Origin: Rikenellaceae bacterium
GTDB lineage: Bacteria > Bacteroidota > Bacteroidia > Bacteroidales > Rikenellaceae
Assembly (NCBI GenBank): GCA_015060105.1
Contig: SUZD01000010.1
Span: forward strand, 5,503-69,502
DNA: 64,000 nt
Reading direction: 5' to 3'
Shown: positions 1 through 64,000 of the stretch, in pieces
Layout of the letters: the number at the start of each line of letters is the position of its first letter
Numbering within the stretch: position 1 is the first letter of the stretch
The notes under the pieces: model-generated
What the model saw: only the letters and a program-made list of their open reading frames with translations
Told to the model about the DNA's origin: nothing
Database searches by the model: none
Position numbers and translations under genes: made by a program

Positions 1-714
1 TCCAAAAAAGTACATCGGCGAGCGGCCAAAGCGTGTAAGGAACATAACGGTAATGAGGTCAAGGTAGCCCTTTACCATACGCTCGATACCATATTTCGAG
101 TGGCCATAGGGGCGTGCGCGATGTTCAACCACCTTCTCGCCAATCTTGCGAAATCCCGCCTGTTTGGCCAGAATGGGAATGTAGCGGTGCATCTCGCCAA
201 AGACCTCGATACTCTTAACCACGCGACGACGATAGGCCTTCAATCCGCAGTTAAAGTCGTTCAGCTTGATACCCGACACCACGCGGCAGGTCGCGTTGAA
301 AAACTTGCTCGGAAGTGTCTTGCCCAGCGGGTCGTGGCGTTTGCGTTTCCAGCCCGACACCATATCGTACCCTTCGTCGGTAATCATACGATACAGTTCG
401 GGAATCTCGTCGGGCGAATCCTGCAAGTCGGCGTCCATTGTGATAACGACATCGCCCTCGGCGGCCTCGAAACCACAATAAAGCGCAGCCGATTTGCCAT
501 AATTGCGGCTGAAACGGATAGCGCGAATTGCCGAATTGCTCTCGGCCAACTGCTCGATGACGCTCCACGACGAATCGTCGCTGCCATCGTCAATCATAAT
601 AACCTCGTAGTTGAACTCGTGCGCCTTCATCACGCGGTCAATCCACGCGGTCAGTTCGCCGAGCGACTCCTCTTCGTTGTATAACGGAACAACAACCGAT
701 ATATCTTTACTCAT
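1..714 (-). CDS. Glycosyltransferase family 2 (polyprenol-phosphate sugar transferase-like); 3' end runs off the window
   Basis: Reverse translation from the ATG at 712-714 reads MSKDISVVVPLYNEEESLGELTAWIDRVM..IMIDDGSDDSS..VVITMDADLQD (GT-A N-terminus with DxD). It is absent from the ORF track because there is no stop inside the window. The + ORF 100-684 is its shadow. Confidence 0.85.
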   Translation of the reverse strand, partial: MSKDISVVVPLYNEEESLGELTAWIDRVMKAHEFNYEVIMIDDGSDDSSWSVIEQLAESNSAIRAIRFSRNYGKSAALYCGFEAAEGDVVITMDADLQDSPDEIPELYRMITDEGYDMVSGWKRKRHDPLGKTLPSKFFNATCRVVSGIKLNDFNCGLKAYRRRVVKSIEVFGEMHRYIPILAKQAGFRKIGEKVVEHRARPYGHSKYGIERMVKGYLDLITVMFLTRFGRSPMYFFG

Positions 715-1252
715 TGAATAGTGTATTATTATCTTGTTTTTGTCGCAGGAAGATGGGGGGAACAAACAGCAACACCAAATCGAGCATACTTATCACACCC
801 GATGTGATGCAGAATAGCGGATTGTGCATGTAGCGCAGAACTGCTCCCTCCGATGTTTCGAGATAATTTTTTATCGTCGCAGGCACATCATTTGCCGAGA
901 GCATAGCCTCGATTTGCTGGCGTACAATCTCGGTGTAGTAACCCGGCACTAACCACTCGTTTGTGGCAAACTGTCCTGTTCCACGCACAATGCCGGCAAA
1001 CATCAGCGTCAGTGCCACAAAGCCCAAACTACGAGCGTAGTCGTAGGGTTTTGCCCAGCGGGTATAGACATTGTGGCGGCCGCTAATCCAAAGCACCGTA
1101 ATCATCGCCACCTCGATTAGTATCATAACGAATAATGCGCTATTAGCGCCGAGCGAAAGCAGTGGTATAAGGCTCTCCAAGCCGACAATTACAACGCCCA
1201 AAAGTGCGCCCCAATTTGCCGCTCTCGACCAAAATAACTTTCTATCGTTCAT
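707..1252 (-). CDS. Small multi-pass membrane protein (DUF4199-like)
   Basis: 181-aa ORF with several hydrophobic helices. It overlaps the upstream GT2 start by 8 nt. The family name is from memory of the usual GT2 neighbour in Bacteroidales. Confidence 0.65.
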   Translation of the reverse strand: MNDRKLFWSRAANWGALLGVVIVGLESLIPLLSLGANSALFVMILIEVAMITVLWISGRHNVYTRWAKPYDYARSLGFVALTLMFAGIVRGTGQFATNEWLVPGYYTEIVRQQIEAMLSANDVPATIKNYLETSEGAVLRYMHNPLFCITSGVISMLDLVLLFVPPIFLRQKQDNNTLFNE

Positions 1253-1275
1253 TTTCTCTCTTCGGTTTACTGTGT

Positions 1276-1878
1276 TTATAAAAGTTCGCCGGCACCCTCG
1301 CGTATGATTTCGGGCTCTCGGTCGGTCAAATCGACAATGGTTGTCGGTGTGGCACTTCCATAACCTGCGCTAACCACCACATCGACCTTGTCGGCATAGC
1401 GTTCCCAGATGAGTTCGGGGTCGGTGGTGTACTCCACAATGCTGTCGGGGTCTTTGACCGAGGCGGTGTAGAGTGGCGAGCCGACAGCCTCGATGATTGC
1501 ACGGGCTATGGGCGAGTCGGGGATACGGATACCAACGGTCTTGCGTTTGGCAAGCAGACGATTGGGGATTGCGCCCGAGGCGTTCATTATAAAGGTAAAG
1601 GGGCCGGGGGTGTTGCGTTTGAGTACCTTGAATTGTGCGTTGTCGATACGGACATACTCCGACGCTTCGCTTATCGACGAACAGATAACCGAGAGGGTTT
1701 GCTCGCCCTTGCCACACAACGTAGCAATGCGTTCGGCACCCTCCACCGAGTTCAATCGGCAACCGAAGGCATAGACACTATCCGTAGGGTAGATGATAAC
1801 GCCCCCTTTGTCGAGCGCATCAACCACCTTGCGTAGCTCTCGCTCGTTGGGATTCTTATCGTACAGACGCACCAGCAT
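1276..1878 (-). CDS. tsaC: L-threonylcarbamoyladenylate synthase (YrdC/Sua5 family)
   Basis: 200 aa with GGVIIYPTDSVYAFGC and TVGIRIP motifs typical of YrdC-fold proteins. Confidence 0.85.
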   Translation of the reverse strand: MLVRLYDKNPNERELRKVVDALDKGGVIIYPTDSVYAFGCRLNSVEGAERIATLCGKGEQTLSVICSSISEASEYVRIDNAQFKVLKRNTPGPFTFIMNASGAIPNRLLAKRKTVGIRIPDSPIARAIIEAVGSPLYTASVKDPDSIVEYTTDPELIWERYADKVDVVVSAGYGSATPTTIVDLTDREPEIIREGAGELL

Positions 1879-1881
1879 ACT

Positions 1882-2487
1882 CTATCGCAGTTTGGAGCCG
1901 ATAAGGGTCATAAACTCCTCGCGTGTGCGGTGTTGCGAGAGGAATACACCCGTGAAGGCCGAGGTTGTGGTAACCGAGTTCTGTTTCTGAATACCGCGCA
2001 TCTGCATACAGGTATGGGTGGCCTCGATAACCACCGCAACGCCCATCGGGTTGAGTACCTCTTGGATACAGTCACGTATCTGAACGGTCAGACGCTCTTG
2101 TACTTGGAAACGGCGGGCAAAGCACTCGACCACGCGAGCGATTTTGCTCAAACCTGTGATAGTGCCGTTGGGGATATAGGCAACGTGCGCCTTACCCACA
2201 AAGGGCATAAGGTGGTGTTCGCAAGTGGAGAACAGGTCAATATCTTTGACCAGCACCATGTGGCGATAGTCCTCCTTGAAGCAGGCCGACAGCAATATTT
2301 CGCGCGGGTCTTCGGCATAGCCTTTGGTAATGAATGCCATCGCTTTGGCTACTCGTTCGGGCGTTTTGACAAGTCCCTCGCGCGAGGGGTCCTCGCCGAG
2401 AAGTTTCAAAATCTCGGTGTAGTGTTCGGCCAATTTCTCGATGGTTTCGGCATCGTAGTTATCTTCTCTTTGGTAGATAGGTTTCAT
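1882..2487 (-). CDS. folE: GTP cyclohydrolase I
   Basis: 201 aa with [10 protein letters not shown] and QVQERLT motifs. There is a 3-nt gap to tsaC. Confidence 0.95.
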
Positions 2488-2536
2488 AATACCCTATTTA
2501 GTTTCTGACAAATTTAACTCTTTTTTCAAAAAATCT

Positions 2537-3676
2537 CTATAAAATTCGGCGCGAGAGGCTTTGCGGTGTGAGTTGCATACTCTCGAAATCAACCCCCTCA
2601 ATCACAACGGCTCCCGACTGCAAACCACTGCGGAACTCGCCTAATCGTTGTTCCAAGCCCAACGCCTCGGCACCCCCCTGGGTAGCCCAGCGCAGACGAA
2701 CTTCGAGTGGCACTTGGGGCATAGCCGCCATCTCGGCAACCATCGACAGAGAGGTGTTGCTCGACAGCGAATCGGTACCGATAGCCACTTTCGATGCACA
2801 CTCCATCAGAGCCTCGACGGGTGGCGTTAGTTGCGATATAAAGTCGTTCGACAACGGACACACAACCCACGAAGGTTTGTTGTCGAAGTGGGCCTCCACT
2901 CGTTTAATGGTCGCCACATCGGCCATACAGGCGTGTACCAACAGCACCTGACGGTCCGACGGAGTAAGTGCCAATAATCGCTCTTCGGGCGAGGCGTAGT
3001 CGTCGATAAACGGTGCGCGAAAACCAGCACTCGAATACCACTCCCACATTGCACCGCGACGCTCAAAAAGTTCGACCTCCTCGGGACTCTCGTCGAAGTG
3101 TATCGACAGACGTTCACTGCCACAAGCCGCGCGATAGGCCTCGTCGCAAAGCAGATAGAGCGAGTGGGGCGTAATGGAGGCGTCAAGTCCCATCTCCAAT
3201 GCCTTGTCCAGCACCGTATCTACTGCCGAGGTGTCTTTGTGCGCAAGTCCGTAAAGTTCGACAAAACTTTTATAGTAAATGCGACTACGGCTCTTCAACT
3301 CGAAGGTCAGCGCATCGTTGCACACATCGCCCACAGCCTGCACCCCATCGCTCCACATCTTGGCGTCCCACCACTCGGCACGCGAGCGCATAAATTCGGG
3401 GGTAGCCAAATGGCGCGAAGCCCTCAATCCACGCGCAAAACCCGAAAAACCCTCGTGCGGGGTGATGCAACCCTGCACATACGACAGTTCGAGGTGCGAG
3501 TGAGCATTGACCATACCCGGTATCAGCACACCGCCATACCACTCCACACCCGCCATTCGGTCGGGAGCAGGGCACTCTTCGACGCCCAGAACGGTGCCGT
3601 TGTCGTCAAAGACAACGAGCCTATTCCGCTCCAAGCCTTGCGGTGTCAGCACCAAGTGTGAGGCTATCTTTCTCAT
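2537..3676 (-). CDS. Metal-dependent amidohydrolase/deaminase family protein
   Basis: 379 aa with PGMVNAHSHLELS (HxH metal motif) and a later GTDS motif. The substrate is not assignable. Confidence 0.75.
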   Translation of the reverse strand: MRKIASHLVLTPQGLERNRLVVFDDNGTVLGVEECPAPDRMAGVEWYGGVLIPGMVNAHSHLELSYVQGCITPHEGFSGFARGLRASRHLATPEFMRSRAEWWDAKMWSDGVQAVGDVCNDALTFELKSRSRIYYKSFVELYGLAHKDTSAVDTVLDKALEMGLDASITPHSLYLLCDEAYRAACGSERLSIHFDESPEEVELFERRGAMWEWYSSAGFRAPFIDDYASPEERLLALTPSDRQVLLVHACMADVATIKRVEAHFDNKPSWVVCPLSNDFISQLTPPVEALMECASKVAIGTDSLSSNTSLSMVAEMAAMPQVPLEVRLRWATQGGAEALGLEQRLGEFRSGLQSGAVVIEGVDFESMQLTPQSLSRRIL

Positions 3677-4592
3677 ATATCAATTTTAAACTATCAGCAC
3701 GCAACAAACTATCTGCCAATACTTTGGCTACGGAGTCGGCTCTGCGCAACGAGTCAATCATAAGGTAGTCGTAACGCCAGAAATCGCGCTCCGACAGCAG
3801 CAACTTTGTCAGCGAGTCCATCGCCTTGCGGTTACTCATATAGAACACAACCTTCAATGAGTCGATACGCATCTTGGGGTCGGTCATATTTTCGTTATAG
3901 GGGTTCAGGTCGAGCACCAATTCGCGGTAGTGCTCCTCGACTTTGAACGAGTTGTTATATTTACCGCGTTGGCTGTTGCGGCGCATACGGTGCGAACTCT
4001 CGCCACCCTGACGATTACCATAGTGGTTGATTATATAGTGGCGTGTTCGCATATTGTGGTTCTTATCAACCGAATCGACAACATATTTGTACGACACCTC
4101 AAACTCGCCCTTCTCGTCAATCGGGATACGAATAGTCAGACGCGAGGTATCGGCTTTGCGACGAACATTGATTACCGAGTCAAATCGCACGGTGCGGGCG
4201 AAAAGACGACGACCAAGCGCGTGAAGGGTGTCGCGCACAGCAATCTGTTTGGAGATGACGGTGCGTTGCTCCTCGATAAGTATAATGGCTTTATCGACCA
4301 CGTCCGAGAGTTTGGCACTCTTGCGTTTCGAGAAGTTACCGATTGTGAAGCGAACATCTTTCTCGTTGTAGCCGTATTTGGCAAAGATGGGCGTATATAT
4401 ATCGAGCGTATCCGAAGTGCCGACATAGTTCATCACAAAGGCGTTTTGCAGGTACGCCTCGCAGAAAATCTGGGCCAGCTCGTCGTCGGGGATAATCTTG
4501 GGTTGGTCGCCACAACTCGTGAGCGATAGGAGTGTGACGGCAACAACCGACAAACTCTTGGCAAGGGTGGTGTATATGTGTCGAAGTGTCAT
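3621..4592 (-). CDS. Lipoprotein, DUF4296-like N-terminus
   Basis: 323 aa with the signal LLSLTSC. The start shares one nt with the FtsX stop (TAATG). The 3' end overlaps the next gene by 56 nt. Confidence 0.6.
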   Translation of the reverse strand: MTLRHIYTTLAKSLSVVAVTLLSLTSCGDQPKIIPDDELAQIFCEAYLQNAFVMNYVGTSDTLDIYTPIFAKYGYNEKDVRFTIGNFSKRKSAKLSDVVDKAIILIEEQRTVISKQIAVRDTLHALGRRLFARTVRFDSVINVRRKADTSRLTIRIPIDEKGEFEVSYKYVVDSVDKNHNMRTRHYIINHYGNRQGGESSHRMRRNSQRGKYNNSFKVEEHYRELVLDLNPYNENMTDPKMRIDSLKVVFYMSNRKAMDSLTKLLLSERDFWRYDYLMIDSLRRADSVAKVLADSLLRADSLKLIYEKDSLTLGADTARLGAE

Positions 4593-5821
4593 TATTCGAT
4601 ACTTTCGTTTTTGATGCGTCCCGCAACGGTCAGACGCGTGGTTATATAACTTACAACTGTAAATATCACAACTATAATGGCGAGGTCCGCAAAGACAACT
4701 CGCACGGGATAGGTGTCAATGAGGAACGTCTCGGCAGGGATTCGTATCACTCCTGCGTATTGTTGAATGAGCGACAACGCGACACCCAACACAAATCCGC
4801 CAACCGCACCCAGCAGACAAATAGCCATTCCTTGACGGACAAATACGCTTCGCAACAACGCCGTATCGGCTCCCAATGCCCGAAGTGTTGCAAGACTCTC
4901 TTTCTTGTCGATAATCAGCATTGTCAGCGTGCCCACAACCGAGAACGAAGCCACAATGAGTATCATCATACCAATCAGCAGTACCGCCATCTTCTCGTAG
5001 TCCAGCACCTTGTACATCGAGGCGTTTAGTTCGGCTCGGGTTTGCACCACGCAGTCGTCGGGAAGAATCTCGGCTATCTTCTGCTTAGCCCTCTCGCTAT
5101 CCCCCTCGCTGCGTAGTCGCACCTTCAACGCCGAAGCACCATCGGGGTAGTCCAGCAGTGCACGTGCAACCTCCAACGAGGTGATGACATATTTGCCATC
5201 GGTATCGGCGTCGAGCGAGAAAACGCCCGCAGGCATTACCGCTTGGTGGTTTATACCGCTCAACGGCATAAGTTTGGAGTAACGGCCCCTCGACGGTACA
5301 TACATCGCCACCGAGTCGGTTGTCAGTTGTCGCAACCCCAGCTCATAGGCAACGCCCAATCCCGCAACACATCTGTCGCCCCACACATCACGGAGTACAA
5401 ACTCGCCACGACTCATCATATCCTCAATAGCGACCGTCTGCGTAAACAGCGAATCCACACCTCGCACCGTAGCGGTACACTTGCGCTCGCCATAGGTCAG
5501 CAGAGCCTCACCGTCCAACACATACGACGCCGACAGCACCTCGTCGAAGCTCAAAACCTTCTCGCGCAAACCCTCCGAGGCAGTGAGTACCTTACCTCGC
5601 GCGGGGGTTATTGTCAATTCGGGCTCGAAGTCGCTGTACATCGTGCGAACTATCCCATCGAAGCCATTGAACACCGACATCAGAATTACCATCGCCGCCA
5701 CAGGGACACCAACTGCAACAACGCTTATCCACGACATCACATTGATTATCGAGTGAGAGCGTGGCGAGCGCAGAAAGCGTCGGGCTATCAATTTGGCGAC
5801 GGTATGTCGGCTCCGTGTCAT
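4592..5821 (-). CDS. ABC-transporter permease, FtsX/LolE-like
   Basis: MacB-type periplasmic domain flanked by TM helices, plus a C-terminal FtsX 3-helix block. I chose the ATG at 5819-5821 (MTRSRHTVAKLIARRFL), 4 nt after the rbfA stop, rather than the track start 5881, which would overlap rbfA. Confidence 0.8.
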   Translation of the reverse strand: MTRSRHTVAKLIARRFLRSPRSHSIINVMSWISVVAVGVPVAAMVILMSVFNGFDGIVRTMYSDFEPELTITPARGKVLTASEGLREKVLSFDEVLSASYVLDGEALLTYGERKCTATVRGVDSLFTQTVAIEDMMSRGEFVLRDVWGDRCVAGLGVAYELGLRQLTTDSVAMYVPSRGRYSKLMPLSGINHQAVMPAGVFSLDADTDGKYVITSLEVARALLDYPDGASALKVRLRSEGDSERAKQKIAEILPDDCVVQTRAELNASMYKVLDYEKMAVLLIGMMILIVASFSVVGTLTMLIIDKKESLATLRALGADTALLRSVFVRQGMAICLLGAVGGFVLGVALSLIQQYAGVIRIPAETFLIDTYPVRVVFADLAIIVVIFTVVSYITTRLTVAGRIKNESIE

Positions 5822-5825
5822 TGGT

Positions 5826-6167
5826 CTATTTCTCCTCCAACAGGTTTTCGATGTTTTGTATATACTCCAACGAGTCGTCAATCATAAACTGCAATTCGGG
5901 AACGATACGCAGTTGGTTACGCACTCTTGCACCCAACACCTTGCGGATAAAGCGGGTGTTTTGTTCGAGCACCTGCATCACTGCCTCGTGTTTTTCCCAC
6001 GGGAAGACGCTCACATAGACACGCGCAATGCTCAAATCGGGGCTGATGCGGACAGCCGTAACGGTGGTCAGCGCACCACGCAGAATCTCGGCGCACTCTT
6101 TGATGAAAATCTCACCCAAGTCCTTGTGCAGTTGTTGGGCTATTTTTTGTTGTCTTAAACTCTCCAT
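5826..6167 (-). CDS. rbfA: Ribosome-binding factor A
   Basis: 113 aa with RQQKIAQQLHKDLGEIF and TVTAVRISPDLSIARVYVS motifs. Confidence 0.9.
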   Translation of the reverse strand: MESLRQQKIAQQLHKDLGEIFIKECAEILRGALTTVTAVRISPDLSIARVYVSVFPWEKHEAVMQVLEQNTRFIRKVLGARVRNQLRIVPELQFMIDDSLEYIQNIENLLEEK

Positions 6168-6174
6168 GTTATCT

Positions 6175-6963
6175 TTACATATTTATTACTTTCACATCTT
6201 GGAAGTTGTGTCGGTCGGCCTCTCGCGCCGCCTTTCGTGCGGGGTCGTTGAGGTTCAGTGGTGGTGCTTTGATACCGCCCTTGCCCAATCGGAAGTATAG
6301 CCCGACATTTATAAACAGGTTATCCAGCTCCGTTCGTACGGGGTTTGGCGAGTACTTTCCGCGCGTTGTGAGCAGGTCCGAAAAACCGTAATAGTATCGG
6401 GCGTCTATACATAGCTCCACGCGACCCATCAGGATACCGAAACCGCCACCCGCAGCCAATCCAAATCCGAAACGCCTATCGCGCAACTTGTCATAGACAT
6501 ACTCTTCGGTGCTGGTTACGCCACCTCGGTCGGTACCATACTCGACCATCGACTTGCCCACATTGCATTGCAGATTCAAACCCGCAGTCAGATAGACTCG
6601 CAACGTACGTTTGAAGAAGTAGAGGTGAGGTTGCCAATAGAAAGGCATTGTGATTGTCTGCACCGAGCGACGATAGAACAGCGTCGAGTCGGTCTTGTTA
6701 CCATAGTATCGTTTGAAACCTCGCTGTTGATACTCCATATCGACACCGATACAGCCGAAAATCTGCACCTCGTTGAACCATTTCCACGAGACACCTCCCG
6801 TCCATTTATCCCATACGGGCGAGGTCACATATTTCGGATAGGCGCGGATGTTGGCGTTACCATATCCTCCCCTGATACCCACATAGTGTTGTGCTTTGAG
6901 CGGTGTGCTGCCGAGAGCCAACACAACCACCAACAAGGCTAATATATATCGTAGTTTTTTCAT
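6175..6963 (-). CDS. Outer-membrane beta-barrel protein (PorT-like/OMP_b-brl family)
   Basis: 262 aa with a signal peptide ending LKAQ, an alternating amphipathic strand pattern and a YF-rich C-terminal strand. Confidence 0.65.
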   Translation of the reverse strand: MKKLRYILALLVVVLALGSTPLKAQHYVGIRGGYGNANIRAYPKYVTSPVWDKWTGGVSWKWFNEVQIFGCIGVDMEYQQRGFKRYYGNKTDSTLFYRRSVQTITMPFYWQPHLYFFKRTLRVYLTAGLNLQCNVGKSMVEYGTDRGGVTSTEEYVYDKLRDRRFGFGLAAGGGFGILMGRVELCIDARYYYGFSDLLTTRGKYSPNPVRTELDNLFINVGLYFRLGKGGIKAPPLNLNDPARKAAREADRHNFQDVKVINM

Positions 6964-6968
6964 CCGTT

Positions 6969-9035
6969 CTATTTTATGGCGTTTGTAACCGAGCCGATTT
7001 TCGACTTCATACCTCCGAGTGCGCCGCCGATACTCAAACCGCCGCCACTATTCTCGTCGTCTTCGCCACGACGGGCTTTCTCTTCGGCACGTTTGATGCG
7101 CTCCTCCATAAGTTTGCTTACGCGGACACGCTCGGCAGCCTCCAACTTGGCAACAACGTTTTCGATGGTTATCGGTGCAAACAGAGTGTTCATATCGGCA
7201 GTAATCGTAACCTCCCAATTCGATTTGGTTGGCACAACTTTGTCGCCCGCCTCCGAGGTGTACTTCTCGACGCGTTCGGGTTGGCGACGAGCGATGACAT
7301 CGCCCGAATCCCATTTGCCGTTGCCGTTCAAATCCTCGGTTACGCGCAGTTGCACCTCGCCCTCGGGCACATATTCAAACGTGTGAAGACCTGTACTTGC
7401 TCCCTTCTTCTCTTCGAGAATGGTGTTGCCGCTCATCAGCGCGAGGATATATTTCGCGTCGGGGGTCTTGCCCTTGACATCTACTTTGACGGTTGCATAC
7501 TCCTCTTTTTTGAGGATTTTGAATTCGGCTTGCAGCGTGTCGTTGCTTTGGTATGCTACGTTGTGGAACACGCCTGCGGGAATGGTCAGTTTGTAATCCT
7601 TGCCCGGCTCCCAATCGCCTCGGATATGCCATTTACGCATATTGACGGTATCCTGCTCGATACGCACTCCGACGGGTGTTTCGGTCTTGGTGCCCGCATC
7701 GTCGGTGACGACATTGACCAGTGTGATATTGGAACTGTCGATTCGCACAAGCGGCATTACAAACTCGATAGGAATACTCTTCTTGGGGTTTAGCTCATTG
7801 CCCGAGTGTACCTTAAATCCGAAGGGGTTTGGCTTGGGTTTGGGGATATACTCTTCGCCCGCATCTTCTGCCTCTTTGCGTGCCTTCTCCTCGGCTTCTC
7901 GCTCGCGTTTCTCCTCGCGCGTCTCGACATAACGCCACATCAGGCGCACGGTGTCGATTTCGGGTTGAAGCACATTTATCGAGTCGTGTTTCAAGTAGGT
8001 TATATAGGCATTGAGGGTGTCGCGCAACATCGTAGCGGGCATTTTAAGCCACAGAGCGATGGTATCGTGATGCTCCGACAGATACTCCCACACAACGCTG
8101 TCCTCGGGGATAGAGTCGAAACGCAGGCTTTGAATGTCGGGGTCGGGTGCGCTGAAACGCATCATAATCTTATTCTGCAAGGGTCGCTCGCAAGCGGTCA
8201 TATTCTGACGCTTGAAGGCCTTGTCCATAAACAGACGAATGAAGATTTGGGGGTCGGCTGTCGGATAGTGACGCAACGAATCGACCCAATAGGCAAAGCC
8301 CGGAAGGTTGGCGGGATTGACAACTTCGTCGTGAAAACCTACCTTATCGACGCTCGGCTCATAGGTGCCGTTTTTGTTCTTGTCCTGAATGGCATAGACC
8401 TTATAATCAATCGGTTTGAGGTTTTGCGCTACGAAGATACCGTTGCCTTGTGCTCGTGCGATTGCGTCGGGTTGCATTTTGAGCAGAATGGAGTCGTACT
8501 CGGGAATGGAGTCGTACAGAGCATCGTAGAAGAACAGCAACGAATGGCTGGCACTATCGCCACTCTGTCCATCGGCAACATATCCCGACATAATCATCGA
8601 GTCGATGGCGTCGCCCGTCGAAAACACATAACGCAGACCGTGAAGAATGTTACCCTCGTTGTTGTCCCTGACCGCACTACCAAAGTTGAATGCATAGGTT
8701 TGATTCTCTTTGAGCGAGTCGTCGGTAATGCTGATTTGGACTCCGCGACCACGAATTGTAAGGGTAGGTTTGGTTGCCATAGCGGGCGAGACGAAGAACT
8801 CGCTACCAATCTCTTTGAGTTGGACATATTCGTCGAACTCGATAAAGATTTTCTTCTCGGTGAAGTTGCGTGTTCCCTGCTCGGGTGTCATCATCACGAT
8901 ATTGGGTGGCAACGTATCTTTGGGTCCTCCGAGCGGGGTTGTTGTGTTGGCACAGCGCCACAGCAGTCCCGAACAGAAGAACGCCACGCACACCACGCGG
9001 GCTATTGATAGTAGTATGTTGTGTTTTCGCGTCAT
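6969..9035 (-). CDS. Ig-like (SbsA/Big_5-type) domain-containing envelope protein
   Basis: 688 aa. N-terminal hydrophobic anchor, then DTLPPNIV..FDEYV typical of Big_5 N-domains, with K/E-rich charged segments. Confidence 0.7.
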   Translation of the reverse strand: MTRKHNILLSIARVVCVAFFCSGLLWRCANTTTPLGGPKDTLPPNIVMMTPEQGTRNFTEKKIFIEFDEYVQLKEIGSEFFVSPAMATKPTLTIRGRGVQISITDDSLKENQTYAFNFGSAVRDNNEGNILHGLRYVFSTGDAIDSMIMSGYVADGQSGDSASHSLLFFYDALYDSIPEYDSILLKMQPDAIARAQGNGIFVAQNLKPIDYKVYAIQDKNKNGTYEPSVDKVGFHDEVVNPANLPGFAYWVDSLRHYPTADPQIFIRLFMDKAFKRQNMTACERPLQNKIMMRFSAPDPDIQSLRFDSIPEDSVVWEYLSEHHDTIALWLKMPATMLRDTLNAYITYLKHDSINVLQPEIDTVRLMWRYVETREEKREREAEEKARKEAEDAGEEYIPKPKPNPFGFKVHSGNELNPKKSIPIEFVMPLVRIDSSNITLVNVVTDDAGTKTETPVGVRIEQDTVNMRKWHIRGDWEPGKDYKLTIPAGVFHNVAYQSNDTLQAEFKILKKEEYATVKVDVKGKTPDAKYILALMSGNTILEEKKGASTGLHTFEYVPEGEVQLRVTEDLNGNGKWDSGDVIARRQPERVEKYTSEAGDKVVPTKSNWEVTITADMNTLFAPITIENVVAKLEAAERVRVSKLMEERIKRAEEKARRGEDDENSGGGLSIGGALGGMKSKIGSVTNAIK

Positions 9036-9049
9036 CGGTTAATTCTTTA

Positions 9050-9556
9050 TTAGAGTGTTGCTTGCGAGTCCTCCTCTTTTTGTGGGAACACAAACTGCCA
9101 CGACGAGGATTTGTAGTTGTTGCGGCGCCACACCTCAAACCAAATAGGAATTTGCAAATTCCAAAGGTTTTCGGTAATGGTTACCTCGCGCCACGCAAAG
9201 ATTTTGTACTCGGGAACGCAGACAACGACCACCGAGGTTGTGGCATGCAGAGGCAGTATGATGTTGCTGCCTCGTTGCATTTCGTGCACATTGCACAACA
9301 CATACTCCCCCTTCTTGTGATTCCACAGCTGACCCATAGCAATCGAATCGTACGATGCGCTGATATAGAAGTCGTCTTTGGAGCCATAGAAAGCGTATGC
9401 CGACAAATCCGACGGAGTGTTGCCCACACCGCCCTGATACATCTGCACTTTGGGTACTATGGTGTAGTCGCAATCCAACGCCACGCGCTGACAGCCTCCC
9501 AGAAGGGCGGTGCCAACGAGCGTTGCAATCACAATGAAAATTTGTTTGTTGTTCAT
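9050..9556 (-). CDS. Hypothetical lipoprotein
   Basis: 168 aa with lipobox LLGGC. Its start is coupled by a 1-nt overlap to the folK stop. Confidence 0.6.
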   Translation of the reverse strand: MNNKQIFIVIATLVGTALLGGCQRVALDCDYTIVPKVQMYQGGVGNTPSDLSAYAFYGSKDDFYISASYDSIAMGQLWNHKKGEYVLCNVHEMQRGSNIILPLHATTSVVVVCVPEYKIFAWREVTITENLWNLQIPIWFEVWRRNNYKSSSWQFVFPQKEEDSQATL

Positions 9557-10059
9557 TACTTGTCTTGCTCTTGTGCCAACAACTCCTCACGCAGTTGGCC
9601 TATTGTTTTACCCAATACGGGGTGTGTGTAGTCACGCATAATCTCGCACAACGGAGCCAACACAAAGTCGCGTTTGTGAAGCAGCGGGTGGGGGATAGTC
9701 AGTTCGGGCGACTCGACAATCACGTCGTCGTAGAACAGAATGTCGATGTCAATCTCGCGGTTGCAATAGGTGCCTCCCGAAGCAGCCTTCTCCTCGGCCT
9801 CTTTTTGACGATTGCGACCCAGCTCCAATTCGATACCCTGAACGACACTCAACAACTCGTCGGGCGACAACTCGGTGTCGATAACCAAAATTTGGTTGCT
9901 GAACGGAAGCTCCGACTCGAAGCCCCACGCCTTGCTCTCGTAGCGGTGCGAGCAGCGCATAACGATACCGGCTTTGTGGTTAATAAGTTCTTGGGCGCGA
10001 TGCATTCGCTCTTTGACGCCTGCAATGTTTCCTCCTGTAATAAGTACTGCACGTGCCAT
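9556..10059 (-). CDS. folK: 2-amino-4-hydroxy-6-hydroxymethyldihydropteridine diphosphokinase
   Basis: 167 aa with REIDIDILFYDD and LTIPHP motifs. Confidence 0.9.
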   Translation of the reverse strand: MARAVLITGGNIAGVKERMHRAQELINHKAGIVMRCSHRYESKAWGFESELPFSNQILVIDTELSPDELLSVVQGIELELGRNRQKEAEEKAASGGTYCNREIDIDILFYDDVIVESPELTIPHPLLHKRDFVLAPLCEIMRDYTHPVLGKTIGQLREELLAQEQDK

Positions 10060-11192
10060 TATCTTGGATTTATTTGTTTGCTCACGGTGAGAGCAAAATG
10101 GGTGAATATTATATTTGCATTGCCGTTTTGGCGGATTTGTGCCAACGCACGTTCCATCTCCATAACGAGTGTTTCGATATTGTCATTGCCGATGAACGGC
10201 GAAAATTTGCGGCAGAACTCCAACTCCTCGCCCCACAGGTAACAAATCTCGTTCATACCGGCGTGCAACATATAACTGCTGCGTAATAGGCGTATGGAGT
10301 TCTCCAAGAAGTGTTTTTGGGGCTCGCGGCCCAACTTCGCAACGCGATCTGCCCAACCCATCAGCTCCAAGTGCTTGTTGTTGTAGCTCAAACGCATCAG
10401 CTCGACAAACAGAGCGAAGTTTTCGTCGCTCTCCTCCTCGCTATCCACAAGTCGTCGCGCTTCCAACAGGTCGCCTCCCGACAGCTTGGCTATCTGCGAC
10501 GCTTTGTCTGCCGCCACGCCTTCACTTACAAGCTTCTCGGCAATCAATCCCTCGGCCACCTGACCGATATGGTAGGGTTGTGTTCTACTGATGATTGTCG
10601 GCAGCAGCACCTCGGGCGACTCGCTGACCAAAATGAACAGCGTCTTATCCCAGGGCTCTTCCAATATTTTGAGCATTGCGTTGGCGGGCTCGCCTTTCAT
10701 TCGTTCGGGCAGCCAGATAACCACCGCTTTATACTCCGCCTCGAAACTTTTGAACGACAACTTGCGCATCATCTCGCCGATGTCGCCGGTGCTGATATTG
10801 CCTTGTTGGTTATCCAGCCCGATGGCGTCGTACCACTCCTGCTCGCTGAAATAGCCGCCGGTTTGGCCGACAATTTGTCGCCACTCGCCCATAAAATGGT
10901 CGCTCAGGATAACCTCGTCGGCCTTTTTGTTCTTCTTGTTTACGGGCATTACCATATGCAGGTCGGGGTGTTCCAAAGCCTGCATCTTGCGACACGAAGC
11001 ACACTCGCCACAACTGTCGCCATCGTGACGATTGGTGCAGTTGATATACTGAACAAAAGCCAGCGCCAACGCCAACGAGCCACAACCAGGGCGACCCGCA
11101 AACAGCAATGCGTGGCTAATTCGACCCTCGGCAACCGAGCGACGAAGTCCCTCTTTCAACTCTTCGTGTCCTATGACCTCCCTAAACAACAT
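10059..11192 (-). CDS. holB: DNA polymerase III subunit delta-prime
   Basis: 377 aa with ISHALLFAGRPGCGS (degenerate P-loop) and a zinc-module-like CGECASC. Confidence 0.85.
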   Translation of the reverse strand: MLFREVIGHEELKEGLRRSVAEGRISHALLFAGRPGCGSLALALAFVQYINCTNRHDGDSCGECASCRKMQALEHPDLHMVMPVNKKNKKADEVILSDHFMGEWRQIVGQTGGYFSEQEWYDAIGLDNQQGNISTGDIGEMMRKLSFKSFEAEYKAVVIWLPERMKGEPANAMLKILEEPWDKTLFILVSESPEVLLPTIISRTQPYHIGQVAEGLIAEKLVSEGVAADKASQIAKLSGGDLLEARRLVDSEEESDENFALFVELMRLSYNNKHLELMGWADRVAKLGREPQKHFLENSIRLLRSSYMLHAGMNEICYLWGEELEFCRKFSPFIGNDNIETLVMEMERALAQIRQNGNANIIFTHFALTVSKQINPR

Positions 11193-11204
11193 ATCTGCGT
11201 AGTA

Positions 11205-11639
11205 TTAACCGCGTCCTGTACTTCCGAAACCGCCTGCGCCTCGCTCGGTGGCTCCCAACTCCTCGACCTCGCACCACTCAACTTGTGCGTGTGCGGCTAC
11301 GACAGCTTGGGCAATGCGCTCGCCGGGTTTAATCTCGAAGGGCTCGTTCGACAGATTGACCAAGATGACCTTAATCTCGCCACGATAGTCGGCGTCGATG
11401 GTGCCGGGCGAGTTGAGGACACTGATTCCGTGTTTGGCTGCCAAGCCACTGCGGGGACGAATCTGCATCTCGTAACCCTCGGGCAACTCGACATATAATC
11501 CTGTCGGAACCAATGCGCGCTCCAACGGGCCGAGTGTAATGCTTTGCTCCATTGCTGCGCGAAGGTCCATACCTGCCGACAGCGGTGTCGCATAACTCGG
11601 AAGCTCCATTCCCGAACGGTTTATGATATTAACTTTCAT
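11205..11639 (-). CDS. dut: dUTP diphosphatase
   Basis: 144 aa with [18 protein letters not shown] and C-terminal [10 protein letters not shown] motifs. Confidence 0.95.
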
Positions 11640-11664
11640 AATATTTCCTCTTTTTGAGTGTAAG

Positions 11665-13119
11665 TTATTTTTTGAGTTTATGTCTAATCATTTCAAAAAG
11701 TCGCTCGCGCCAGCCTGCGTACAGAGCATACGCACCAAGAGCCACGATGCTCACGCCATATTGTACCCAAAGGCTCTCGGTTGCATCGTCTGCCAGCGAG
11801 CAGGCGAAGTACAGCACCAAGCCGAGGACGACATACTCGCCGATGCGCCCCCATTGATAGGGCGTCGGGAAGTATTTGCGGTTGAGCCACCAACTGATAG
11901 CCACCATAACAGCCTCACTTATAAGCCTTGCCCACGCAGCTCCGTAGTAGCCCAAGCGCGGAATGAGCACCACATTTGCCACCACATTTGCCGCAACGCC
12001 CGCAAACGTAACGTAGATGGCATAACGGGTTTTCTCCTCGCGTTTGTACCAGAACGACAAGTTAAGCCACACGCCCGCCAGCAAGTGCCCGATAAGTATC
12101 ACGGGCAGAATATAAACTCCCTCGCGGAACTCTGGACCCGCCAACAGTGCAAATACATCTTTGAACAGTGCAATGCCGAGGAAAATCGCCATCGACACCA
12201 TAACGTAGTATTTGAGTGCGGCCGCATTGGTCTCAACGAACTCCTCCTTGCGGAAGTTCGACAGGAAGAACGGCTCGGCGGCAAGTCGGTACATCTGCGT
12301 AAAGAGCAACATTACCACCGCAATTTTGGTCACTGCGCCATAGATACCCAGCTCGGCAAAAGCGGCTTCGCCACCCGGTGTCAGCCACTTGATTAGTTGT
12401 CGGTCGAGAAACTCACCTGCCGTACCCGCAACACCGCCAATCAACAACGGCATCGAGTAGGCAAGGATAACCCTCAACTGCGCCCAATCAACCTTCGGCA
12501 ACACGCCATCGCAACTCGGCAGTATCAGCAGCCACGTCACCACGCTCGATGCAAGGTTTGCAACAAAGACCCAACCCACGCCAAACTCGCTTTGGTACAG
12601 TCCCGCCTCGCCAAAGGCAAACGCCAACGCAACCTGAATTACGATACCCACAATTTTGAGCGTCACAAAGCGCACCGCCCGACCTTGCTCCCGCAATCGC
12701 GAGAAGGGAATCGTAGCCCACACATCGAACATCACAATCAACGCCATCAGCACAATGTAGAGCGGTTGCTCGACATAGACCTCACCCAGAGCGTGTCCTA
12801 TGGGTGTTCGCAGTAGAATTACCACCGCTGCAAACAGAGCTGCCGCCAATGAGGTTATACCCCAAGTTGTTGCGAATAGATGTCGTTTGCCCGCCTCGTC
12901 GGTCTTGCCCGCAAAGCGGAAATAGCTGCTCTCCATTCCCATCGTCAGCACCACCAACGCAAAGGGAATGAGTGCATAGATGTCGGTCACAACGCCATAC
13001 TGCTCGGTGCCGAGGATATGGGTGTAGTACGGAAACAGCAGGTAGCTCAACATTCTGACAACAATGCTGCTGATACCGTAAATGGCGGTCTGTCCTGCGA
13101 GTTTTCCGATAAGTCCCAT
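11665..13119 (-). CDS. Oligosaccharide/polysaccharide flippase (Wzx/MOP superfamily)
   Basis: 484 aa with about 12-14 TM helices and a typical MOP-flippase N-terminus, [20 protein letters not shown]. Confidence 0.8.
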
Positions 13120-13143
13120 AAAGTGTATGGCTGTTGTAACTTA

Positions 13144-13175
13144 CAAAAGTAAGAATAAAAATCGGGTTTCCCAAA
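13144..13175 (-). promoter_or_regulatory. Candidate Bacteroidetes sigma-A promoter for the flippase gene
   Basis: On the minus strand, TTTG (13172-13175) is followed by a 20-nt spacer and TActTTTG (13144-13151), 25 nt upstream of the ATG. Confidence 0.45.
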
Positions 13176-13266
13176 CGCGCGCACGTGTGAGTAGGCTTTG
13201 AGGGGCGTATTTTTTTGCATTTGGAGGGGGTGTTTAGGTCGAAAAACGGATTTTGTCGGTAAAGTT

Positions 13267-13297
13267 TTTGAAAATTGCCCCCAAGTGCTTATCTTTG
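13267..13297 (+). promoter_or_regulatory. Candidate promoter for the tRNA gene
   Basis: TTTG (13267-13270), a 19-nt spacer, then TAtcTTTG (13290-13297), about 40 nt upstream of the tRNA 5' end. Confidence 0.5.
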
Positions 13298-13338
13298 CGC
13301 CACTATTGCGAGCGCAGTTGTTGCGTCCGACCGATAGA

Positions 13339-13415
<77 letters not shown>

Positions 13416-13417
13416 AA

Positions 13418-13446
13418 AGTCTCGATTTTGTCGAGGCTTTTTTTTA
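13418..13446 (+). terminator. Rho-independent terminator after the tRNA
   Basis: Stem AGTCTCGA/TCGAGGCT (one G-U pair) followed by T8. Confidence 0.7.
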
Positions 13447-13518
13447 TTTCCGAAAGGGATTGTAGGCCGTTTTGTTTTCTTGGCAGGAATGTATAACTTT
13501 GCAAAAAACCAACAAACG

Positions 13519-14454
13519 ATGACTCCCCGAATAAGTGTAATAATTCCCGTCTATAATGCCGAGCAATTTTTGGCGCAATGTGTCGATAGCGTGTTGGCGC
13601 AAAATGGCCTCGATTTCGAAGTGTTGCTCATCAATGACGGAAGCCGCGATCGCAGCCTCGAAATATGCCAAAATTATGCTGCGCAGGACCCGCGAGTAAG
13701 GGTGTTTGATAAGCCCAACGGAGGTGTTAGTTCGGCTCGAAATATGGGCTTGGATAATGCGCTCGGAGAGTGGGTTGTGTTTGTTGATGCCGACGACGGT
13801 TTGGTGCCGGAAGCGTTCTCGGTGCTTGCTCCGCATCTTGCTGATAATGATGTTGTTCGCTTCTCGTCACGGGATATTTTTGCCGACGGAGGAGTTCGTT
13901 ACCGTCGCCTTACTCCTGCCGCAAATCGTGACGAATCTTTTGCCCAAGTTATTGGTCACAGATCGATTTGTGCGGCTTGGAGTGGAGTGTTTCGTCGTGC
14001 GATTTTCGAGCAGCACAAAGTCCGTTTCAGCACCCAATTAACCTATGGCGAAGATTGGCTTGTTTTGGCGACAATTCTGTTCCATAGCAGCAAAGTTGTG
14101 ACGCTTCACGATGCACATCTCTACATCTATAATCGAGGTAATGATACGAGTTGTACCAACACTATGACGAGTGGAAAATTGATACAATCGATGTTGGTTG
14201 TGCGGATGTTTCGTGAGATGGTGGGCGAGGGGTGTTATGTGCGCGAGTTGAGCCACTCGCGTTGTCGCCGAGTGGGAATGTTGATTAAGCATTGTGGTCA
14301 CGCCCAAACTGCGCGCGAATTATTTGCCGTGCGCGACAGGATTGATATGCTGACGCTCAAAGATATAGTGACTTCGAAACTGCATTTGAGTCTGCGCTTC
14401 CGACTATTACGATTTTGGATTAGGTATCTTGCTTTTGCAGGGGAAGTTGCCTAA
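13519..14454 (+). CDS. Glycosyltransferase family 2
   Basis: MTPRISVIIPVYNAEQFL..LINDGSRD..VDADD. I chose the ATG at 13519, because the track start 13396 lies inside the tRNA and terminator. Confidence 0.8.
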   Translation: MTPRISVIIPVYNAEQFLAQCVDSVLAQNGLDFEVLLINDGSRDRSLEICQNYAAQDPRVRVFDKPNGGVSSARNMGLDNALGEWVVFVDADDGLVPEAFSVLAPHLADNDVVRFSSRDIFADGGVRYRRLTPAANRDESFAQVIGHRSICAAWSGVFRRAIFEQHKVRFSTQLTYGEDWLVLATILFHSSKVVTLHDAHLYIYNRGNDTSCTNTMTSGKLIQSMLVVRMFREMVGEGCYVRELSHSRCRRVGMLIKHCGHAQTARELFAVRDRIDMLTLKDIVTSKLHLSLRFRLLRFWIRYLAFAGEVA

Positions 14455-14587
14455 CAAGGTGATTTCTGCGTTGTCCTCCGATTCGCAATCCTCACATACG
14501 CCGAGTATGCTGCGGTTGCTCATCAGTCGTCCGCCTTGAAATCCCACTTGTTATACAACTTCTGGTGTAGGTAAGGTGATTTCTGCG
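14443..14587 (+). repeat. Nested-hairpin intergenic repeat, locus A (one unit plus a partial second left arm), subfamily 1
   Basis: GAAGTTGCCTAACAAGGTGATTTC...TCCTCACATACGCCGAGTATGCTGCGG...GAAATCCCACTTGTTATACAACTTCT, then AAGGTGATTTCTGCG repeated at 14573-14587. The core is shared with loci B, C and D. Confidence 0.85.
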
Positions 14588-14600
14588 AAATGTGAATATA

Positions 14601-14634
14601 AAAGGACTGTCACAAATTGGACAGTCCTTTTTTT
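14601..14634. terminator. Bidirectional terminator between GT2 (+) and gadC (-)
   Basis: Perfect 10-bp stem AAAGGACTGT/ACAGTCCTTT with T-runs on both strands. It overlaps the gadC stop codon. Confidence 0.8.
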
Positions 14635-16105
14635 ACTTTTTACTCTCGTTGGAGAAGGGTGCAAATTCGGCTTTCGGGTCGCGCCACGAGGGCTTACGCA
14701 TAGCGTAAATCACAAGTGGTATGACGACCATAACCACACAACCGATTATCAGCACCGAGTACCATACAGCATTGCTTCCGGTGGCTATCTGTCCGGGTGG
14801 CACAAAACTCAAAACAAATGCCAGCAGCGAGCCGAGAAAACCGACGCCGCCAATAAGCCACATCACTCCATTTCCTTTGCCTCGGCCCAAGCGGAAAGGT
14901 CGCGCCGTTGAACGCATCTTGTAACGCAAAGCGATGGCCGCTGCGAACATCAGCATATACATTATAAGATACAGCAAGATAGTGAGTTGCGACAATATCT
15001 GGTAGAACGATTGCACCGAGGGCATAATCACAAAAAGCAGTGCCAAAAGCGATACAATTCCGCCTTGTACCAACAGGATATTTCGTTGGACTCCGCGTTT
15101 GTTGGTGCGTTGGAAGAAGGGGGGTAAATAGCCTGCACGTCCAACCATAAAAATACCTTTTGATGGGCCGGCAACCCAAGTCAAAACGCCCGCCAAAACT
15201 CCGAACATCAGCGCAATGGCGATTATCGGGCCCGCCCACGAGATGTGGAAGTGGCGGAAATAGTTGTCAAATCCGATGAGCAGAGATTGTGTCAGGCTGA
15301 TGTCTTTGGCGGGTATGATGAAGCCCAGCGAAAAGGTGCCTAATACAAAGATACACACCGTGATAATGGAGCCGATGATGATGGCTCGAGGATACCCTTT
15401 TGATGGATTTTCGACCTCCATAACGTGCACACCCATCATCTCCATTCCCGCGTAGAACAGGAAGATACTGCTTGCCAAAACCAGATTGTCGAACTTCGAT
15501 AAGTCGGGTAGAAAACCTTGCGACATATCCATATTGTTGTGGCCTCCCGTTGCGATGTAGATTGCGCCCAGCACAATCAGCAGACCGGCGGGGATAATGG
15601 TGCCAATCATACCGCCCCACTTACTGATTTTGCCGACCCAACTGAGTCCTTTCAGTGCGATGAAGGTGGCGACCCAATAGATTGCAAGCACCACGACGAT
15701 TGTGAATAGTTTGCCCGATGCGAGTTCCATATCGTGTGTCTCGTTGCTGCCGATAAACGCCAACGAAACGGCACCGAAGGTCAAAACCGTAGGATACCAG
15801 ATGGTCGATTCAATCCACTGCAACCAAATTGCAAGGAAGCCTGTGCGGGCTCCAAAAGCCTCGCCAACCCAGCGAAAAACACCGCCCTGCTTGTCCGAAA
15901 ACATCGCAGCAAGTTCGGCAGCAACCATCGCCGTAGGTATCAGAAAGACAATGGCAGCAAACAGATAGTAGAAGGCCGATGAAGGGCCATAAACAGCCTC
16001 GGCAGGCAAACCTCGAAGGCTCACAACTGCCGTCACATTCATAATTGCGAGGGTCATTACGCTCAACTTGAAGCCGCGACCAACGCTCGATTTATCACTG
16101 CTCAT
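14633..16105 (-). CDS. gadC: Glutamate:GABA antiporter (APC superfamily)
   Basis: 490 aa with about 12 TM helices and an APC-type N-terminus. It lies immediately downstream of glutamate decarboxylase. Confidence 0.85.
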   Translation of the reverse strand: MSSDKSSVGRGFKLSVMTLAIMNVTAVVSLRGLPAEAVYGPSSAFYYLFAAIVFLIPTAMVAAELAAMFSDKQGGVFRWVGEAFGARTGFLAIWLQWIESTIWYPTVLTFGAVSLAFIGSNETHDMELASGKLFTIVVVLAIYWVATFIALKGLSWVGKISKWGGMIGTIIPAGLLIVLGAIYIATGGHNNMDMSQGFLPDLSKFDNLVLASSIFLFYAGMEMMGVHVMEVENPSKGYPRAIIIGSIITVCIFVLGTFSLGFIIPAKDISLTQSLLIGFDNYFRHFHISWAGPIIAIALMFGVLAGVLTWVAGPSKGIFMVGRAGYLPPFFQRTNKRGVQRNILLVQGGIVSLLALLFVIMPSVQSFYQILSQLTILLYLIMYMLMFAAAIALRYKMRSTARPFRLGRGKGNGVMWLIGGVGFLGSLLAFVLSFVPPGQIATGSNAVWYSVLIIGCVVMVVIPLVIYAMRKPSWRDPKAEFAPFSNESKK

Positions 16106-16129
16106 AACAACACTTTATTAGATGGTTAA

Positions 16130-16149
16130 GGGGAGCGAAGAGGCTCCCC
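16130..16149 (-). other. Intercistronic stem-loop between gadB and gadC
   Basis: GGGGAGC-6 nt-GCTCCCC with no following T-run on the transcribed strand. It is probably an RNA processing or stability element rather than a terminator. Confidence 0.4.
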
Positions 16150-16160
16150 CGTAAACTGTT

Positions 16161-17564
16161 TTAGTGGGTGTAAACGCGACCTTTGAGACTCTTTTCGCGC
16201 TTCTCGTACGATAGGCGTGACGAGGTGGGATAAGCCAATTTTTCGAGCTCTTCAACGGCCGAGCGAATATCAGCCAACAGCATATCGGCCATATCGCGCG
16301 ACATTCCCTGACGAACAACGATTCGCATCACGACCATATCTTCGATGCTCTTCGGCATTGTGTAGGCGGGCACCATCCACCCCTTCTGCATCAACTTGTC
16401 TTGCAGGTCGTACAGAGTCCAGCGAGCCTTGCGGTCGTATTCGGGATTCATATACCAGATGAATAGCGGGTTTTCCAATCGCTTGGCGTAGTTGCGGAAA
16501 CACTCCATTTTGCCAATCTCTTCGTGGCAATATTTGGCCACCTCCATCGAGGTTTGATGAATCTCCTTGTAGCCCTCGAAGCCCAAACGAATGAAATTGT
16601 AGTATTGGCCGAGAATCTGCGCTGCGGGGCGCGAAAAGTTAAGGCCGACTTGCGAAATGCTGGCTCCCAAGTAATTGACGCTGAACGACATCTCTTCGGG
16701 CAGATAACTCTTGTCGCGCCATACTACCCAGCCCAAACCCGGATAAACCAAGCCGTATTTGTGGCCCGAGGTCGAGATGGATTTCACCCATTTAAGACGG
16801 AAATCCCAGCGCGTTTCGGGTTGCAGGAACGGCAGAATGAAGCCGCCCGAAGCTGCATCGACGTGAATAGGGATTTCGTATCCCGTGCGACGATTATATT
16901 GGTCGAGTTCGTGGTCGAGCGCCTCAATATCGTCGTTCATACCTGTCCAAGTGACGCCGGCAATAGGCACGATGCAGATTGTATTTTCGTCGCACATCGC
17001 CAATGCTTGTTTTGGGTCGAGGGTGATGTGTTCGTGGGTCAGGGGCACGGTGCGCATCTCGATTTGCCACAGTTGGCAGAACTTCTCCCATACAACCTGA
17101 TAGGCCGAACTCATTACCAAGTTGGGCTTATCGTAGGGTTTTCCTGCGTCCTTTCGACGCTTACGCCAACGCAGCCACGCAGCAACACCGCCCAGCATAC
17201 AGGCCTCCGACGAGCCAATGCCCGGCGCACCCGTTTTCCACTCGCTCTCCTCGGGCGAGTGCCACAGATTTGCAATGATGTTGATGCAACGGCCACTCAT
17301 AACGGCAACCCTCGGATACTCCGTTTCGTCGATATAGTTGATGGCAATCGACTCGTTCATCAGGCGTGTACCATAGTCGTCCATATAGGTAGTGACGAAG
17401 GTTGCCAGATTCAATCGAGGTTGTGTTTGCGGATAGGTCTCGTCCTTGACGATTTGGTATGCAATCTCGGGCGACATTTTGTGTTTCGGAAGAGTTTCGG
17501 TTGGAGCCGAATGGCGCATCTCCTTCGAGCCGAAGATGGCTGTGGTAATGTTTTCTTTATCCAT
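16161..17564 (-). CDS. gadB: Glutamate decarboxylase (PLP-dependent)
   Basis: 467 aa. SISTSGHKYGLVYPGLGWVVWRD matches the GAD PLP-lysine region. Confidence 0.93.
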   Translation of the reverse strand: MDKENITTAIFGSKEMRHSAPTETLPKHKMSPEIAYQIVKDETYPQTQPRLNLATFVTTYMDDYGTRLMNESIAINYIDETEYPRVAVMSGRCINIIANLWHSPEESEWKTGAPGIGSSEACMLGGVAAWLRWRKRRKDAGKPYDKPNLVMSSAYQVVWEKFCQLWQIEMRTVPLTHEHITLDPKQALAMCDENTICIVPIAGVTWTGMNDDIEALDHELDQYNRRTGYEIPIHVDAASGGFILPFLQPETRWDFRLKWVKSISTSGHKYGLVYPGLGWVVWRDKSYLPEEMSFSVNYLGASISQVGLNFSRPAAQILGQYYNFIRLGFEGYKEIHQTSMEVAKYCHEEIGKMECFRNYAKRLENPLFIWYMNPEYDRKARWTLYDLQDKLMQKGWMVPAYTMPKSIEDMVVMRIVVRQGMSRDMADMLLADIRSAVEELEKLAYPTSSRLSYEKREKSLKGRVYTH

Positions 17565-17613
17565 AACGCTTAAATTTTAATGTATGTCACCCTGCCAATT
17601 CACAAACTATGCC

Positions 17614-17657
17614 ACAAAAAAAAGAGGTGCGACCCACACACGTGAGTCGCACCCTCC
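17614..17657 (-). terminator. Rho-independent terminator of the 955-aa lipoprotein gene
   Basis: On the minus strand, GGGTGCGAC..GTCGCACC(T)C is followed by T8. Confidence 0.75.
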
Positions 17658-17698
17658 AAACAGCCCGCAAGGGGCTATATTATATATTGGTGTAATGA

Positions 17699-20566
17699 TT
17701 AGCCAATGATGCCGCCGGTCGAACCGCCGAACTCAACATCCTCGCCTTCTTCCTCGCCACCTTCGCCACCGTCGAGGCCAAGACCGCAAGTGTAGAAGTT
17801 AACAACGGTTACATTACCCGCTGCATCAACCAATGCGAATGCGATGATGTTACCACCCCATTTAGCGTCGTATTCGAGCATACCATTGAAGGTGTACTCA
17901 ACGCCCTCGGTAACGATACGGTAAGCACCGTTCTCGCTTGCGATAGGAGTATCGCCATCAGCAAATTTGAGAGCCACTGTGCTGCTAACCTCGTTGGGAT
18001 GAGCCGAGTCACCAAGGTTCAACAACCAAGCGGTCGAACCAGCGGGGATACCCGATACCGTGAAGGTAGCGGTACCACCAGCAACATTCTCCGAAACGAG
18101 AGTCAAAGCGGGAGTAGTAGGCTCGGGACCGGGAGTGTCACCACCTTGTGTGCCGTTCATACCAACACCGCAAGTGTAGAAATCAACAACAGTTACATTG
18201 CCCGCTGCATCAACCAATGCATAAGCGATGATGTTACCACCCCATTTAGCGTCGTATTCGAGCATACCATTGAAGGTGTACTCAACGCCCTCGGTAACGA
18301 TACGGTAAGCACCGTTCGCGCTTGCGATAGGAGTATCGCCGTCAGCGAATTTAGCAGCAACGTCGCTATTTACGTTCTCGGGTTGAGCCGAGTCACCGAG
18401 GTTCAACAACCAAGCGGTCGAACCAGCGGGAACGCCAGCGATAGTGAAGGTTGCAGTACCACCAGCAACGTCCTCCGAAACGAGAGTCATAGCGGGAGTA
18501 GTAGGCTCGGGACCGGGAGTGTCACCACCACCTACATACTCTTTGGTACCGTTGAATACGCCCTCGCCGCTGCAATAAGCAGCAACTACGATAGGAGTAT
18601 TGTCTGCGCCAACCTCAACTACGAGGATGTTTACAGCGTACTCTGCATAAGCTGCGTCGTAAGCCTCCATGTACTCGTAAGCGAACTCTTGACCGCTCTC
18701 GGTAACCTCTTTCTTTGCACCTGCGATGCTACCTACGGTACCATCATACTCCTCGAAAGCAAAGTCAATCATAGTAGCCAAAGTTGCAGGGCTACCTACG
18801 GTACGAAGGATATAAGTTTTAACAGCGCTGTTTACATTGTTTACTTTAACGGTAGCCGAAGTCGAAGTGGGATCCGAAAGGTTCTCGGTTACAACTTCAA
18901 GAGTAGCACCTTTGTAAAGTTCGCCATAGAGGTTGTCGCCGGGCTCAATGGGAGTGTCACCACCTACATTTTTGTCACCGGTACCTGCCATGTAGTAGTC
19001 GCTGATGCTGAATTTGCCATCTTGGTCAAGAGTAACGGCAGCAACAATCGAACCACCCCAGCTTGCGCTGTAAGGAAGCATAAGGTTGTAGTCGAAAGTC
19101 TCACCTACGATGAACGAAACGGGTTTGAACGAACCGTTAAGGCTCTCGTCAGTACCGTCCCACTCTTGGAGGTTGCTCTCGATAGCCTCTGCCAACTCAC
19201 CCTCGGTAGTCTCGTAGAAGAAATACAACCAAGCTTGAGCTACGTTCTCGCTCTTCGATGCGATGCTAACAGTAGCGGTAACATTCTCCTCGGTTACGGT
19301 ACCCTCTTTAACCGAAATGGTAACCTCACCGGTACCGGTCATATCAACTTTGCTGGGAGTCACCTCCTCGGCTTTCGATGCGAAGAACTCTTTCTCGCTG
19401 TCCCAAAGAGTTACAACGTTGGTCAATGCGCTGGGAGTGCCATCTGCGTCGAATGCCATTGCGATAATAGCGTACTCCAAACCGGGAACATAGATCTCCG
19501 ACTCGATAGTAACCGAACCATTCTCAACGTCGTACTCTTGCCACATGTAAGAAGCCTCCTCCGAGTTCATGATGAAGTCGAGGGTTGCTTTGTTGTTGTT
19601 ATAGTCAACTTTCGAAGTGAAGTAAATACGAACTTTCTCGGTCTCCTCGTTGGTGGTGAGGGTGTAAGTAAGTTTGTAGAGGTCGGTTTGCTCCTCGATA
19701 GTAGCAGCGGTCACAGCACCTTTACCGTTCAACTCAGGACGGGTAGTGTGAACTTTTTGGTAAGCGATGTTACCAATCTTGCCGTCTTTGATAGCGATAG
19801 CGTAGATAACATAGTCGGTGTCAATACCAAGGTCGCCATAGAAAGTAACAGCCTCTTCGCCTGTGCAGATGCGGGGAGTTGTAGCGGCGTTTGCTGCGAG
19901 GTAGGTTTTGATCTCATCGTCAGTCATCTCGTCAGCGTTGAATTGATCTTGGGGGTTTACAGCCAAACGGTAGCCGGTGATGATACGGCACTCGCTGTCG
20001 GTAGTAAGGTCAGCGGTAACTTTGTTCATACCAACAACAACATTGTTGAGTTGGATATCAACGGTGCCATCAACAACAGCTGCGGGAGCGGTGAAAGTCT
20101 CGGTGTAAACTTTGTAGTTGCCTTGTGCATCCTCTGCATAAACAGCAACAGTGTACTTTTGACCCGAGAGAATAACGATACCGGTGTTCTCCTCTTTGGT
20201 TGTCAAACCGTCTTTTACGAGGTCCATCTCTGTCCAAGTTTTGCTCTCGGTAGCCGAGTTGTATTGAACATAAGGATAGCTCTCGTTGGGGTTCAACGAG
20301 TTTTTAGCAGCGTTAACGAAACGAGTTGTGTCGAAAGCCTCTGCGAAAGTAGCACCAGCGACGTAGCGAACGCACTCTTTGTATTTGAGTACCTCGGCGT
20401 CAAAGCTCAATGCAGTGACATTCTTCAATACAAGCGATACCAACTCGCCATTGCCCGAAGGCTCGTCTGTACCTCCACCACCGGGTGCAGGCTTGGGGTC
20501 GTTACAACCCACAACGCTCAGCAGAACAACTGCCAAAAGCGTCCACAATTTTGCAATGTGTTTCAT
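17699..20566 (-). CDS. Large repeat-containing surface lipoprotein, function unknown
   Basis: 955 aa with signal plus lipobox LLSVVGCNDPKP. Beta-rich modules are separated by GGDTP(G)PEP linkers. The acidic tail ends EDVEFGGSTGGIIG. The + ORF 17999-20581 is a shadow. Confidence 0.8.
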   Translation of the reverse strand: MKHIAKLWTLLAVVLLSVVGCNDPKPAPGGGGTDEPSGNGELVSLVLKNVTALSFDAEVLKYKECVRYVAGATFAEAFDTTRFVNAAKNSLNPNESYPYVQYNSATESKTWTEMDLVKDGLTTKEENTGIVILSGQKYTVAVYAEDAQGNYKVYTETFTAPAAVVDGTVDIQLNNVVVGMNKVTADLTTDSECRIITGYRLAVNPQDQFNADEMTDDEIKTYLAANAATTPRICTGEEAVTFYGDLGIDTDYVIYAIAIKDGKIGNIAYQKVHTTRPELNGKGAVTAATIEEQTDLYKLTYTLTTNEETEKVRIYFTSKVDYNNNKATLDFIMNSEEASYMWQEYDVENGSVTIESEIYVPGLEYAIIAMAFDADGTPSALTNVVTLWDSEKEFFASKAEEVTPSKVDMTGTGEVTISVKEGTVTEENVTATVSIASKSENVAQAWLYFFYETTEGELAEAIESNLQEWDGTDESLNGSFKPVSFIVGETFDYNLMLPYSASWGGSIVAAVTLDQDGKFSISDYYMAGTGDKNVGGDTPIEPGDNLYGELYKGATLEVVTENLSDPTSTSATVKVNNVNSAVKTYILRTVGSPATLATMIDFAFEEYDGTVGSIAGAKKEVTESGQEFAYEYMEAYDAAYAEYAVNILVVEVGADNTPIVVAAYCSGEGVFNGTKEYVGGGDTPGPEPTTPAMTLVSEDVAGGTATFTIAGVPAGSTAWLLNLGDSAQPENVNSDVAAKFADGDTPIASANGAYRIVTEGVEYTFNGMLEYDAKWGGNIIAYALVDAAGNVTVVDFYTCGVGMNGTQGGDTPGPEPTTPALTLVSENVAGGTATFTVSGIPAGSTAWLLNLGDSAHPNEVSSTVALKFADGDTPIASENGAYRIVTEGVEYTFNGMLEYDAKWGGNIIAFALVDAAGNVTVVNFYTCGLGLDGGEGGEEEGEDVEFGGSTGGIIG
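17760..18530 (-). repeat. In-frame tandem duplication (2 x 384 bp) inside the lipoprotein gene
   Basis: The period is 384 nt. A 93-nt run is identical at 17841-17933 and 18225-18317. Confidence 0.9.
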
Positions 20567-20668
20567 AGTTTTGTTTGTTAAATAAAAAGAATAAATTGTT
20601 GTTTTTCTCTCTTGTTAATTTGGTGTTATGCGGCTATTTCCAGCCCTACATATGCCTATATTAGAATG

Positions 20669-20676
20669 CAAATATA
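20669..20676 (-). promoter_or_regulatory. Candidate -7 box (TAtaTTTG on minus) for the 955-aa lipoprotein gene, embedded in an (AT)6 tract
   Basis: CAAATATA on the plus strand, with (AT)6 at 20672-20683. I found no good -33 TTTG. Confidence 0.3.
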
Positions 20677-20761
20677 TATATATTTTTTAAAAACTTGTTG
20701 TTAATTATTGATTTTTCAGTTTTTTGTCGCAGAAAAGGTGTTTTTTGCTCCCAAACACAAC

Positions 20762-20794
20762 AAAAAAACTCCCCGCTCAGAGGGAGTTTTTTGT
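20762..20794 (-). terminator. Terminator after fabG
   Basis: Stem AACTCCC/GGGAGTT flanked by an A-run and a T-run. Confidence 0.7.
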
Positions 20795-20820
20795 TGGATT
20801 GGAAAATACGATGGACGAGC

Positions 20821-21567
20821 CTACATATTCATTCCGCCGCAGCAGTGAATAACCTGACCTGTAACATATTGCGACAAGTCGCTCGCCAAGAAGAGAGCCA
20901 CTTTGGCAACATCTTCGGGAGTTCCGCCGCGACGCAAGGGGATTTGTTTTGCCCACTCGTTGCGTACCTCTTCGGGCAGGGCGTTTGTCATCTCGGTAAT
21001 GATGAATCCGGGGGCGATGGCGTTGGCGCGAATACCGCGTGCGCCCATCTCCTTGGCAATACTCTTTGCAAGGCCAATCATACCCGCTTTCGAGGCCGAG
21101 TAGTTGCACTGTCCTGCATTTCCCGAAACGCCCACAACCGAGGCCATATTGATAATGCTACCACCGCGTTGGCGAGCCATAACGGGGGTCGTGGCGTGAA
21201 TAAAGTTGAACGCCGATTTCAGATTGACGGTAAGCACGGCGTCCCAATCAGCCTCGCTCATACGCATCATAAGTTTGTCGCGGGTGATACCTGCGTTATT
21301 TACAAGAATATCGATGCGTCCGAAGTCTGCCACTACTTGCTCGACGACGCTGTGAGCCTCGTCGAAAACGGCTGCATTGGAGGCATAGCCTTTGCATTTC
21401 ACGCCCAACGCCTCAATCTCTGCCTCTGTTGCCTTGCCGTTCTCGTCGATTGCAAGGTCGGTGAATGCGATGTCGGCTCCCTCGGCTGCAAATTGCAGTG
21501 CAATGGCCTTTCCGATGCCTCGTGCGGCACCTGTTACGAGCGCCACTTTACCAGATAATAGTCCCAT
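20821..21567 (-). CDS. fabG: 3-oxoacyl-[acyl-carrier-protein] reductase
   Basis: 248 aa with [13 protein letters not shown] (Rossmann), NYSASKAG (YxxxK) and a C-terminal GGMNM. Confidence 0.9.
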
Positions 21568-21662
21568 ATTCGAAAAATATTAAAATTATCGCCCCAAAGA
21601 TACCGTTTTTTTTGAAAGAAATCGCTATTTTAGCCGAGCGAAACAAAATAACTCATCATATT

Positions 21663-22943
21663 ATGACACAAGACAAACAAATTTTTGACCTCATCGCCGA
21701 CGAGCGTAGCCGTCAGATGAAGGGTATCGAACTTATTGCTTCCGAGAACTTTGTGAGCGACCAAGTGATGGCTGCTATGGGCTCGGTTTTGACCAACAAG
21801 TATGCCGAGGGCTACCCCGCAGCGCGATATTATGGCGGTTGCGAGGTGGTTGACCAAGTGGAAAAACTCGCTATCGAGCGTCTGTGCAAGCTCTACGACG
21901 CCGAGTATGCCAACGTGCAACCCCACTCGGGCGCACAAGCAAATATGGCGGTTTTCTTCACCTGTCTGAAACCCGGCGATACCTTTATGGGTCTTGACCT
22001 TTCGCACGGAGGTCACCTTTCGCACGGTTCGCCCGTCAATATGTCGGGTATGTATTTCAATGCCGTAGGTTACAAACTCGACGAGGCAACAGGTACCATT
22101 GACTACGATGCAATGGAGGCTTTGGCGATGGAGTGCAAACCCAAACTTATCGTCGGAGGTGCTTCGGCATATAGCCGTGAGTGGGATTACAAACGTATGC
22201 GCGAGATTGCCGACAAGGTAGGTGCTTTGCTTATGGTCGATATGGCTCACACCGCAGGTCTTATTGCTGCCGGTCTGCTCGACAACCCCGTGAAATATGC
22301 TCACATCGTAACCTCGACAACTCACAAAACACTTCGTGGTCCTCGTGGCGGTATTATCCTGATGGGTAAAGATTTCGACAACCCTTGGGGTAAAACCACT
22401 CCCAAAGGCGAGATTCGCAAGATGTCGGCTCTGTTGAACTCGGCTGTATTCCCCGGTATTCAAGGCGGTCCGTTGGAGCACGTTATCGCAGCCAAAGCGG
22501 TTGCTTTTGGCGAGGCTCTCGAACCCTCGTACAAAGAGTACCAAATGCAAGTCAAGAAAAACGCAGCCGCAATGGCCGAGGCATTTATCAAACGCGGCTA
22601 CAAGATTGTGAGTGGCGGTACCGACAACCACCTTGTGCTTGTTGATTTGCGCACCAAGTTCCCCGACCTCACAGGTAAAGTTGCCGAGAAAGTGCTTGTT
22701 GCTGCCGACATCACAACCAACAAGAATATGGTTCCTTTCGATAGTCGCTCGCCGTTCCAAACATCGGGATTGCGTTTTGGTGCTCCTGCCATCACTACTC
22801 GCGGTCTTAAAGAGGACCAAATGGACAAAATCGTCGAGCTTATCGACCGAGTTCTTGCCGACCATGAGAACGAGGAGAACATTGCAGCCGTTCGCGCCGA
22901 GGTTAATGCGATGATGGCGCAATATCCTTTGTTTGCTTGGTAA
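21663..22943 (+). CDS. glyA: Serine hydroxymethyltransferase
   Basis: [35 protein letters not shown] used the ATG at 21663, because the track start 21465 would overlap fabG. Confidence 0.97.
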
Positions 22944-23087
22944 ACGAAGCCTTGGCCGAAGCCGCATAATTAGGTGATTTCGGCGTTATGCTTACGCGGG
23001 GAGTCCTCACATACGCAAAGTATGCTGCGGCTCCCCGCGTTTCGCATGCCTTGAACTCCCACTAATTATGCGACTTCGCGGTGATTT
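22944..23087 (+). repeat. Nested-hairpin intergenic repeat, locus B (one complete unit), subfamily 2
   Basis: It starts 1 nt after the glyA TAA. Arms are CGAAGCCGCATAATTAG / CTAATTATGCGACTTCG, the middle stem is ACGCGGGGAG/CTCCCCGCGT, and the core is TCCTCACATACGCAAAGTATGCTGCGG. Confidence 0.9.
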
Positions 23088-23097
23088 AGTTCCTTTT

Positions 23098-23826
23098 TTA
23101 ATCTTTGATTCCGACCTCCTGTTTCGAGGCGAAGAGTGTCGCTATGCTGATATGGCAGTCGGGTACTTCGCGCAGTATGGCCTCGCCGCACGACACCATT
23201 GTTGCGCCCGTAGTAAAGACATCATCGACCAACAGCAAGTGGCGACCCCTCAATAGTTCGGGGCGGGCAACCGAGAACGCATCTTTGACATTATCCCAGC
23301 GTTGCTCTTTGGCTGCAAGTCGTTGAGGCGGAGTATTGGCGTTGCGTTTCAGCACTCCTCGCAAGTACTTGATATTCATACTCTCGGCAATGCCTTGTGC
23401 CAGAAAATCCGATTGATTGTATCCGCGTGACAGGGTGCGCGCTTTGTGTAGCGGAACGGCGGCTACGCTGTCGATGTGAGCCCATAGTGGAGATTGTGCG
23501 AGCATCTGTCCCATCATTCTGCCCGCCGCGAGTGCGCGATGCCATTGTCCCCGAAACTTAAACTCGTAGGCGAGGTTGCGCCACAAACCCTCGTGCACAT
23601 AAAACAGCAGCGAGCAGCCACGCTCAATGGGTATCATATTCCATACGCGCTCGGCAACGGGGTTGTTCGCCAAATTTTCGAAACCCGTAAGAGGCGCATC
23701 GACCATACATTTGGTGCAGATGAGTTGGCTCTCATTGTCGATGTGGCCCAAACATACGGGGCAATGCTTGGGGAAAAACAGACGAAAAATATCGATTATG
23801 TTATTGAGGGTCGACATTGAACACAA
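23098..23826 (-). CDS. comF: ComF-family phosphoribosyltransferase-like protein
   Basis: 242 aa with an N-terminal CPVC..CTKC zinc finger and the PRTase motif LLLVDDVFTTGAT. Confidence 0.8.
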   Translation of the reverse strand: MCSMSTLNNIIDIFRLFFPKHCPVCLGHIDNESQLICTKCMVDAPLTGFENLANNPVAERVWNMIPIERGCSLLFYVHEGLWRNLAYEFKFRGQWHRALAAGRMMGQMLAQSPLWAHIDSVAAVPLHKARTLSRGYNQSDFLAQGIAESMNIKYLRGVLKRNANTPPQRLAAKEQRWDNVKDAFSVARPELLRGRHLLLVDDVFTTGATMVSCGEAILREVPDCHISIATLFASKQEVGIKD

Positions 23827-25999
23827 TCGCGGTTTTTTTCCATCGTTTGCGAGTGTCGGCAGCGGCCGTCAACAACGATTGTTTTATCTCCGACAGAGTT
23901 GCACTGCGGTCGATTTTGAGGATTATCAATTGTGCGTGTCCGCGTCCGTAGCCCTCCTGCATAAGGGGTTGAGGCCCAAGAACTTCGACTTTGGGCAGAC
24001 GTGCCTTGCGAGCCATTGCTTGTGCCGCTTCAACAGCTTCGTCGTACTGTTCACTTCGCACCTCAATCTGAATCATACGGCAGTAGGGCGGATAGTTAAA
24101 TTCGCATCGTTCGTCGAGTATGTTGCGTGCTGCGGCGATGTAGTTTCCTTGTGCTGCGGCAACGATTATGGGGTTTGTGGGGTTGGCTGTCTGAATAACC
24201 ACAACGCCTTGTGTGGTGCGTCGGCCGGCTCGACCTGCCGCCTGCATAATGGTTTGCAGGGCGCGCTCCGAGGCTCGGAAATCTGCCACCGACAACAGAT
24301 TGTCGGCATTGAGTATGCCCGTCACAGTAACTCCCTCGAAGTCAAAGCCTTTGGTTACAAGGCGAGTGCCGACAAGTATGTCGGTTTGGTGGCTCTCCAT
24401 ACGATGTATTATCTCGCGTATGCGCGCGGGCGAGGAGGCGCTATCTCGGTCAAGGCGTTCAACCGTTGCATTGGGATATAGCTCTTTGGCGTATTGCTCG
24501 ATTTGTTGTGTTCCCGTACCCATCGGTTGCAGTTCGGAGGAGTTGCAACGGGGGCACACCTCGGGCAGAGGGTAGTATCGGCCGCAATAGTGGCAGCGCA
24601 AACGATTGCCGTGTTGTGCCAGCGAGATGTTACAGCGGTCGCAACGGGGTATCCAGCCGCAACTACACTCGACGTAGGAGGCTGTTCCTCGTCGCTCCTG
24701 AAAAAGTATGGTCTGCTCGTTGCGGTCGAGCGCACTCTGTATGGCATCGCGCAACTCCATATTGAAGAATCGTTGTCGCTCGCCACGACGTGCCGAACTT
24801 CGCACATCGCTCACAACCACCTTTGGAGGTGTCGCTCCGCCCCAACGCTCATCAAGAACGATATGTAAATACTTGCCTGCAAAGGCATTATAGAGGCTCT
24901 CCATCGAGGGTGTGGCGGCGCAAAGAATGGTCTTGGCGCGATGTTTGGCTGCCAATACAATGGCGCAATCGCGTGCCGAATATCGAGGTGCGGTGTCGGT
25001 CTGCTTGTAGGAGTTGTCGTACTCCTCATCGACAACCACAACACCGAGTTTTCGTAGCGGCAGAAGAACTGACGAGCGCACACCAACCACCAATCGCGGT
25101 GTATTGCTCGTTGCCAGGCTCCACACTATCTCGGCGCGACGACGCTCGGTAAGCCCCGAGTGGTACAACACCACAGCGTCGCCAAAGGTGCGGCGCAGTC
25201 GCTCGGCAAAGTGTGACGACAGACTCATCTCGGGAACAAGCCACAAAACATCGTGTCCTTTGGCCAGTGCACGGGCGGCAAGGGTCATCACAATCTCGGT
25301 CTTGCCACTACCCGCAACACCTTGAAGCAGTGCTGTTTGTTGCTTGCGCAAGCCTTGTTCGAGTGCATCGAATACCTCTTTTTGCGCCTCGGAGAGGGTG
25401 GGGGTTGTGATAGGTTGTGTGGTGGTGTCGGAGCAGACAGTTTTGGTGTATATTTCAATGGCTCCTGCTTGTTGCAGATTGCGCAAAACGGCATACGAAA
25501 CGCCGTGTTCCGCAAGTGTGGCACGGCGTACCTCGCCTTGTTGCGAGAGAGAGCGAATTAACTCCGCCGCCTCAATCTGTTTGCGCGCTCGTTTGGGCAG
25601 AGTAACACCCTCGACAATGCGCACAAAATCGACCTCGCGCGGGCGAAAAATCGAACGGCGAAACTCCTCGTCGGTAAGTCCTGCGGGCTTGATAAGCGAC
25701 GGCAGTGCAGCGCGCACCACCTCGCCCAGGGTACACATATAGTAATCCGCCATCCAGCACCACAACTCAATGGTCTGGCGGGTTACCATCGGTCGTTCGA
25801 AGAGCACCTCTTCGACGGGGCGTATTTTGGCGTATGGCGGTCGGTTGTTGTGCTTGCCGACAACAACGCCTCCAACTCGTCGTCGCTCGCCCAAATGCAC
25901 AGCAACAACACATCCGCACTCGACCTGTTGTGCGAGTGCGGACGGTAACTCGAAAGTGAATGGCCCTTGTGCAATGGGCAGTGCAACATCAACGTACAC
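23801..25999 (-). CDS. priA: Primosomal protein N-prime (replication restart helicase)
   Basis: 732 aa with Walker A GVAGSGKT, DEEY (DExH-like) and Cys-rich zinc motifs CSCGW..CDRC..CHYCG..CPRC. Confidence 0.93.
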   Translation of the reverse strand: MYVDVALPIAQGPFTFELPSALAQQVECGCVVAVHLGERRRVGGVVVGKHNNRPPYAKIRPVEEVLFERPMVTRQTIELWCWMADYYMCTLGEVVRAALPSLIKPAGLTDEEFRRSIFRPREVDFVRIVEGVTLPKRARKQIEAAELIRSLSQQGEVRRATLAEHGVSYAVLRNLQQAGAIEIYTKTVCSDTTTQPITTPTLSEAQKEVFDALEQGLRKQQTALLQGVAGSGKTEIVMTLAARALAKGHDVLWLVPEMSLSSHFAERLRRTFGDAVVLYHSGLTERRRAEIVWSLATSNTPRLVVGVRSSVLLPLRKLGVVVVDEEYDNSYKQTDTAPRYSARDCAIVLAAKHRAKTILCAATPSMESLYNAFAGKYLHIVLDERWGGATPPKVVVSDVRSSARRGERQRFFNMELRDAIQSALDRNEQTILFQERRGTASYVECSCGWIPRCDRCNISLAQHGNRLRCHYCGRYYPLPEVCPRCNSSELQPMGTGTQQIEQYAKELYPNATVERLDRDSASSPARIREIIHRMESHQTDILVGTRLVTKGFDFEGVTVTGILNADNLLSVADFRASERALQTIMQAAGRAGRRTTQGVVVIQTANPTNPIIVAAAQGNYIAAARNILDERCEFNYPPYCRMIQIEVRSEQYDEAVEAAQAMARKARLPKVEVLGPQPLMQEGYGRGHAQLIILKIDRSATLSEIKQSLLTAAADTRKRWKKTAIVFNVDPQ

Positions 26000-26031
26000 G
26001 ACTACATCTTAATACTTTGTGCTGCAAAGTG

Positions 26032-26250
26032 TTACTTGACGGGTTGTGCTTCGAGAAACTCATTGGCTCGTTCGGCGTCTTCGGCCTTGACGCAGAGTCC
26101 GCAGGCGAAAAGTCCTGTCGGCCAAACCTGCGAGGTAAACTCGTTGGTCATGTAACACTCGAATCCGGCCGATTCGAGCAGCGATTTAACAATTTGAGCC
26201 TCGCCCTCGTTGCTAAATCTTCGGATTACGATTAAATCACTCTTTGCCAT
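26032..26250 (-). CDS. Small DUF2007-like protein
   Basis: 72 aa from the ATG at 26248-26250 (MAKSDLIVIRRFSNEGEAQIVKSLLESAGF). The track start 26331 adds an unlikely extension. Confidence 0.55.
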   Translation of the reverse strand: MAKSDLIVIRRFSNEGEAQIVKSLLESAGFECYMTNEFTSQVWPTGLFACGLCVKAEDAERANEFLEAQPVK

Positions 26251-26398
26251 AATACGACTTTTTAGGGGTGAAAAATGCTCTTTATTTGTCTGCCATAAAG
26301 ATATGAATTTTTTGTGAGAAAAAGAGCCCAAAAGATTATTTTTTTCAATCTTATTTTTGTATTTTTGTTACCTCGTGAAACATCAAAACACAAGACCT

Positions 26399-29300
26399 AT
26401 GCCGCAATTCGTTCACTTGCACGTACATACGCAATATTCAATCCTCGATGGAGCCTCTGATATCAAAAAAATCGTCGCTCGCGCCAAAGAGTTGGATATG
26501 CCTGCACTTGCAATTACCGACCACGGTAATATGTATGGTGTCAAGGAGTTTCACGACGTAGCAACCAAGGCGGGAGTCAAACCAATCCTCGGTTGCGAGG
26601 TCTATGTCGTAAAAAACCGCTTCGAGAAGGATAAAGACGAGAAGGCGGGCGACCACCTCGTACTTCTTGCCAAGAACAAAAAAGGCTACCAAAACCTCTG
26701 TAAAATCGTCTCCTACTCGTGGACCGAGGGATTTTATTATAAACCTCGTGTGGATAAGGAGCTTTTGAGGTTGTATAATGAGGGTCTGATATGTAGTTCG
26801 GCTTGTTTGGGAGGCGAGATTCCCCAACTCATAATGCGAGGCGACTTGGCGGGCGCCGAGGCTGCCGTTTTGGAGTTCAAAGAGATTTTTGGCGACGACT
26901 ACTACCTCGAAATGCAGCTCCACAAGGCGGGCGATGAGCGTGACGAGCATGTCTATATTCATCAACTCGAAGTCAATCGTGAGCTTCGCCGACTTGCTGC
27001 CAAACACAATATCAAACTTATCTGCTCCAACGACGTTCACTTCGTAATGAAAGATGACGCCGAGGCGCACGACCTGCTCATCTGTCTGAATACCAACCGC
27101 TATGTCGATGAGCCCAATCGTATGCGCTACACCTTCCAAGAGTATCTCAAAAGCGCCGACGAGATGGCGGAGCTCTTCCCCGACGATGCCGAGGCGTTGG
27201 CCAATACGTTGGAGATTGCCGACAAAGTCGAGGAGTACAAGATTACTCACGCTCCGTTGATGCCCGACTTTCCGCCTCCTCCCGATTTTCATATCGATTT
27301 GGACGAGGTGCGCGGCTCGATGCTTAAAAAGGTCGAGGACGAGGCTCTCAAAGAGAGATGTCTTGCTGCGGCGTCGCTCGAAGAGTTGGAGAAAGTGGCG
27401 GCCGAGGGCGGGCAGACCGAGCTTCTTGATGTTGCCAAGCAGTATTGTTACTTGCGGGCGTTGGCGTACGATGGTTGTCGTAAGAGATACTGCTCGGAGA
27501 GCAAGCCCGAACTGTCGGACGAGGAGCGCGAGCGTTTGGAGTATGAGCTGGCGACCATCGAGCGTATGGGATTCCCGGGTTACTTCCTTATCGTGTGGGA
27601 CTTTATCCGTGCTGCGCGCGAGATGGGCGTATCGGTAGGTCCGGGTCGTGGTTCGGCTGCGGGCTCAATGGTGGCATACGCGCTCAAAATCACAAATATA
27701 GACCCGCTGAAATACCACCTTCTGTTTGAGCGTTTCCTAAATCCCGACCGTATCTCGTTGCCCGATGTCGATGTCGATTTCGACGAGGACGGCCGTGCCG
27801 ATGTGCTCAACTATGTGACCGAAAAATATGGCAAAAAGCGTGTGGCGCAAATTGTAACCTATGGTACAATGGCAACCAAGTTGGCTATCAAAGACGTTGC
27901 CCGCGTGCTGCGTGTGCCTATTGCCGAGAGTGACCGCCTGACCAAGATGGTGCCCGACCGTATCGACAAAGAGAAGGGCGAAACACCATTCCACGCAGTA
28001 TATCGTACGGTGCCCGAGTTTAAGCACGAGGCCGAGGAGGGTGAGCCTTCGATTCGCGCAACATTGAAGTTTGCCGAGCAGCTCGAAGGTCAAGTGCGCC
28101 AAACGGGTGTACACGCTTGCGGTGTGATTATCGGTAAAGATGACCTCGAATTGTTCGCTCCGCTCTCGACCGTCAAGGATAAGGAGAGCAAGGAAGAGGT
28201 CTATAAGAATGTGGTGCAGTATGAGGGTAAGCAGGTTGAGAGCGTCGGTCTTATCAAGATGGACTTCCTCGGTTTGCGTACTCTGTCGATTATCAAGGAC
28301 GCATTGAAGAATGTGGAGCGTACGCGCGGTTTCTGGTACGATATTGACAGTGTGCCTCTTGATGATGTGCCTACCTATGAACTTTTCAGCCGTGGCGATA
28401 CGACGGGTCTGTTCCAATTTGAGTCGGCCGGTATGAAAAAATATATGCGCCAGCTTAAACCGACCCGTTTCGAGGACCTGATTGCGATGAACGCACTCTA
28501 TCGACCCGGCCCAATGGACTATATTCCCGACTTCATTGCGCGTAAGAACGGCTTGCAACCCGTGACTTACGACCTGAATGGTATGGAGGAGTATTTGAGC
28601 GATACCTATGGTATTACGGTCTATCAGGAGCAGGTGATGTTGCTGTCGCAGAAGTTGGGCGGCTTCACGGGTGGTGAGGCCGATACCCTGCGTAAAGCGA
28701 TGGGTAAGAAGATGCGTGACGTGCTGGATAAGATGAAACCCAAGTTTATCGAGGGTGCAACCGAGCGCGGACACGATGCCAAGGTGTGCGAAAAGGTGTG
28801 GGCCGATTGGGAGGCGTTTGCTTCGTACGCCTTCAACAAGTCGCACGCAACCTGCTACGCCTATGTGGCCTACCAAACGGGTTATCTGAAAGCGCACTAT
28901 CCGAGTGAGTTTATGGCTGCGTTGTTGAGCCGTAACTTTACCGACCTGAAAACCGTAACGCTCTATATGCAGGAGTGCAAGCGTATGGGTATCAATGTTA
29001 TGGGTCCCGATGTCAATGAGAGCTACAATGTCTTTACAGCCGACAAGCAGGGCAATGTACGCTTTGGTATGGCGGCAATCAAGGGTGTGGGCGATGGCGC
29101 TGTGATGGAGATTGTGGCAGAGCGCGAGCGTGGAGGCCGTTTTGTCGATATTTATGACTTTGTGGAGAGGGTTAATCTGTCGGCCGTAAACCGCAAAGTG
29201 ATAGATTGTCTGGCTATGGCGGGCGCTTTCGACAGCATTATAGACTTCCCGCGTGACCGTTTCTTCATTAAGCGTGGCGATATGAGTTTCTCGGAGGAGT

Positions 29301-30079
29301 TGGTGCGTTATGGCAACCGTCACCGCGAGGAGCGTGAGAATACACAACGCAGTCTGTTTGATATGTTTGATGACGCCTCGGCCGAGGTGCCCAAACCCGA
29401 AGTTCCGCAATACAACGACCCGCAAGTGGAGCGATGGGGACGACTGCAAACCCTTTCAAATGAGAAGATTGCGGTCGGAATGTATCTGTCGGCTCACCCG
29501 CTGGACGACTATGCCGTAATCATCGACAGCATGTGTAACATTGTGCCCGAGCAACTCAATAATCTGCCCGAATTGAATGGTAGTGATGTAACCTTTGCGG
29601 GTATTGTGACCTCGGTGCAAGTGATGCGAAACAAGAGCGATAAAGAGTATTGTCGTTTCAAGTTGGAGGGCTATGACGGTACCGAGTGCGAGATAATGCT
29701 CTTCAATAAAGATTTCGAGAAGTTCCGCGACAAACTCTATGTGAACTACTTTATCTATGTGTCGGGCAAGGTGATGACTCCGAAGTATAGCCCCGACCGA
29801 GTTGTGTTGAATATCAATAGCATACAGAAGTTGGAGGACGTGGAGCGCAACGCCGTCAAGAAGATTACGGTGGCGGTGCCTGCCCGTATGGTCGATAAGG
29901 AGTTTAGCGAGGAGTTTGCCAAGGCTGTCAATGAGAGCAAGGGACACATATCGCTGTGTGTGAATATTTACAGCGGCCAGGTGTCGCAACGTATGATTTC
30001 GCGTACCAAGCGAGTCAAGTTGAGCCGAGAATTTGTGGCTTTCCTCAAAGATAACAACCTCAAATATACACTTTCGTAA
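26399..30079 (+). CDS. dnaE: DNA polymerase III alpha subunit
   Basis: MPQFVHLHVHTQYSILDG (PHP domain), GRGSAAGS, DFDxxxR, and an OB domain near the C-terminus. I used the ATG at 26399. Confidence 0.97.
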   Translation: MPQFVHLHVHTQYSILDGASDIKKIVARAKELDMPALAITDHGNMYGVKEFHDVATKAGVKPILGCEVYVVKNRFEKDKDEKAGDHLVLLAKNKKGYQNLCKIVSYSWTEGFYYKPRVDKELLRLYNEGLICSSACLGGEIPQLIMRGDLAGAEAAVLEFKEIFGDDYYLEMQLHKAGDERDEHVYIHQLEVNRELRRLAAKHNIKLICSNDVHFVMKDDAEAHDLLICLNTNRYVDEPNRMRYTFQEYLKSADEMAELFPDDAEALANTLEIADKVEEYKITHAPLMPDFPPPPDFHIDLDEVRGSMLKKVEDEALKERCLAAASLEELEKVAAEGGQTELLDVAKQYCYLRALAYDGCRKRYCSESKPELSDEERERLEYELATIERMGFPGYFLIVWDFIRAAREMGVSVGPGRGSAAGSMVAYALKITNIDPLKYHLLFERFLNPDRISLPDVDVDFDEDGRADVLNYVTEKYGKKRVAQIVTYGTMATKLAIKDVARVLRVPIAESDRLTKMVPDRIDKEKGETPFHAVYRTVPEFKHEAEEGEPSIRATLKFAEQLEGQVRQTGVHACGVIIGKDDLELFAPLSTVKDKESKEEVYKNVVQYEGKQVESVGLIKMDFLGLRTLSIIKDALKNVERTRGFWYDIDSVPLDDVPTYELFSRGDTTGLFQFESAGMKKYMRQLKPTRFEDLIAMNALYRPGPMDYIPDFIARKNGLQPVTYDLNGMEEYLSDTYGITVYQEQVMLLSQKLGGFTGGEADTLRKAMGKKMRDVLDKMKPKFIEGATERGHDAKVCEKVWADWEAFASYAFNKSHATCYAYVAYQTGYLKAHYPSEFMAALLSRNFTDLKTVTLYMQECKRMGINVMGPDVNESYNVFTADKQGNVRFGMAAIKGVGDGAVMEIVAERERGGRFVDIYDFVERVNLSAVNRKVIDCLAMAGAFDSIIDFPRDRFFIKRGDMSFSEELVRYGNRHREERENTQRSLFDMFDDASAEVPKPEVPQYNDPQVERWGRLQTLSNEKIAVGMYLSAHPLDDYAVIIDSMCNIVPEQLNNLPELNGSDVTFAGIVTSVQVMRNKSDKEYCRFKLEGYDGTECEIMLFNKDFEKFRDKLYVNYFIYVSGKVMTPKYSPDRVVLNINSIQKLEDVERNAVKKITVAVPARMVDKEFSEEFAKAVNESKGHISLCVNIYSGQVSQRMISRTKRVKLSREFVAFLKDNNLKYTLS

Positions 30080-30121
30080 TTCAGTAAAAATCAAATAATT
30101 AACAACTAAAAAGCTAAAACT

Positions 30122-30436
30122 ATGGAAATTGAAGTAACAAAAAACAACATCGAAGAGTTGCTCTCTTCGGAACTTCCGTTGATGATTGATTTCTGGGCAG
30201 AGTGGTGCGGCCCTTGCCGTATGATTTCGCCCGTAGTCGAGGAACTTGCAGCCGAGTATAACGGCAAAATCAACATCGGCAAATGTAATGTCGATGAGGA
30301 GGCCGAGGTTACCGAGCATTTCAAAATTCGCAATATCCCGACACTGCTCTTCTTCAAGGGTGGCGAGATGGTAGATAAACACGTTGGCGCAGCTACCAAA
30401 GCACAACTTGCCGACAAATTGAATGCGCTGCTCTAA
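30122..30436 (+). CDS. trxA: Thioredoxin
   Basis: 104 aa with the WAEWCGPCR active site. Confidence 0.93.
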   Translation: MEIEVTKNNIEELLSSELPLMIDFWAEWCGPCRMISPVVEELAAEYNGKINIGKCNVDEEAEVTEHFKIRNIPTLLFFKGGEMVDKHVGAATKAQLADKLNALL

Positions 30437-30461
30437 AAAAATACAATTTAACAAAGTTAAA

Positions 30462-30493
30462 TTTGTAAAACGACAAAAAAAATCATAATTTTG
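30462..30493 (+). promoter_or_regulatory. Candidate promoter of the 1546-aa lipoprotein gene (and possibly the downstream nuclease operon)
   Basis: TTTG (30462-30465), a 20-nt spacer, then TAatTTTG (30486-30493), 60 nt upstream of the ATG. Confidence 0.5.
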
Positions 30494-30553
30494 CTACTGT
30501 TCGTAAGTATAATGGGTGCGAAAGCAAAAAATGATTAACCAATAAATAAAACT

Positions 30554-33500
30554 ATGGCAAAACAACTTTTTTCTTATGTGAAGAGCCTGTTGATGAGTGC
30601 ATTGGTGCTCTCGTCTGTGGCATTTGTGGGTTGCGAAGAGGAAGGTCAAGGTGATGGTCCTGGCGGTCTTCCTACATTGGCAATCGTAACCGAGGAGGGT
30701 GAAGAGGTTAGTGAGCTGACCATTAACGCTCCTATCGAAGGTATAACTTACACCTTCGGAGTTAAAACCAACGCTACAAGTTGGAACGCTACTTGTGAGG
30801 CCGACTGGGTGGAGCTTACAAAGAGCAATGGTGTTGTAACCGTAACAGTTGCCGCTAATGAGGGTGACGTTCGTAGCACCGAGATTAGCCTTACCACTTC
30901 GTCGCTCAAACGCGTTATCACCGTGCTTCAAGACGGCGAGATGGATATTGATGCAATCTACTACGAGGCGTTTGGTGCCGTTGAGGCAACCAAAACTTAC
31001 GGCTCGACAGGTACCTATTGGCCCTATGTTGACCAATTCTTCGATGACGGCAAGATGACCGTTGCAGGTGAGGGTGCATCTGCTGTGACTTACTATGGTA
31101 ACAGCGTATCGGTTCGTCCTACAATGGCTTCGAGCGATTATGAGGGTGCTTCGGGTGTGAACTCGTGCTTGTTCAGCAACGGTAAAGCCGACGCATATCT
31201 TATCGTTGAGGGTATTGCTTTGGGTGGTGCTACTCAATTGCAATTGTCGTTTGGTGTTAGCCACAGCGCAGGTCAAAACGTATATACTACCATGAAAGAG
31301 AGCGATATCGAGGTTTCGATTAGCGCAAATGGTAGCGACTATGTGGCAGTTCCTGTAACACTCCCCACCGTTGACGCTTGGGGTGTGGCAACTTCGGAGT
31401 TTGCTGTTTCGTCGGAGGTTTCGACACTCTACATCAAATTCAACGTTCCTGTGAACGCCGAGGACCAAAGCGCAATCCGTGTTGATGATATCAAACTCGT
31501 TGAGGGTGGCGCAGGTGCATTGGTTGATTTGGATACTTCGTCTTCGGTCGAGGTTACTCTTCCCACCACTGCACTGGATACCTTCCAAGATACCTTCCAA
31601 ACCGTAACTAACTACGAGGTTTACAAATCGGAGAACTGGTGGTTCACTTCGAACGACCGCAAATATCCTGCTACACCCAGCTTGGGCTGGCACGGTCGTA
31701 CCTATGGCACCGACGCTTATATCTCGATTGCTCCTTACCAAAGTTCTCAAACCGAGGTTTTGGCATTCGCAGGTACCTTGCTGAATGTGAAAGCGGCTGC
31801 CAACAAGACTTTGGCTTTCCAATTGGCTATCTACTACCAAACCGAGGACCAAAGCAAACTCGAATTGGTTGCTTCGACCGACTTTGCAGGCGACGTTACT
31901 ACTGCCACTTGGGAGGTTGTTCAAGATTTGACATTCCCCGCTGCTTCGACCATGAACGAGTGGAAAGACTACTCGGTTGATTTGTCGAAATATGCCGAGA
32001 ACGACAAAGTTTATGTTGCTTGGCGTTATACCGGTAAGAGCAACACCTACCGTTTGGATAACGTAGCGTTCAACGCCGAGATTAGCGACGAGCCTATCGT
32101 TGATGAGACTTCGGTTTCGATTCCTTTCGTGCTCGATGGTACCAAAGGTAAAGAGCAAATCGATACTATGGACGGTGTAACCCAATTCGGTTTGGGCGAG
32201 AACTACAAGAATGGTAACATCAAGTTCGGTTCGGACCAAGCTTGCATCTGCATCCACGCAAACGCTGCTATCGGTACTGCAATGGTTGAGGCTTATGCAA
32301 CCGGTGACGCTACTACCAACGCATTCGAGTTCTTGGGCTCGGTTGATGGCGTAGAGTACACCCGTATCGACAGCGTGACTATGAGCGAGGGTAAGAATGT
32401 CGTTCAACAAGTTTCGACAACAAGCGAGATTCCTTCGGACGTTCGCTTCATCAAGATTGTATATCACAAAGTATCGGGTAGCGGTACCAATGCTTCGGTT
32501 AGCAAAATCGTTTTGGCTGCTCCTGGTGGTAGTGTTGAGGTTCCCGAGATTAAGGTTTCGCCCGAGAAGATTGAGGCTCCTGCCGAGGGTGCGACTGCAA
32601 CTCTTACTTATGAGCTTAAAAACTTTATTGGCGAGGTTGTTCCCGAGTTCGCTTGCGAGGCTGATTGGGTAACTATTGGCGAGGTTTCGGAAGGTGCAGT
32701 TGAGGTTACCGTTGCCGAGAATACAGGCGCAGAGGGCCGCGAGGCTACCATTACCGTTACCGTTGCTGGTATCGAGGGTAGCGTTGAGGTTGCCGTATCG
32801 CAAGTTGGTACCGAGTATGTTGAGCCCGAGACTTTGAGCGTTGCCGAGGTTGTTGCTCTGTATGACGCAGACAATATCGAGGCTATCAATGCAGCGAAGA
32901 TGACCGGTTATGTTGCTCTCGTTGCCGAGGACGCATCGCAAGGTATTTCGGCTCGTTCGTTGTTGGTTGTCGATAACACTGGCGCAAAGAATAGTGGTCT
33001 TATGCTCTACAACATTACAGGCACAGGTCTTGCTGCCGGAGATAAAGTTACCGTTGATCTTTCGACTGCCGAGATTGCAACCTACAACGGTTTGCGTGAG
33101 TTGAAAGGCTTCACCGTTAGCCAATTTACCAAAGTCGAGGGCGAGAGCGCAACTATCGCTCCCGTTGAGATTGCAGCTGCCGAGTTGGGCGACTACCAAT
33201 CGATGTTGGTTTCGATTAAAGATGTTCAGGCTGTTGAATCGGCCGTAGGTTATGTATTCTGTACAGCAGATAAGGGTTATACCACCAAATTTACCGATGG
33301 CACTACCGAGATTGCAGTATATTGTACCAAACAAATGACCGCCTTGAACGATGTTGAGGTTGGCGCACAAACCGCTACCATCACAGGTTGGGTTGGTTGC
33401 TACAATACTCCTCAACTTATTCCCACCGTTGAGAGCGCAATGCAATTTGCTGCAACTGCACAACCTTCGTTAGCTGTTACTCCTACTTCGGTAGAGGTTG

Positions 33501-35194
33501 TAGCCGCAGGTGCAACAACAACTCTTACCTACGAGCTTAAAAACTTCGTTGGCACAGCCGTTCCCGAGTTCGCTTGCGAGGCTGATTGGATTACCATTGG
33601 CGAGGTTTCGGAAGGTGCTGTTGAAGTTACCGTTGCCGAGAACACAAGTGAGGAGAGCCGTGAGGCTACCATTACCGTTACCGTTGCAGGTATCGAGGGT
33701 AGCGTTGAGGTTGCCGTATCGCAAGTTGGCACCGAGTATGTTGAGCCCGAGGCGTTGAGTGTTGCCGAGGTTGTTGCTCTGTATGATGCTGGTAATATCG
33801 AGGCTATCAAGGCTGCCAAGATGAGCGGTTATGTTGCCCTCGTTGCCGAGGACGCATCGCAAGGTATCTCGGCTAAATCGATTCTCGTAGTTGATAACAC
33901 AGGCGAGAAGAATAGCGGTCTTATGCTCTACAACATCACAGGCACAGGTCTTGCTACCGGCGATAAAGTTACCGTTGATCTTTCGACTGCCGAGATTGCA
34001 ACCTACAACGGTTTGCGCGAGTTGAAAGGCTTCACCGTTAGCCAATTCACCAAAGTCGAGGGCGAGAGCGCAACCATCGCTCCCGTCGAGATTTCGGCTG
34101 CCGAGTTGGGCGATTACCAATCGATGTTGGTTTCGATTAAAGATGTTAAGGCTACCGACGCTGTGGTAGGTACTACCTTCTGTACCTCGTCCAAGAACAC
34201 CTCTTCGAAATTTACCGATGGCACCAACGAGTTCGTGGTTTATTGTAGCAAGGCTATGACCGAGTTGAACGATATGATTATCGGCTCGCAAACCGCTACT
34301 ATTACCGGTTGGGTTGGTTGCTACAACACTCCTCAACTTATCCCCACCATCGAGAGCGCGAAATTGTTCGAGAATAAAGAGGGTCTTATCCTTCTTACTC
34401 CCGCCGCTATCGAGATGACAGCCGAGGGTGGTTCGCAAAATGTAACTTTCGAGTTGCAAAACATCACCTCGACCGACCTCCCCACCTTCACAAGCGACGC
34501 TGCTTGGGTAACCTTTGGCGAGGTTTCGGCAGAGGGCGTTACCGTAACCGTTGCTGCTAACGAGGTAACCGAGGCTCGTTCGGCAACCGTTACTGCAACT
34601 CTTGGCGAGACAACTGCAACTTTGACCGTAACCCAAGAGGCTCTTGTTTTGGCAAAACTGCTCTACTCGACAGGCTTTGAGAGCGAAGAGGGCTTCACCG
34701 CAGGTCAAGTATATAACAACGAAGAGGCTGCTTTGAGTGGAGCTGATGGCCAACAATGGTCAACGATTTTCGGTACACCTTCGACAACCAAACCAATCGC
34801 AGGCACACAATCAATGCAAATGCGTTGCTACAAGGATAAAACAACGGCCGGAAGTTCAACTATGAACTTCGATTTGGAGGGTGTTTCGTATGTAGAGTTC
34901 GATGCACAAAACACTAACGGCGTTAATGTTCTTGTTCAATACTCGACCGATGGTGGCACAACCTGGACAGGCGACCAAACTTACACTTTGAATACACAAG
35001 CAGCAACCTACACTTACAATGTAAGTGAGGAGGGTGTAACAGCACGAGTTAAGTTCACTTTGGTTATCCCTGCATCGTTGTCTTCGACCAGTCGTTTATA
35101 TATCGACAATGTTAAAGTTTATGGCGCAGCACCTACCGTAGAGGAGGGTGGCGACATCGACTTTGGCGGTTCGGTAGGTTCGATTGTTGAGTAA
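30554..35194 (+). CDS. Giant surface lipoprotein: BACON-like modules, beta-sandwich (choice-of-anchor-J-like) modules and two OB/DUF5689-like modules
   Basis: 1546 aa with lipobox AFVGC followed by EEEGQGDG (acidic surface-export-type signal). The W..C.ADWV..T..VTV..N......A.ITV BACON-like pattern occurs 4 times. The tail is EEGGDIDFGGSVGSIVE. The minus ORFs 30494-33463 and 33470-34756 are shadows. Confidence 0.85.
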   Translation: MAKQLFSYVKSLLMSALVLSSVAFVGCEEEGQGDGPGGLPTLAIVTEEGEEVSELTINAPIEGITYTFGVKTNATSWNATCEADWVELTKSNGVVTVTVAANEGDVRSTEISLTTSSLKRVITVLQDGEMDIDAIYYEAFGAVEATKTYGSTGTYWPYVDQFFDDGKMTVAGEGASAVTYYGNSVSVRPTMASSDYEGASGVNSCLFSNGKADAYLIVEGIALGGATQLQLSFGVSHSAGQNVYTTMKESDIEVSISANGSDYVAVPVTLPTVDAWGVATSEFAVSSEVSTLYIKFNVPVNAEDQSAIRVDDIKLVEGGAGALVDLDTSSSVEVTLPTTALDTFQDTFQTVTNYEVYKSENWWFTSNDRKYPATPSLGWHGRTYGTDAYISIAPYQSSQTEVLAFAGTLLNVKAAANKTLAFQLAIYYQTEDQSKLELVASTDFAGDVTTATWEVVQDLTFPAASTMNEWKDYSVDLSKYAENDKVYVAWRYTGKSNTYRLDNVAFNAEISDEPIVDETSVSIPFVLDGTKGKEQIDTMDGVTQFGLGENYKNGNIKFGSDQACICIHANAAIGTAMVEAYATGDATTNAFEFLGSVDGVEYTRIDSVTMSEGKNVVQQVSTTSEIPSDVRFIKIVYHKVSGSGTNASVSKIVLAAPGGSVEVPEIKVSPEKIEAPAEGATATLTYELKNFIGEVVPEFACEADWVTIGEVSEGAVEVTVAENTGAEGREATITVTVAGIEGSVEVAVSQVGTEYVEPETLSVAEVVALYDADNIEAINAAKMTGYVALVAEDASQGISARSLLVVDNTGAKNSGLMLYNITGTGLAAGDKVTVDLSTAEIATYNGLRELKGFTVSQFTKVEGESATIAPVEIAAAELGDYQSMLVSIKDVQAVESAVGYVFCTADKGYTTKFTDGTTEIAVYCTKQMTALNDVEVGAQTATITGWVGCYNTPQLIPTVESAMQFAATAQPSLAVTPTSVEVVAAGATTTLTYELKNFVGTAVPEFACEADWITIGEVSEGAVEVTVAENTSEESREATITVTVAGIEGSVEVAVSQVGTEYVEPEALSVAEVVALYDAGNIEAIKAAKMSGYVALVAEDASQGISAKSILVVDNTGEKNSGLMLYNITGTGLATGDKVTVDLSTAEIATYNGLRELKGFTVSQFTKVEGESATIAPVEISAAELGDYQSMLVSIKDVKATDAVVGTTFCTSSKNTSSKFTDGTNEFVVYCSKAMTELNDMIIGSQTATITGWVGCYNTPQLIPTIESAKLFENKEGLILLTPAAIEMTAEGGSQNVTFELQNITSTDLPTFTSDAAWVTFGEVSAEGVTVTVAANEVTEARSATVTATLGETTATLTVTQEALVLAKLLYSTGFESEEGFTAGQVYNNEEAALSGADGQQWSTIFGTPSTTKPIAGTQSMQMRCYKDKTTAGSSTMNFDLEGVSYVEFDAQNTNGVNVLVQYSTDGGTTWTGDQTYTLNTQAATYTYNVSEEGVTARVKFTLVIPASLSSTSRLYIDNVKVYGAAPTVEEGGDIDFGGSVGSIVE
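32560..34400 (+). repeat. In-frame tandem duplication (2 x 921 bp = 307 aa) within the giant lipoprotein gene
   Basis: CTCTTAC..GAGCTTAAAAAC occurs at 32601 and again at 33522. Each unit is BACON-like plus OB/DUF5689-like. Many of the differences are synonymous third-position changes. Confidence 0.9.
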
Positions 35195-35216
35195 CCAAAC
35201 ACTTAAAGTATTCACT

Positions 35217-35256
35217 CAAAAGGGTAGAGGGGAAGTCTCCTCTCTACCTTTTGGGT
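35217..35256 (+). terminator. Hairpin with T-run between the giant gene and the nuclease gene (terminator or attenuator)
   Basis: AAAAGGGTAGAGG..CCTCTCTACCTTTTGGG, an imperfect stem with a 2-nt bulge. Confidence 0.5.
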
Positions 35257-35281
35257 GTTTTGAAATCAAAAGAGACCGAAG

Positions 35282-36175
35282 ATGAAACTGCGAGTAGCCA
35301 GATTGTTGAGCGTGATTGTTTTGTGTGCCGTGATGGCATTGGAGGGTTGTATGCCGACCACTCCACCATCGTTGTCGCGCCACGAAAATATCATTCCCCC
35401 GACACGCACGTTGGTCAATTCCGATGGTCAGACGGTTGAGCATAATTGGCTCGAACTGCCCGATATTAGTGGCAAGAGTGAGTCGCAAAAGTTTGTCACA
35501 CACTATACCACAATCGGAGGAAAGCGCGTGCGCAACTACTCGATGTTGTTCGATACCGAGCATCGCGTTGCGCTGTGGGTCGCTTACCCGCTGCACCAAT
35601 GCTATCTGGGTACAACAGCCCGCACAAATGCGTGGGATTGGGACCCGAAATTCTCCGAATCGGTACAACCGCAAGTCGCATACGGCTCTTTTGGCAACCC
35701 CTATCAACGCGGACACCAAATCCCTTCGGCAGACCGCCTTGTCAGCTACGAGGCCAATGCCCAAACCTTCTATGTTACCAACCAGACCGCCCAAAACGGA
35801 ACGCTGAATGGTAATATGTGGGCAGACTTGGAGGGCTGGGTGCGCACCAAAATTTGCAAAGATACACTCTATGTCGTCACGGGTTGCGTCGTACCCCCGA
35901 CGGGTGGCGAGCGTCGCCGCGAGGCCACCGTACCACAAGCCTATTTCAAGGCTCTGTTGCGTACGCAGAACGGCTCGTGGGGCGTTTATGCCTCGGACGA
36001 CAATGCAACCTGTATCGCATTCTGGGTGGAGAACAAGAGCAACACATCGCAGGTGTCGTCGAAACAGGCTATGAGCGTAGCCGACCTCGAAGACCGCCTC
36101 GGATACGAACTCTTCCCCGCCATCTCCCGTCGCATCAAGGAGCAGTTTACTCCGTCGCGATGGGCGCTTAAATAG
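35282..36175 (+). CDS. DNA/RNA non-specific endonuclease (beta-beta-alpha-Me, Serratia NucA-like), lipoprotein
   Basis: 297 aa with lipobox ALEGC, the active-site block YQRGHQIPSADR, and downstream TNQTAQNGTLNGNMWADLE (metal-binding Asn region). Confidence 0.9.
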   Translation: MKLRVARLLSVIVLCAVMALEGCMPTTPPSLSRHENIIPPTRTLVNSDGQTVEHNWLELPDISGKSESQKFVTHYTTIGGKRVRNYSMLFDTEHRVALWVAYPLHQCYLGTTARTNAWDWDPKFSESVQPQVAYGSFGNPYQRGHQIPSADRLVSYEANAQTFYVTNQTAQNGTLNGNMWADLEGWVRTKICKDTLYVVTGCVVPPTGGERRREATVPQAYFKALLRTQNGSWGVYASDDNATCIAFWVENKSNTSQVSSKQAMSVADLEDRLGYELFPAISRRIKEQFTPSRWALK

Positions 36176-36234
36176 CAGAAAACCTTCGCGTTGAGTGTCG
36201 CTGTGCGTACTCGATGACGATTTAATTATACTCT

Positions 36235-37278
36235 ATGAAACAGTTTAGACTCTTGATGCTGTGCGCTGTGGCCCTCGTTGGTTTGTCGGTGACGGCACAA
36301 ACACCGAACAAGTATGTGGTGTCGTTCTATAACTTCGAAAACCTTTTCGATACCATCAACGACCCCGACACCTATGACGAGGAGTTTACACCCAAAGGCC
36401 CGAAGGCTTGGAACTCCTACAAATATTACAAAAAACTCGGAAACCTCGAACAGGTTATCTTCGATATCGCCCGCTACAACGGAACATACCCCGCAGTGTT
36501 GGGTGTGTGCGAGGTCGAAAACCGTAACGTGTTGGAGGATTTCGTTGCGATGCCTAAACTCGCTCCCGCAGGCTATCGTATCGTACACTACGATTCGCCC
36601 GATGCCCGAGGAGTTGATGTCGCATTCTTCTATCGCCCCGACGTGTTCGAGTTGGAGGGTAGCAAGGCGCATAAACTGATTGTGCCCGAGTTGCCCAACT
36701 TCCGTACTCGTGACATTCTGACAATGTGGGGTAAGATTGAGGGAGAGCCTTTCTTTATGGCGGTGTGCCACTGGTCGAGCCGCTTGGGAGGACAGGCTGC
36801 GTCGGCGTTCAAACGTAACGCCGCAGGAGCTCAAATGCGCCAAATTGCCGACTCGGTATTGGCAGCCAACCCCGCCACCAAGATTATCTTTATGGGTGAC
36901 CTGAATGACGACCCCACCGACCCGAGTGTAAGGGAGTATTTGGGTGCGCGCGAGAACAAAAACAAACTCGTGGCAGGTGACCTCTATTCGCCCTTTATCG
37001 AGATGTTCAAGAAGGGCGAGGGTACGCTGGCTTATCAAGATGCGTGGAACTTGTTTGACAATATGATTGTCAGCGAAAACCTCGCAAACGGAACAACAGG
37101 TGCGCTACGCTTGACAAAGGCCGAGAAGGGTAAATACTATGGCAATATCTTCCGCGCAAGTTACCTCTTCCAAAAGGAGGGTCAGTATAAGGGTTATCCG
37201 TTGCGTACGTTTGTTAGTAACAACTTCCAATCGGGATATAGCGACCATATGCCCGTATATCTGCTAATTACGAAATAA
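36235..37278 (+). CDS. Endonuclease/exonuclease/phosphatase (EEP) family protein, secreted
   Basis: 347 aa with a signal peptide. It has SFYNFENLFD, GVCEVEN, GDLNDDP and the terminal SDHMPVY hallmark motifs of the EEP fold. Confidence 0.85.
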   Translation: MKQFRLLMLCAVALVGLSVTAQTPNKYVVSFYNFENLFDTINDPDTYDEEFTPKGPKAWNSYKYYKKLGNLEQVIFDIARYNGTYPAVLGVCEVENRNVLEDFVAMPKLAPAGYRIVHYDSPDARGVDVAFFYRPDVFELEGSKAHKLIVPELPNFRTRDILTMWGKIEGEPFFMAVCHWSSRLGGQAASAFKRNAAGAQMRQIADSVLAANPATKIIFMGDLNDDPTDPSVREYLGARENKNKLVAGDLYSPFIEMFKKGEGTLAYQDAWNLFDNMIVSENLANGTTGALRLTKAEKGKYYGNIFRASYLFQKEGQYKGYPLRTFVSNNFQSGYSDHMPVYLLITK

Positions 37279-37302
37279 TAACGCTCATACCTATTATAAT
37301 AT

Positions 37303-40227
37303 ATGAAGATAAACAGACTATTGGTTTTGGTTGCAGCACTGATGCTCGGCTTTGAGGCGATGGCTCAAAGTGGTGGCATTATGGGTCGCGTGGTTTCGCG
37401 CGGCGATCGTCAAGCTGTTGCCGGTGCAACCGTCACTGTCGAGCCCCTCGGAACATCGGTGGTGGTTCGTAATGATGGCTCGTTCACGCTCGGAGGACTC
37501 CAAGAGGGTGTCTATACCGTCAATGTCAAGGCCGAAGGCTATGAGCCCGAGAGCTATTTGGTGCGCGTGAAGGAGAATATGCGCGATATGAATATGTTGA
37601 TTTTGGTCCCAGCCGAATTGGAGTATATCAATGACGCACAAGAACTTATAGAGCTTGATGCCGAGGGCCTCGATGTGTTGAGTTATAACTCGCCCGTCGC
37701 TTCGTCCAAAGACCTGTTCTCGTACATCGGCGAGTACAATTTCAGCGAGATGCGTTTCAATGCTCGCGGTATCGATGGCGAGGACGTATATCTCAACGGT
37801 GTCTATCTTGGCGATGCGTTGAACGGCTATTCGCCCTGGTCGCTGTGGACAGGTTTGAATGACGCTACCCGTAACCAAGAGCACACTTCGGGCTTCAAAG
37901 CGGGCAACTATGGCGTTGGCGGAGCCGGTGGTTCGACCAACATCAATGCTCGTGCATCGCAGATGCGTAAGGGCTTCCGTGCCAGCCTTGTAAACTCGTC
38001 GGGTAGCTATCGTTTCCGCGTTATGGCAACCTACGCGTCGGGTATGCTCGACAATGGTTGGAGCTATGGTTTCTCGGTCTCGACCCGTCAAGGAAGCAAC
38101 TCGTGGGTTGATGGTGTCTATTACAACACTTGGGCCTACTTCGGCTCGGCCGAAAAACGCTGGGGTGACCGTCACAACTTGGCTTTGACAATCTTCGGAA
38201 CACCTACCCAACGAAGCGCGCAAATGGCCTCGACCGAGGAGGCATATAGCCTTTTGGGAAACAACTTCTATAACCCCAACTGGGGATACCTCAATGGCAA
38301 GATGCGTAACGCCCGTGTGCGTAACAACCACGAGCCCGTTGTAAACCTTGCTTATACCTACTCGGCACCCAACAAAAAGACTACAATGACCGCTTCGGCT
38401 GTTTATCGTTTTGGTCGCAACGGCTACTCGGCTCTTGATTGGTACAACGCCCAAGACCCCCGCCCCGACTACTATCGTAACCTGCCGAGTTTCTACCTCA
38501 ATGAGGGTCAGGGTAAGCGTTTCTTCCAACAAAATGCGGGTATGTACTCGATGGAAGAGTGGCAACAATGGGGTGAGTTCGACTCCTCGAACCCCGAGAA
38601 GTTTGCCCACCTTTATAACATCTGGTCGAGCGATAACCGCGCCTTCACCCAACTCGATTGGAATAGAATGTATAACATCAACCGAGGTTATACCAACAAC
38701 GACGACAATGTTATCCCCGATGGCGTTCAAGTCGGTCAAAGCCGTAGTAAATATGTCATCGAGGAGCGTCGTACCGACCAACAGGATTTCAATCTGAACT
38801 ACAAAATAGACCACCGTTTCTCGCAAAACCATAGTGTTACGGGAGGTGTGTCGTATCGTATGAACCGTACCGAGTATTACAAGATTCTCAAAGACCTGCT
38901 CGGTGGTTCGTATTGGATTGATATCGACCAATATGCCGACCGCGACTTCGGCGACGACCAATCGATGCAGAATGACTTGGCTCGCCCCAACCGCGCTGTG
39001 TATGAGGGCGATAAATATGGCTACGACTACTATGCACATATTCACAAGGCGCGTCTGTGGGGTGCCTATAACTATAACTCGTCGCTCGTAAATGCCTATG
39101 CTGCCGCCGAGATTGGTTATACATCATTCTGGCGCGAAGGTTTGGTCGAGAAAGGTCTGTTCCCCACTGCAAATGCCAAGAATGTGGGAGAAACATCGCT
39201 CGGTTGCTCCGAGAAACAAAACTTCCTCACATACCGAATTAAAGCGGGTGCCGATTTCAAAGTCGATGGCCGTAATACTATCGGAGTCAATGGTTTCTAT
39301 CTGAATGACGCCCCCTATTTCCAATACTCGTTTGTGTCGCCCCGTACCCGTAATGCCGTTACCCCGGGCTTGACTACCGAGAAATATTATGGTGGCGAGG
39401 TTACCTATACCGCAAACTACTCGTTTATGAAGTTGCGTTTGGCTGGTTACTTCGTGCAGAACAACGACCAAGTTAAGGTTATAAGCTTCTATGACGATGT
39501 AAATCGCGCGTTTACCAACTTTGCGATGAGCGGAATCGACCAACGCCACGCCGGTGTCGAGTTTGCTGTTTCGGTGCCCATCGCAGTCGGCATCTCGTTT
39601 GAGGGAGCTGTCAATTATGGCGACTATGTCTATACTTCGGATCCTCTTGTAACACAAACCGTTGATAACAACGCCAAAGCGGTGTTGGAGAATGCTCGCG
39701 TATATTACAAAGGACTCAAAGTCGAGAGCACTCCCCAAACCGCAGCAACGCTCGGTTTCGACTATAAAGGCCCCAATAGTTGGTATGCAGGTATCAATGT
39801 AAACCTCTATGACCGTACCTATTTGTCGATGAACCCGTTGTATCGTACCAAAGCCGCCCTCACAGGTCGTGCGCAGTTCGACTCCGAAGGCAATATTGCT
39901 TGGGACAAAATGGACGAGGCACAAACCACTTGGACTCGCGAGATGATGGGTCAAGAGGAGGTTACAGGTTATGGCAACTGCCCTATCAACTGGACCCTGA
40001 ATGCCAATGTCAGCAAGGTGTGGAGTATCAAACGCAAATACCAACTCGGCGTAAGTCTTGAACTGAAAAACATAACCAACAACAAGCACTTGCGTACGGG
40101 TGGTTATGAGCAAACTCGTCTGCGCGAGACGACCGAGAATGGTCTGTTGCAGTACAACAAGTATGCGTCAAAATACTTCTACCTCTACGGTTTCAACTAC
40201 TATCTGAATATCTACTTCCGATTCTAA
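37303..40227 (+). CDS. TonB-dependent receptor with carboxypeptidase-regulatory-like N-domain
   Basis: 974 aa. After the signal comes GIMGRVVSRGDRQAVAGATVTV...NDGSF.L..L..G.Y, then a plug region and a long beta-barrel ending in YFRF (terminal Phe). Confidence 0.9.
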   Translation: MKINRLLVLVAALMLGFEAMAQSGGIMGRVVSRGDRQAVAGATVTVEPLGTSVVVRNDGSFTLGGLQEGVYTVNVKAEGYEPESYLVRVKENMRDMNMLILVPAELEYINDAQELIELDAEGLDVLSYNSPVASSKDLFSYIGEYNFSEMRFNARGIDGEDVYLNGVYLGDALNGYSPWSLWTGLNDATRNQEHTSGFKAGNYGVGGAGGSTNINARASQMRKGFRASLVNSSGSYRFRVMATYASGMLDNGWSYGFSVSTRQGSNSWVDGVYYNTWAYFGSAEKRWGDRHNLALTIFGTPTQRSAQMASTEEAYSLLGNNFYNPNWGYLNGKMRNARVRNNHEPVVNLAYTYSAPNKKTTMTASAVYRFGRNGYSALDWYNAQDPRPDYYRNLPSFYLNEGQGKRFFQQNAGMYSMEEWQQWGEFDSSNPEKFAHLYNIWSSDNRAFTQLDWNRMYNINRGYTNNDDNVIPDGVQVGQSRSKYVIEERRTDQQDFNLNYKIDHRFSQNHSVTGGVSYRMNRTEYYKILKDLLGGSYWIDIDQYADRDFGDDQSMQNDLARPNRAVYEGDKYGYDYYAHIHKARLWGAYNYNSSLVNAYAAAEIGYTSFWREGLVEKGLFPTANAKNVGETSLGCSEKQNFLTYRIKAGADFKVDGRNTIGVNGFYLNDAPYFQYSFVSPRTRNAVTPGLTTEKYYGGEVTYTANYSFMKLRLAGYFVQNNDQVKVISFYDDVNRAFTNFAMSGIDQRHAGVEFAVSVPIAVGISFEGAVNYGDYVYTSDPLVTQTVDNNAKAVLENARVYYKGLKVESTPQTAATLGFDYKGPNSWYAGINVNLYDRTYLSMNPLYRTKAALTGRAQFDSEGNIAWDKMDEAQTTWTREMMGQEEVTGYGNCPINWTLNANVSKVWSIKRKYQLGVSLELKNITNNKHLRTGGYEQTRLRETTENGLLQYNKYASKYFYLYGFNYYLNIYFRF

Positions 40228-40234
40228 TAAGACT

Positions 40235-41449
40235 ATGAGATTCAATAAGATACTTTTTGCTTCGGCATTGGCTCTGTTGAGCCTGTCGGTAAGCAGTTGT
40301 TACGAGAAGTTCGAAACACCGAGCGCCAAGCCCGTTTACACCTCCGAGGACTTCGCCGATATGGACCACTTGACCATCAAAGAGGTTAAGGATTTGTTCT
40401 ATGCGGAGTACACAATGGGAAGTACGGGTGTGGGCAAGAGCCTCACTTTGGACGAGGCGTTCTGGCAAGGCAAAGATATGGCCGACACCAAACACTATAT
40501 CTCGGGAAAGGTTATCAGCTCCGATGTCGAGGGTAATGTCTATAAAACCCTCTATATCCAAGACGAAACGGCCGCTATCGAGATTAAGTTGGGTAAGACC
40601 AATATCACCAACGAGATGCGCCCCGGTATGCGCGTGTTTGTGAAGATTGACGACCTCTGCATCGGCTCCTATCGCTATATGTTGAGCCTCGGACTCACTC
40701 CGAGTGAGGACGATATTGCCAACAAATACGCGAACTCCAATATGGACCTGCAAGAGATTATCAATGCACACGTATTTGTGGGCGAAATGGAGGGTTTGAC
40801 CGCCGCCGATACTCTTGTGGTTAGCGAGGGTACCCAACTCTCCGATTACGATTTGGGCCGTTTGGTGCGCTTCGAGAAACTGACCTCGACCTATGGCCGC
40901 TATAAAGGCGACTATGGCGAGGGTTATAGCAGCAGCGATGTCTATCCTTCGTACCTCGAAAGCAAAACCGACGAGAGCGGCGAAGATGTCTATAACAACT
41001 GGACATACGACCAAGTTATCACTGCCTGGAAGGAGTATTACAAGGCCGATAGCGTTTACAAAATCGAGATGGAGAACTACGCTAAACTCATCGAGGAGTG
41101 GCGCAAAGAGCTCGAAACCAACCCCTCGGCCGTAATGCCTACCGCTCCCAATATGCCCGCCGTTCCCAAATACGACGAGCCGAGCACCCTTGAATACCCC
41201 ACTTGGGCATTCAATAATGGTCTGCAACGCTACTATGGTTCGGCTCTCTTCCTGTTGGGCGCCGAGGAGTACCCCTATGTTGTGCGTTCGAGCGGCTATG
41301 CCAAATTTGCGCAACGCGAGCTTACACCCGACGGCAAGAGCATACAACTGACAGCCCTCTACTGCAAGTATTGTTCGAGCAGTGGTGGTTACGTCAAATA
41401 TCAGTTGTTGGTTAATAAGTGGGCGGATATCGTTCCCCTCGACTATTAA
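40235..41449 (+). CDS. Lipoprotein in the SusD position but unrelated to SusD; DUF5689-like (OB-type barrel) N-domain
   Basis: 404 aa with lipobox VSSC, starting 7 nt after the TBDR gene. ISGKVISSDVEGNVYKTLYIQDETAAIEIKL..GMRVFVKIDDL matches the pattern of the modules in the giant protein. The family name is from memory. Confidence 0.7.
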   Translation: MRFNKILFASALALLSLSVSSCYEKFETPSAKPVYTSEDFADMDHLTIKEVKDLFYAEYTMGSTGVGKSLTLDEAFWQGKDMADTKHYISGKVISSDVEGNVYKTLYIQDETAAIEIKLGKTNITNEMRPGMRVFVKIDDLCIGSYRYMLSLGLTPSEDDIANKYANSNMDLQEIINAHVFVGEMEGLTAADTLVVSEGTQLSDYDLGRLVRFEKLTSTYGRYKGDYGEGYSSSDVYPSYLESKTDESGEDVYNNWTYDQVITAWKEYYKADSVYKIEMENYAKLIEEWRKELETNPSAVMPTAPNMPAVPKYDEPSTLEYPTWAFNNGLQRYYGSALFLLGAEEYPYVVRSSGYAKFAQRELTPDGKSIQLTALYCKYCSSSGGYVKYQLLVNKWADIVPLDY

Positions 41450-41692
41450 CCGAAGCCTTAACGAAGCCGCATAATTAGGTGATTTCGGCGTTATGCTTGG
41501 GGCTCAAATGCTCACATACGATTAGTATGCTGCGCTTTGAGCCCCTTCGCATGCCTTGAACTCCCACTAATTATGCGACTTCGCGGTGATGTTTTGGGCG
41601 GGCGTAGTCCTCACATACGCAACGTGTGCTGTGGCTCCCAGCGTTTTGCATGCCTTGAACTCCCGCTAATTATGCGACTTCGCGGTGATGTT
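41450..41692 (+). repeat. Nested-hairpin intergenic repeat, locus C (two tandem units), subfamily 2
   Basis: It starts directly after the TAA of the preceding gene. Unit 1 has the middle stem GGGGCTCAAA/TTTGAGCCCC. Unit 2 is degenerate and shares the right arm CTAATTATGCGACTTCGCGGTGATG. Confidence 0.9.
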
Positions 41693-41738
41693 TAGGAGGA
41701 GTAACACCTTGCCCGCCGACCTGCATTTTGCAATGAAT

Positions 41739-41775
41739 AAAAGGTTGTCCTATGGTGCAGGGCAACCTTTTATTG
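41739..41775 (+). terminator. Rho-independent terminator of the nuclease/TBDR operon
   Basis: 12-bp stem AAAAGGTTGTCC/GGGCAACCTTTT (one G-U pair) followed by a T-rich tail. Confidence 0.7.
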
Positions 41776-41843
41776 TGCAAATAAAATAGTGGGGCGGGGT
41801 AGTGCGTTATAGGGGTGGATTAGGATTTCTAAAAATAGAATTG

Positions 41844-41851
41844 TATATTTG
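41844..41851 (+). promoter_or_regulatory. Candidate -7 box TAtaTTTG only 6 nt before the ATG at 41858
   Basis: Exact TAnnTTTG match. It implies a leaderless or very short-leader mRNA, or use of a downstream ATG. Confidence 0.35.
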
Positions 41852-41857
41852 TGGGCT

Positions 41858-42607
41858 ATGAGTAAGTTGCGTAAAATAGTTATGCGTCTGATGGTTGCCG
41901 TTGTTGTGGCCCTCGGAGCTTTGTCGTTGAGTGGTTGTCACGATTTGGAGTACGTTCACGAAGACAGTTATGTTCTCTTCTGGCGCAAGGCACAGCCAGC
42001 TTTGGCCTACAAGCGTCCCGACAATCTTTCGACATTTACCGCCTATATCAAACTGATGTTTTGGGGTCGTGAGCCCGAGTATGCAGCCACCTACTCATCG
42101 AACGAGGCCAAGTACGAGCAACTGTGTGCAAAGTATGGCGATGTGCATTTCAAAGGCACACGCAAGGTGCTGACCGAGCACCCTGCATACGAGTACACCT
42201 CGACCGATTTGAGTTTCTCGGCGATGGATATAACCATCGACAAAGAGGTCACTTACAGCGGTACTACATACGCTGCGGGCGAGTCGCTGGCCGAGGTAAC
42301 GCAGATTACCTACACCACACTCAAACGCTACATCGACAACGGCTACAAGGGTTTGCCCGATGCCGACTACTCGGCCATTACCGAGGTTGATGACCGTATG
42401 TTCCTCTATGGCTACGAGAAGGTTACAAAGCGTGTTGCGGACCTTACCACTACCGATTTGCAGATGGTGGGACCCTACGCCCGTATCTCGTGGATTTCCA
42501 AGACCAAGGTGCCTTCGCTTTACAATATGACACTTACACTGACCGACGAGTATGGCGTCAAACACGTATGCGAGCTCTCGGTTGACCCCTTCAATATTGA
42601 GTATTAA
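41858..42607 (+). CDS. Hypothetical lipoprotein
   Basis: 249 aa with MSKLRKIV..LSLSGC lipobox and no recognisable domain. The track start 41849 is GTG. Confidence 0.6.
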   Translation: MSKLRKIVMRLMVAVVVALGALSLSGCHDLEYVHEDSYVLFWRKAQPALAYKRPDNLSTFTAYIKLMFWGREPEYAATYSSNEAKYEQLCAKYGDVHFKGTRKVLTEHPAYEYTSTDLSFSAMDITIDKEVTYSGTTYAAGESLAEVTQITYTTLKRYIDNGYKGLPDADYSAITEVDDRMFLYGYEKVTKRVADLTTTDLQMVGPYARISWISKTKVPSLYNMTLTLTDEYGVKHVCELSVDPFNIEY

Positions 42608-42654
42608 CAAAGTTGCCCGAAGTTGTTTGGGCGATTCAAAACACCGTATTTCCG

Positions 42655-44790
42655 ATGAAAAAATACATCTCACTGCTATCGATGCTCATCTGTGGCCTTA
42701 TGGCGATGGCGCAAACCAACCCCGTTAAGTGGAGTGCCTCGCTCCAAAAGGTCGATGATGCAACCTATCAGGTTGTCGTTGAAGCTGCGATAGGCCGCTC
42801 GTTCCATATCTACGATATGGGCCCCTACGACGATGTGACTGCAACCGCCATTACGTTTGAGCCGAGTGAGGGCTATGAACTTGTGGGCGAGGTTGTGCCG
42901 TCGGTTGAGCCGAAAGTCGCCTTTGACGAGGTGTTCGGACACGATGTGGGTACTTGGGAGGGTCGTGTGCGCTTTGTGCAAACGGTGCGTCCCCGCAACA
43001 ATACCGATATTAAGTTCAGCGTCGAGTGGATGGCTTGTAACGAGGGCTCGTGTATTCCCCCTGCCGAGAAGAGTTTTACCCTCGAAATCAAGGATTTTGT
43101 TGCTCCCGTAGCGGTGTTGCCGTCGGAGCCGCAACGCATACGAACAATCGCAGCAATGAAGGTCGAGCCGACCGCCAAAACCGAACAAACAGCTCCGACA
43201 ACCGCCCCTGCGCAAGAGCAAAAGGTGGATATTCCGCTTGTTCCCCTCACCGAGGCCGAGCCTGTCGAGGAGAGTACCGAAGAGGTGGCGGAGAGCGCAC
43301 CCGAAAGTGTTGTGGAGAGTGTCGAAGAGCCAACTGCCGAGAGTGGTCACTCCATTTGGGCAGTGATTGTCGAGGCGGTGTTGTGGGGTTTTGCCGCACT
43401 GCTTACTCCGTGCGTGTTCCCTATGGTGCCGATGACCGTGTCGTTCTTCATCAAGGGTGCCGAGAATAAGCGTCGTGGTCGCTTCAAAGCGTTTATGTAT
43501 GGACTTTTTATTGTCTTGCTCTATACCCTGCCCATTGCCGTTATCATTCTCGCAACGCGAGTGATTGGCGGCGAGGCGGTAACCTCGGATATATTTAACT
43601 GGCTGGCAACACATTGGCTGCCCAATATCGTATTCTTCGTTGTGTTTATGATTTTCGCCGCATCGTTCTTTGGCGCGTTCGAGATTGTTATGCCGAGTTC
43701 GCTGGTCAATAAGGCGGACAAGGGTAGCGAGCGAGGAGGCTTGGGTGGTCTGTTCTTTATGGCTTTGACGCTGGTGTTGGTGTCGTTCTCGTGTACAGGC
43801 CCAATCGTTGGTACGGTTATCGTGAAGGCGACATCGGGCGAGTTCTGGGAGCCTATTGTGACGATGCTGGCATTCTCGGTGGCGTTTGCTCTGCCGTTTA
43901 CACTGCTGGCTCTGTTCCCGTCGTTGCTCAAAAATCTGCCCAAAAGTGGCGGCTGGTTGAACTCGGTGAAGGTCGTTCTCGGCTTTGTCGAGGTGGCCTT
44001 GGGATTCAAATTCCTCAGCGTTGCCGACCAAACATACCATTGGGGTCTGCTCGACCGCGAGGTCTATTTGGCAATTTGGATTGTGGTGTTCACCATGTTG
44101 GGCTTCTACCTGCTTGGCAAGATTCGCTTTGCCCACGACTCCGAGGTTAAATCGGTGGGCGTTGTGCGATTGTCGTTGGCTATTGCCGTGTTCTCGTTTG
44201 TGGTCTATATGGTGCCGGGAATGTGGGGCGCACCGCTCAAAGCGTTGTCGGGCTATCTACCCCCGATTTCGACCCAAGATTTTGTTATGGGTAGCGCACC
44301 TGTGGTCGAGACGGCCGAGAGCAATGGAGCCAAATACTCCGATGTTCTGCACCTGCCTCACGGTTTGCAGGGATACTTCGACATCGAGGAGGGTTTGGAG
44401 GCTGCCCGCCGCGAAAACAAACCCGTGTTCCTCGATTTTACGGGCCACGGTTGCGTGAACTGTCGTGAGATGGAGGCGCGCGTATGGTCCGATCAACGAG
44501 TGCTTGACCTGCTCGGCGAGTATATTATCATCGCTCTGTACTCCGACGATAAACTCGCTCTGCCCGAGAGCGAATGGATAACCACCGAGGGTGGCAAAAC
44601 GCTGAAAAGTATCGGCAAGAAAAACTCCTATATCGTGAATACGCGCTATGGCGTAAGTTCGCAACCCGCCTATCTGTTGCTCGATGCCGAGGGCCGTCAG
44701 ATTGTTCCGACGCGAGGCTACGATTTGAGCGTCGAGGGGTATGTGGACTTCCTCGAAGAGGGTATCGAAACCTATAAAAACCGTAAGTAA
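42655..44790 (+). CDS. dsbD: DsbD-like thiol:disulfide interchange protein (N-terminal DsbD-alpha-like, CcdA-type TM core, C-terminal thioredoxin)
   Basis: 711 aa from the ATG at 42655. TM-core motifs LLTPCVFPMVP and SFSCTGPIVG, C-terminal FLDFTGHGCVNCREME, and an acidic E/P/T-rich linker after the N-domain. Confidence 0.85.
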   Translation: MKKYISLLSMLICGLMAMAQTNPVKWSASLQKVDDATYQVVVEAAIGRSFHIYDMGPYDDVTATAITFEPSEGYELVGEVVPSVEPKVAFDEVFGHDVGTWEGRVRFVQTVRPRNNTDIKFSVEWMACNEGSCIPPAEKSFTLEIKDFVAPVAVLPSEPQRIRTIAAMKVEPTAKTEQTAPTTAPAQEQKVDIPLVPLTEAEPVEESTEEVAESAPESVVESVEEPTAESGHSIWAVIVEAVLWGFAALLTPCVFPMVPMTVSFFIKGAENKRRGRFKAFMYGLFIVLLYTLPIAVIILATRVIGGEAVTSDIFNWLATHWLPNIVFFVVFMIFAASFFGAFEIVMPSSLVNKADKGSERGGLGGLFFMALTLVLVSFSCTGPIVGTVIVKATSGEFWEPIVTMLAFSVAFALPFTLLALFPSLLKNLPKSGGWLNSVKVVLGFVEVALGFKFLSVADQTYHWGLLDREVYLAIWIVVFTMLGFYLLGKIRFAHDSEVKSVGVVRLSLAIAVFSFVVYMVPGMWGAPLKALSGYLPPISTQDFVMGSAPVVETAESNGAKYSDVLHLPHGLQGYFDIEEGLEAARRENKPVFLDFTGHGCVNCREMEARVWSDQRVLDLLGEYIIIALYSDDKLALPESEWITTEGGKTLKSIGKKNSYIVNTRYGVSSQPAYLLLDAEGRQIVPTRGYDLSVEGYVDFLEEGIETYKNRK

Positions 44791-45935
44791 TGAGCCTTAA
44801 AGTCATAGTTCTCGGCCCTGCATACCCCTATCGTGGCGGTTTGGCTACCATTATGGAGATGTTGGCACGCACATTTAATCGTCGTGGCGATAGCGCCGAA
44901 GTTATGACCTTCACGGTGCAATACCCCTCGTTGCTGTTCCCCGGCAAGAGCCAATTCCGTTCGGGAGAAGCACCCGCCGATATTCAAATAACCCGCTGTG
45001 TGAGTACCGTCAATCCGTTGAATTGGTCGAAGGTGGGTCGTATGATTCGCAGGGAGGCTCCCGATTTGCTTGTTTTCAAATATTGGACACCCTTTATGGC
45101 ACCCTGCTTTGGTCGTATTGCACGCCTTGCCCGTCGCAATGGTCGCACACGCACGGTGTGTCAAATTGATAATGTTATCCCGCACGAACACCACTTCTTC
45201 GATAAGATGCTGACGCGCTACTTTGTCGATAGTATGGACGGCTTTGTCTATATGTCGCACGAGGTTGGCCGCGACCTTGCGCAGTTTACCACAGGGCAGA
45301 AGAGTGTCTATTCGCCCCACCCGTTGTTCGAGAATTTGGGTGCGCGCTTGGAGCGTGACGAGGCTTGTCGCCGAATGGGGCTTAATCCCGAAGTTCGTTA
45401 TATGCTCTTCTTTGGTCTGATTCGTGACTATAAGGGGCTCGATATGCTGTTGGAGGCGTGGTCGAAGCTCAAAACGGAGGGCAAAACCGAGGGTCGCCGA
45501 CTGATTGTGGCGGGCGAGTTCTATACCGATAAAAAGCCCTATACCGAACTTATCGACCGACTTGGCTTGGCCGATGATGTGATTTTGCACGATTGGTTTG
45601 TGCCCGATGACGAGGTGCCTGCCTACTTCTCGATTGCCGATGCGCTGGTGCTGCCGTATCGCACCGCAACACAGAGTGGCGTTACGCAGATAGCCTATAA
45701 CTTTGACGTTCCGATGATTGCAACCAATGTCGGAGGTCTGGGCGAGATTGTTCTCGATGGACAGACGGGTATTGTGTGCTCGCCCGATGTCGAGGGAATT
45801 GCAGGTGCGATAGACCAATTCTATACCCAAAATCTTGGCGAGAAGTTTACCGCCAATATGCCCGAAGCCAAGAAAAGATTTAGTTGGGAGTCGGCTGTCG
45901 AGGCTCTTGTCGAGTGCGCCGAAATCAAAAAATAG
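44790..45935 (+). CDS. Glycosyltransferase family 4
   Basis: 381 aa. The ATG overlaps the dsbD stop (TAATG). It has a GT-B C-terminal block GGLGEIVLDGQTGIV (E-x7-E-like). Confidence 0.85.
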   Translation: MSLKVIVLGPAYPYRGGLATIMEMLARTFNRRGDSAEVMTFTVQYPSLLFPGKSQFRSGEAPADIQITRCVSTVNPLNWSKVGRMIRREAPDLLVFKYWTPFMAPCFGRIARLARRNGRTRTVCQIDNVIPHEHHFFDKMLTRYFVDSMDGFVYMSHEVGRDLAQFTTGQKSVYSPHPLFENLGARLERDEACRRMGLNPEVRYMLFFGLIRDYKGLDMLLEAWSKLKTEGKTEGRRLIVAGEFYTDKKPYTELIDRLGLADDVILHDWFVPDDEVPAYFSIADALVLPYRTATQSGVTQIAYNFDVPMIATNVGGLGEIVLDGQTGIVCSPDVEGIAGAIDQFYTQNLGEKFTANMPEAKKRFSWESAVEALVECAEIKK

Positions 45936-45987
45936 GGCGCTCCAATATTCTCATTCACCGTTTTTGTGTTTTTTGTGTTTGATTTTG

Positions 45988-46018
45988 TTTGCAAATTCAA
46001 ACATTAAAAGTATCTTTG
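45988..46018 (+). promoter_or_regulatory. Candidate promoter for the SGNH esterase / BACON-LRR gene pair
   Basis: TTTG (45988-45991), a 19-nt spacer, then TAtcTTTG (46011-46018). Confidence 0.5.
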
Positions 46019-46088
46019 TATTATATTGCGTACAAAAGCAAAACAAACATAAATCACTTAATCACTAATTTTTAAAACTTTCAAGGTT

Positions 46089-46727
46089 ATGAAACGAATT
46101 TCAATGGCTCTTTTGGCTATTATGCTCTTCGTGGGTATCGGTCAAACAGCAGCCCAAATTCGCGTCGTTTTTGTGGGTGACTCTATTACCCGTATCTTTA
46201 ACGACTGTAATGCCGATTGGTTTGCCGAGAATAATTTCAGCAGACACGGTTATGACGGAAGAACAACCAGCTGGATGCTGAAAGGCTTCAAAGAGGGTGT
46301 TCTCGACAAGAATCCTCAATGTATTGTTATCGGTGCAGGTACCAATGACATCGCACAAAACGACGGCGTTTTCGTGTCGGTTGATCACATCTATGCCAAC
46401 ATCGTTAGCATGGTTGAGCAAGCACAAGCTGCCGGTATCAAAGTTATTATGACTACCGTTATGCCCTCTGAGAAGTATTGGTTCGCGCCTGCAAGCGTAG
46501 GTACTGTTGCCAATATTATCCCTCGTTTGAACAACAAATTGGAGGAGTATGCTGGAACACACGACTGCGGCTGGGTTGATTACTACTCGATGTTCGCTAC
46601 CGAGACCGGTAAATTTGACGAGCGTTGGTCGTATGACGACTGCCACCCGCACGATAAAAAGTTGTCGACTACTCACGTTATGAGAGAGTTGGTTGGCTCC
46701 GCAATTGATGCTATGTTGAACGAATAA
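46089..46727 (+). CDS. Secreted SGNH/GDSL-type esterase
   Basis: 212 aa with a signal peptide, block I FVGDSIT, block III GAGTND and block V DDCHPH. Confidence 0.8.
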   Translation: MKRISMALLAIMLFVGIGQTAAQIRVVFVGDSITRIFNDCNADWFAENNFSRHGYDGRTTSWMLKGFKEGVLDKNPQCIVIGAGTNDIAQNDGVFVSVDHIYANIVSMVEQAQAAGIKVIMTTVMPSEKYWFAPASVGTVANIIPRLNNKLEEYAGTHDCGWVDYYSMFATETGKFDERWSYDDCHPHDKKLSTTHVMRELVGSAIDAMLNE

Positions 46728-46741
46728 AAAGCGCTACAATT

Positions 46742-49700
46742 ATGAAAAAACTATCCATTTTTGCACTTGCAGCGCTTGTGTTCGCTGCGTGTACTAAACC
46801 TACACCCGAGCCCGAGGCTCCGGATCCCGTAATGACTGTCGATGCAACCGAGTACGAGGCTGCTAATGCTGCCGACGAGTTCATCTTCAATATTGACGCC
46901 AATATCGATTGGTATGTAACTACCGAGGCTGAGTGGCTTGACATCGCTCCCGCAGAGGGTAATGGCGTTTCGGCTGTTGTTGTTACTATCGCTGCTAACG
47001 AGACTTATGATGCTCGCGAGGGCGTGATTACCGTTGCTGCTTCGGATCCCGAGGCTGCTGCCGTTGTTGGCGAGAAAACTATCACTATCAGCCAAGCCGA
47101 GGCTAATGCCCTGATTGTTGGCGAGTCGAAATACGAGGTTGCAGCCGAGGCTACCACCATCGAGATTAAAATTTCGACTAACGTAGAGTACACCGTAGAG
47201 TGCTCGGCAGATTGGCTGACCCAAGCAGAGGCTACTCGTGCTTTGGAGGAGAAAACTATCGTTATCAATGTTGCCGAGAATACCGAGTATGACAATCGCG
47301 AGGGTATTGTAACCATCAAGAGCGAGCTCGGTTCGGACAAAGTAAAAGTTATCCAAGAGCAAAAACGTGCCGTTGTTTTGGGCGAGACTACGTTTAATGT
47401 TGAGGCCGAGGCAAACGTTATCGAGGTACCTTTGAAACGTAACACTATCTTCCGCACTACCACTTCGGTTGATTGGATTGAGCGCATTCGCGAGACTCGT
47501 GCTTTGGAGGACGACGTTGCCAAATTCCAAATCGCAGCCAATGAGGCAGCTGAGGCTCGTACAGGTTATATCTACTTCGAGACCGACGAGAGCAAAGACA
47601 GCGTTACCGTAAACCAAGCAGGTAGCCTCAATGCTCCTGTTGAGATTACCGATGCAAGATTTGCAAAATTCTTGCGCGACAACTTCGACACCAACGAGGA
47701 TAAAGCGTTGAGCATCGCCGAGTTGCAAGCTGTTACCGAGATTTCGTTCCCGAAATGTCCTACTTCGACTTATGTTTGGACAACTATTAGCGCTGCTAAT
47801 CTTTCGGGTATCGAGTATATGACCAACCTCGAAACTTTGGATATCACAGGTAGCAAGGTTACTTCGCTTGACCTTTCGAACAATACCAAGCTTACTTCGA
47901 TTACCGCAGCTGATACCAAACTTACCGCTTTGGACGTTTCGATGCTTCCCGAGCTGACCTATTTGAACGTTGGTGCATCGCCTATCGAGTCGCTCGACCT
48001 GTCGAACAACACCAAACTTACATATTTGTGTGTTTCGGGTTGTGCTTTGAAAGAGCTCAATGTGTCGGCTTTGACCGAGCTTACCGTTTTGGATTGTGCT
48101 TACAACAACCTTACTTCGCTCGACGTTGCAGCTAATACCAAACTCGTTGGTTTGTACTGTAATGGTAACAAACTTACCGAGCTTAATGTTTCGGCATTGT
48201 CTTCTTTGGCTCGTTTGAACTGCGAACACAACCAACTTGCCGCTTTGGACGTAACTGCTAATAGCAACCTTACCGTTCTTAACTGCGGTCGCAACAAACT
48301 TTCCAGCCTCAAAGCAACAGGCCTTGCCAACTTGACTATCTTGTCGGCTCCCTACAATATGACTTTGAGCTCGCTTGATTTGACCGGTTTGTCGAAACTT
48401 CGTAGCTTGACTTTGCCTCACACCGGCGTTACCTCGATTTCGACCGCAGCTTGCCCCGAGTTGGTACAAGTGAACTTGAATGAGAGCCCCTATTTGGAGA
48501 CTTTGGATATCTCGGCTTCGACCAAGATGACAACTCTTGTGGTTGATGGCACATCGATTAAGACTTTGGATGTTTCGGTTCACAAGAACTTGGGTTGCTT
48601 GTTGGCAAAAGATCCTCAAAACGAGACTATTACCACTACTCCGTTGGAGAGCATCACTCTTCCCGACGATATGAACCTCAATAAGATTCCCGCTGCTTAC
48701 ATCAAATTCGAATCGACCGAGTGGTTGGGCGGCTTTATTCCCGCGCCCAAACTCATTGATTTGAGTGCAAATGGTACTGCTAACTGCTACGTTGTAAGCC
48801 AGGAGGATTGCGAGTACAAGTTCAAAGCAACTGTTAAGGGTAACGGCGTGACCGCTTTGTCGGGTGATGCAACTGCTATCGCTCCCACCAAAGCTCGTCT
48901 GTTGTGGGCTCAAAACCAAACCACAACTGACCCTGCAACTATTGGTTATCCCCAAGAGTATGGTGCAAGCAAGGCTGCTAACTTGGTTATTCCTGAGTCG
49001 GTAACTTTGGGTGAAGATGGTTACATCTACTTCAAGACAGGTGCCGATATGCCTAACGGTAACGTTGGTATCATCGCAACTGACGACGACGATAACATTC
49101 TTTGGAGCTGGCACTTGTGGGTTGTTAATGGTTACGACCCCGCAGCAACCGATATTCTTGTTAAGACCAAAGGTGTGGATACCTACTTCATGGACCGTAA
49201 CATCGGTGCATTCGTGAACTACGCAACCGTTGCAGCTCCCGATAACAATACTCACATTGCAAGCCGTGGTTTGTACTACCAATGGGGCCGTAAAGACCCG
49301 TTCATTGGTCACCAAAGCGCCCGCGGTTATGCAACACAAGCGTTGTTGTTCAATGCAGACGGAAGCAGTAGTAAACTTTACTCTTGCTATGGTGGCAATG
49401 CTGTATTCCAAGGCGTAGCACCCGAGGACGCTGCAAATAGCGACGATATCAATGCTATTATGGCATGGACCGCAGCTAATCCTCACCGCTTTGTCAAGGG
49501 TGTCGGCGCTAACGGTTACACTTGGGTTGCAACAACCAAATCGATTGCAGCCGCTGAGGACGCAGAGTGGACAAAACTTTGGGGTAACCCCGCACTTGAT
49601 GAGTCGTTGTACGACAAGGGTGGTGTGAAGACTATGCACGACCCCTGCCCCGTAGGCTATCGCGTACCTTCGACCGGTCACTATATCTTCATCACTTCGC

Positions 49701-50581
49701 ACGGCGACCAATCGTCGAACGGCTATGGCAACAACTTGCGTAACTGGCAGTTCAACTGCGTTGAGAAGATTTATGATGCAGATGGTAACCCCACAGGAAA
49801 GACCGATACAGGTTGGGCAAAATCGGCTCCCTTCGGTTTGCACTTCTACGCAAATGGTGTGAAGACCGCTTCGCCTGATGCTCAAAGTGGCGTTCAAGAC
49901 TATGGTGTTCTTCCCGCAGACCAAAGCGTTATCTACTTCCCCGCACAAGGTTGGATTCCCTATGGATTTACTTGCAGCAGCAATGATAACGAGTTGCAAT
50001 ACCAAACCAACCGTCCTGCTAAGGGTAAGATCAACTGCAACCGTATGATGTGCTCGAACGATGGTAACTTCTACTACGGTTGGACAAACGTTAACTGGGG
50101 TCAAGCAATGGGTCTTCCCGTTCGTTGTATCCGCGACGAGGCGGCTGATTTTGGCGGCAGCGAGGGTGATGACGATGTAGAGGATACAAGCGGTTACCTG
50201 ACTGCCAGCAACTTCACTTGGAACCCCGAGAAAAAAGAGGGTGCTACCGTTGAAGATGCAGGCGATGGTTATGTTAAGATTACCTTCACCGTTAAACAAC
50301 AAGGTTTCTGGGTTACTAACGACACTCAAACATCGTCTTCGACTGTTGCAGATATCGTTATCGAGGATATCAAAACTTTGTGCAATGGCGAGCCCGTCGA
50401 GATTACCAAAGGTTGTGGTTTCTACGCCGTTATTGATGGCACGGGAACATACTTTATGACCAGCACCGACAAAGCCAAAATTTACTCCGAGGGTGTTCAA
50501 TTCCAAACCTCGAACTCGGGTTATGGCGACCAACCTCTGCCTTTGACTATCCTTATGAAAGCCAAGCTGACTTTCAAGTAG
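46742..50581 (+). CDS. Giant lipoprotein: BACON-like x3-4, about 12 leucine-rich repeats, FISUMP/DUF1566-like lectin-type domain, C-terminal beta domain
   Basis: 1279 aa with lipobox VFAAC. W..I.P..G.....V.I..N BACON-like modules, 21-22-aa LDxSxNxxLxxLxCxxNxLxx repeats, then NCYVV, ILWSWHLWV, MDRNIGA, LYYQWGRKDPF and DPCPVGYRVPS motifs. The minus ORF 46751-50533 is a shadow. Confidence 0.85.
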   Translation: MKKLSIFALAALVFAACTKPTPEPEAPDPVMTVDATEYEAANAADEFIFNIDANIDWYVTTEAEWLDIAPAEGNGVSAVVVTIAANETYDAREGVITVAASDPEAAAVVGEKTITISQAEANALIVGESKYEVAAEATTIEIKISTNVEYTVECSADWLTQAEATRALEEKTIVINVAENTEYDNREGIVTIKSELGSDKVKVIQEQKRAVVLGETTFNVEAEANVIEVPLKRNTIFRTTTSVDWIERIRETRALEDDVAKFQIAANEAAEARTGYIYFETDESKDSVTVNQAGSLNAPVEITDARFAKFLRDNFDTNEDKALSIAELQAVTEISFPKCPTSTYVWTTISAANLSGIEYMTNLETLDITGSKVTSLDLSNNTKLTSITAADTKLTALDVSMLPELTYLNVGASPIESLDLSNNTKLTYLCVSGCALKELNVSALTELTVLDCAYNNLTSLDVAANTKLVGLYCNGNKLTELNVSALSSLARLNCEHNQLAALDVTANSNLTVLNCGRNKLSSLKATGLANLTILSAPYNMTLSSLDLTGLSKLRSLTLPHTGVTSISTAACPELVQVNLNESPYLETLDISASTKMTTLVVDGTSIKTLDVSVHKNLGCLLAKDPQNETITTTPLESITLPDDMNLNKIPAAYIKFESTEWLGGFIPAPKLIDLSANGTANCYVVSQEDCEYKFKATVKGNGVTALSGDATAIAPTKARLLWAQNQTTTDPATIGYPQEYGASKAANLVIPESVTLGEDGYIYFKTGADMPNGNVGIIATDDDDNILWSWHLWVVNGYDPAATDILVKTKGVDTYFMDRNIGAFVNYATVAAPDNNTHIASRGLYYQWGRKDPFIGHQSARGYATQALLFNADGSSSKLYSCYGGNAVFQGVAPEDAANSDDINAIMAWTAANPHRFVKGVGANGYTWVATTKSIAAAEDAEWTKLWGNPALDESLYDKGGVKTMHDPCPVGYRVPSTGHYIFITSHGDQSSNGYGNNLRNWQFNCVEKIYDADGNPTGKTDTGWAKSAPFGLHFYANGVKTASPDAQSGVQDYGVLPADQSVIYFPAQGWIPYGFTCSSNDNELQYQTNRPAKGKINCNRMMCSNDGNFYYGWTNVNWGQAMGLPVRCIRDEAADFGGSEGDDDVEDTSGYLTASNFTWNPEKKEGATVEDAGDGYVKITFTVKQQGFWVTNDTQTSSSTVADIVIEDIKTLCNGEPVEITKGCGFYAVIDGTGTYFMTSTDKAKIYSEGVQFQTSNSGYGDQPLPLTILMKAKLTFK
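47800..48590 (+). repeat. Leucine-rich-repeat coding array (about 12 units of 63-66 bp)
   Basis: Periodic LD(L/V)S..T.L..L.. units are read directly from the translation. Confidence 0.8.
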
Positions 50582-50600
50582 GAGTTATATATTTGTTGAG

Positions 50601-50634
50601 AAAAGGAGTGCAAAATTTTGCACTCCTTTTTTTG
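50601..50634 (+). terminator. Rho-independent terminator after the BACON-LRR gene
   Basis: Perfect 12-bp stem AAAAGGAGTGCA/TGCACTCCTTTT followed by a T-run. Confidence 0.85.
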
Positions 50635-50702
50635 TTTTTCTCCAAGGGCGCACAAATGTTGGAAAGCCCTCAAAAAAAGAGGTGTTATTTGTGTAACATT
50701 TC

Positions 50703-50734
50703 ATTGGAATTTCGGCGAATTATAAATATCTTTG
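50703..50734 (+). promoter_or_regulatory. Candidate promoter for the DUF4301-like gene (and possibly the V-ATPase operon)
   Basis: aTTG (50703-50706), a 20-nt spacer, then TAtcTTTG (50727-50734). Confidence 0.4.
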
Positions 50735-50772
50735 TACAATCATCCGTATTATTTTCAAAAAGATAGTAAAAT

Positions 50773-52212
50773 ATGTCGTGGAGTAACCGAGATTTGGCCC
50801 AGATTGCCGAGCGTGATATGTCGCCCAAGGCTGTCGAAAAACAACTTCAATGTTTTGTTAATGGTTTCGATTTTCTGCCCGTTGTGGCGGCCGCTACCGT
50901 AGGACACGGTATTATGGCAACCACACCCGAGCAAAATGCCTACTATGCCGAGGTGTATCGCAAAAGCCTCGCAACACGCAAAGTGGTTAAATTTGTGCCT
51001 GCATCGGGCGCTGCTACACGAATGTTCAAAGAACTTTTTGCCTTTGTCGGTGAGAACAAAGGCTCCGAAGCCGTCAATACGCTGCTTGCACGTATCGACG
51101 ACTTTGCTTTTGCGGGCGAGTTGTGGAAGTGCGTCAATCGCAATGCCGATGACAAAGAGATTGTAAGTGCAATCATTGGCAAGGGCTTGGAGTATGGCGT
51201 TAAACCCAAAGGTATGGTGTTGTTCCACAAGTACGCCGACGAGGTGCGCACAGCTCTCGAAGAGCACTTGGTAGAGGGCGCAATGTATGGCGCATCGAAT
51301 GGCGTGGTAAATATCCACTTCACTGTATCGCCCGAGCATATCGCAGGTTTCAAGCATCTGCTCGATGGTGTGGTTGCGAAGTACGAGAAGCGTTTTGGTG
51401 TGAAGTATCGCATCGACTTCTCGGTACAAAAACAGAGCACCGACACTATCGCCGTTAATCCCGACAATACACCTTTCCGTAACGCCGACGGCTCGTTGTT
51501 GTTCCGTCCCGCCGGTCACGGCGCACTTATCGAGAACCTTGCCGCTATTGACGCCGACATCGTGTTCGTGAAGAATATCGACAATGTGACCGTCGATTCG
51601 CGCAAAGCGACAACCGTTGAGTACAAACAAGTGCTGGCAGGTCTTTTGATTGATGTGCAGACCAAGGCGTTTGACTATATCGAGAAGATTGACCGTGGCT
51701 GTGCCAACGAGGACGAGATTAAAGCGTTCGTGGAGCGCGAGTTGAGCGTCGAACTACCCGAGGAGTGCAACCTCGCACAACTGCGTACAATCCTGAACCG
51801 CCCGATTCGTGTGTGTGGTATGGTGCGCAACGAGGGCGAGCCCGGAGGTGGTCCGTTCTGGGTTAAGGCGGCTGATGGCAGCGTGTCGTTGCAGATTGCC
51901 GAGTCATCGCAAATTGCACCCGAGGATAAACACCTTATGAGCGAGGCTACCCACTTCAACCCCGTAGATTTGGTGTGCGGTGTGCAAGACCACAATGGCG
52001 ACAACTTCAACCTCCGCGAGTACGTCGATCCTGCAACAGGCTTCATTTCGAGCAAGAGCAAAGATGGTCGCGAGTTGAAGGCTTTGGAGTTGCCCGGCTT
52101 GTGGAATGGTGCAATGGCTCGTTGGAATACCCTGTTTGTCGAGGTTCCTTCGGCAACATTCACCCCCGTTAAGAGCGTGGTAGATTTGTTGCGTGACGAG
52201 CACCAAAACTAA
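50773..52212 (+). CDS. DUF4301-like protein (nucleotidyltransferase-like fold suspected)
   Basis: 479 aa. The N-terminus DLAQIAERDMSPKAVEKQLQCFVNGFDFL resembles the DUF4301 N-terminus as I remember it. It also has PASGAATRMFK and FRPAGHGALI. Confidence 0.65.
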   Translation: MSWSNRDLAQIAERDMSPKAVEKQLQCFVNGFDFLPVVAAATVGHGIMATTPEQNAYYAEVYRKSLATRKVVKFVPASGAATRMFKELFAFVGENKGSEAVNTLLARIDDFAFAGELWKCVNRNADDKEIVSAIIGKGLEYGVKPKGMVLFHKYADEVRTALEEHLVEGAMYGASNGVVNIHFTVSPEHIAGFKHLLDGVVAKYEKRFGVKYRIDFSVQKQSTDTIAVNPDNTPFRNADGSLLFRPAGHGALIENLAAIDADIVFVKNIDNVTVDSRKATTVEYKQVLAGLLIDVQTKAFDYIEKIDRGCANEDEIKAFVERELSVELPEECNLAQLRTILNRPIRVCGMVRNEGEPGGGPFWVKAADGSVSLQIAESSQIAPEDKHLMSEATHFNPVDLVCGVQDHNGDNFNLREYVDPATGFISSKSKDGRELKALELPGLWNGAMARWNTLFVEVPSATFTPVKSVVDLLRDEHQN

Positions 52213-52244
52213 AAGCAAAATACATAAAATAAACATATACAAAG

Positions 52245-52859
52245 ATGGAAAACAAACTTCAAAAACTTACCGAGCAACTCTACGAGGAGGGTCTCTCGAA
52301 AGGTCGTGCAGATGCCGAGAAACTTGTTGCTGATGCTCAAACCAAAGCCAAAGCAATCGTAGCCGAGGCCAAAGCCGAGGCCGAGGCTATCGTAGCCGCT
52401 GCTCAAAAACAAGCCGAGGATTTGTCGAAAAACACAATGACCGAAATCTCGCTCGCAGGCCGTCAGGCTGTGGCAAAACTCAAAAGCGAAATCAACGGAA
52501 TGATTGTAGCCGAGACCGCATCGAAAGCAGTTGCCGAGGCTACCCTCGATGCCGCTTTTGTGAAAGATATGTTGTTGGCTGTTGCCAAAAATTGGAATGG
52601 CGCTTCGACCGACAAGGTTAGCCTTTCGGCTCTTCTTCCCGCCGACAAACAAGCCACTTTGGATAAGGCTTTCGCTGCATCGACCAAAGAGTTGTTGGAG
52701 GCAGGTGTAGAGGTCGCTTACAGCAAGGGCGTTAAGAGCGGTTTCAAAATCGGCCCCAAAGAGGGTGGTTACTACATCAGCTTTGCTGACGAGGATTTCG
52801 ACGCTCTGTTGGGCGAGTACCTGCGTGATAAAGTTTCGACACTTCTGTATAAAGCGTAG
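52245..52859 (+). CDS. atpE: V-type ATP synthase subunit E
   Basis: 204 aa with an A/E/K-rich long helix (AEAKAEAEAIVAAAQKQAEDL) and a globular C-terminus. It is the first gene of the V-ATPase cluster. Confidence 0.8.
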   Translation: MENKLQKLTEQLYEEGLSKGRADAEKLVADAQTKAKAIVAEAKAEAEAIVAAAQKQAEDLSKNTMTEISLAGRQAVAKLKSEINGMIVAETASKAVAEATLDAAFVKDMLLAVAKNWNGASTDKVSLSALLPADKQATLDKAFAASTKELLEAGVEVAYSKGVKSGFKIGPKEGGYYISFADEDFDALLGEYLRDKVSTLLYKA

Positions 52860-52864
52860 GTGTG

Positions 52865-53710
52865 ATGTTCCAAAAACAGTATTATACTCTTGTCGCAGGG
52901 CTTCGTGAGTGGGCGTTGGACGCCGACACCAAGGGGTTTGATGCGCGCGAAATTATCAGCGAGATTGCCGAGCAACTCACCGATAAGGATTTGCGTGCTG
53001 TGCGCCTGTTGTACACGTTCTACGACATAGAGAATATTATAGGTATGCGCAGCGGTCGCAGCCGTTTCGTGACATTGGGCAACTTCTCGGCCGAGGAGTT
53101 GGCTGCCGAAATGGAGCGTCCCGAAGAGTTGCCGGCTTTCATTCAGCGACTCCTTGCTGCCTATGCCCGTCCCGACGATGTGGAGTACGACGATATTGAC
53201 TGCTCCGTACCGTTCGAGAAGGCTATCTTCGAGGCCTATTATGTAGAGTGTGCACGCTCGTCGAGCGGTTTTCTGCGTGAGTGGGCGGAGTTCGACAAGG
53301 CACTTCGCAATGTGAGTGCCGCAATTACGGCTCGCCGTCTGGATATTCCCGTGGCCGAGGTTGTGGTTGGCGATGACGAGATTATTGCCGGCCTAACCAA
53401 GAGTTCGGCTGTGGATTTCGGATTGAAGGGCGAACTACCCTGGATTGATTCTCTGCTGTCGGCACTTGCCGATGATGTCAATATGCTCGACAAGGAGCAT
53501 CGCATCGACCAAATTCGCTGGGAGCATACCGAGGAGATGACCGCATTCGATTATTTCAATATCGACGTGGTGCTGGCCTATCTGATTCGTATCAATCTTG
53601 TACATCGCTGGTGTGCTCTTGATGTTGAGCGTGGCCGCGAGATGTACAAAAAACTTGTTGGAGGTTTGAGCGCGCGTGAGCAAATCGAAAACGCAGCCAA
53701 AACCGAGTAA
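52865..53710 (+). CDS. DUF2764-like protein (putative V-ATPase C/d-like subunit)
   Basis: 281 aa, conserved in position between E and A in Bacteroidetes V-ATPase operons. The ATG at 52865 is 3 nt inside the GTG-initiated track ORF. Confidence 0.7.
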   Translation: MFQKQYYTLVAGLREWALDADTKGFDAREIISEIAEQLTDKDLRAVRLLYTFYDIENIIGMRSGRSRFVTLGNFSAEELAAEMERPEELPAFIQRLLAAYARPDDVEYDDIDCSVPFEKAIFEAYYVECARSSSGFLREWAEFDKALRNVSAAITARRLDIPVAEVVVGDDEIIAGLTKSSAVDFGLKGELPWIDSLLSALADDVNMLDKEHRIDQIRWEHTEEMTAFDYFNIDVVLAYLIRINLVHRWCALDVERGREMYKKLVGGLSAREQIENAAKTE

Positions 53711-53741
53711 AAAGCAAAAATATATAAACAAATAAATACAA

Positions 53742-55502
53742 ATGAAGACAACAGGACGAGTATCAGGTATCGTCTCGAACCTTGTGGTAGTGAAGGCCGA
53801 CGGCCCCGTTTCGCAGAACGAAATTTGCCACGTAGATTTGGGCGATGTTAAATTGATGGCCGAGGTCATCAAAGTTATTGGCGATGCTGCCTATGTTCAG
53901 GTGTTCGACAGCACACGTGGTCTGAAAATCGGCGACCCCGTAGAGTTTGAAGGACATATGCTCGAAGCAACATTGGCCCCCGGTATCCTTTCGCGCAGTT
54001 ATGACGGTCTGCAAAACGACCTCGAAAAGATGAACGGTCTGTTCATCGAGCGCGGAACAACAACCGACCCTATCGATTACGAGAAACTTTGGGAGTTCAA
54101 ACCCCTTGCATCGGCTGGCGACGAGGTTAGCGCAGGTGCGTGGTTGGGCGAAGTACAAGAGATGTGGGTGGCACACAAAATTATGGTGCCTTTCACAATG
54201 ACCGCCAAATACACCGTTAAGAGTGTTGCCGAGGCAGGCGAGTACAAAGTTACCGACACCATAGCCGTTGTAACCGACGCCGAGGGTAACGACCACAATA
54301 TTACTATGGTGCAAAAATGGCCCGTTAAGCAGGCTATCAAGGCGTACACCTCGAAACCGCGTCCTTCGCGTGTGATGGAGACAGGTGTTCGTGCTATTGA
54401 CACCTTCAACCCGATTGCCGATGGTGGTACCGGATTTATCCCCGGCCCGTTCGGTGCAGGTAAAACCGTGTTGCAACACGCCATCTCGAAACAAGCCGAG
54501 GCCGATGTAATCATTATGGTTGCTTGTGGAGAGCGTGCCAACGAGGTAGTGGAGATTTTTGCAGAGTTCCCCCACTTGGACGACCCCCACACAGGTCACA
54601 AACTGATGGAGCGTACAACCATCATCTGTAACACTTCGAATATGCCTGTTGCGGCTCGTGAGGCTTCGGTTTATACCGGTATGACAATCGGCGAGTACTA
54701 TCGTGCGATGGGTCTGAAAGTGTTGATTTTGGCTGACTCGACTTCGCGTTGGGCGCAAGCACTTCGTGAGATGAGTAACCGTTTGGAGGAGTTGCCCGGT
54801 CAAGATGCGTTCCCGATGGACTTGTCGGCTATCATCTCGAACTTCTACTCGCGTGCAGGTTTGGTCTATCTGCCCAATGGCAAGAGTGGTTCGGTAACCT
54901 TCCTTGGTACCGTATCGCCTGCGGGTGGTAACCTCAAAGAGCCCGTGACCGAATCGACCAAGAAAGCGGCTCGTTGTTTCTACGCATTGTCGCAAGGTCG
55001 TGCCGATAGTAAACGCTACCCCGCAATCGACCCGATTGACAGTTACTCGAAATATTTGGAGTACCCCGAGGTTGTTGAATATCTCGACGAGAGAGTAGAG
55101 AAGGGTTGGGTTGAGAAGGTTTACAAAGGTAAAACCCTCGTTCAACGCGGTAAAGAGGCTTCGGAGCAAATCAACATCTTGGGTGATGACGGGGTGCCCG
55201 TTGAGTACCACGAGCGTTACTACAAGAGCGAGTTGCTGGACTTCGTGATTCTGCAACAAGATGCATTCGACGAGATTGATGCAAACTGTCCGTTGGAGCG
55301 TCAAAAATATGTTTACAATATGGTTCTCGACGTTTGCGACAAGTCGTTCAACTTTGTCGATTTCGAGGAGTGTGCAACCTTCTTCAAGGGTCTTATCAAC
55401 CTCTTCCGTCAGATGAACTACACCGAGTGGCAGAGCGAGAAATTCCACGACTACGAGAAACAAATCCACGAGTACGTGGCCACCAAAGTAAAAGAGAATT
55501 AA
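53742..55502 (+). CDS. atpA: V-type ATP synthase catalytic subunit A
   Basis: 586 aa with Walker A GPFGAGKTV and Walker-B region LILADSTSRWAQALRE. Confidence 0.95.
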   Translation: MKTTGRVSGIVSNLVVVKADGPVSQNEICHVDLGDVKLMAEVIKVIGDAAYVQVFDSTRGLKIGDPVEFEGHMLEATLAPGILSRSYDGLQNDLEKMNGLFIERGTTTDPIDYEKLWEFKPLASAGDEVSAGAWLGEVQEMWVAHKIMVPFTMTAKYTVKSVAEAGEYKVTDTIAVVTDAEGNDHNITMVQKWPVKQAIKAYTSKPRPSRVMETGVRAIDTFNPIADGGTGFIPGPFGAGKTVLQHAISKQAEADVIIMVACGERANEVVEIFAEFPHLDDPHTGHKLMERTTIICNTSNMPVAAREASVYTGMTIGEYYRAMGLKVLILADSTSRWAQALREMSNRLEELPGQDAFPMDLSAIISNFYSRAGLVYLPNGKSGSVTFLGTVSPAGGNLKEPVTESTKKAARCFYALSQGRADSKRYPAIDPIDSYSKYLEYPEVVEYLDERVEKGWVEKVYKGKTLVQRGKEASEQINILGDDGVPVEYHERYYKSELLDFVILQQDAFDEIDANCPLERQKYVYNMVLDVCDKSFNFVDFEECATFFKGLINLFRQMNYTEWQSEKFHDYEKQIHEYVATKVKEN

Positions 55503-55506
55503 GATT

Positions 55507-56832
55507 ATGGCAACGAAAGCATTTCAAAAGATTTATACCAAAATCGATAACATTACCAAAGCGACTGTCAGCCTCAAAGCAGCAGGCGTAGGTAATGACG
55601 AGTTGGCTACCGTAGGTGGTAAGTTGGCGCAGGTGGTTAAGATTAGCGGCGAGAGCGTAACACTCCAAGTGTTCGCAGGAACCGAGGGTATCGCAACCAA
55701 CTCCGAGGTTATCTTCCATGGCGAGCCTCCCAAATTGAATGTAAGCGACGACTTGGCAGGCCACTTCTTCAACGCCTATGGCGAGCCCATCGAGGGTGGC
55801 GCACAGTTGGAGGGCGAGCCCCGTGCAATCGGAGGTCCTACCGTAAACCCCTTCAAGCGTATCCAACCGAGCGAGCTTATTGCAACAGGTATTGCAGGTA
55901 TCGACCTTAACAATACCATCGTGTCGGGTCAGAAGATTCCTTTCTTCGCCGACCCCGATCAACCCTACAACGCCGTTATGGCGAATGTGGCATTGCGTGC
56001 CAAAGCCGACAAGATTATCTTGGGCGGTATGGGTATGAGTAATGACGACTTCCTCTACTTCAAGAGCGTGTTCGAGAATGCTGGTGCGTTGGACCGTATC
56101 GTTAGTTTCGTGAACACCACCGAGAACCCTCCCGTAGAGCGTCTGCTTATCCCCGATATGGCATTGACCGCAGCCGAGTACTTTGCTGCCGACAAGGGCG
56201 AGAAGGTATTGGTGCTGCTTACCGATATGACACTCTATGCCGATGCGTTGGCTATCGTGTCGAACCGTATGGACCAAATCCCCTCGAAGGACTCGATGCC
56301 CGGCTCGTTGTACTCGGACTTGGCAAAGATTTACGAGAAAGCGGTGCAGCTGCCTAATGGCGGTTCGATTACCATTATCGCTGTGACAACCCTTTCGGGT
56401 GGCGACATTACTCACGCCGTACCCGATAACACCGGTTATATCACCGAGGGTCAGTTGTTCTTGCGTAACGATAGCGATACAGGTAAGGTTATCATCGACC
56501 CGTTCCGTAGTTTGTCGCGTTTGAAACAGTTGGTTATCGGCAAGAAAACTCGTGAGGACCACCCGCAAGTGATGAATGCTTGTGTGCGTCTGTATGCCGA
56601 TGCAGCCAATGCAAAGACCAAATTGGAGAACGGTTTCGACCTCTCGGACTACGACGAGCGTACACTCAAATTCGCTCATGACTACTCGGAGAAGTTGTTG
56701 GCTATCGATGTTAATATCGAGATTACCCAGATGTTGGATACCGCTTGGAGCTTGTTTGCCAAGTATTTCACAGCGTCGGAGGTTGCCATCAAACAAGAAC
56801 TTGTTGAAAAATATTGGCCCACAGTGGCATAA
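55507..56832 (+). CDS. atpB: V-type ATP synthase subunit B
   Basis: 441 aa with LVLLTDMT..A.A..E and ITQIPILTMP-like GSITIIAVTTLSGGDITHAVPD. Confidence 0.95.
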   Translation: MATKAFQKIYTKIDNITKATVSLKAAGVGNDELATVGGKLAQVVKISGESVTLQVFAGTEGIATNSEVIFHGEPPKLNVSDDLAGHFFNAYGEPIEGGAQLEGEPRAIGGPTVNPFKRIQPSELIATGIAGIDLNNTIVSGQKIPFFADPDQPYNAVMANVALRAKADKIILGGMGMSNDDFLYFKSVFENAGALDRIVSFVNTTENPPVERLLIPDMALTAAEYFAADKGEKVLVLLTDMTLYADALAIVSNRMDQIPSKDSMPGSLYSDLAKIYEKAVQLPNGGSITIIAVTTLSGGDITHAVPDNTGYITEGQLFLRNDSDTGKVIIDPFRSLSRLKQLVIGKKTREDHPQVMNACVRLYADAANAKTKLENGFDLSDYDERTLKFAHDYSEKLLAIDVNIEITQMLDTAWSLFAKYFTASEVAIKQELVEKYWPTVA

Positions 56833-56841
56833 CGACTGCTT

Positions 56842-57435
56842 ATGGCTATCAAGTTTCAATATAACAAGACTTCGCTCGGCGAACTCGGCAAACAGCTGAA
56901 AGTTCGTGAAAAGGCGCTGCCTACCATCAAAAGTAAGGAGAGCGCCCTGAGGTTGGAGGTCGCAAAAGCCAAAGAGGTGGCGGAGAGTTTCGAGAAGCAA
57001 CTCGCCGATGTAGAGTCGCAATACGACTATATGACCGCTCTTTGGGGAGAGTTCGACCCTGACCTTGTGAGCATCGAAGACGTTAGCCTTGATACCATCA
57101 AAATCGCGGGTGTTCGTATCCCCGTGTTGAAGGATATCACCTTCGCCAACCGTTCCTACGACCTGTTCAGCTCTCCTGCGTGGACTGCCGACGGCGTGGA
57201 ACTGCTCCAACAAATCGCACGACTGATGGTCGAGTACGAGGTGTTCGACCTGAAAATGCGTCTGTTGGATAGAGCGCGTAAGAAGACTACCCAAAAGGTA
57301 AACCTCTACGAAAAGGTGCAAATTCCTGGTTATCAAGATGCTATACGCAAAATTAAGCGTTTCCTCGAAGATGAAGAAAACCTCTCGAAGAGCGCACAGA
57401 AAATCGTGAAAAGTAAACATCAACAGGAGGAGTAA
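56842..57435 (+). CDS. atpD: V-type ATP synthase subunit D
   Basis: 197 aa coiled-coil protein with NKTSLGELGKQLKVREKALPTIKSKE, at the expected position. Confidence 0.88.
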   Translation: MAIKFQYNKTSLGELGKQLKVREKALPTIKSKESALRLEVAKAKEVAESFEKQLADVESQYDYMTALWGEFDPDLVSIEDVSLDTIKIAGVRIPVLKDITFANRSYDLFSSPAWTADGVELLQQIARLMVEYEVFDLKMRLLDRARKKTTQKVNLYEKVQIPGYQDAIRKIKRFLEDEENLSKSAQKIVKSKHQQEE

Positions 57436-57440
57436 CGGCT

Positions 57441-59309
57441 ATGATTGTTAAGATGAAAAAATACAGCTTCGTGGTGCTCTCTTCGAAGCGTGACGAATTC
57501 CTCGGCAGATTGCAGGAACTCGGATTGGTTGATGTTACAACTATCGGCTGGGAGCCTTCGGAGGCAGACCGTCGCGTGATGCTCGACGTTGAGCGATACA
57601 AGGGTGCGGTTGCAAAACTGCGCGCTATGGCGTCGGAACCCGAGTTTCAGGCGGGTAAACCGTTTGCCAACGGAGATGAGGCCTTTGACCGCTATGTAGC
57701 GGCAGAGGAGGCTACCCAAAACCTTCAAGGTGAGATTGCACGCCTTCGCAAGTTGGCCGAGGAGGCGCAAGCGTGGGGCGAATTTGATGCCTCGCTGATT
57801 GAGCGTCTGCGCGCCGAGGGTGTGGTAGTTCACCTCTTTACTGCTCAATCGTCGGACTATAAACGCAATGTCGCACAGTGGAGCGAAAACTATACTGTCG
57901 AGTTGATTAACGACCAAGCCGGCACTGCTTGCTTTGTGGTTGTGACAGGCCCCGATGATGAGGTTATGATTGACGCACAAGAACTCAAACCCTTCTCGAT
58001 GACTGCAAGTGAGGCTATGGCCGAGGTTGCCAAGTTGGAGAGCGAGGTTGAGTCGTGGAATAGTGTTTATGCTTCGTGTGTTGCCTCGCTCGATATGATT
58101 GAGCAGACACAAGGTCAGATTGTTGGCCAACTCGATTTCAGCCGTGTTGCCCGCTCGGGTCGCTCCGAGGCCGAGGGTGCATTGACTCTGATGGAGGCGT
58201 GGGCCGAGGAGGCAAGCGAGAAGGCGGTTGACGCGATGTTGGACGCCGAGCCGGGACTCTACTATATCAAAGAGAATCCGACTCCCGAAGATGACACTCC
58301 CGTCAAACTCAAAAACGGCTGGTTTGCACGAGTATTTGAACTTATCGGCTCGATGTATGCCCTGCCCAAGTATGGCACTATTGACCTTACACCGCTGTTT
58401 GCCCCGTTCTATATGTTGTTCTTCGCAATCTGCTTGAACGACGCAGGTTACGGTGCAATCATCTTGGCGTTGGGTCTGGCTCTGCTGGCAAAGGGCGGCC
58501 CCAAGATGCGTCAAGCGTCGTGGTTGTCGATATTGTGTGGTGGTGCAACAGTGTTGTTCGGTACCTATTCGGGCTCGTTGTTCGGAATGAGCATACCCGA
58601 GTTGCTGGGTTATCCGAGCGTTGCCGATTCGCCCTTCCTTGATTTCCAAGGTCAGTTCTTCTCGATTGCATTGGCTTTGGGTGTTGTCCAAATCCTTTTG
58701 GGTATGGCGGTCAATATCTATATGACAATCCGCACATTCGGATTTATGCACGCACTGGGATTGATTGGCTGGTTTATGCTTATCGTCTCGGGCTGTTTGG
58801 CAATGGCTCTGCCTATGCTGAACGAGGCGTGGGTTATTCCGGGCTTCACCACCTCGTCAATCGCATTCTATGTGGCTGTGGGCATCTCGCTTGTGCTGAT
58901 GCTCCTGCTTAACAAACCTCGTTGGAACATCTTTGCCAACTTCGCTTCGGGTTTGTGGGATACCTATAATAATATAACAGGTCTGTTGAGTGACGTGTTG
59001 AGTTACATCCGTCTGTTCGCAATCGGTTTGTCGGGCGGTGTGCTTGCGTTGGTGTTCAACAATCTGGCTATGGGTCTTACAGGCGTTAGCGAGGGAATTG
59101 GCGACGGCTCGATTGTTGGCTTTATTGGAAAGGTTATCGGTGCGGCCATTATTCTGATTATTGGTCACGGTATCAACCTCTTTATGTCAACCATTTCGTC
59201 GTTTGTTCACCCGATGCGTTTGACCTTCGTGGAGTTCTTCAAAAATGCCGGCTTCGAGATGACAACCCGTACTTTCGAGCCTTTCAAAAAACAGGATAAA
59301 AAACAATAA
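57441..59309 (+). CDS. atpI: V-type ATP synthase subunit I (a-subunit)
   Basis: 622 aa with a soluble N-half and about 7-8 TM helices. It has the conserved LSYIRLFAIGLSG (essential Arg). Confidence 0.88.
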   Translation: MIVKMKKYSFVVLSSKRDEFLGRLQELGLVDVTTIGWEPSEADRRVMLDVERYKGAVAKLRAMASEPEFQAGKPFANGDEAFDRYVAAEEATQNLQGEIARLRKLAEEAQAWGEFDASLIERLRAEGVVVHLFTAQSSDYKRNVAQWSENYTVELINDQAGTACFVVVTGPDDEVMIDAQELKPFSMTASEAMAEVAKLESEVESWNSVYASCVASLDMIEQTQGQIVGQLDFSRVARSGRSEAEGALTLMEAWAEEASEKAVDAMLDAEPGLYYIKENPTPEDDTPVKLKNGWFARVFELIGSMYALPKYGTIDLTPLFAPFYMLFFAICLNDAGYGAIILALGLALLAKGGPKMRQASWLSILCGGATVLFGTYSGSLFGMSIPELLGYPSVADSPFLDFQGQFFSIALALGVVQILLGMAVNIYMTIRTFGFMHALGLIGWFMLIVSGCLAMALPMLNEAWVIPGFTTSSIAFYVAVGISLVLMLLLNKPRWNIFANFASGLWDTYNNITGLLSDVLSYIRLFAIGLSGGVLALVFNNLAMGLTGVSEGIGDGSIVGFIGKVIGAAIILIIGHGINLFMSTISSFVHPMRLTFVEFFKNAGFEMTTRTFEPFKKQDKKQ

Positions 59310-59786
<477 letters not shown>

Positions 59787-59789
59787 GAA

Positions 59790-60008
59790 GAAGTTGCCTA
59801 ACAAGGTAATTTCGGCGTTACGCTCAAACGGGAAATCCTCACATACGCCCAGTATGCTGCGGTTTCCCGTTTTTCGCAAGCCTTGAAATTCCTCTTGTTA
59901 TACAACTTCTATGAAAACAGCCTAACAAGGTAATTTCGGCGTTACGCTTACGCGGGGAGTTCTCACATACTCTGAATATGCTGCGGTTTCCCGTTTTTCG
60001 CAAACACT
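59790..60008 (+). repeat. Nested-hairpin intergenic repeat, locus D (complete unit plus a truncated chimeric unit), subfamily 1
   Basis: It starts 4 nt after the atpK TAA. Unit 1 runs 59790-59910 with stem AAACGGGAAA/TTTCCCGTTT. Unit 2, from 59920, has left half ACGCGGGGAG and right half TTTCCCGTTT and lacks the right outer arm. Confidence 0.9.
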
Positions 60009-60015
60009 TCTAACA

Positions 60016-60054
60016 AAATAGAGGCTATCCCATCGGGACAGCCTCTATTTTATT
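60016..60054. terminator. Bidirectional terminator between atpK (+) and ilvE (-)
   Basis: AAATAGAGGCT-A-TCCC-ATC-GGGA-C-AGCCTCTATTT flanked by A and T runs. Confidence 0.8.
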
Positions 60055-60068
60055 GTATCGGGTGGCGA

Positions 60069-61091
60069 TTACAACTCGACAAATGTTACCCAACCGTGAG
60101 TGTCGGGCTCGTCGCCAAGTTGGATTCCACGCAACAGATTGTACAGTTTTGTGCTGACAGGGCCTGCCGACTTACCGTCGCCAAAGATGTAGTGGCGGTC
60201 ATCTTGCGGGTCATAGACCTCGCCAATGGGCGAGATAACGGCCGCAGTACCACAAGCACCTGCCTCCTCGAACTCTGCCAACTCGCGATAATCAACCAAA
60301 CGCTCCTCGACGTTCAAACCGAGGTCGGCAGCCAAGTCACGAAGGCTCATATTGGTAATCGACGGGAGTACCGAGTGCGATTTGGGAGTTACATAGGTGT
60401 TGTTCTTGATACCAAAGAAGTTCGCAGCACCCGCCTCGTCGATATACTGTTTGTGAGCAGCGTCGAGGTAGATTGCGCTTTGGTAGCCTTTGCGGTGGCA
60501 GATGTCGCCCGACAACAGACTTGCACCATAGTTACCACCCGCTTTGATGTGTCCTGTACCGAGAGGAGCAGCGCGGTCGTGGTCTCGGTCGATGATAGCC
60601 TGAATGGGTTGGAAGCCCGCTTTGAAGTAGGGGCCTACGGGTGTTACGAAGATGATAAACTCGTATTGCTCGGCAGGTTTAACACCCACATTGGCTCCCG
60701 AGCCGAAAAGGAAGGGGCGAATATAGAGCGATGCGCCACTACCATACGGGGGAATGAAACGAGCATTGGCACGAACAACCTCCTCGGTCATCTTTACAAA
60801 CAACTCGATGGGGGGCACCGCCATCATCAGATACTCTGCCGAAGATTGCATACGGCGAGCATTCTCTTCGATACGGAACAGACGCACCTTGCCGTCGGCT
60901 CCCATAAAGGCTTTGGCTCCCTCAAATGCGGTTTGTCCGTAGTGCAGAGCAGTCGAAGCCATATGTATTGTTACATTCTCGTCTGTGCAAAGACGGGGCT
61001 CGCTCCACTTGCCATCTTTCCAAGTCGAGCGGATATTGTAGTCGGTGCGGATATATCCGAAACCGAGCTCTTCCCATTTGATATTTTCCAT
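60069..61091 (-). CDS. ilvE: Branched-chain-amino-acid aminotransferase
   Basis: 340 aa with FEGAKAF, IRPF and GGNYGASL. The class IV aminotransferase pattern includes the K in EGAKAF. Confidence 0.93.
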   Translation of the reverse strand: MENIKWEELGFGYIRTDYNIRSTWKDGKWSEPRLCTDENVTIHMASTALHYGQTAFEGAKAFMGADGKVRLFRIEENARRMQSSAEYLMMAVPPIELFVKMTEEVVRANARFIPPYGSGASLYIRPFLFGSGANVGVKPAEQYEFIIFVTPVGPYFKAGFQPIQAIIDRDHDRAAPLGTGHIKAGGNYGASLLSGDICHRKGYQSAIYLDAAHKQYIDEAGAANFFGIKNNTYVTPKSHSVLPSITNMSLRDLAADLGLNVEERLVDYRELAEFEEAGACGTAAVISPIGEVYDPQDDRHYIFGDGKSAGPVSTKLYNLLRGIQLGDEPDTHGWVTFVEL

Positions 61092-61109
61092 ATAGCGTTG
61101 TGTTAGTAA

Positions 61110-63146
61110 TTATCCTACTTGTGAGCCGTTGCGTACGGGTTCGGTGGGAGGTACCATTACGAGTTTGCCCGTAGCGTCCTCGGCCATCAAAATCATACCT
61201 TTCGACTCGATACCTTTCAATTCGCGCGGTGCGAGGTTTACGAGTACCATAACCTGACGACCTACCAACTCCTCGGGAGTAAAGTGCTCGGCAATACCGC
61301 TTACGATAGTGCGACGGTCAATACCCGTATCAACCAACAACTTCAATAGTTTCTTGGTCTTGGCAACCTTCTCGGCCTCCAATACGGTGCCGATGCGGAT
61401 ATCCAATTTCTCGAAGTCGTCGAACGAAATCTCGGCTTTCTGTGGCTCGACGGGCTTTGCAGCCGCCTCGTTTGCCGCTTTGGCTGCGGTCAGTTTTGCC
61501 ACTTGCGCCTCGATTACGCTATCCTCAATCTTCTCGAACAGCAACTCGGCCTTTCCGAGAGTGTGTCCTGCTTCGAGCATAGTCGCAACGCCGGCATTAT
61601 CCCAGCCCAAAGCCTCGACATTCAACATACGACGCAACTTCTCGGCGGTGAAAGGCATAAACGGCTCGATGATGGTTGCCAGATTGGCGGTGATTTGCAG
61701 AGCCACATTCAAAATGGTTGCCACTCTTGCCTCGTCGGTTTTGATAACCTTCCAAGGCTCGGTGTCTGCCAAATATTTGTTACCCAAACGAGCGATGTTC
61801 ATAGCCTCTTTGAGAGCCTCGCGGAAACGGTAGTTCTCGATATTCTCCTCGACTGCCGTTTTCAGTTTGGGCAACTCGGCGATAATCTCTTTGTCGAAAT
61901 CGGTCAAACTGCCGGCCGCAGGAACTTTGCCGTCGAAATATTTTGCGGTAAGGACCATTGCTCTGTTTACGAAGTTACCCAACACGGCAACCAGCTCGTT
62001 GTTGTTGCGAGCCTGATAGTCCTTCCAAGTGAAGTCGTTGTCTTTGGTCTCGGGGGCGTTGGCGCACAACACATAGCGGAGTACATCTTGTTTGCCGGGC
62101 ATATCCACCAAGTATTCGTTCAACCACACAGCCCAATTCTTCGAGGTTGAAATCTTGTCACCCTCCAAGTTGAGGAACTCGTTGGCGGGGACATTCTCGG
62201 GGAGGATATAGTCGCCGTGAGCCTTCAACATCGCGGGGAACACGATGCAGTGGAACACGATATTGTCTTTGCCGATGAAGTGTACCATCTTGGTATCCTC
62301 GCTCTTCCAATACTTCTCCCAATCGGGTGTCAAGTCTTTGGTTGCCGAGATATAGCCGATAGGAGCATCGAACCAAACATACAAAACCTTACCCTCGGCA
62401 CCCTCGACAGGTACGGGAATACCCCAATCCAAGTCGCGGCTTACGGCACGGGGTTGCAATCCGCCGTCCAACCAACTCTTACATTGGCCATAGACATTGC
62501 TCTTCCACTCTTTGTGTCCCTCCAAAATCCACTCACGCAACATAGTCTCGTGTTTGTCCAACGGCAAGAACCAGTGAGTAGTCTCGCGCAACTCGGGAGC
62601 TGCACCCGAAATGGTGCTCTTGGGGTTGATAAGGTCGGTGGCGTTGAGTGTCGAGCCACACTTCTCGCATTGGTCGCCATACGCGCCCTCGCTACCGCAT
62701 TTGGGACAAGTACCCGTAATGTAGCGGTCGGCCAAGAATGTTTTGGCCTCGGGGTCGTAGTATTGTTGCGAGGTTTGTTGAACAAATTCGCCCTTATCGT
62801 AGAGCGTGCGGAAGAACTCCGAAGCGGTCACACGATGGGTGGGCGAAGTGGTGCGCGAATAGATGTCGAACGAGATACCAAGACCCTCGAACGACTCTTT
62901 GATAATTGCGTTATACTTGTCCACAACATCTTGTGGAGTTACACCCTCTTTGCGCGCTTTGATAGTGATAGGTACACCGTGCTCGTCGCTACCACACACC
63001 CACACTACATCTTTGCCGCGCAGACGAAGGTAACGAACATAGATGTCCGACGGAACATACACGCCGGCCAAGTGACCGATATGCACCGGGCCATTGGCAT
63101 AGGGTAGTGCCGATGTTACCAAATATCTTTTGTACTGTTTACTCAT
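61110..63146 (-). CDS. metG: Methionine--tRNA ligase with C-terminal tRNA-binding (EMAP/Trbp111-like) domain
   Basis: [26 protein letters not shown] (HIGH), zinc knuckles CPKCGS..CEKCGS, KISTSK (KMSKS), and C-terminal [15 protein letters not shown] used the ATG at 63144-63146. Confidence 0.97.
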
Positions 63147-64000
63147 TATCTTGTTGTTTTTCTTGTTTACGTTTGATGGCCGCTTGTTTGGTTGCGGGCA
63201 GGTTCTCGAAGCCCTCGCCATAGACGCCCATTACAGCACCTACCGAAAGGAAGGCATTGGGGTCACACTCTTTGACGAGTTTGAGGATCGTCTCGGTTTC
63301 GAATTTACGGCAGATGATAACCAACATCTTCGATGATTGACCTGTGTAGGCTCCGATGCCGTCGAAGATAGTCACACCACGATGCAGGTCTTTGGTTATG
63401 CGCGATGCAATCTCGTTATAATTTTTCGAGAATACGAAAATCTGTGACGACTGTTTGTTGCCCGCCATAATCATATCGACAGCGTAGCCGAAAACGGTAA
63501 CCATCACAAATCCGTAAATCAACGGACGAATGTCGCCATACACAAAGTACGAGCCACCGATGATACAGAAATCGACCATCATCAACACCTTGCCATAGCT
63601 AACGGTCTTGAAGTGGTTGATAAGCATCCACACAATGTCGGTACCTCCCGTCGAGCCTCCCTGACTGAAACTCAAACTGACACCAGCTCCGGCAATAACC
63701 GCACCCAAAATGGTTGCAAGCAGTGTGTCTTGTGTGGGGTCCAAACCGAAAAGGAAAAATGGGCTATCCACAGGGATAATGCCTTGGAAGGCTTGCAGAA
63801 AGACCGAAATCATCAAGATACAGAAGATGGTTTTGATACCAAACCTCGCTCCGATGGTAATCACGGCAAGTGTAATCAAAACGGCGTTGATGATAAAGAA
63901 GCCGATACCCATATCAAGGCCGGTTGCTTTCTCGATAATCAACGCCAAACCACTCGCACCACCACCAATGATGCCTGCGGGCGAGATGATACACTCCCAA
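63139..64000 (-). CDS. YitT-family membrane protein (DUF2179 C-domain); 5' end off the window
   Basis: The frame stays open to the window edge (..[21 protein letters not shown]). It has TM helices and a C-terminal DUF2179-like [19 protein letters not shown]. The stop overlaps the metG start by 8 nt. Confidence 0.8.

Follow-up and report, generated by a model that had tools for sequence, protein, structure and literature searches.

The closest described counterparts of the repeat family considered here are the ERIC sequences, the Correia elements of Neisseria, the REP sequences and the attC sites of integrons. ERICs are TA-flanked MITEs that are co-transcribed at the 3′ ends of genes, where their orientation decides the ribosome-dependent exposure of an RNase E site in the upstream mRNA (PMC2229807, PMC3184786, PMC10969869). 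They have been reported only in the Enterobacteriaceae and Vibrionaceae (PMC10969869). Correia (NEMIS) elements are also co-transcribed with neighbouring genes, and their hairpin is a substrate of RNase III (PMC2229807, PMC10969869). REPs are 20–40 nt in length and carry a GTAG or CGTC tag (PMC3733652). The family described below is uncatalogued and is found in several bacterial phyla and in one phage.

The family was encountered in a 64-kb window of Rikenellaceae (Alistipes-like) DNA, the whole stretch that was analysed. An earlier note on this DNA had described a REP- or MITE-type repeat with seven full or partial units at four loci, and its character as a dispersed palindromic family is borne out. 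The window contains six matches to a degenerate pattern for the apical core, CTCACATAC-N5-RTRTGCTGYG, each of them on the + strand, where shuffled sequence would give 0.06. They lie at 14491-14514, 23006-23029, 41511-41534, 41610-41633, 59838-59861 and 59962-59985. With filters switched off, a covariance model of 49 nt recovered the same six copies and nothing further on either strand; the single orientation at all four loci and the absence of inverted copies thus stand as first described. The cores belong to four full and two partial units which, together with a 15-nt fragment, account for the seven units counted previously. A comparison of the window with Rfam 15, which the earlier note had suggested, gave a tRNA as the sole match at the gathering threshold. 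The archetype copy drew only chance-level hits to STnc290 and PyrC at E<=10, and 18 loci from other phyla had no match at their elements. No account of the family turned up in the literature, whether sequence strings or topics were used for searching.

The archetype, U2, is a full unit of subfamily A at 22944..23087 (+), recognised by its fold, the core pattern and the covariance model. Its conserved 5′ extension, ACGAAGCCTTGGC, occupies 22944-22957, the hairpin spans 22958-23078, and CGGTGATTT forms the 3′ tail. The three tiers of the hairpin agree with the original account: outer arms CGAAGCCGCATAATTAG / CTAATTATGCGACTTCG with 16 pairs and one C-A mismatch, a perfect middle stem ACGCGGGGAG / CTCCCCGCGT, and a 27-nt apex containing CATAC/GTATG, within which lies the core CTCACATACGCAAAGTATGCTGCG. 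U1, at 14443..14570 (+), was identified by the same three means and is a full nested hairpin with the subfamily B arms GAAGTTGCCTAACAAG / CTTGTTATACAACTTC. It is followed at 14575..14589 (+) by the 15-nt fragment, GGTGATTTCTGCGAA, which corresponds to the inner 5′ part of a further unit.

The two remaining loci are short arrays. U3 (41450..41590, +) is a full subfamily A unit directly 3′ of the TAA of a DUF5689 gene, and its flanks are identical to those of U2, while the 10-bp stems of the two are unrelated. It is joined by U4 (41591..41692, +; 28.3 bits with the covariance model), a partial unit that retains a full 3′ arm and an imperfect stem and is devoid of the 5′ outer arm and inner 5′ part. 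U5 (59790..59910, +) is a full subfamily B unit beginning 3-5 nt past the TAA of atpK. The partial unit U6 (59914..60008, +; 35.3 bits) has no 3′ outer arm and is chimeric, as is a copy at another locus, L015: the 5′ half of its stem, ACGCGGGGAG, is that of U2 and the 3′ half, TTTCCCGTTT, is that of U5. All four full units in the window fold far better than their shuffles, with z-scores from -2.5 to -8.6.

All three tiers of the hairpin are backed by compensatory changes. Across 25 aligned Rikenellaceae copies, such changes occur in 31 of 46 pairs, a value reached by none of 500 shuffles (21.1 +/- 2.0), and 86% of cells hold a pair against approximately 41% with slid partners. In the middle stem, every one of the 12 variable pairs co-varies among 105 copies. 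The stems are free to vary as long as pairing is maintained, and the 24-nt apex is invariant across phyla. Folded as RNA, 101 of 133 copies have the better fold on the strand antisense to the docked gene, and with DNA parameters 123 of 131 do so; the minus (GTATGTGAG) strand is more stable by 5-8 kcal/mol in each of the four full window units. Purine-rich G.A internal loops concentrate on the antisense strand (140 vs 22 and 69 vs 12). G-T wobble pairs were counted at 55 vs 83 in one alignment, 22 vs 44 in another and 399 vs 389 in a separate count, with no consistent preference for either strand. The earlier note had taken the position bias of the element as a sign of an RNA-level role; the wobble counts and the better folding of the antisense strand give no sign of selection for sense-strand RNA folding, and such a role is plausible but unproven.

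The genes that precede the units encode a GT2 protein, serine hydroxymethyltransferase (SHMT, glyA), a DUF5689 protein and an ATP-synt_C protein (atpK), and a ComF-like PRTase gene lies downstream of glyA, all in agreement with the identities first assigned. The corresponding stop codons are located at 14452-14454, 22941-22943, 41447-41449 and 59784-59786, with the GT2 codon, a TAA, falling within the 5′ arm of U1. It was proposed that every locus starts at, or within 4 nt of, a TAA codon; the main hairpin at glyA and DUF5689, however, begins 14 nt past the stop, the gap being occupied by a conserved extension, CGAAGCCTT.

Convergent genes enclose three of the four window loci, and so the window alone could not settle the claim of an orientation bias. 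Independent Rikenellaceae genomes show that the bias in orientation and position is real and strong: the upstream gene is on the same strand as the element in 47 of 55 cases (47 vs 8, p = 8e-8). In 37 of these 47, the upstream stop codon is found 44-57 nt before the core, that is, at the base of the hairpin. Alignment A5 places the first paired base of the outer arm approximately 49-51 nt before the core. The base was located by this alignment together with the core-to-stop distance, as the outermost pair of the minimum free energy fold, unbounded extension and x-drop extension all gave artefacts. Docking is one-sided, with convergent stop codons abutting the 3′ end of the element in 0 of 30 cases. 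The rule is also obeyed by about 12 of 17 copies that the model picked up independently of the exact search pattern. The docked genes have housekeeping functions and include those for GAPDH, an aaRS, RpoN, IMPDH, GMP synthase, SHMT and V-ATPase K. Polarity is weaker in other phyla (22 vs 11, p = 0.08), and the copy in a Campylobacter Mu-like phage has the opposite orientation relative to its operon.

Beyond the window, many Rikenellaceae MAGs carry the core and its nested hairpin, as do Legionella isolates, Desulfobacterales, Nitrosomonas and other Proteobacteria, and the Campylobacter phage. The family is mobile. None of 80 orthologous glyA loci (77-88% amino acid identity) carries the element, and the C-terminus of the protein, FAW*, is the same in filled and empty loci. 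Ten atpK loci at 83-89% identity are empty, with the locus of a more distant genome (L053, ~60% identity) filled, and in a further filled and empty pair (L124 and L010) the protein ends at the same residue. The empty sites and the native C-termini of the docked proteins indicate that the element was inserted. In the phage, the empty site reads TAAAAATG and the filled site is flanked on both sides by TAAAAAT, which is compatible with duplication of either TA or TAAAAAT. U2 and the U3/U4 array are flanked by TA...TA. ERIC insertion duplicates the dinucleotide TA; in the present family, a simple TA-target rule is not universal, since TGA-docked copies exist (L050, L075), TGA making up only 5% of background stops.

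Two species carry the element at one orthologous locus (L107/L045). Three samples do not differ in the DUF5689 array, and a relative of 98% identity has the same atpK array. No conserved synteny was seen on either side of glyA. Copies can be locally dense, with four loci in the window and four copies within 5.5 kb in L102, where they form a gene-element-gene-element series. One metagenome contig terminates within a unit; the family breaks metagenome assemblies. The neighbours of the element are housekeeping genes with no transposase, integrase or reverse transcriptase among them, and no mobile-element family was enriched in a Pfam census of 149 flanking proteins at non-Rikenellaceae loci. Y1_Tnp was absent from these proteins and from the window genes tested, and no candidate RAYT or TnpA gene was seen in these neighbourhoods.

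Canonical terminators had been noted downstream of the element at three loci, and one of them passes a strict scan. This is an intrinsic terminator hairpin with a T-run at 14600..14631 (+), between U1 and a convergent amino-acid permease gene on the minus strand (14633-16105). The other two look right by eye but are not called by the strict scan: AAAGGTTGTCCT...AGGGCAACCTTT followed by TATTG at 41739..41775 (+), 3′ of the U3/U4 array, and TAGAGGCTATCCC...GGGACAGCCTCTA followed by TTTTATTG at 60016..60050 (+), between U5/U6 and a convergent aminotransferase gene. At the glyA/comF locus the element was suggested to act as the terminator itself. It does fill the whole convergent gap, and the strict scan found no other terminator there, but the window copies have no T-run after the 3′ arm and so do not form the G+C-rich hairpin with a direct T-run of an intrinsic terminator. 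Among Rikenellaceae copies, a run of four or more A residues is present at the 5′ base in 42 of 79 and a run of four or more T residues at the 3′ base in 32 of 79 (~40%), against 19 and 20 in controls. As the element is placed between a stop codon and a downstream terminator, its + strand almost certainly forms the beginning of the transcribed 3′ UTR.

The behaviour of the family closely parallels that of the ERIC sequences (~127 bp). Size, a long imperfect palindrome, a strongly conserved central hairpin, placement in transcribed 3′ regions and the lack of a known transposase are common to both. De Gregorio et al. reportedly observed in 2005 that ERICs adjoining or overlapping stop codons favour one orientation, a preference that the present family shares (47 vs 8; 37/47). 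One E. coli ERIC begins 1 nt past the ybhI TAA on the same strand. The two families also have collinear same-strand motifs, GCTGCGTT .. stem .. TCAC-WTAC-loop-GTAW-GCT .. stem .. TTC .. GCCTT, and their pairwise alignment is orientation-specific, with a mean score of 26.0 compared to 18.4 for the other strand, 18.7 for reversed ERIC and 19.5 for shuffled sequence. The three best alignments, at 46, 41 and 41, score above the highest value reached with shuffled sequence (39). Nevertheless, a 127-bp ERIC consensus, validated against E. coli beforehand, gave no match to the family by nhmmer run either way, three sub-profiles, distant-mode BLAST or the apical covariance model R1. These tests do not support homology with ERIC or membership of it, and a weak collinear signal remains. 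The apices differ, being CACTTAC-TTAT-GTAAGCTC in ERIC and CTCACATAC-N5-GTATGCTGCG here, as do the host ranges, since the present family occurs in Bacteroidota, several proteobacterial classes, Desulfobacterota and a phage.

Correia elements (CREE; ~105-155 bp) resemble the family as orphan MITEs with long inverted ends, and short motifs appear in a common order, CGGCGTTGC ... CTGCGG ... TTCG ... GCCTTG. The family profile misses all Correia copies in 22 Neisseria prophage loci, however, and the 26-bp Correia terminal repeat, TATAGTGGATTAA(C/A)..., is absent from all window units, so that Correia membership was rejected. The apex of the Correia element is GTAC-N5-GTAC, and docking at stop codons is not reported for it. 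REP, BIME and REPIN sequences are also dispersed extragenic palindromes, often located at the 3′ ends of genes and often in arrays. The REPIN-RAYT system, in which the repeat is moved by an enzyme encoded elsewhere, is long-lived and vertically inherited, and the locus filled in both L107 and L045 recalls this. In a REPIN, two REPs in inverted order enclose a spacer that varies, and REPs usually flank the gene of the cognate RAYT, a Y1 HUH enzyme. REPINs conserve the arms and vary the loop, whereas the present family does the reverse. REP sequences are lineage-specific, whereas the present apex is common to several phyla. A unit of ~120 nt with three tiers, and with no GTAG or CGTC tag at the ends of the window units, led to the rejection of REP/REPIN membership.

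Taken together, the findings make it somewhat probable that this is a palindromic repeat of the ERIC and Correia kind, MITE-like and non-autonomous, which is co-transcribed as the beginning of the 3′ UTR and couples translation to the mRNA 3′ end. It inserts directly 3′ of a native stop codon, nearly always in the one polarity in which the CTCACATAC strand is the sense strand, and can amplify locally into short arrays; copies exchange segments. The transcript is predicted to fold into a three-tier hairpin of ~120 nt with its base within a few nucleotides of the stop codon. Owing to this proximity, a terminating ribosome should unwind the outer arm and thereby release the distal 3′ arm, and on an untranslated message the hairpin would remain closed. 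Translation of the upstream gene could in this way be coupled to how the 3′ end of the mRNA is folded, and through this to its processing or stability. The family, its fold, its mobility and polarity, its one-sided docking and its position ahead of terminators are observed; its transcription, its interplay with the ribosome and any effect on mRNA fate are inferred. Bacteroidota are not known to have Hfq or ProQ.

The evidence could also be read entirely at the level of DNA, with the element as a REPIN/BIME-like or IS200/IS605-like single-stranded hairpin that has no role as RNA. A single-copy HUH enzyme of the RAYT or TnpA type, or another hairpin-binding enzyme, encoded elsewhere in the genome, would bind the apex and move the element, and polarity and docking would arise by strand-specific insertion into single strands exposed at gene ends. 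An invariant apex on freely varying stems is consistent with this, as are the better folding of the gene-antisense strand, above all with DNA parameters (123 vs 8), the concentration of G.A oppositions on that strand and a wobble usage that favours neither RNA strand. The arrays are BIME-like, and no enzyme is encoded beside any copy, as with REPINs. Such a reading is possible but rather unlikely, because a RAYT, TnpA or other candidate gene was not seen in the window or in 8-kb blocks, and the length and three tiers of the element depart from the short tagged REPs (PMC3733652). Moreover, should the folded strand correspond to the docked gene's template, transcription would not displace it and, for co-oriented genes, it would not be the template of the lagging strand, and the recognition of the stop codon is left unexplained.

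A main function as a transcription terminator or insulator would account for a large hairpin with an A-tract and a T-tract at its base at the ends of genes, and the tract counts and the fully occupied glyA/comF gap argue in its favour. It is nonetheless improbable, given that the window copies have no T-run after the 3′ arm and that a distinct terminator or terminator-like hairpin follows the element at three of the four loci; neither the 24-nt cross-phylum apex nor one-sided docking is required for termination. Still less credence is given to a stand-alone or antisense small RNA gene read from the minus strand. That strand has the better fold, contains RNA-like purine-rich loops and is the mRNA sense strand in the phage, but no suitably placed promoter-like site was detected by a scan that does not model Bacteroidota promoters. 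Terminators separate the convergent genes from the element in the window, docking is set relative to a gene on the opposite strand, and no flank is conserved past the hairpin. The units have a further resemblance to integron attC sites, imperfect palindromes of 60-140 nt that start at or within the stop codon of the preceding ORF, follow its orientation and fold better as the bottom strand, so that upstream gene and element would form a cassette. Subfamily B begins with GCCTAAC, which fits the R″ box RYYYAAC, and ends with GTTATAC, and the series in L102 has the appearance of cassettes. GTTATAC violates GTTRRRY, however, so that the R′ box is broken, and the AAC/GTT boxes are missing from subfamily A and most others. 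The pairing runs past the boxes, and conservation resides in the apex, the part that varies in an attC, and not in the boxes. As the docked genes are core housekeeping genes, unlike the promoterless accessory genes of cassettes, and have orthologues that exist without the element, and no integrase such as IntI was found among the neighbours, the cassette reading is largely refuted and very improbable.

The coupling of translation to the mRNA 3′ end through an ERIC- or Correia-like repeat leaves one feature to be accounted for. A 24-nt apex that is invariant across phyla is more than a passive stabiliser hairpin needs, and points to a specific partner that is outside this model. In a broader and unlikely scheme, the family, perhaps along with ERIC and Correia, neither of which has a known transposase, would represent a single ancient cross-phylum class of hairpins in which a conserved factor reads the apex AG-CWUAC-loop-GUAWG-UGA, and placement right after the stop codon would be tied mechanistically to the end of translation or transcription. 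If this were true, it would add a new way in which bacterial mobile elements select their targets.

Small palindromic repeats are usually dismissed as lineage-specific junk, but the present family keeps its 24-nt apex from gut Rikenellaceae to Legionella isolates to a Campylobacter phage. The element sits in one orientation exactly where coding regions end, and in carrier genomes several percent of the genes may be followed by it. It would shape the 3′ UTRs of core genes, including those of GAPDH, glyA, guaA/guaB, rpoN and V-ATPase. One-sided docking at stop codons provides a concrete handle on the target choice and the movers of orphan MITEs such as ERIC and Correia, and the family offers a system in which translation-coupled control of mRNA 3′ ends may be studied in Bacteroidota.

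The conserved apex of the hairpin family, a 24-nt apical part with the pattern CTCACATAC-N5-RTRTGCTGYG, occurs six times in the 64-kb window, where 0.06 matches are expected from shuffles. All six matches lie on the plus strand, in keeping with the single orientation described in the earlier note, and the sequences at the four loci agree exactly with its description. A covariance model of the apical domain (49 nt, filters off), the kind of check which that note had proposed, recovers the identical six places and none elsewhere on either strand of the window. Four units, all plus-strand, are complete: U1 (14443-14570), U2 (22944-23087), U3 (41450-41590) and U5 (59790-59910). Two further plus-strand units are partial, U4 (41591-41692) being without the 5′ arm and U6 (59914-60008) without the 3′ arm, and a 15-nt fragment follows U1 at 14575-14589. 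The genes upstream of the elements encode GT2, SHMT, DUF5689 and V-ATPase subunit K, and a ComF-like gene is convergent with glyA. The DNA of the window is of Rikenellaceae origin. Its glyA gene shares at most 88% identity with metagenomic Alistipes, and its atpK is 99% identical to a “Rikenellaceae bacterium” protein.

Two details of placement required adjustment. The elements had been placed at or within 4 nt of a stop codon; 14 nt separate the stop from the main hairpin at glyA and DUF5689, and a conserved CGAAGCCTT extension occupies the gap. Of the three downstream terminators proposed, the one at 14600-14631 passes a strict scan, and the other two are terminator-like by look and fail the rule.

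Other features of the window were also noted. A tRNA gene (13339-13412, plus strand, 61.9 bits) overlaps the called start of the GT2 ORF at 13396; the true start is probably further downstream, and the coding score of this ORF in the gene caller is low (7.7). Three very large ORFs contain internal repeats. The ORF at 30554-35194 (plus) carries a tandem duplication with a 921-nt period and 80-87% identity (32573-32872/33494-33793 and 33287-33438/34208-34359), that at 17699-20566 (minus) a duplication with a 384-nt period (17754-18053/18138-18437), and that at 46742-50581 (plus) a 31-nt motif present four times (47911-48256). All three encode repeat-domain proteins, which have no relation to the hairpin family.

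Every full unit in the window folds far better than shuffled sequence. In a set of 105 copies drawn from many genomes, every one of the 12 variable middle-stem pairs has changed on both sides; compensatory cells number 431, where shuffles give 181 ± 11.5, and pairing stands at 80.8% compared with at most 46% when the partners are slid. Support for the entire three-tier hairpin comes from 25 collinear Rikenellaceae copies: compensatory changes occur in 31 of 46 pairs (21.1 ± 2.0 in shuffles, with 0 of 500 reaching this number), 86% of cells are paired against ~41% when slid, and 19 of the 22 outer-arm pairs co-vary. The covariation evidence bears on the stem and arms, the apex being fixed by the pattern with which the copies were collected.

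The position of the element relative to genes was examined using gene calls from a self-trained codon model, with each array oriented by its CTCACATAC strand (the sense strand). Among arrays in Rikenellaceae genomes outside the window, 47 have the 5′ neighbouring gene on the strand of the element and 8 do not (p = 8e-8). The stop codon of this docked gene ends 44-57 nt ahead of the core in 37 of the 47, and pairing in the outer arm starts ~49-51 nt ahead of the core in the alignment of Rikenellaceae copies. The start of the hairpin therefore coincides with the stop codon or overlaps it, and the palindrome of several copies (L034, L040, L058, L117, L119 and L120) includes the TAA or TAG. At the opposite end, none of 30 convergent or antisense-side stops falls 40-65 nt from the core. 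Approximately 12 of 17 extra copies, found by the model without recourse to the exact pattern, obey the same rule. Polarity is weaker in other phyla (22 vs 11, with the stop at 40-65 nt in 12 of the 22), and the phage copy is inverted relative to its operon. The docked genes are core genes, including GAPDH, class II aaRS, RpoN, an RlmH-type SPOUT methyltransferase, GMP synthase and IMPDH. In one Alistipes MAG (L102 424-5466), a 5.5-kb stretch holds four copies that share a strand. GAPDH, a class II aminoacyl-tRNA synthetase and RpoN each have one copy docked behind them, and the fourth, an exception to the docking rule, lies in a divergent promoter region.

The hairpin element is inserted DNA. 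All 80 orthologous glyA loci are without it, and the window SHMT ends in FAW*, identical to the end of its orthologues. Ten atpK loci of closer relatives (83-89% identity) are empty, with an ordinary terminator in place, and that of a more distant genome (L053) is filled, which indicates independent insertions or losses. The proteins of a filled and an empty locus (L124 and L010) end at the same residue, with the element directly after TAA in the former and a terminator after TAG in the latter. In the related phage CAM-P21, the empty site consists of the portal stop and next start, TAAAAATG; the filled phage has a 139-nt insert with TAAAAAT on either side. One orthologous locus is filled in two species (L107 and L045) whose flanking gene is 85.5% identical; thus, copies can persist.

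In a typical array a single 5′ arm is retained, and the inner part is repeated together with the 3′ arm. At L124 1440-1745, L100 2515-2916 and window 41450-41692, the inner part plus 3′ outer arm recurs two or three times behind a single 5′ outer arm; the atpK array of the window is the reverse, its second unit being without the 3′ arm. U2 and U3 are identical at 81 of 81 flanking bases and have unrelated 10-bp stems. U6 is a chimera of the U2 5′ stem half and the U5 3′ stem half, and L015 is a similar chimera. Segment exchange among copies, with crossovers in conserved blocks, explains both the chimeras and the U2/U3 stem swap. A metagenome contig with a 98%-identical atpK stops inside the second unit of the array (L244 1013-1204), an instance of the repeat breaking up short-read assemblies.

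An exact-pattern scan of one genome per species matched at least 120 stretches. Among the matches listed, the majority belong to Alistipes, Tidjanibacter and other Rikenellaceae MAGs; also listed are Legionella isolates (L. bozemanae, L. steigerwaltii and L. resiliens), Desulfobacterales, Nitrosomonas, several gamma- and alphaproteobacterial MAGs, Mariprofundus, Magnetococcales and a Clostridia MAG. Complementary stems lie beside the core in nearly all matches listed, and many also carry an outer palindrome together with GCGTT on the 5′ side and GCCTTG on the 3′ side. Two matches inside genes (L016 and L022) look like chance. Seven viral contigs, with one copy apiece, represent a Campylobacter Mu-like phage (L001-L007), in which the copy exactly spans the gap between the portal stop and the gpF-like start (e.g., L007 8388-8533). 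Family profiles run over 90 loci (~0.5 Mb, L129-L218) of other Alistipes lineages, some of them common in the human gut, found no copy; the element is therefore patchy within the genus. The Rfam search suggested in the earlier note was run, and no family matches the element in the window or in other phyla.

The RNA-level role which that note proposed is reasonable and has precedent, and is not demonstrated. Since no terminator lies between the stop codon and the sense-strand element, we infer that the sense strand must be transcribed; in the window, convergent genes are cut off from the antisense strand by terminators. A promoter scan, built without a model of Bacteroidota promoters, gave no promoter-like site that could drive an antisense RNA at the window elements. 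The weak point of the RNA reading is strand asymmetry: in 101 of 133 copies the more stable fold is that of the strand antisense to the docked gene (by a mean of 6.1 kcal/mol), and this advantage is kept when the core is swapped for a tetraloop (101 vs 29) or DNA parameters are used (123 vs 8). Wobble pairing was rejected as the cause, since neither strand is consistently favoured (399 vs 389 overall; 55 vs 83 and 44 vs 22 in two alignments). The antisense strand folds better because its mismatched positions are G.A, where the sense strand has C.T (696 vs 194, 140 vs 22 and 69 vs 12). These loops are inherited family features, hence the counts are not independent events. Together with the conserved apex, the asymmetry in folding makes a DNA-level mechanism a serious contender. 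As to what might move the element, the 149 genes that flank non-Rikenellaceae copies belong, by a Pfam census, to housekeeping families only, as do the Rikenellaceae genes tested beside copies.

Among known repeats, the ERIC consensus was checked against E. coli, where all 5426 genomes matched at ~95% identity. The E. coli ERIC between ybhI and ybhJ (L241 601-727) starts 1 nt past the ybhI TAA on the same strand, 55 nt before ybhJ, a docking geometry which is that of the hairpin family. Stop-codon-proximal ERICs reportedly favour one orientation, a result attributed to De Gregorio et al. in 2005. The central 82 nt of ERIC are collinear with the sense strand of the family: GCTGCGTT, stem, TCAC-WTAC-loop-GTAW-GCT, stem, TTC and GCCTT. 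Local alignment scores average 26.0 on this strand, compared with 18.4 on the opposite one, 18.7 when ERIC is reversed and 19.5 ± 3.9 in shuffles, and the top scores exceed the shuffled maximum. No match was obtained by nhmmer in both directions, three sub-profiles, BLAST or the apical model. That the hairpin family would be a member of ERIC is, on sequence comparison, not established. ERICs are TA-flanked MITEs co-transcribed at 3′ ends, and their orientation decides whether an RNase E site is exposed in a ribosome-dependent manner (reviews PMC2229807, PMC3184786, PMC10969869). Correia elements share a few motifs in the same order, and membership there was rejected as the family profile does not detect them. 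REP/REPIN and attC identities are not supported either, the family failing defining features of each.

The repeat family is real, well-structured, mobile and palindromic, and its association with stop codons is unusually precise and one-sided. In kind, it belongs with the ERIC/Correia-type orphan MITEs; what is new is the detail, namely the Bacteroidota host, the cross-phylum invariant apex, the freely co-varying stems and the quantified docking.

Follow-up and report, generated by a model that had tools for sequence, protein, structure and literature searches.

A hairpin lying directly downstream of a lipoprotein gene in a Rikenellaceae genome raises the question of how a stem can differ in sequence from copy to copy and stay fully paired around a loop that remains constant. 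Within the window analysed here (the whole 64,000-nt stretch, positions 5,503–69,502 of contig SUZD01000010.1), the first-pass annotation had described three intact units of this kind and had offered two explanations: a selected RNA or single-stranded DNA (ssDNA) structure recognized at its loop, or hairpin-templated repair within a palindromic mobile element. Our analysis finds the middle stem best explained as one helix of a ~125–133-nt strand-specific foldback repeat, and this family of ~130-base DNA foldbacks, present in several bacterial phyla, is apparently undescribed so far.

Architecture and pairing of the repeat

The array that prompted the question (locus C) starts a few bases 3′ of the TAA stop codon (41447–41449, + strand) of the gene for a 404-aa DUF5689 lipoprotein (40235–41449). 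Its first unit (41457–41589, +; covariance model match of 140.8 bits) is an intact ~130-nt foldback made up of an outer stem, a GGCGTT/GCCTTG internal loop, a middle stem and an apex, with a predicted fold of −59.6 kcal/mol as RNA (z = −7.6) and −34.3 kcal/mol as DNA (z = −6.8). The arms of the middle stem, GGGGCTCAAA (41499–41508, +) and TTTGAGCCCC (41536–41545, +), pair with each other and enclose an asymmetric conserved apex (41509–41535, +), in which a bulged T and a closing G-C pair precede the core CTCACATACG-ATTA-GTATGCTGCG, itself containing a T×C mismatch and a bulged C. The same design recurs at locus B (22952–23084, +; 142.7 bits), where ACGCGGGGAG (22994–23003) pairs with CTCCCCGCGT (23031–23040) and the outer 36 + 45 nt match the first locus C unit exactly, and in the first unit of locus D (59784–59916, +; 143 bits), which lies 3′ of a V-ATPase K subunit gene and pairs AAACGGGAAA (59826–59835) with TTTCCCGTTT (59863–59872). 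These are the three perfect, mutually unrelated middle stems of the annotation, and all are present in the sequence; the constant enclosed core T(C/G)CTCACATACG-N4-GTATGCTGCG and the conserved flanks GGCGTTA(T/C)GC and TTCGCA(T/A)GCCTTGAA were likewise borne out when the sequence was checked. Locus A (14437–14569, +; 136.9 bits) has an imperfect middle stem (CGATTCGCAA / TTGCTCATCAGTCG), and the ORF upstream of it terminates on a TAA inside the element (14452–14454).

Two further units are degenerate. As annotated, the right arm of the first locus C unit leads head-to-tail into a second one (41592–41689, +) that lacks the left outer arm, carries a core mutated at three positions (GTGTGCTGTGG) and has unpaired arms (DNA fold z = +0.63). 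The second unit of locus D (D2; 59920–60008, +) is a 3′-truncated chimera that does not fold (DNA fold z = +0.29), its left arm being of the B type and its right arm of the type found in the unit before it (D1). Direct reading of the sequence 3′ of the locus C array shows a conventional intrinsic terminator (41743–41772, +), in which a T run comes after GGTTGTCC...GGGCAACC; this places the array within the transcript.

Taken as a family, the repeat is one end-to-end foldback hairpin (intact units, z = −6.5 to −7.6 as RNA and −6.5 to −7.1 as DNA) that starts with AAAA and ends with TTTT in many copies; its alignments show no conserved terminal tetranucleotide tag. Sequence is constrained only at the apex and at two short internal-loop motifs (GGCGTT / GCCTTG), and elsewhere pairing suffices. 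The apex follows the pattern T-S-CTCA-NN-TACG-N4-GTA-NN-CTGCG-S′, with its bulged T, T×C mismatch and bulged C, and 20 nt of it are identical even in metagenome-assembled genomes (MAGs) of Moraxellaceae, Methylococcales and Desulfobacterales. This constant part is presumably the part that is recognized. The repeat is also strand-specific, in that the model yields 141–143 bits on the top strand and 44–47 on the bottom strand.

To describe how far pairing is retained, 123 top-strand copies drawn from many genomes were aligned by fitting them to the model. In this alignment, 92.4% of stem cells were paired (66.5% when shuffled, 36–46% when partners were slid), both-side changes occurred at 37 of 40 pairs, and the covariation score was 0.601 (0.154 shuffled, at most 0.114 slid), values that are somewhat inflated because the alignment was fitted to the structure; none of 500 shuffles reached the observed value on any measure. 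Pairing thus outlasts changes at both partners to a degree that neither kind of control reaches, and the apex pairs are either invariant or compensated. An independent MAFFT/RNAalifold run likewise found compensation, in six core-adjacent pairs, and among 19 first units of this genome compensation was seen at 21 of 40 pairs. The prospect of a family whose copies are mostly non-complementary, which the annotation had named as fatal to its claim, was checked against the 41 real units of this genome, most of which proved complementary: with the register fixed, 17 paired at no fewer than 10 of the 12 middle positions and most of the remainder at 8–9, leaving 8 units with 7 pairs at most, roughly half of them later or degenerate array units.

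G·T pairs numbered 83 versus 113 A×C mismatches in the model alignment (one conserved T·G pair left out), and 58 versus 64 in a count based on minimum free energy folds of positions within 55 nt of the core; top-strand mismatches were pyrimidine-pyrimidine in 187 cases and purine-purine in 64. The stems resemble young Watson-Crick foldbacks in neutral decay and not helices selected copy by copy. Of the annotation's structured RNA or ssDNA read at its loop, we retain the helix kept as a structure and the constant apex; RNA-type selection on each copy is not seen, as G·T pairs do not exceed A×C mismatches.

Distribution, stop-codon docking and strand bias

The 1.68-Mb Rikenellaceae MAG (88% complete) holds 45 units by nhmmer, or 57 covariance model matches, at 27 loci, and copies per genome range from 0 to 59 within the genus. 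Orthologous gene ends were occupied at 0/18, 1/19 and 6/15 sites in three congeners and, where read, by different cassettes; the atpK locus holds two units in genome G000, a single unit from a different subfamily in G004 and no unit in G007. Among strains, arrays vary between 1, 2 and 3 units. At least 23 strain contigs carry locus C in identical form, which gives no sign of ongoing movement, and exact-protein look-ups for strain-level empty sites returned array-length variation only. No filled/empty pair with alignable flanks was obtained, and hence no insertion junction is defined. Beyond the phylum, four MAGs carry 25–61 copies each, likewise of ~130 nt. Searches of 50,697 phage records and 72,556 plasmids gave no blastn match, and the exact core was absent from IMG/VR. 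The sole Rfam 15 match in the window was a tRNA, with nothing overlapping the repeat at E up to 10, and in the literature the core strings matched primers only and no description of a Bacteroidales repeat was found.

A same-strand ORF stop lies 30–60 nt 5′ of the core for 72 of 98 first units, unlike the ends of convergent ORFs, which spread across 80–350 nt. At base resolution, 66 of 90 stops fall between −5 and +6 of the first paired base, with a mode at −1/−2. The genes so docked are mutually unrelated (a glycosyltransferase, a lipoprotein, atpK and others). An apparent depletion of TGA among docked stops (5/90 versus a background of 12.5%, p = 0.05) was rejected. At roughly 21 of the 27 loci of this genome, a separate conventional terminator was read 3′ of the element, whose orientation always matches that of the upstream gene. 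Lying between stop codon and terminator, the element must therefore also be transcribed and fold in the mRNA 3′ UTR.

Such a position might be expected of a selected 3′-UTR RNA element, the apex of which would be read by a conserved RNA-binding protein or RNase to influence mRNA stability, processing or termination; the terminating ribosome would open the base of the hairpin, and selection would keep each copy folded and so produce the stem covariation. Its co-orientation with the upstream gene ahead of a terminator, a stem that begins on the stop codon, an asymmetric and strand-specific apex, and top-strand mismatches that are mainly of the pyrimidine-pyrimidine type tolerated by RNA helices all speak for this explanation, as does the precedent of REP, ERIC and Correia elements, known repeats that affect transcripts. 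The effects of known repeats on transcripts have been reviewed by Croucher et al. (PMC3049150). We nevertheless judge it unlikely: G·U pairs are not in excess over A×C, the same genes in sister species do without the element (occupancy 0/18 and 1/19), the genes at which it docks are mutually unrelated, broken units are retained, and a restriction to leading-strand genes has no reason at the RNA level.

No contig has loci on both of its strands (22 loci, 7 contigs), and the strand used is the G-rich one, which carries rplB and rpoB. As the raw GC skew of 8-kb loci was confounded by coding strand (r = 0.58), a coding-corrected GC3 skew was used, and this was positive at 24 of 27 loci of this genome and 58 of 74 loci of other genomes (p about 1e-6). 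Genes themselves show no bias to the element strand, with about 45% lying on it in a tally of crude per-contig ORF counts. The closed genome G076 holds only 11 weak matches to the repeat, on mixed strands, and gives no information on a switch of strand at origin and terminus. As DNA, the bottom-strand hairpin is 5.5–6 kcal/mol more stable than the top-strand one, and the bias could alternatively stem from selection against this more stable hairpin on the lagging-strand template.

An element whose orientation follows replication favours the ssDNA or mobile-element branch of the annotation's alternatives. Together, the variable copy number, mostly empty orthologous sites, stop docking and strand bias are the behaviour of a mobile-like repeat. 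The reading that we prefer, with moderate confidence, is that of a strand-specific foldback element recognized at its apex, probably as ssDNA, and unavoidably co-transcribed in 3′ UTRs. The family would spread and turn over as a non-autonomous element; recognition would take place at the apex, most likely of a ssDNA hairpin formed on the lagging-strand template, which would make ssDNA the active form; and the element would either land on, or survive nowhere but at, stop codons of leading-strand genes that share its orientation, 5′ of their terminators. Counting against this reading, an RNA-level role would equally predict the stop-codon fit and the co-orientation with the gene.

Strand bias can also be accommodated by a chromosomal DNA site that is neither mobile nor RNA, a polar protein-binding or architectural element with its orientation fixed relative to the fork, in the manner of gyrase- or IHF-binding BIMEs or of strand-skewed motifs read in replication and repair. 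The strength of the bias, an apex invariant across phyla (as would suit a universal DNA-handling protein) and the failure to find a transposase are compatible with this proposal, which we regard as quite improbable given that congeners carry from 0 to 59 copies, and the repeat therefore cannot be essential architecture, that exact docking on stop codons is unexpected of an architectural site, and that tandem arrays contain broken units.

Candidate enzymes and known repeat families

No enzyme that could mobilize the repeat was found. The Y1 transposase model (PF01797) matched nothing in G000 and nothing in the 12 genomes of the genus that carry the repeat; its one match in the genus fell in a genome with zero copies. 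TnpB, an IS110 transposase and a reverse transcriptase were not found, nor was an integron integrase (TIGR02249 score below cut-off), and the only recombinases found were two Xer-like ones. Four of five distant-phylum carrier genomes do encode Y1 transposases; these genes are not flanked by the repeat and not on contigs with it, and a RAYT link through the distant phyla was rejected at the loci tested. Duplication of a TA target was rejected as well, TA standing on both sides in about 15–17 of 118 copies, and no consistent target-site duplication of any kind was detected.

Transposase genes often remain unassembled in MAGs, and the repeat might accordingly be related, in decayed or orphaned form, to a known transposon-derived repeat (REP/REPIN with its RAYT, an IS200/IS605-derived PATE or an IS630-type TA-duplicating MITE) whose partner is missing from the assemblies. 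Its lagging-strand-template polarity, shared with the substrates of IS608/ISDra2 and E. coli TnpA-REP (PMC6006769), the absence of target duplication and the Y1 transposases in 4/5 distant carriers all fit. This origin is nonetheless very doubtful, with a Y1 gene in 0/12 carrier genomes of the genus, distant Y1 genes that neither border the element nor share its contigs, a whole-element foldback of 125–133 nt as against REPs of 20–40 bp and subterminal hairpins, and flanking TA on both sides in only about 15/118 copies.

Comparison with each established family gave a similarly mixed picture. As a high-copy extragenic repeat that forms hairpins (27 loci), ours resembles REP, BIME and REPIN sequences, since both systems comprise multi-copy extragenic palindromes that are clustered, transcribed and mostly in 3′ regions. 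REP processing enzymes act on ssDNA and favour the lagging-strand template (PMC6006769), a preference that matches the strand bias seen here. REPs are 20–40 bp long and have a GTAG or CGTC tag (PMC3733652); our repeat differs in its length of 125–133 nt, in bearing its conserved part at the apex and no such tag, in its head-to-tail units and exact docking on stop codons, and in carrier genomes of the genus without a RAYT gene and distant Y1 genes that it does not flank (MAGs throughout). ERIC sequences (IRUs) are imperfect enterobacterial palindromes of about 127 bp that fold back over the whole element, lie in transcribed intergenic regions and behave in an orientation-dependent manner; to our knowledge, they have no known transposase. 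Ours is alike in each respect, in size, whole-element foldback, transcribed intergenic location, orientation-dependent behaviour and lack of a known transposase. It gave no blastn match in 5,426 complete E. coli genomes, which carry ERIC copies, and it differs from ERIC in spanning phyla with an invariant 20-nt apex, docking on stops and being restricted to the leading strand.

Pneumococcal BOX elements are built from modules, with internal ones in varying number enclosed by end modules, and SPRITE elements have AAAA/TTTT ends, lie near gene 3′ ends and show no identifiable target duplication (Croucher et al. 2011, PMC3049150). Arrays of our repeat are comparable, in that n inner units follow a single left outer arm, and many copies also run from AAAA to TTTT. 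The leading strand holds 60–63% of BOX and SPRITE copies, mirroring coding bias (PMC3049150), as against about 89% of our repeat with genes at about 45–50%; ours further differs in having a separate terminator 3′ at roughly 21/27 loci, and the pneumococcal repeats have no conserved apex and are confined to one genus. With IS200/IS605 elements of the IS608 type, which have imperfect hairpins with extrahelical bases, are strand-specific, do not duplicate their target and prefer the lagging-strand template (PMC6006769), the repeat shares all of these properties (a strand bias at 24/27 and 58/74 loci and no consistent duplication, insertion itself not having been observed). Those elements differ in having separate subterminal hairpins at each end together with TnpA, where our repeat has a single hairpin and neither TnpA nor TnpB. 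Terminal inverted repeats with a duplicated TA, the hallmark of TA-duplicating MITEs (IS630/Tc1; Correia, RUP), are not characteristic of our repeat, only about 15–17 of 118 copies having TA at both outer ends.

Integron attC sites are imperfect, strand-specific hairpins of 57–141 nt that directly follow the stop of the upstream ORF and have conserved structure and extrahelical bases, with a conserved base (R/L boxes, the R″ box being RYYYAAC) and a variable apex. Our repeat is again a post-stop, strand-specific hairpin with extrahelical bases that conserves structure over sequence, and some copies begin GCCTAAC, which fits the R″ box. It reverses the attC arrangement, however, by combining an invariant apex with a variable base, and it is dispersed behind housekeeping genes and not gathered in cassette arrays, with no integron integrase found.

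Exchange of middle cassettes and implications

The three "unrelated" perfect stems of the window are three middle-cassette types of the repeat family. Pairwise distances separate the outer and middle parts of units: C1 and B differ by 0.00 in their outer parts and 0.64 in their middle parts, D1 and C3 by 0.04 and 0.50, and C12a and C2 by 0.04 and 0.54. The converse mosaic occurs between C1 and C12a (outer 0.24, middle 0.04) and between D1 and C20 (outer 0.25, middle 0.07), and D2, the second unit at C12:150395 and the second unit of C2 are chimeric. The annotation's claim that the middle stem covaries completely between copies is thus right as to the complementarity of the arms; the C1/B and C1/C12a distances show whole middle cassettes being exchanged, and not independent compensatory mutation. 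Recombination or gene conversion between copies would transfer a cassette entire (both arms and the apex loop), and a crossover within the apex would yield chimeric, non-pairing units.

Hairpin-templated repair, the annotation's second suggestion, is not supported, because chimeric units persist: D2 keeps its mismatched arms in the window, as do the corresponding units of 8 out of 9 strain contigs shown (the remaining contig lacks a second unit), and the bulged T, T×C mismatch and bulged C of the apex are conserved, not erased, across 123 copies. That complementarity is a mere mutational by-product, with intrastrand template switching or hairpin-templated repair copying one arm onto the other and no structural selection, is thus highly improbable despite the many perfect middle stems and their almost purely Watson-Crick pairs free of any wobble excess, given also that several positional C×T and C×A mismatches are conserved in the same copies and that in mosaic pairs both arms and loop move jointly as a cassette. 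Cassette mosaicism carries a general warning, that covariation among repeat copies need not imply selection on each copy.

The preferred reading, an apex-recognized foldback acting probably as ssDNA, can be extended tentatively to a possible undescribed class of strand-specific foldbacks common to Bacteroidota, Gammaproteobacteria, Desulfobacterota and Magnetococcales, in which an unrecognized, possibly host-encoded enzyme would read the bulged apex, invariant over 24 nt, and insertion or retention would be coupled to the fork (lagging-strand template) and to the upstream stop codon. If true, this would amount to a new mechanism of transposition or copying, or to a new 3′-end device linked to translation termination. 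For most small interspersed hairpin repeats (REP, ERIC, BOX, Correia), we know of no established mobilizing enzyme or reason for their placement. This family offers sharp handles in a 20-base cross-phylum apex, freely varying paired stems, base-exact placement at stops, near-exclusive leading-strand residence and no recognizable transposase, and these make the question of what reads the hairpin, as DNA or as RNA, directly testable. A covariance model is ready for annotating the genomes of gut Rikenellaceae, in which the repeat will probably interrupt assemblies and pass for a structured RNA.

A stop-codon-docked foldback repeat in the window and in other genomes

The array at 41450-41692 (locus C) begins directly 3′ of the stop codon (TAA, 41447-41449) of a gene for a 404-aa DUF5689 lipoprotein, with a conventional terminator downstream (41743-41772). 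It consists of one intact unit of ~130 nt (unit 1, 41457-41589, + strand) and, head-to-tail behind it, a degenerate unit 2 (41592-41689, + strand). Over its full length unit 1 forms a single imperfect hairpin of outer stem, GGCGTT/GCCTTG internal loop, middle stem and constant apex (RNA: -59.6 kcal/mol, z = -7.6; DNA: -34.3 kcal/mol, z = -6.8), and unit 2 does not fold (DNA z = +0.63), in keeping with the tandem degenerate copy described in the first-pass annotation. The same repeat occupies three further loci, all on the + strand: locus A (14437-14569), locus B (22952-23084) and locus D, where unit 1 (59784-59916) precedes a chimeric unit 2 (59920-60008). The 10-bp middle stems originally reported for B and for the first units of C and D (C1 and D1) are all exact in sequence, and core and flanks are constant at B, C1 and D1 as described.

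A profile search seeded with the four window units located 45 units, grouped into 27 loci, in the window's own genome (G000; 1.68 Mb, 21 contigs); covariance model R1 returned 57 matches there. Arrays hold one to three units, apart from one of ~four alternating degenerate units. The left outer arm is confined to the first unit, later units begin at model position ~13, and the last is often cut off just 5′ of the terminator. On contig C21 (~61315-61870, minus strand) an array of ~four units alternates two apex variants, CTCATTTAC../..GTAAACTGCG and CTCACATAC../..GTATGCTGCG, with outer arms (..CCACAAAACAGCAAAAAAG..GTTTTGGAG..) quite unlike those elsewhere in G000. A second short tandem motif, unrelated to the repeat and tied to the same loci, follows three G000 arrays as tracts of ~9-nt units (..CTCCCTAAC TTCCCTAAA CTCTTTAAC CTCCCTAAA..) between the last truncated unit and the terminator (C4, ~79990-80045; C6, ~68925-68990; C12, ~150330-150395, minus strand).

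The exact 20-nt core, CTCACATACG-N4-GTATGCTGCG, was found in at least 117 stretches of a species-representative genome collection; the majority of the matches listed belong to Alistipes, Tidjanibacter or Rikenellaceae MAGs, and others to Moraxellaceae, Methylococcales, Desulfobacterales, Magnetococcales and other proteobacterial MAGs. Cores in distant phyla are embedded in the identical architecture (GGCGTT - stem - core - stem′ - GCCTTG), and four of five distant genomes carry 25-61 model matches each, at the same ~130-nt length. Copy number within the window's genus ranges from 0 (six genomes) to 59. No Rfam family matched the repeat, nor did phage records, plasmids, IMG/VR or E. coli genomes, and no description of it was found in the searchable literature. 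At three loci in Desulfobacterales or deltaproteobacterial MAGs (L036, L059, L090), a neighbouring hairpin unit stands 5′ of the unit with the canonical apex; both have the GGCGTTGCG motif in common, and the neighbour's apex differs (..GCTGCGGCGTACTGGCC..), so the GGCGTT/GCCTTG frame may be older and more widespread than the CTCACATACG apex.

Placement is closely tied to gene ends. In 72 of 98 first units the core is preceded at 30-60 nt by the end of a same-strand ORF (100 codons or more), and ORFs converging from the other side end at distances scattered over 80-350 nt. At base resolution, 66 of 90 stops lie at an offset of -5 to +6 from the first paired base, with a mode at -1/-2, such that the first paired bases are the final A's of TAA or TAG. 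Six further ORFs read into the repeat and end on an internal TAA or TGA, among them the 352-aa ORF at locus A (13396-14454), which enters the repeat at 14439-14454 (..GGG GAA GTT GCC TAA); in five copies from other genomes the ORF likewise ends at a conserved TAA or TGA of the left arm. A tRNA gene (13339-13412; Rfam 61.9 bits) lies just 5′ of the locus A ORF. Stop-codon usage at docked genes is near the genome background, and no consistent target duplication was found around copies. In two distant phyla (L031, a Moraxellaceae MAG; L052, a Bacteroidales MAG) the repeat directly follows the stop of seemingly the same gene (C-termini ..FTGMRHF(R/K)H).

Stem complementarity and exchange of cassettes

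RNAalifold predicted 40 pairs from 19 first units of G000, with compensated double changes in 21. Our main alignment comprised 123 top-strand copies from ~100 loci aligned to the covariance model and thus fitted to the structure, so that its figures lean towards it: 92.4% of cells pair (66.5% when shuffled, 36-46% with partners slid), the covariation score is 0.601 (0.154 and at most 0.114, respectively), both partners vary in 37 of 40 pairs, and double-change cells number 1218 vs 341 in shuffles. A structure-blind MAFFT alignment recovered the same compensation at six pairs adjoining the core. All four Watson-Crick pair types are common in the middle stem (columns 68/110, for example: GC 47, CG 34, AU 31, UA 4). 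The two lower pairs of the apex stem also covary (CA/TG to TT/AA, TG/CA or CG/CG), and the apex segments CTCA, TACG, GTA and CTGCG are fixed. Stem complementarity is far beyond chance across copies. The majority of copies are complementary, contrary to the outcome that the first-pass annotation had named as refuting.

The complete covariation between window copies reflects the exchange of whole cassettes, with an occasional crossover within the conserved apex, rather than point-by-point compensation: the stems are complementary and unrelated, as was claimed, but arise as mosaics. Loci B and C1 are identical over 36 + 45 nt of the outer stem and wholly different in middle stem and apex loop, and the C1 middle recurs in contig 12 copies whose outer stem differs. 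Further reciprocal mosaic pairs are D1/C3 vs D1/C20, and C12a/C2, and the left arm of one type is joined to the right arm of another in locus D unit 2 (D2), the second unit at C12:150395 and the second unit on C2.

A helix selected copy by copy, as RNA or DNA, would be expected to admit G·U/T much more readily than A×C. Wobble was not favoured among transition-type mismatches, with 83 G·T or T·G vs 113 A×C or C×A in the 123-copy alignment (minus one conserved T·G position) and 58 vs 64 in an independent MFE-based count up to 55 nt from the core. Such equal numbers fit copies that were perfectly paired when made, not long ago, and have since decayed neutrally, and we infer that selection acts at the making of copies rather than at resident sites. 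The repeat is still strand-asymmetric: top-strand mismatches are pyrimidine-pyrimidine in 187 cases and purine-purine in 64, and model scores reach 141-143 bits for the top strand vs 44-47 for the bottom. Hairpin-templated repair, the alternative raised for the matching arms, would erase the conserved apex irregularities (bulged T, T×C mismatch, bulged C) and mend chimeras; both are kept, the mismatched D2 arms persisting in the window copy and in eight of the nine strain contigs shown (the ninth lacks a second unit).

Turnover, replication strand and the recognised molecule

We compared 22 occupied G000 gene ends with orthologous ends in three congeners bearing 38-59 copies. Occupancy was 0/18 in G004, 1/19 in G007 and 6/15 in G015, the closest relative; the occupied orthologues that were read carry other outer and middle cassettes, and one G015 site keeps a left-arm remnant only. 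Two units follow atpK in G000 and one, of a different subfamily, in G004; the gene end is bare in G007 and in 27 further genomes of the family. Strains with identical AtpK have one, two or three units. At least 23 contigs share an identical locus C. The comparisons gave no empty allele whose flanks could be aligned, and hence no defined insertion junction.

A search for an enzyme detected no Y1 transposase (PF01797) in 12 of 12 carrier genomes of the genus, and no TnpB, IS110-type transposase, reverse transcriptase or integron integrase in G000, which holds two Xer-like recombinases only; these genomes are MAGs (G000 is 88% complete), making absence weak evidence. Four distant carrier genomes encode Y1 proteins, whose genes are neither flanked by the repeat nor on contigs shared with it.

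Within each contig all loci lie on one strand (22 loci, 7 contigs of G000), the G-rich strand, which also carries rplB and rpoB. Because the coding strand also skews composition, coding and replication effects were separated by third-codon-position skew computed for + and - genes. On the repeat strand the replication component was positive in 24 of 27 G000 loci (mean 0.067) and in 58 of 74 8-kb loci of other genomes (p ~1e-6), placing the repeat's top strand on the lagging-strand template. Gene-strand bias in G000 is weak or slightly reversed, ~45% of genes lying on the G-rich strand by crude per-contig ORF counts; coding-sense third-position GC skew across G000 is clearly negative (t ~-0.07 to -0.18). 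The lagging-strand-template polarity of the repeat is also on record for IS608/ISDra2 and for the action of Y1 enzymes on REPs (PMC6006769), whereas the strand share of pneumococcal BOX, RUP and SPRITE merely mirrors coding bias (60-63%; PMC3049150). Selection against a stronger bottom-strand foldback on the lagging-strand template could produce the same bias: the bottom strand is 5.5-6 kcal/mol more stable as DNA at 41459-41590, 22954-23085 and 59786-59912, and ~5-7 kcal/mol more stable as RNA (C1 and B), since the conserved top-strand mismatches C×A and C×T correspond to G·T and G×A on that strand.

A structure recognised at its constant loop, as first proposed, stands as an interpretation. 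The proposal left RNA and single-stranded DNA side by side; single-stranded DNA fits better, given the lack of wobble excess, the replication polarity and the empty orthologous sites. The hairpin must also form in mRNA, as a separate hairpin and T-run 3′ of the array at roughly 21 of 27 G000 loci (sequences read by eye) places the repeat within the transcript and not as its terminator. An effect at the RNA level may also exist. Tested against the defining criteria of the REP-RAYT system, IS200/IS605 derivatives, TA-duplicating MITEs and attC sites, the repeat fell short in each case. The family is best filed among the interspersed foldback repeats of the REP/ERIC/BOX/SPRITE kind, as a new variant.
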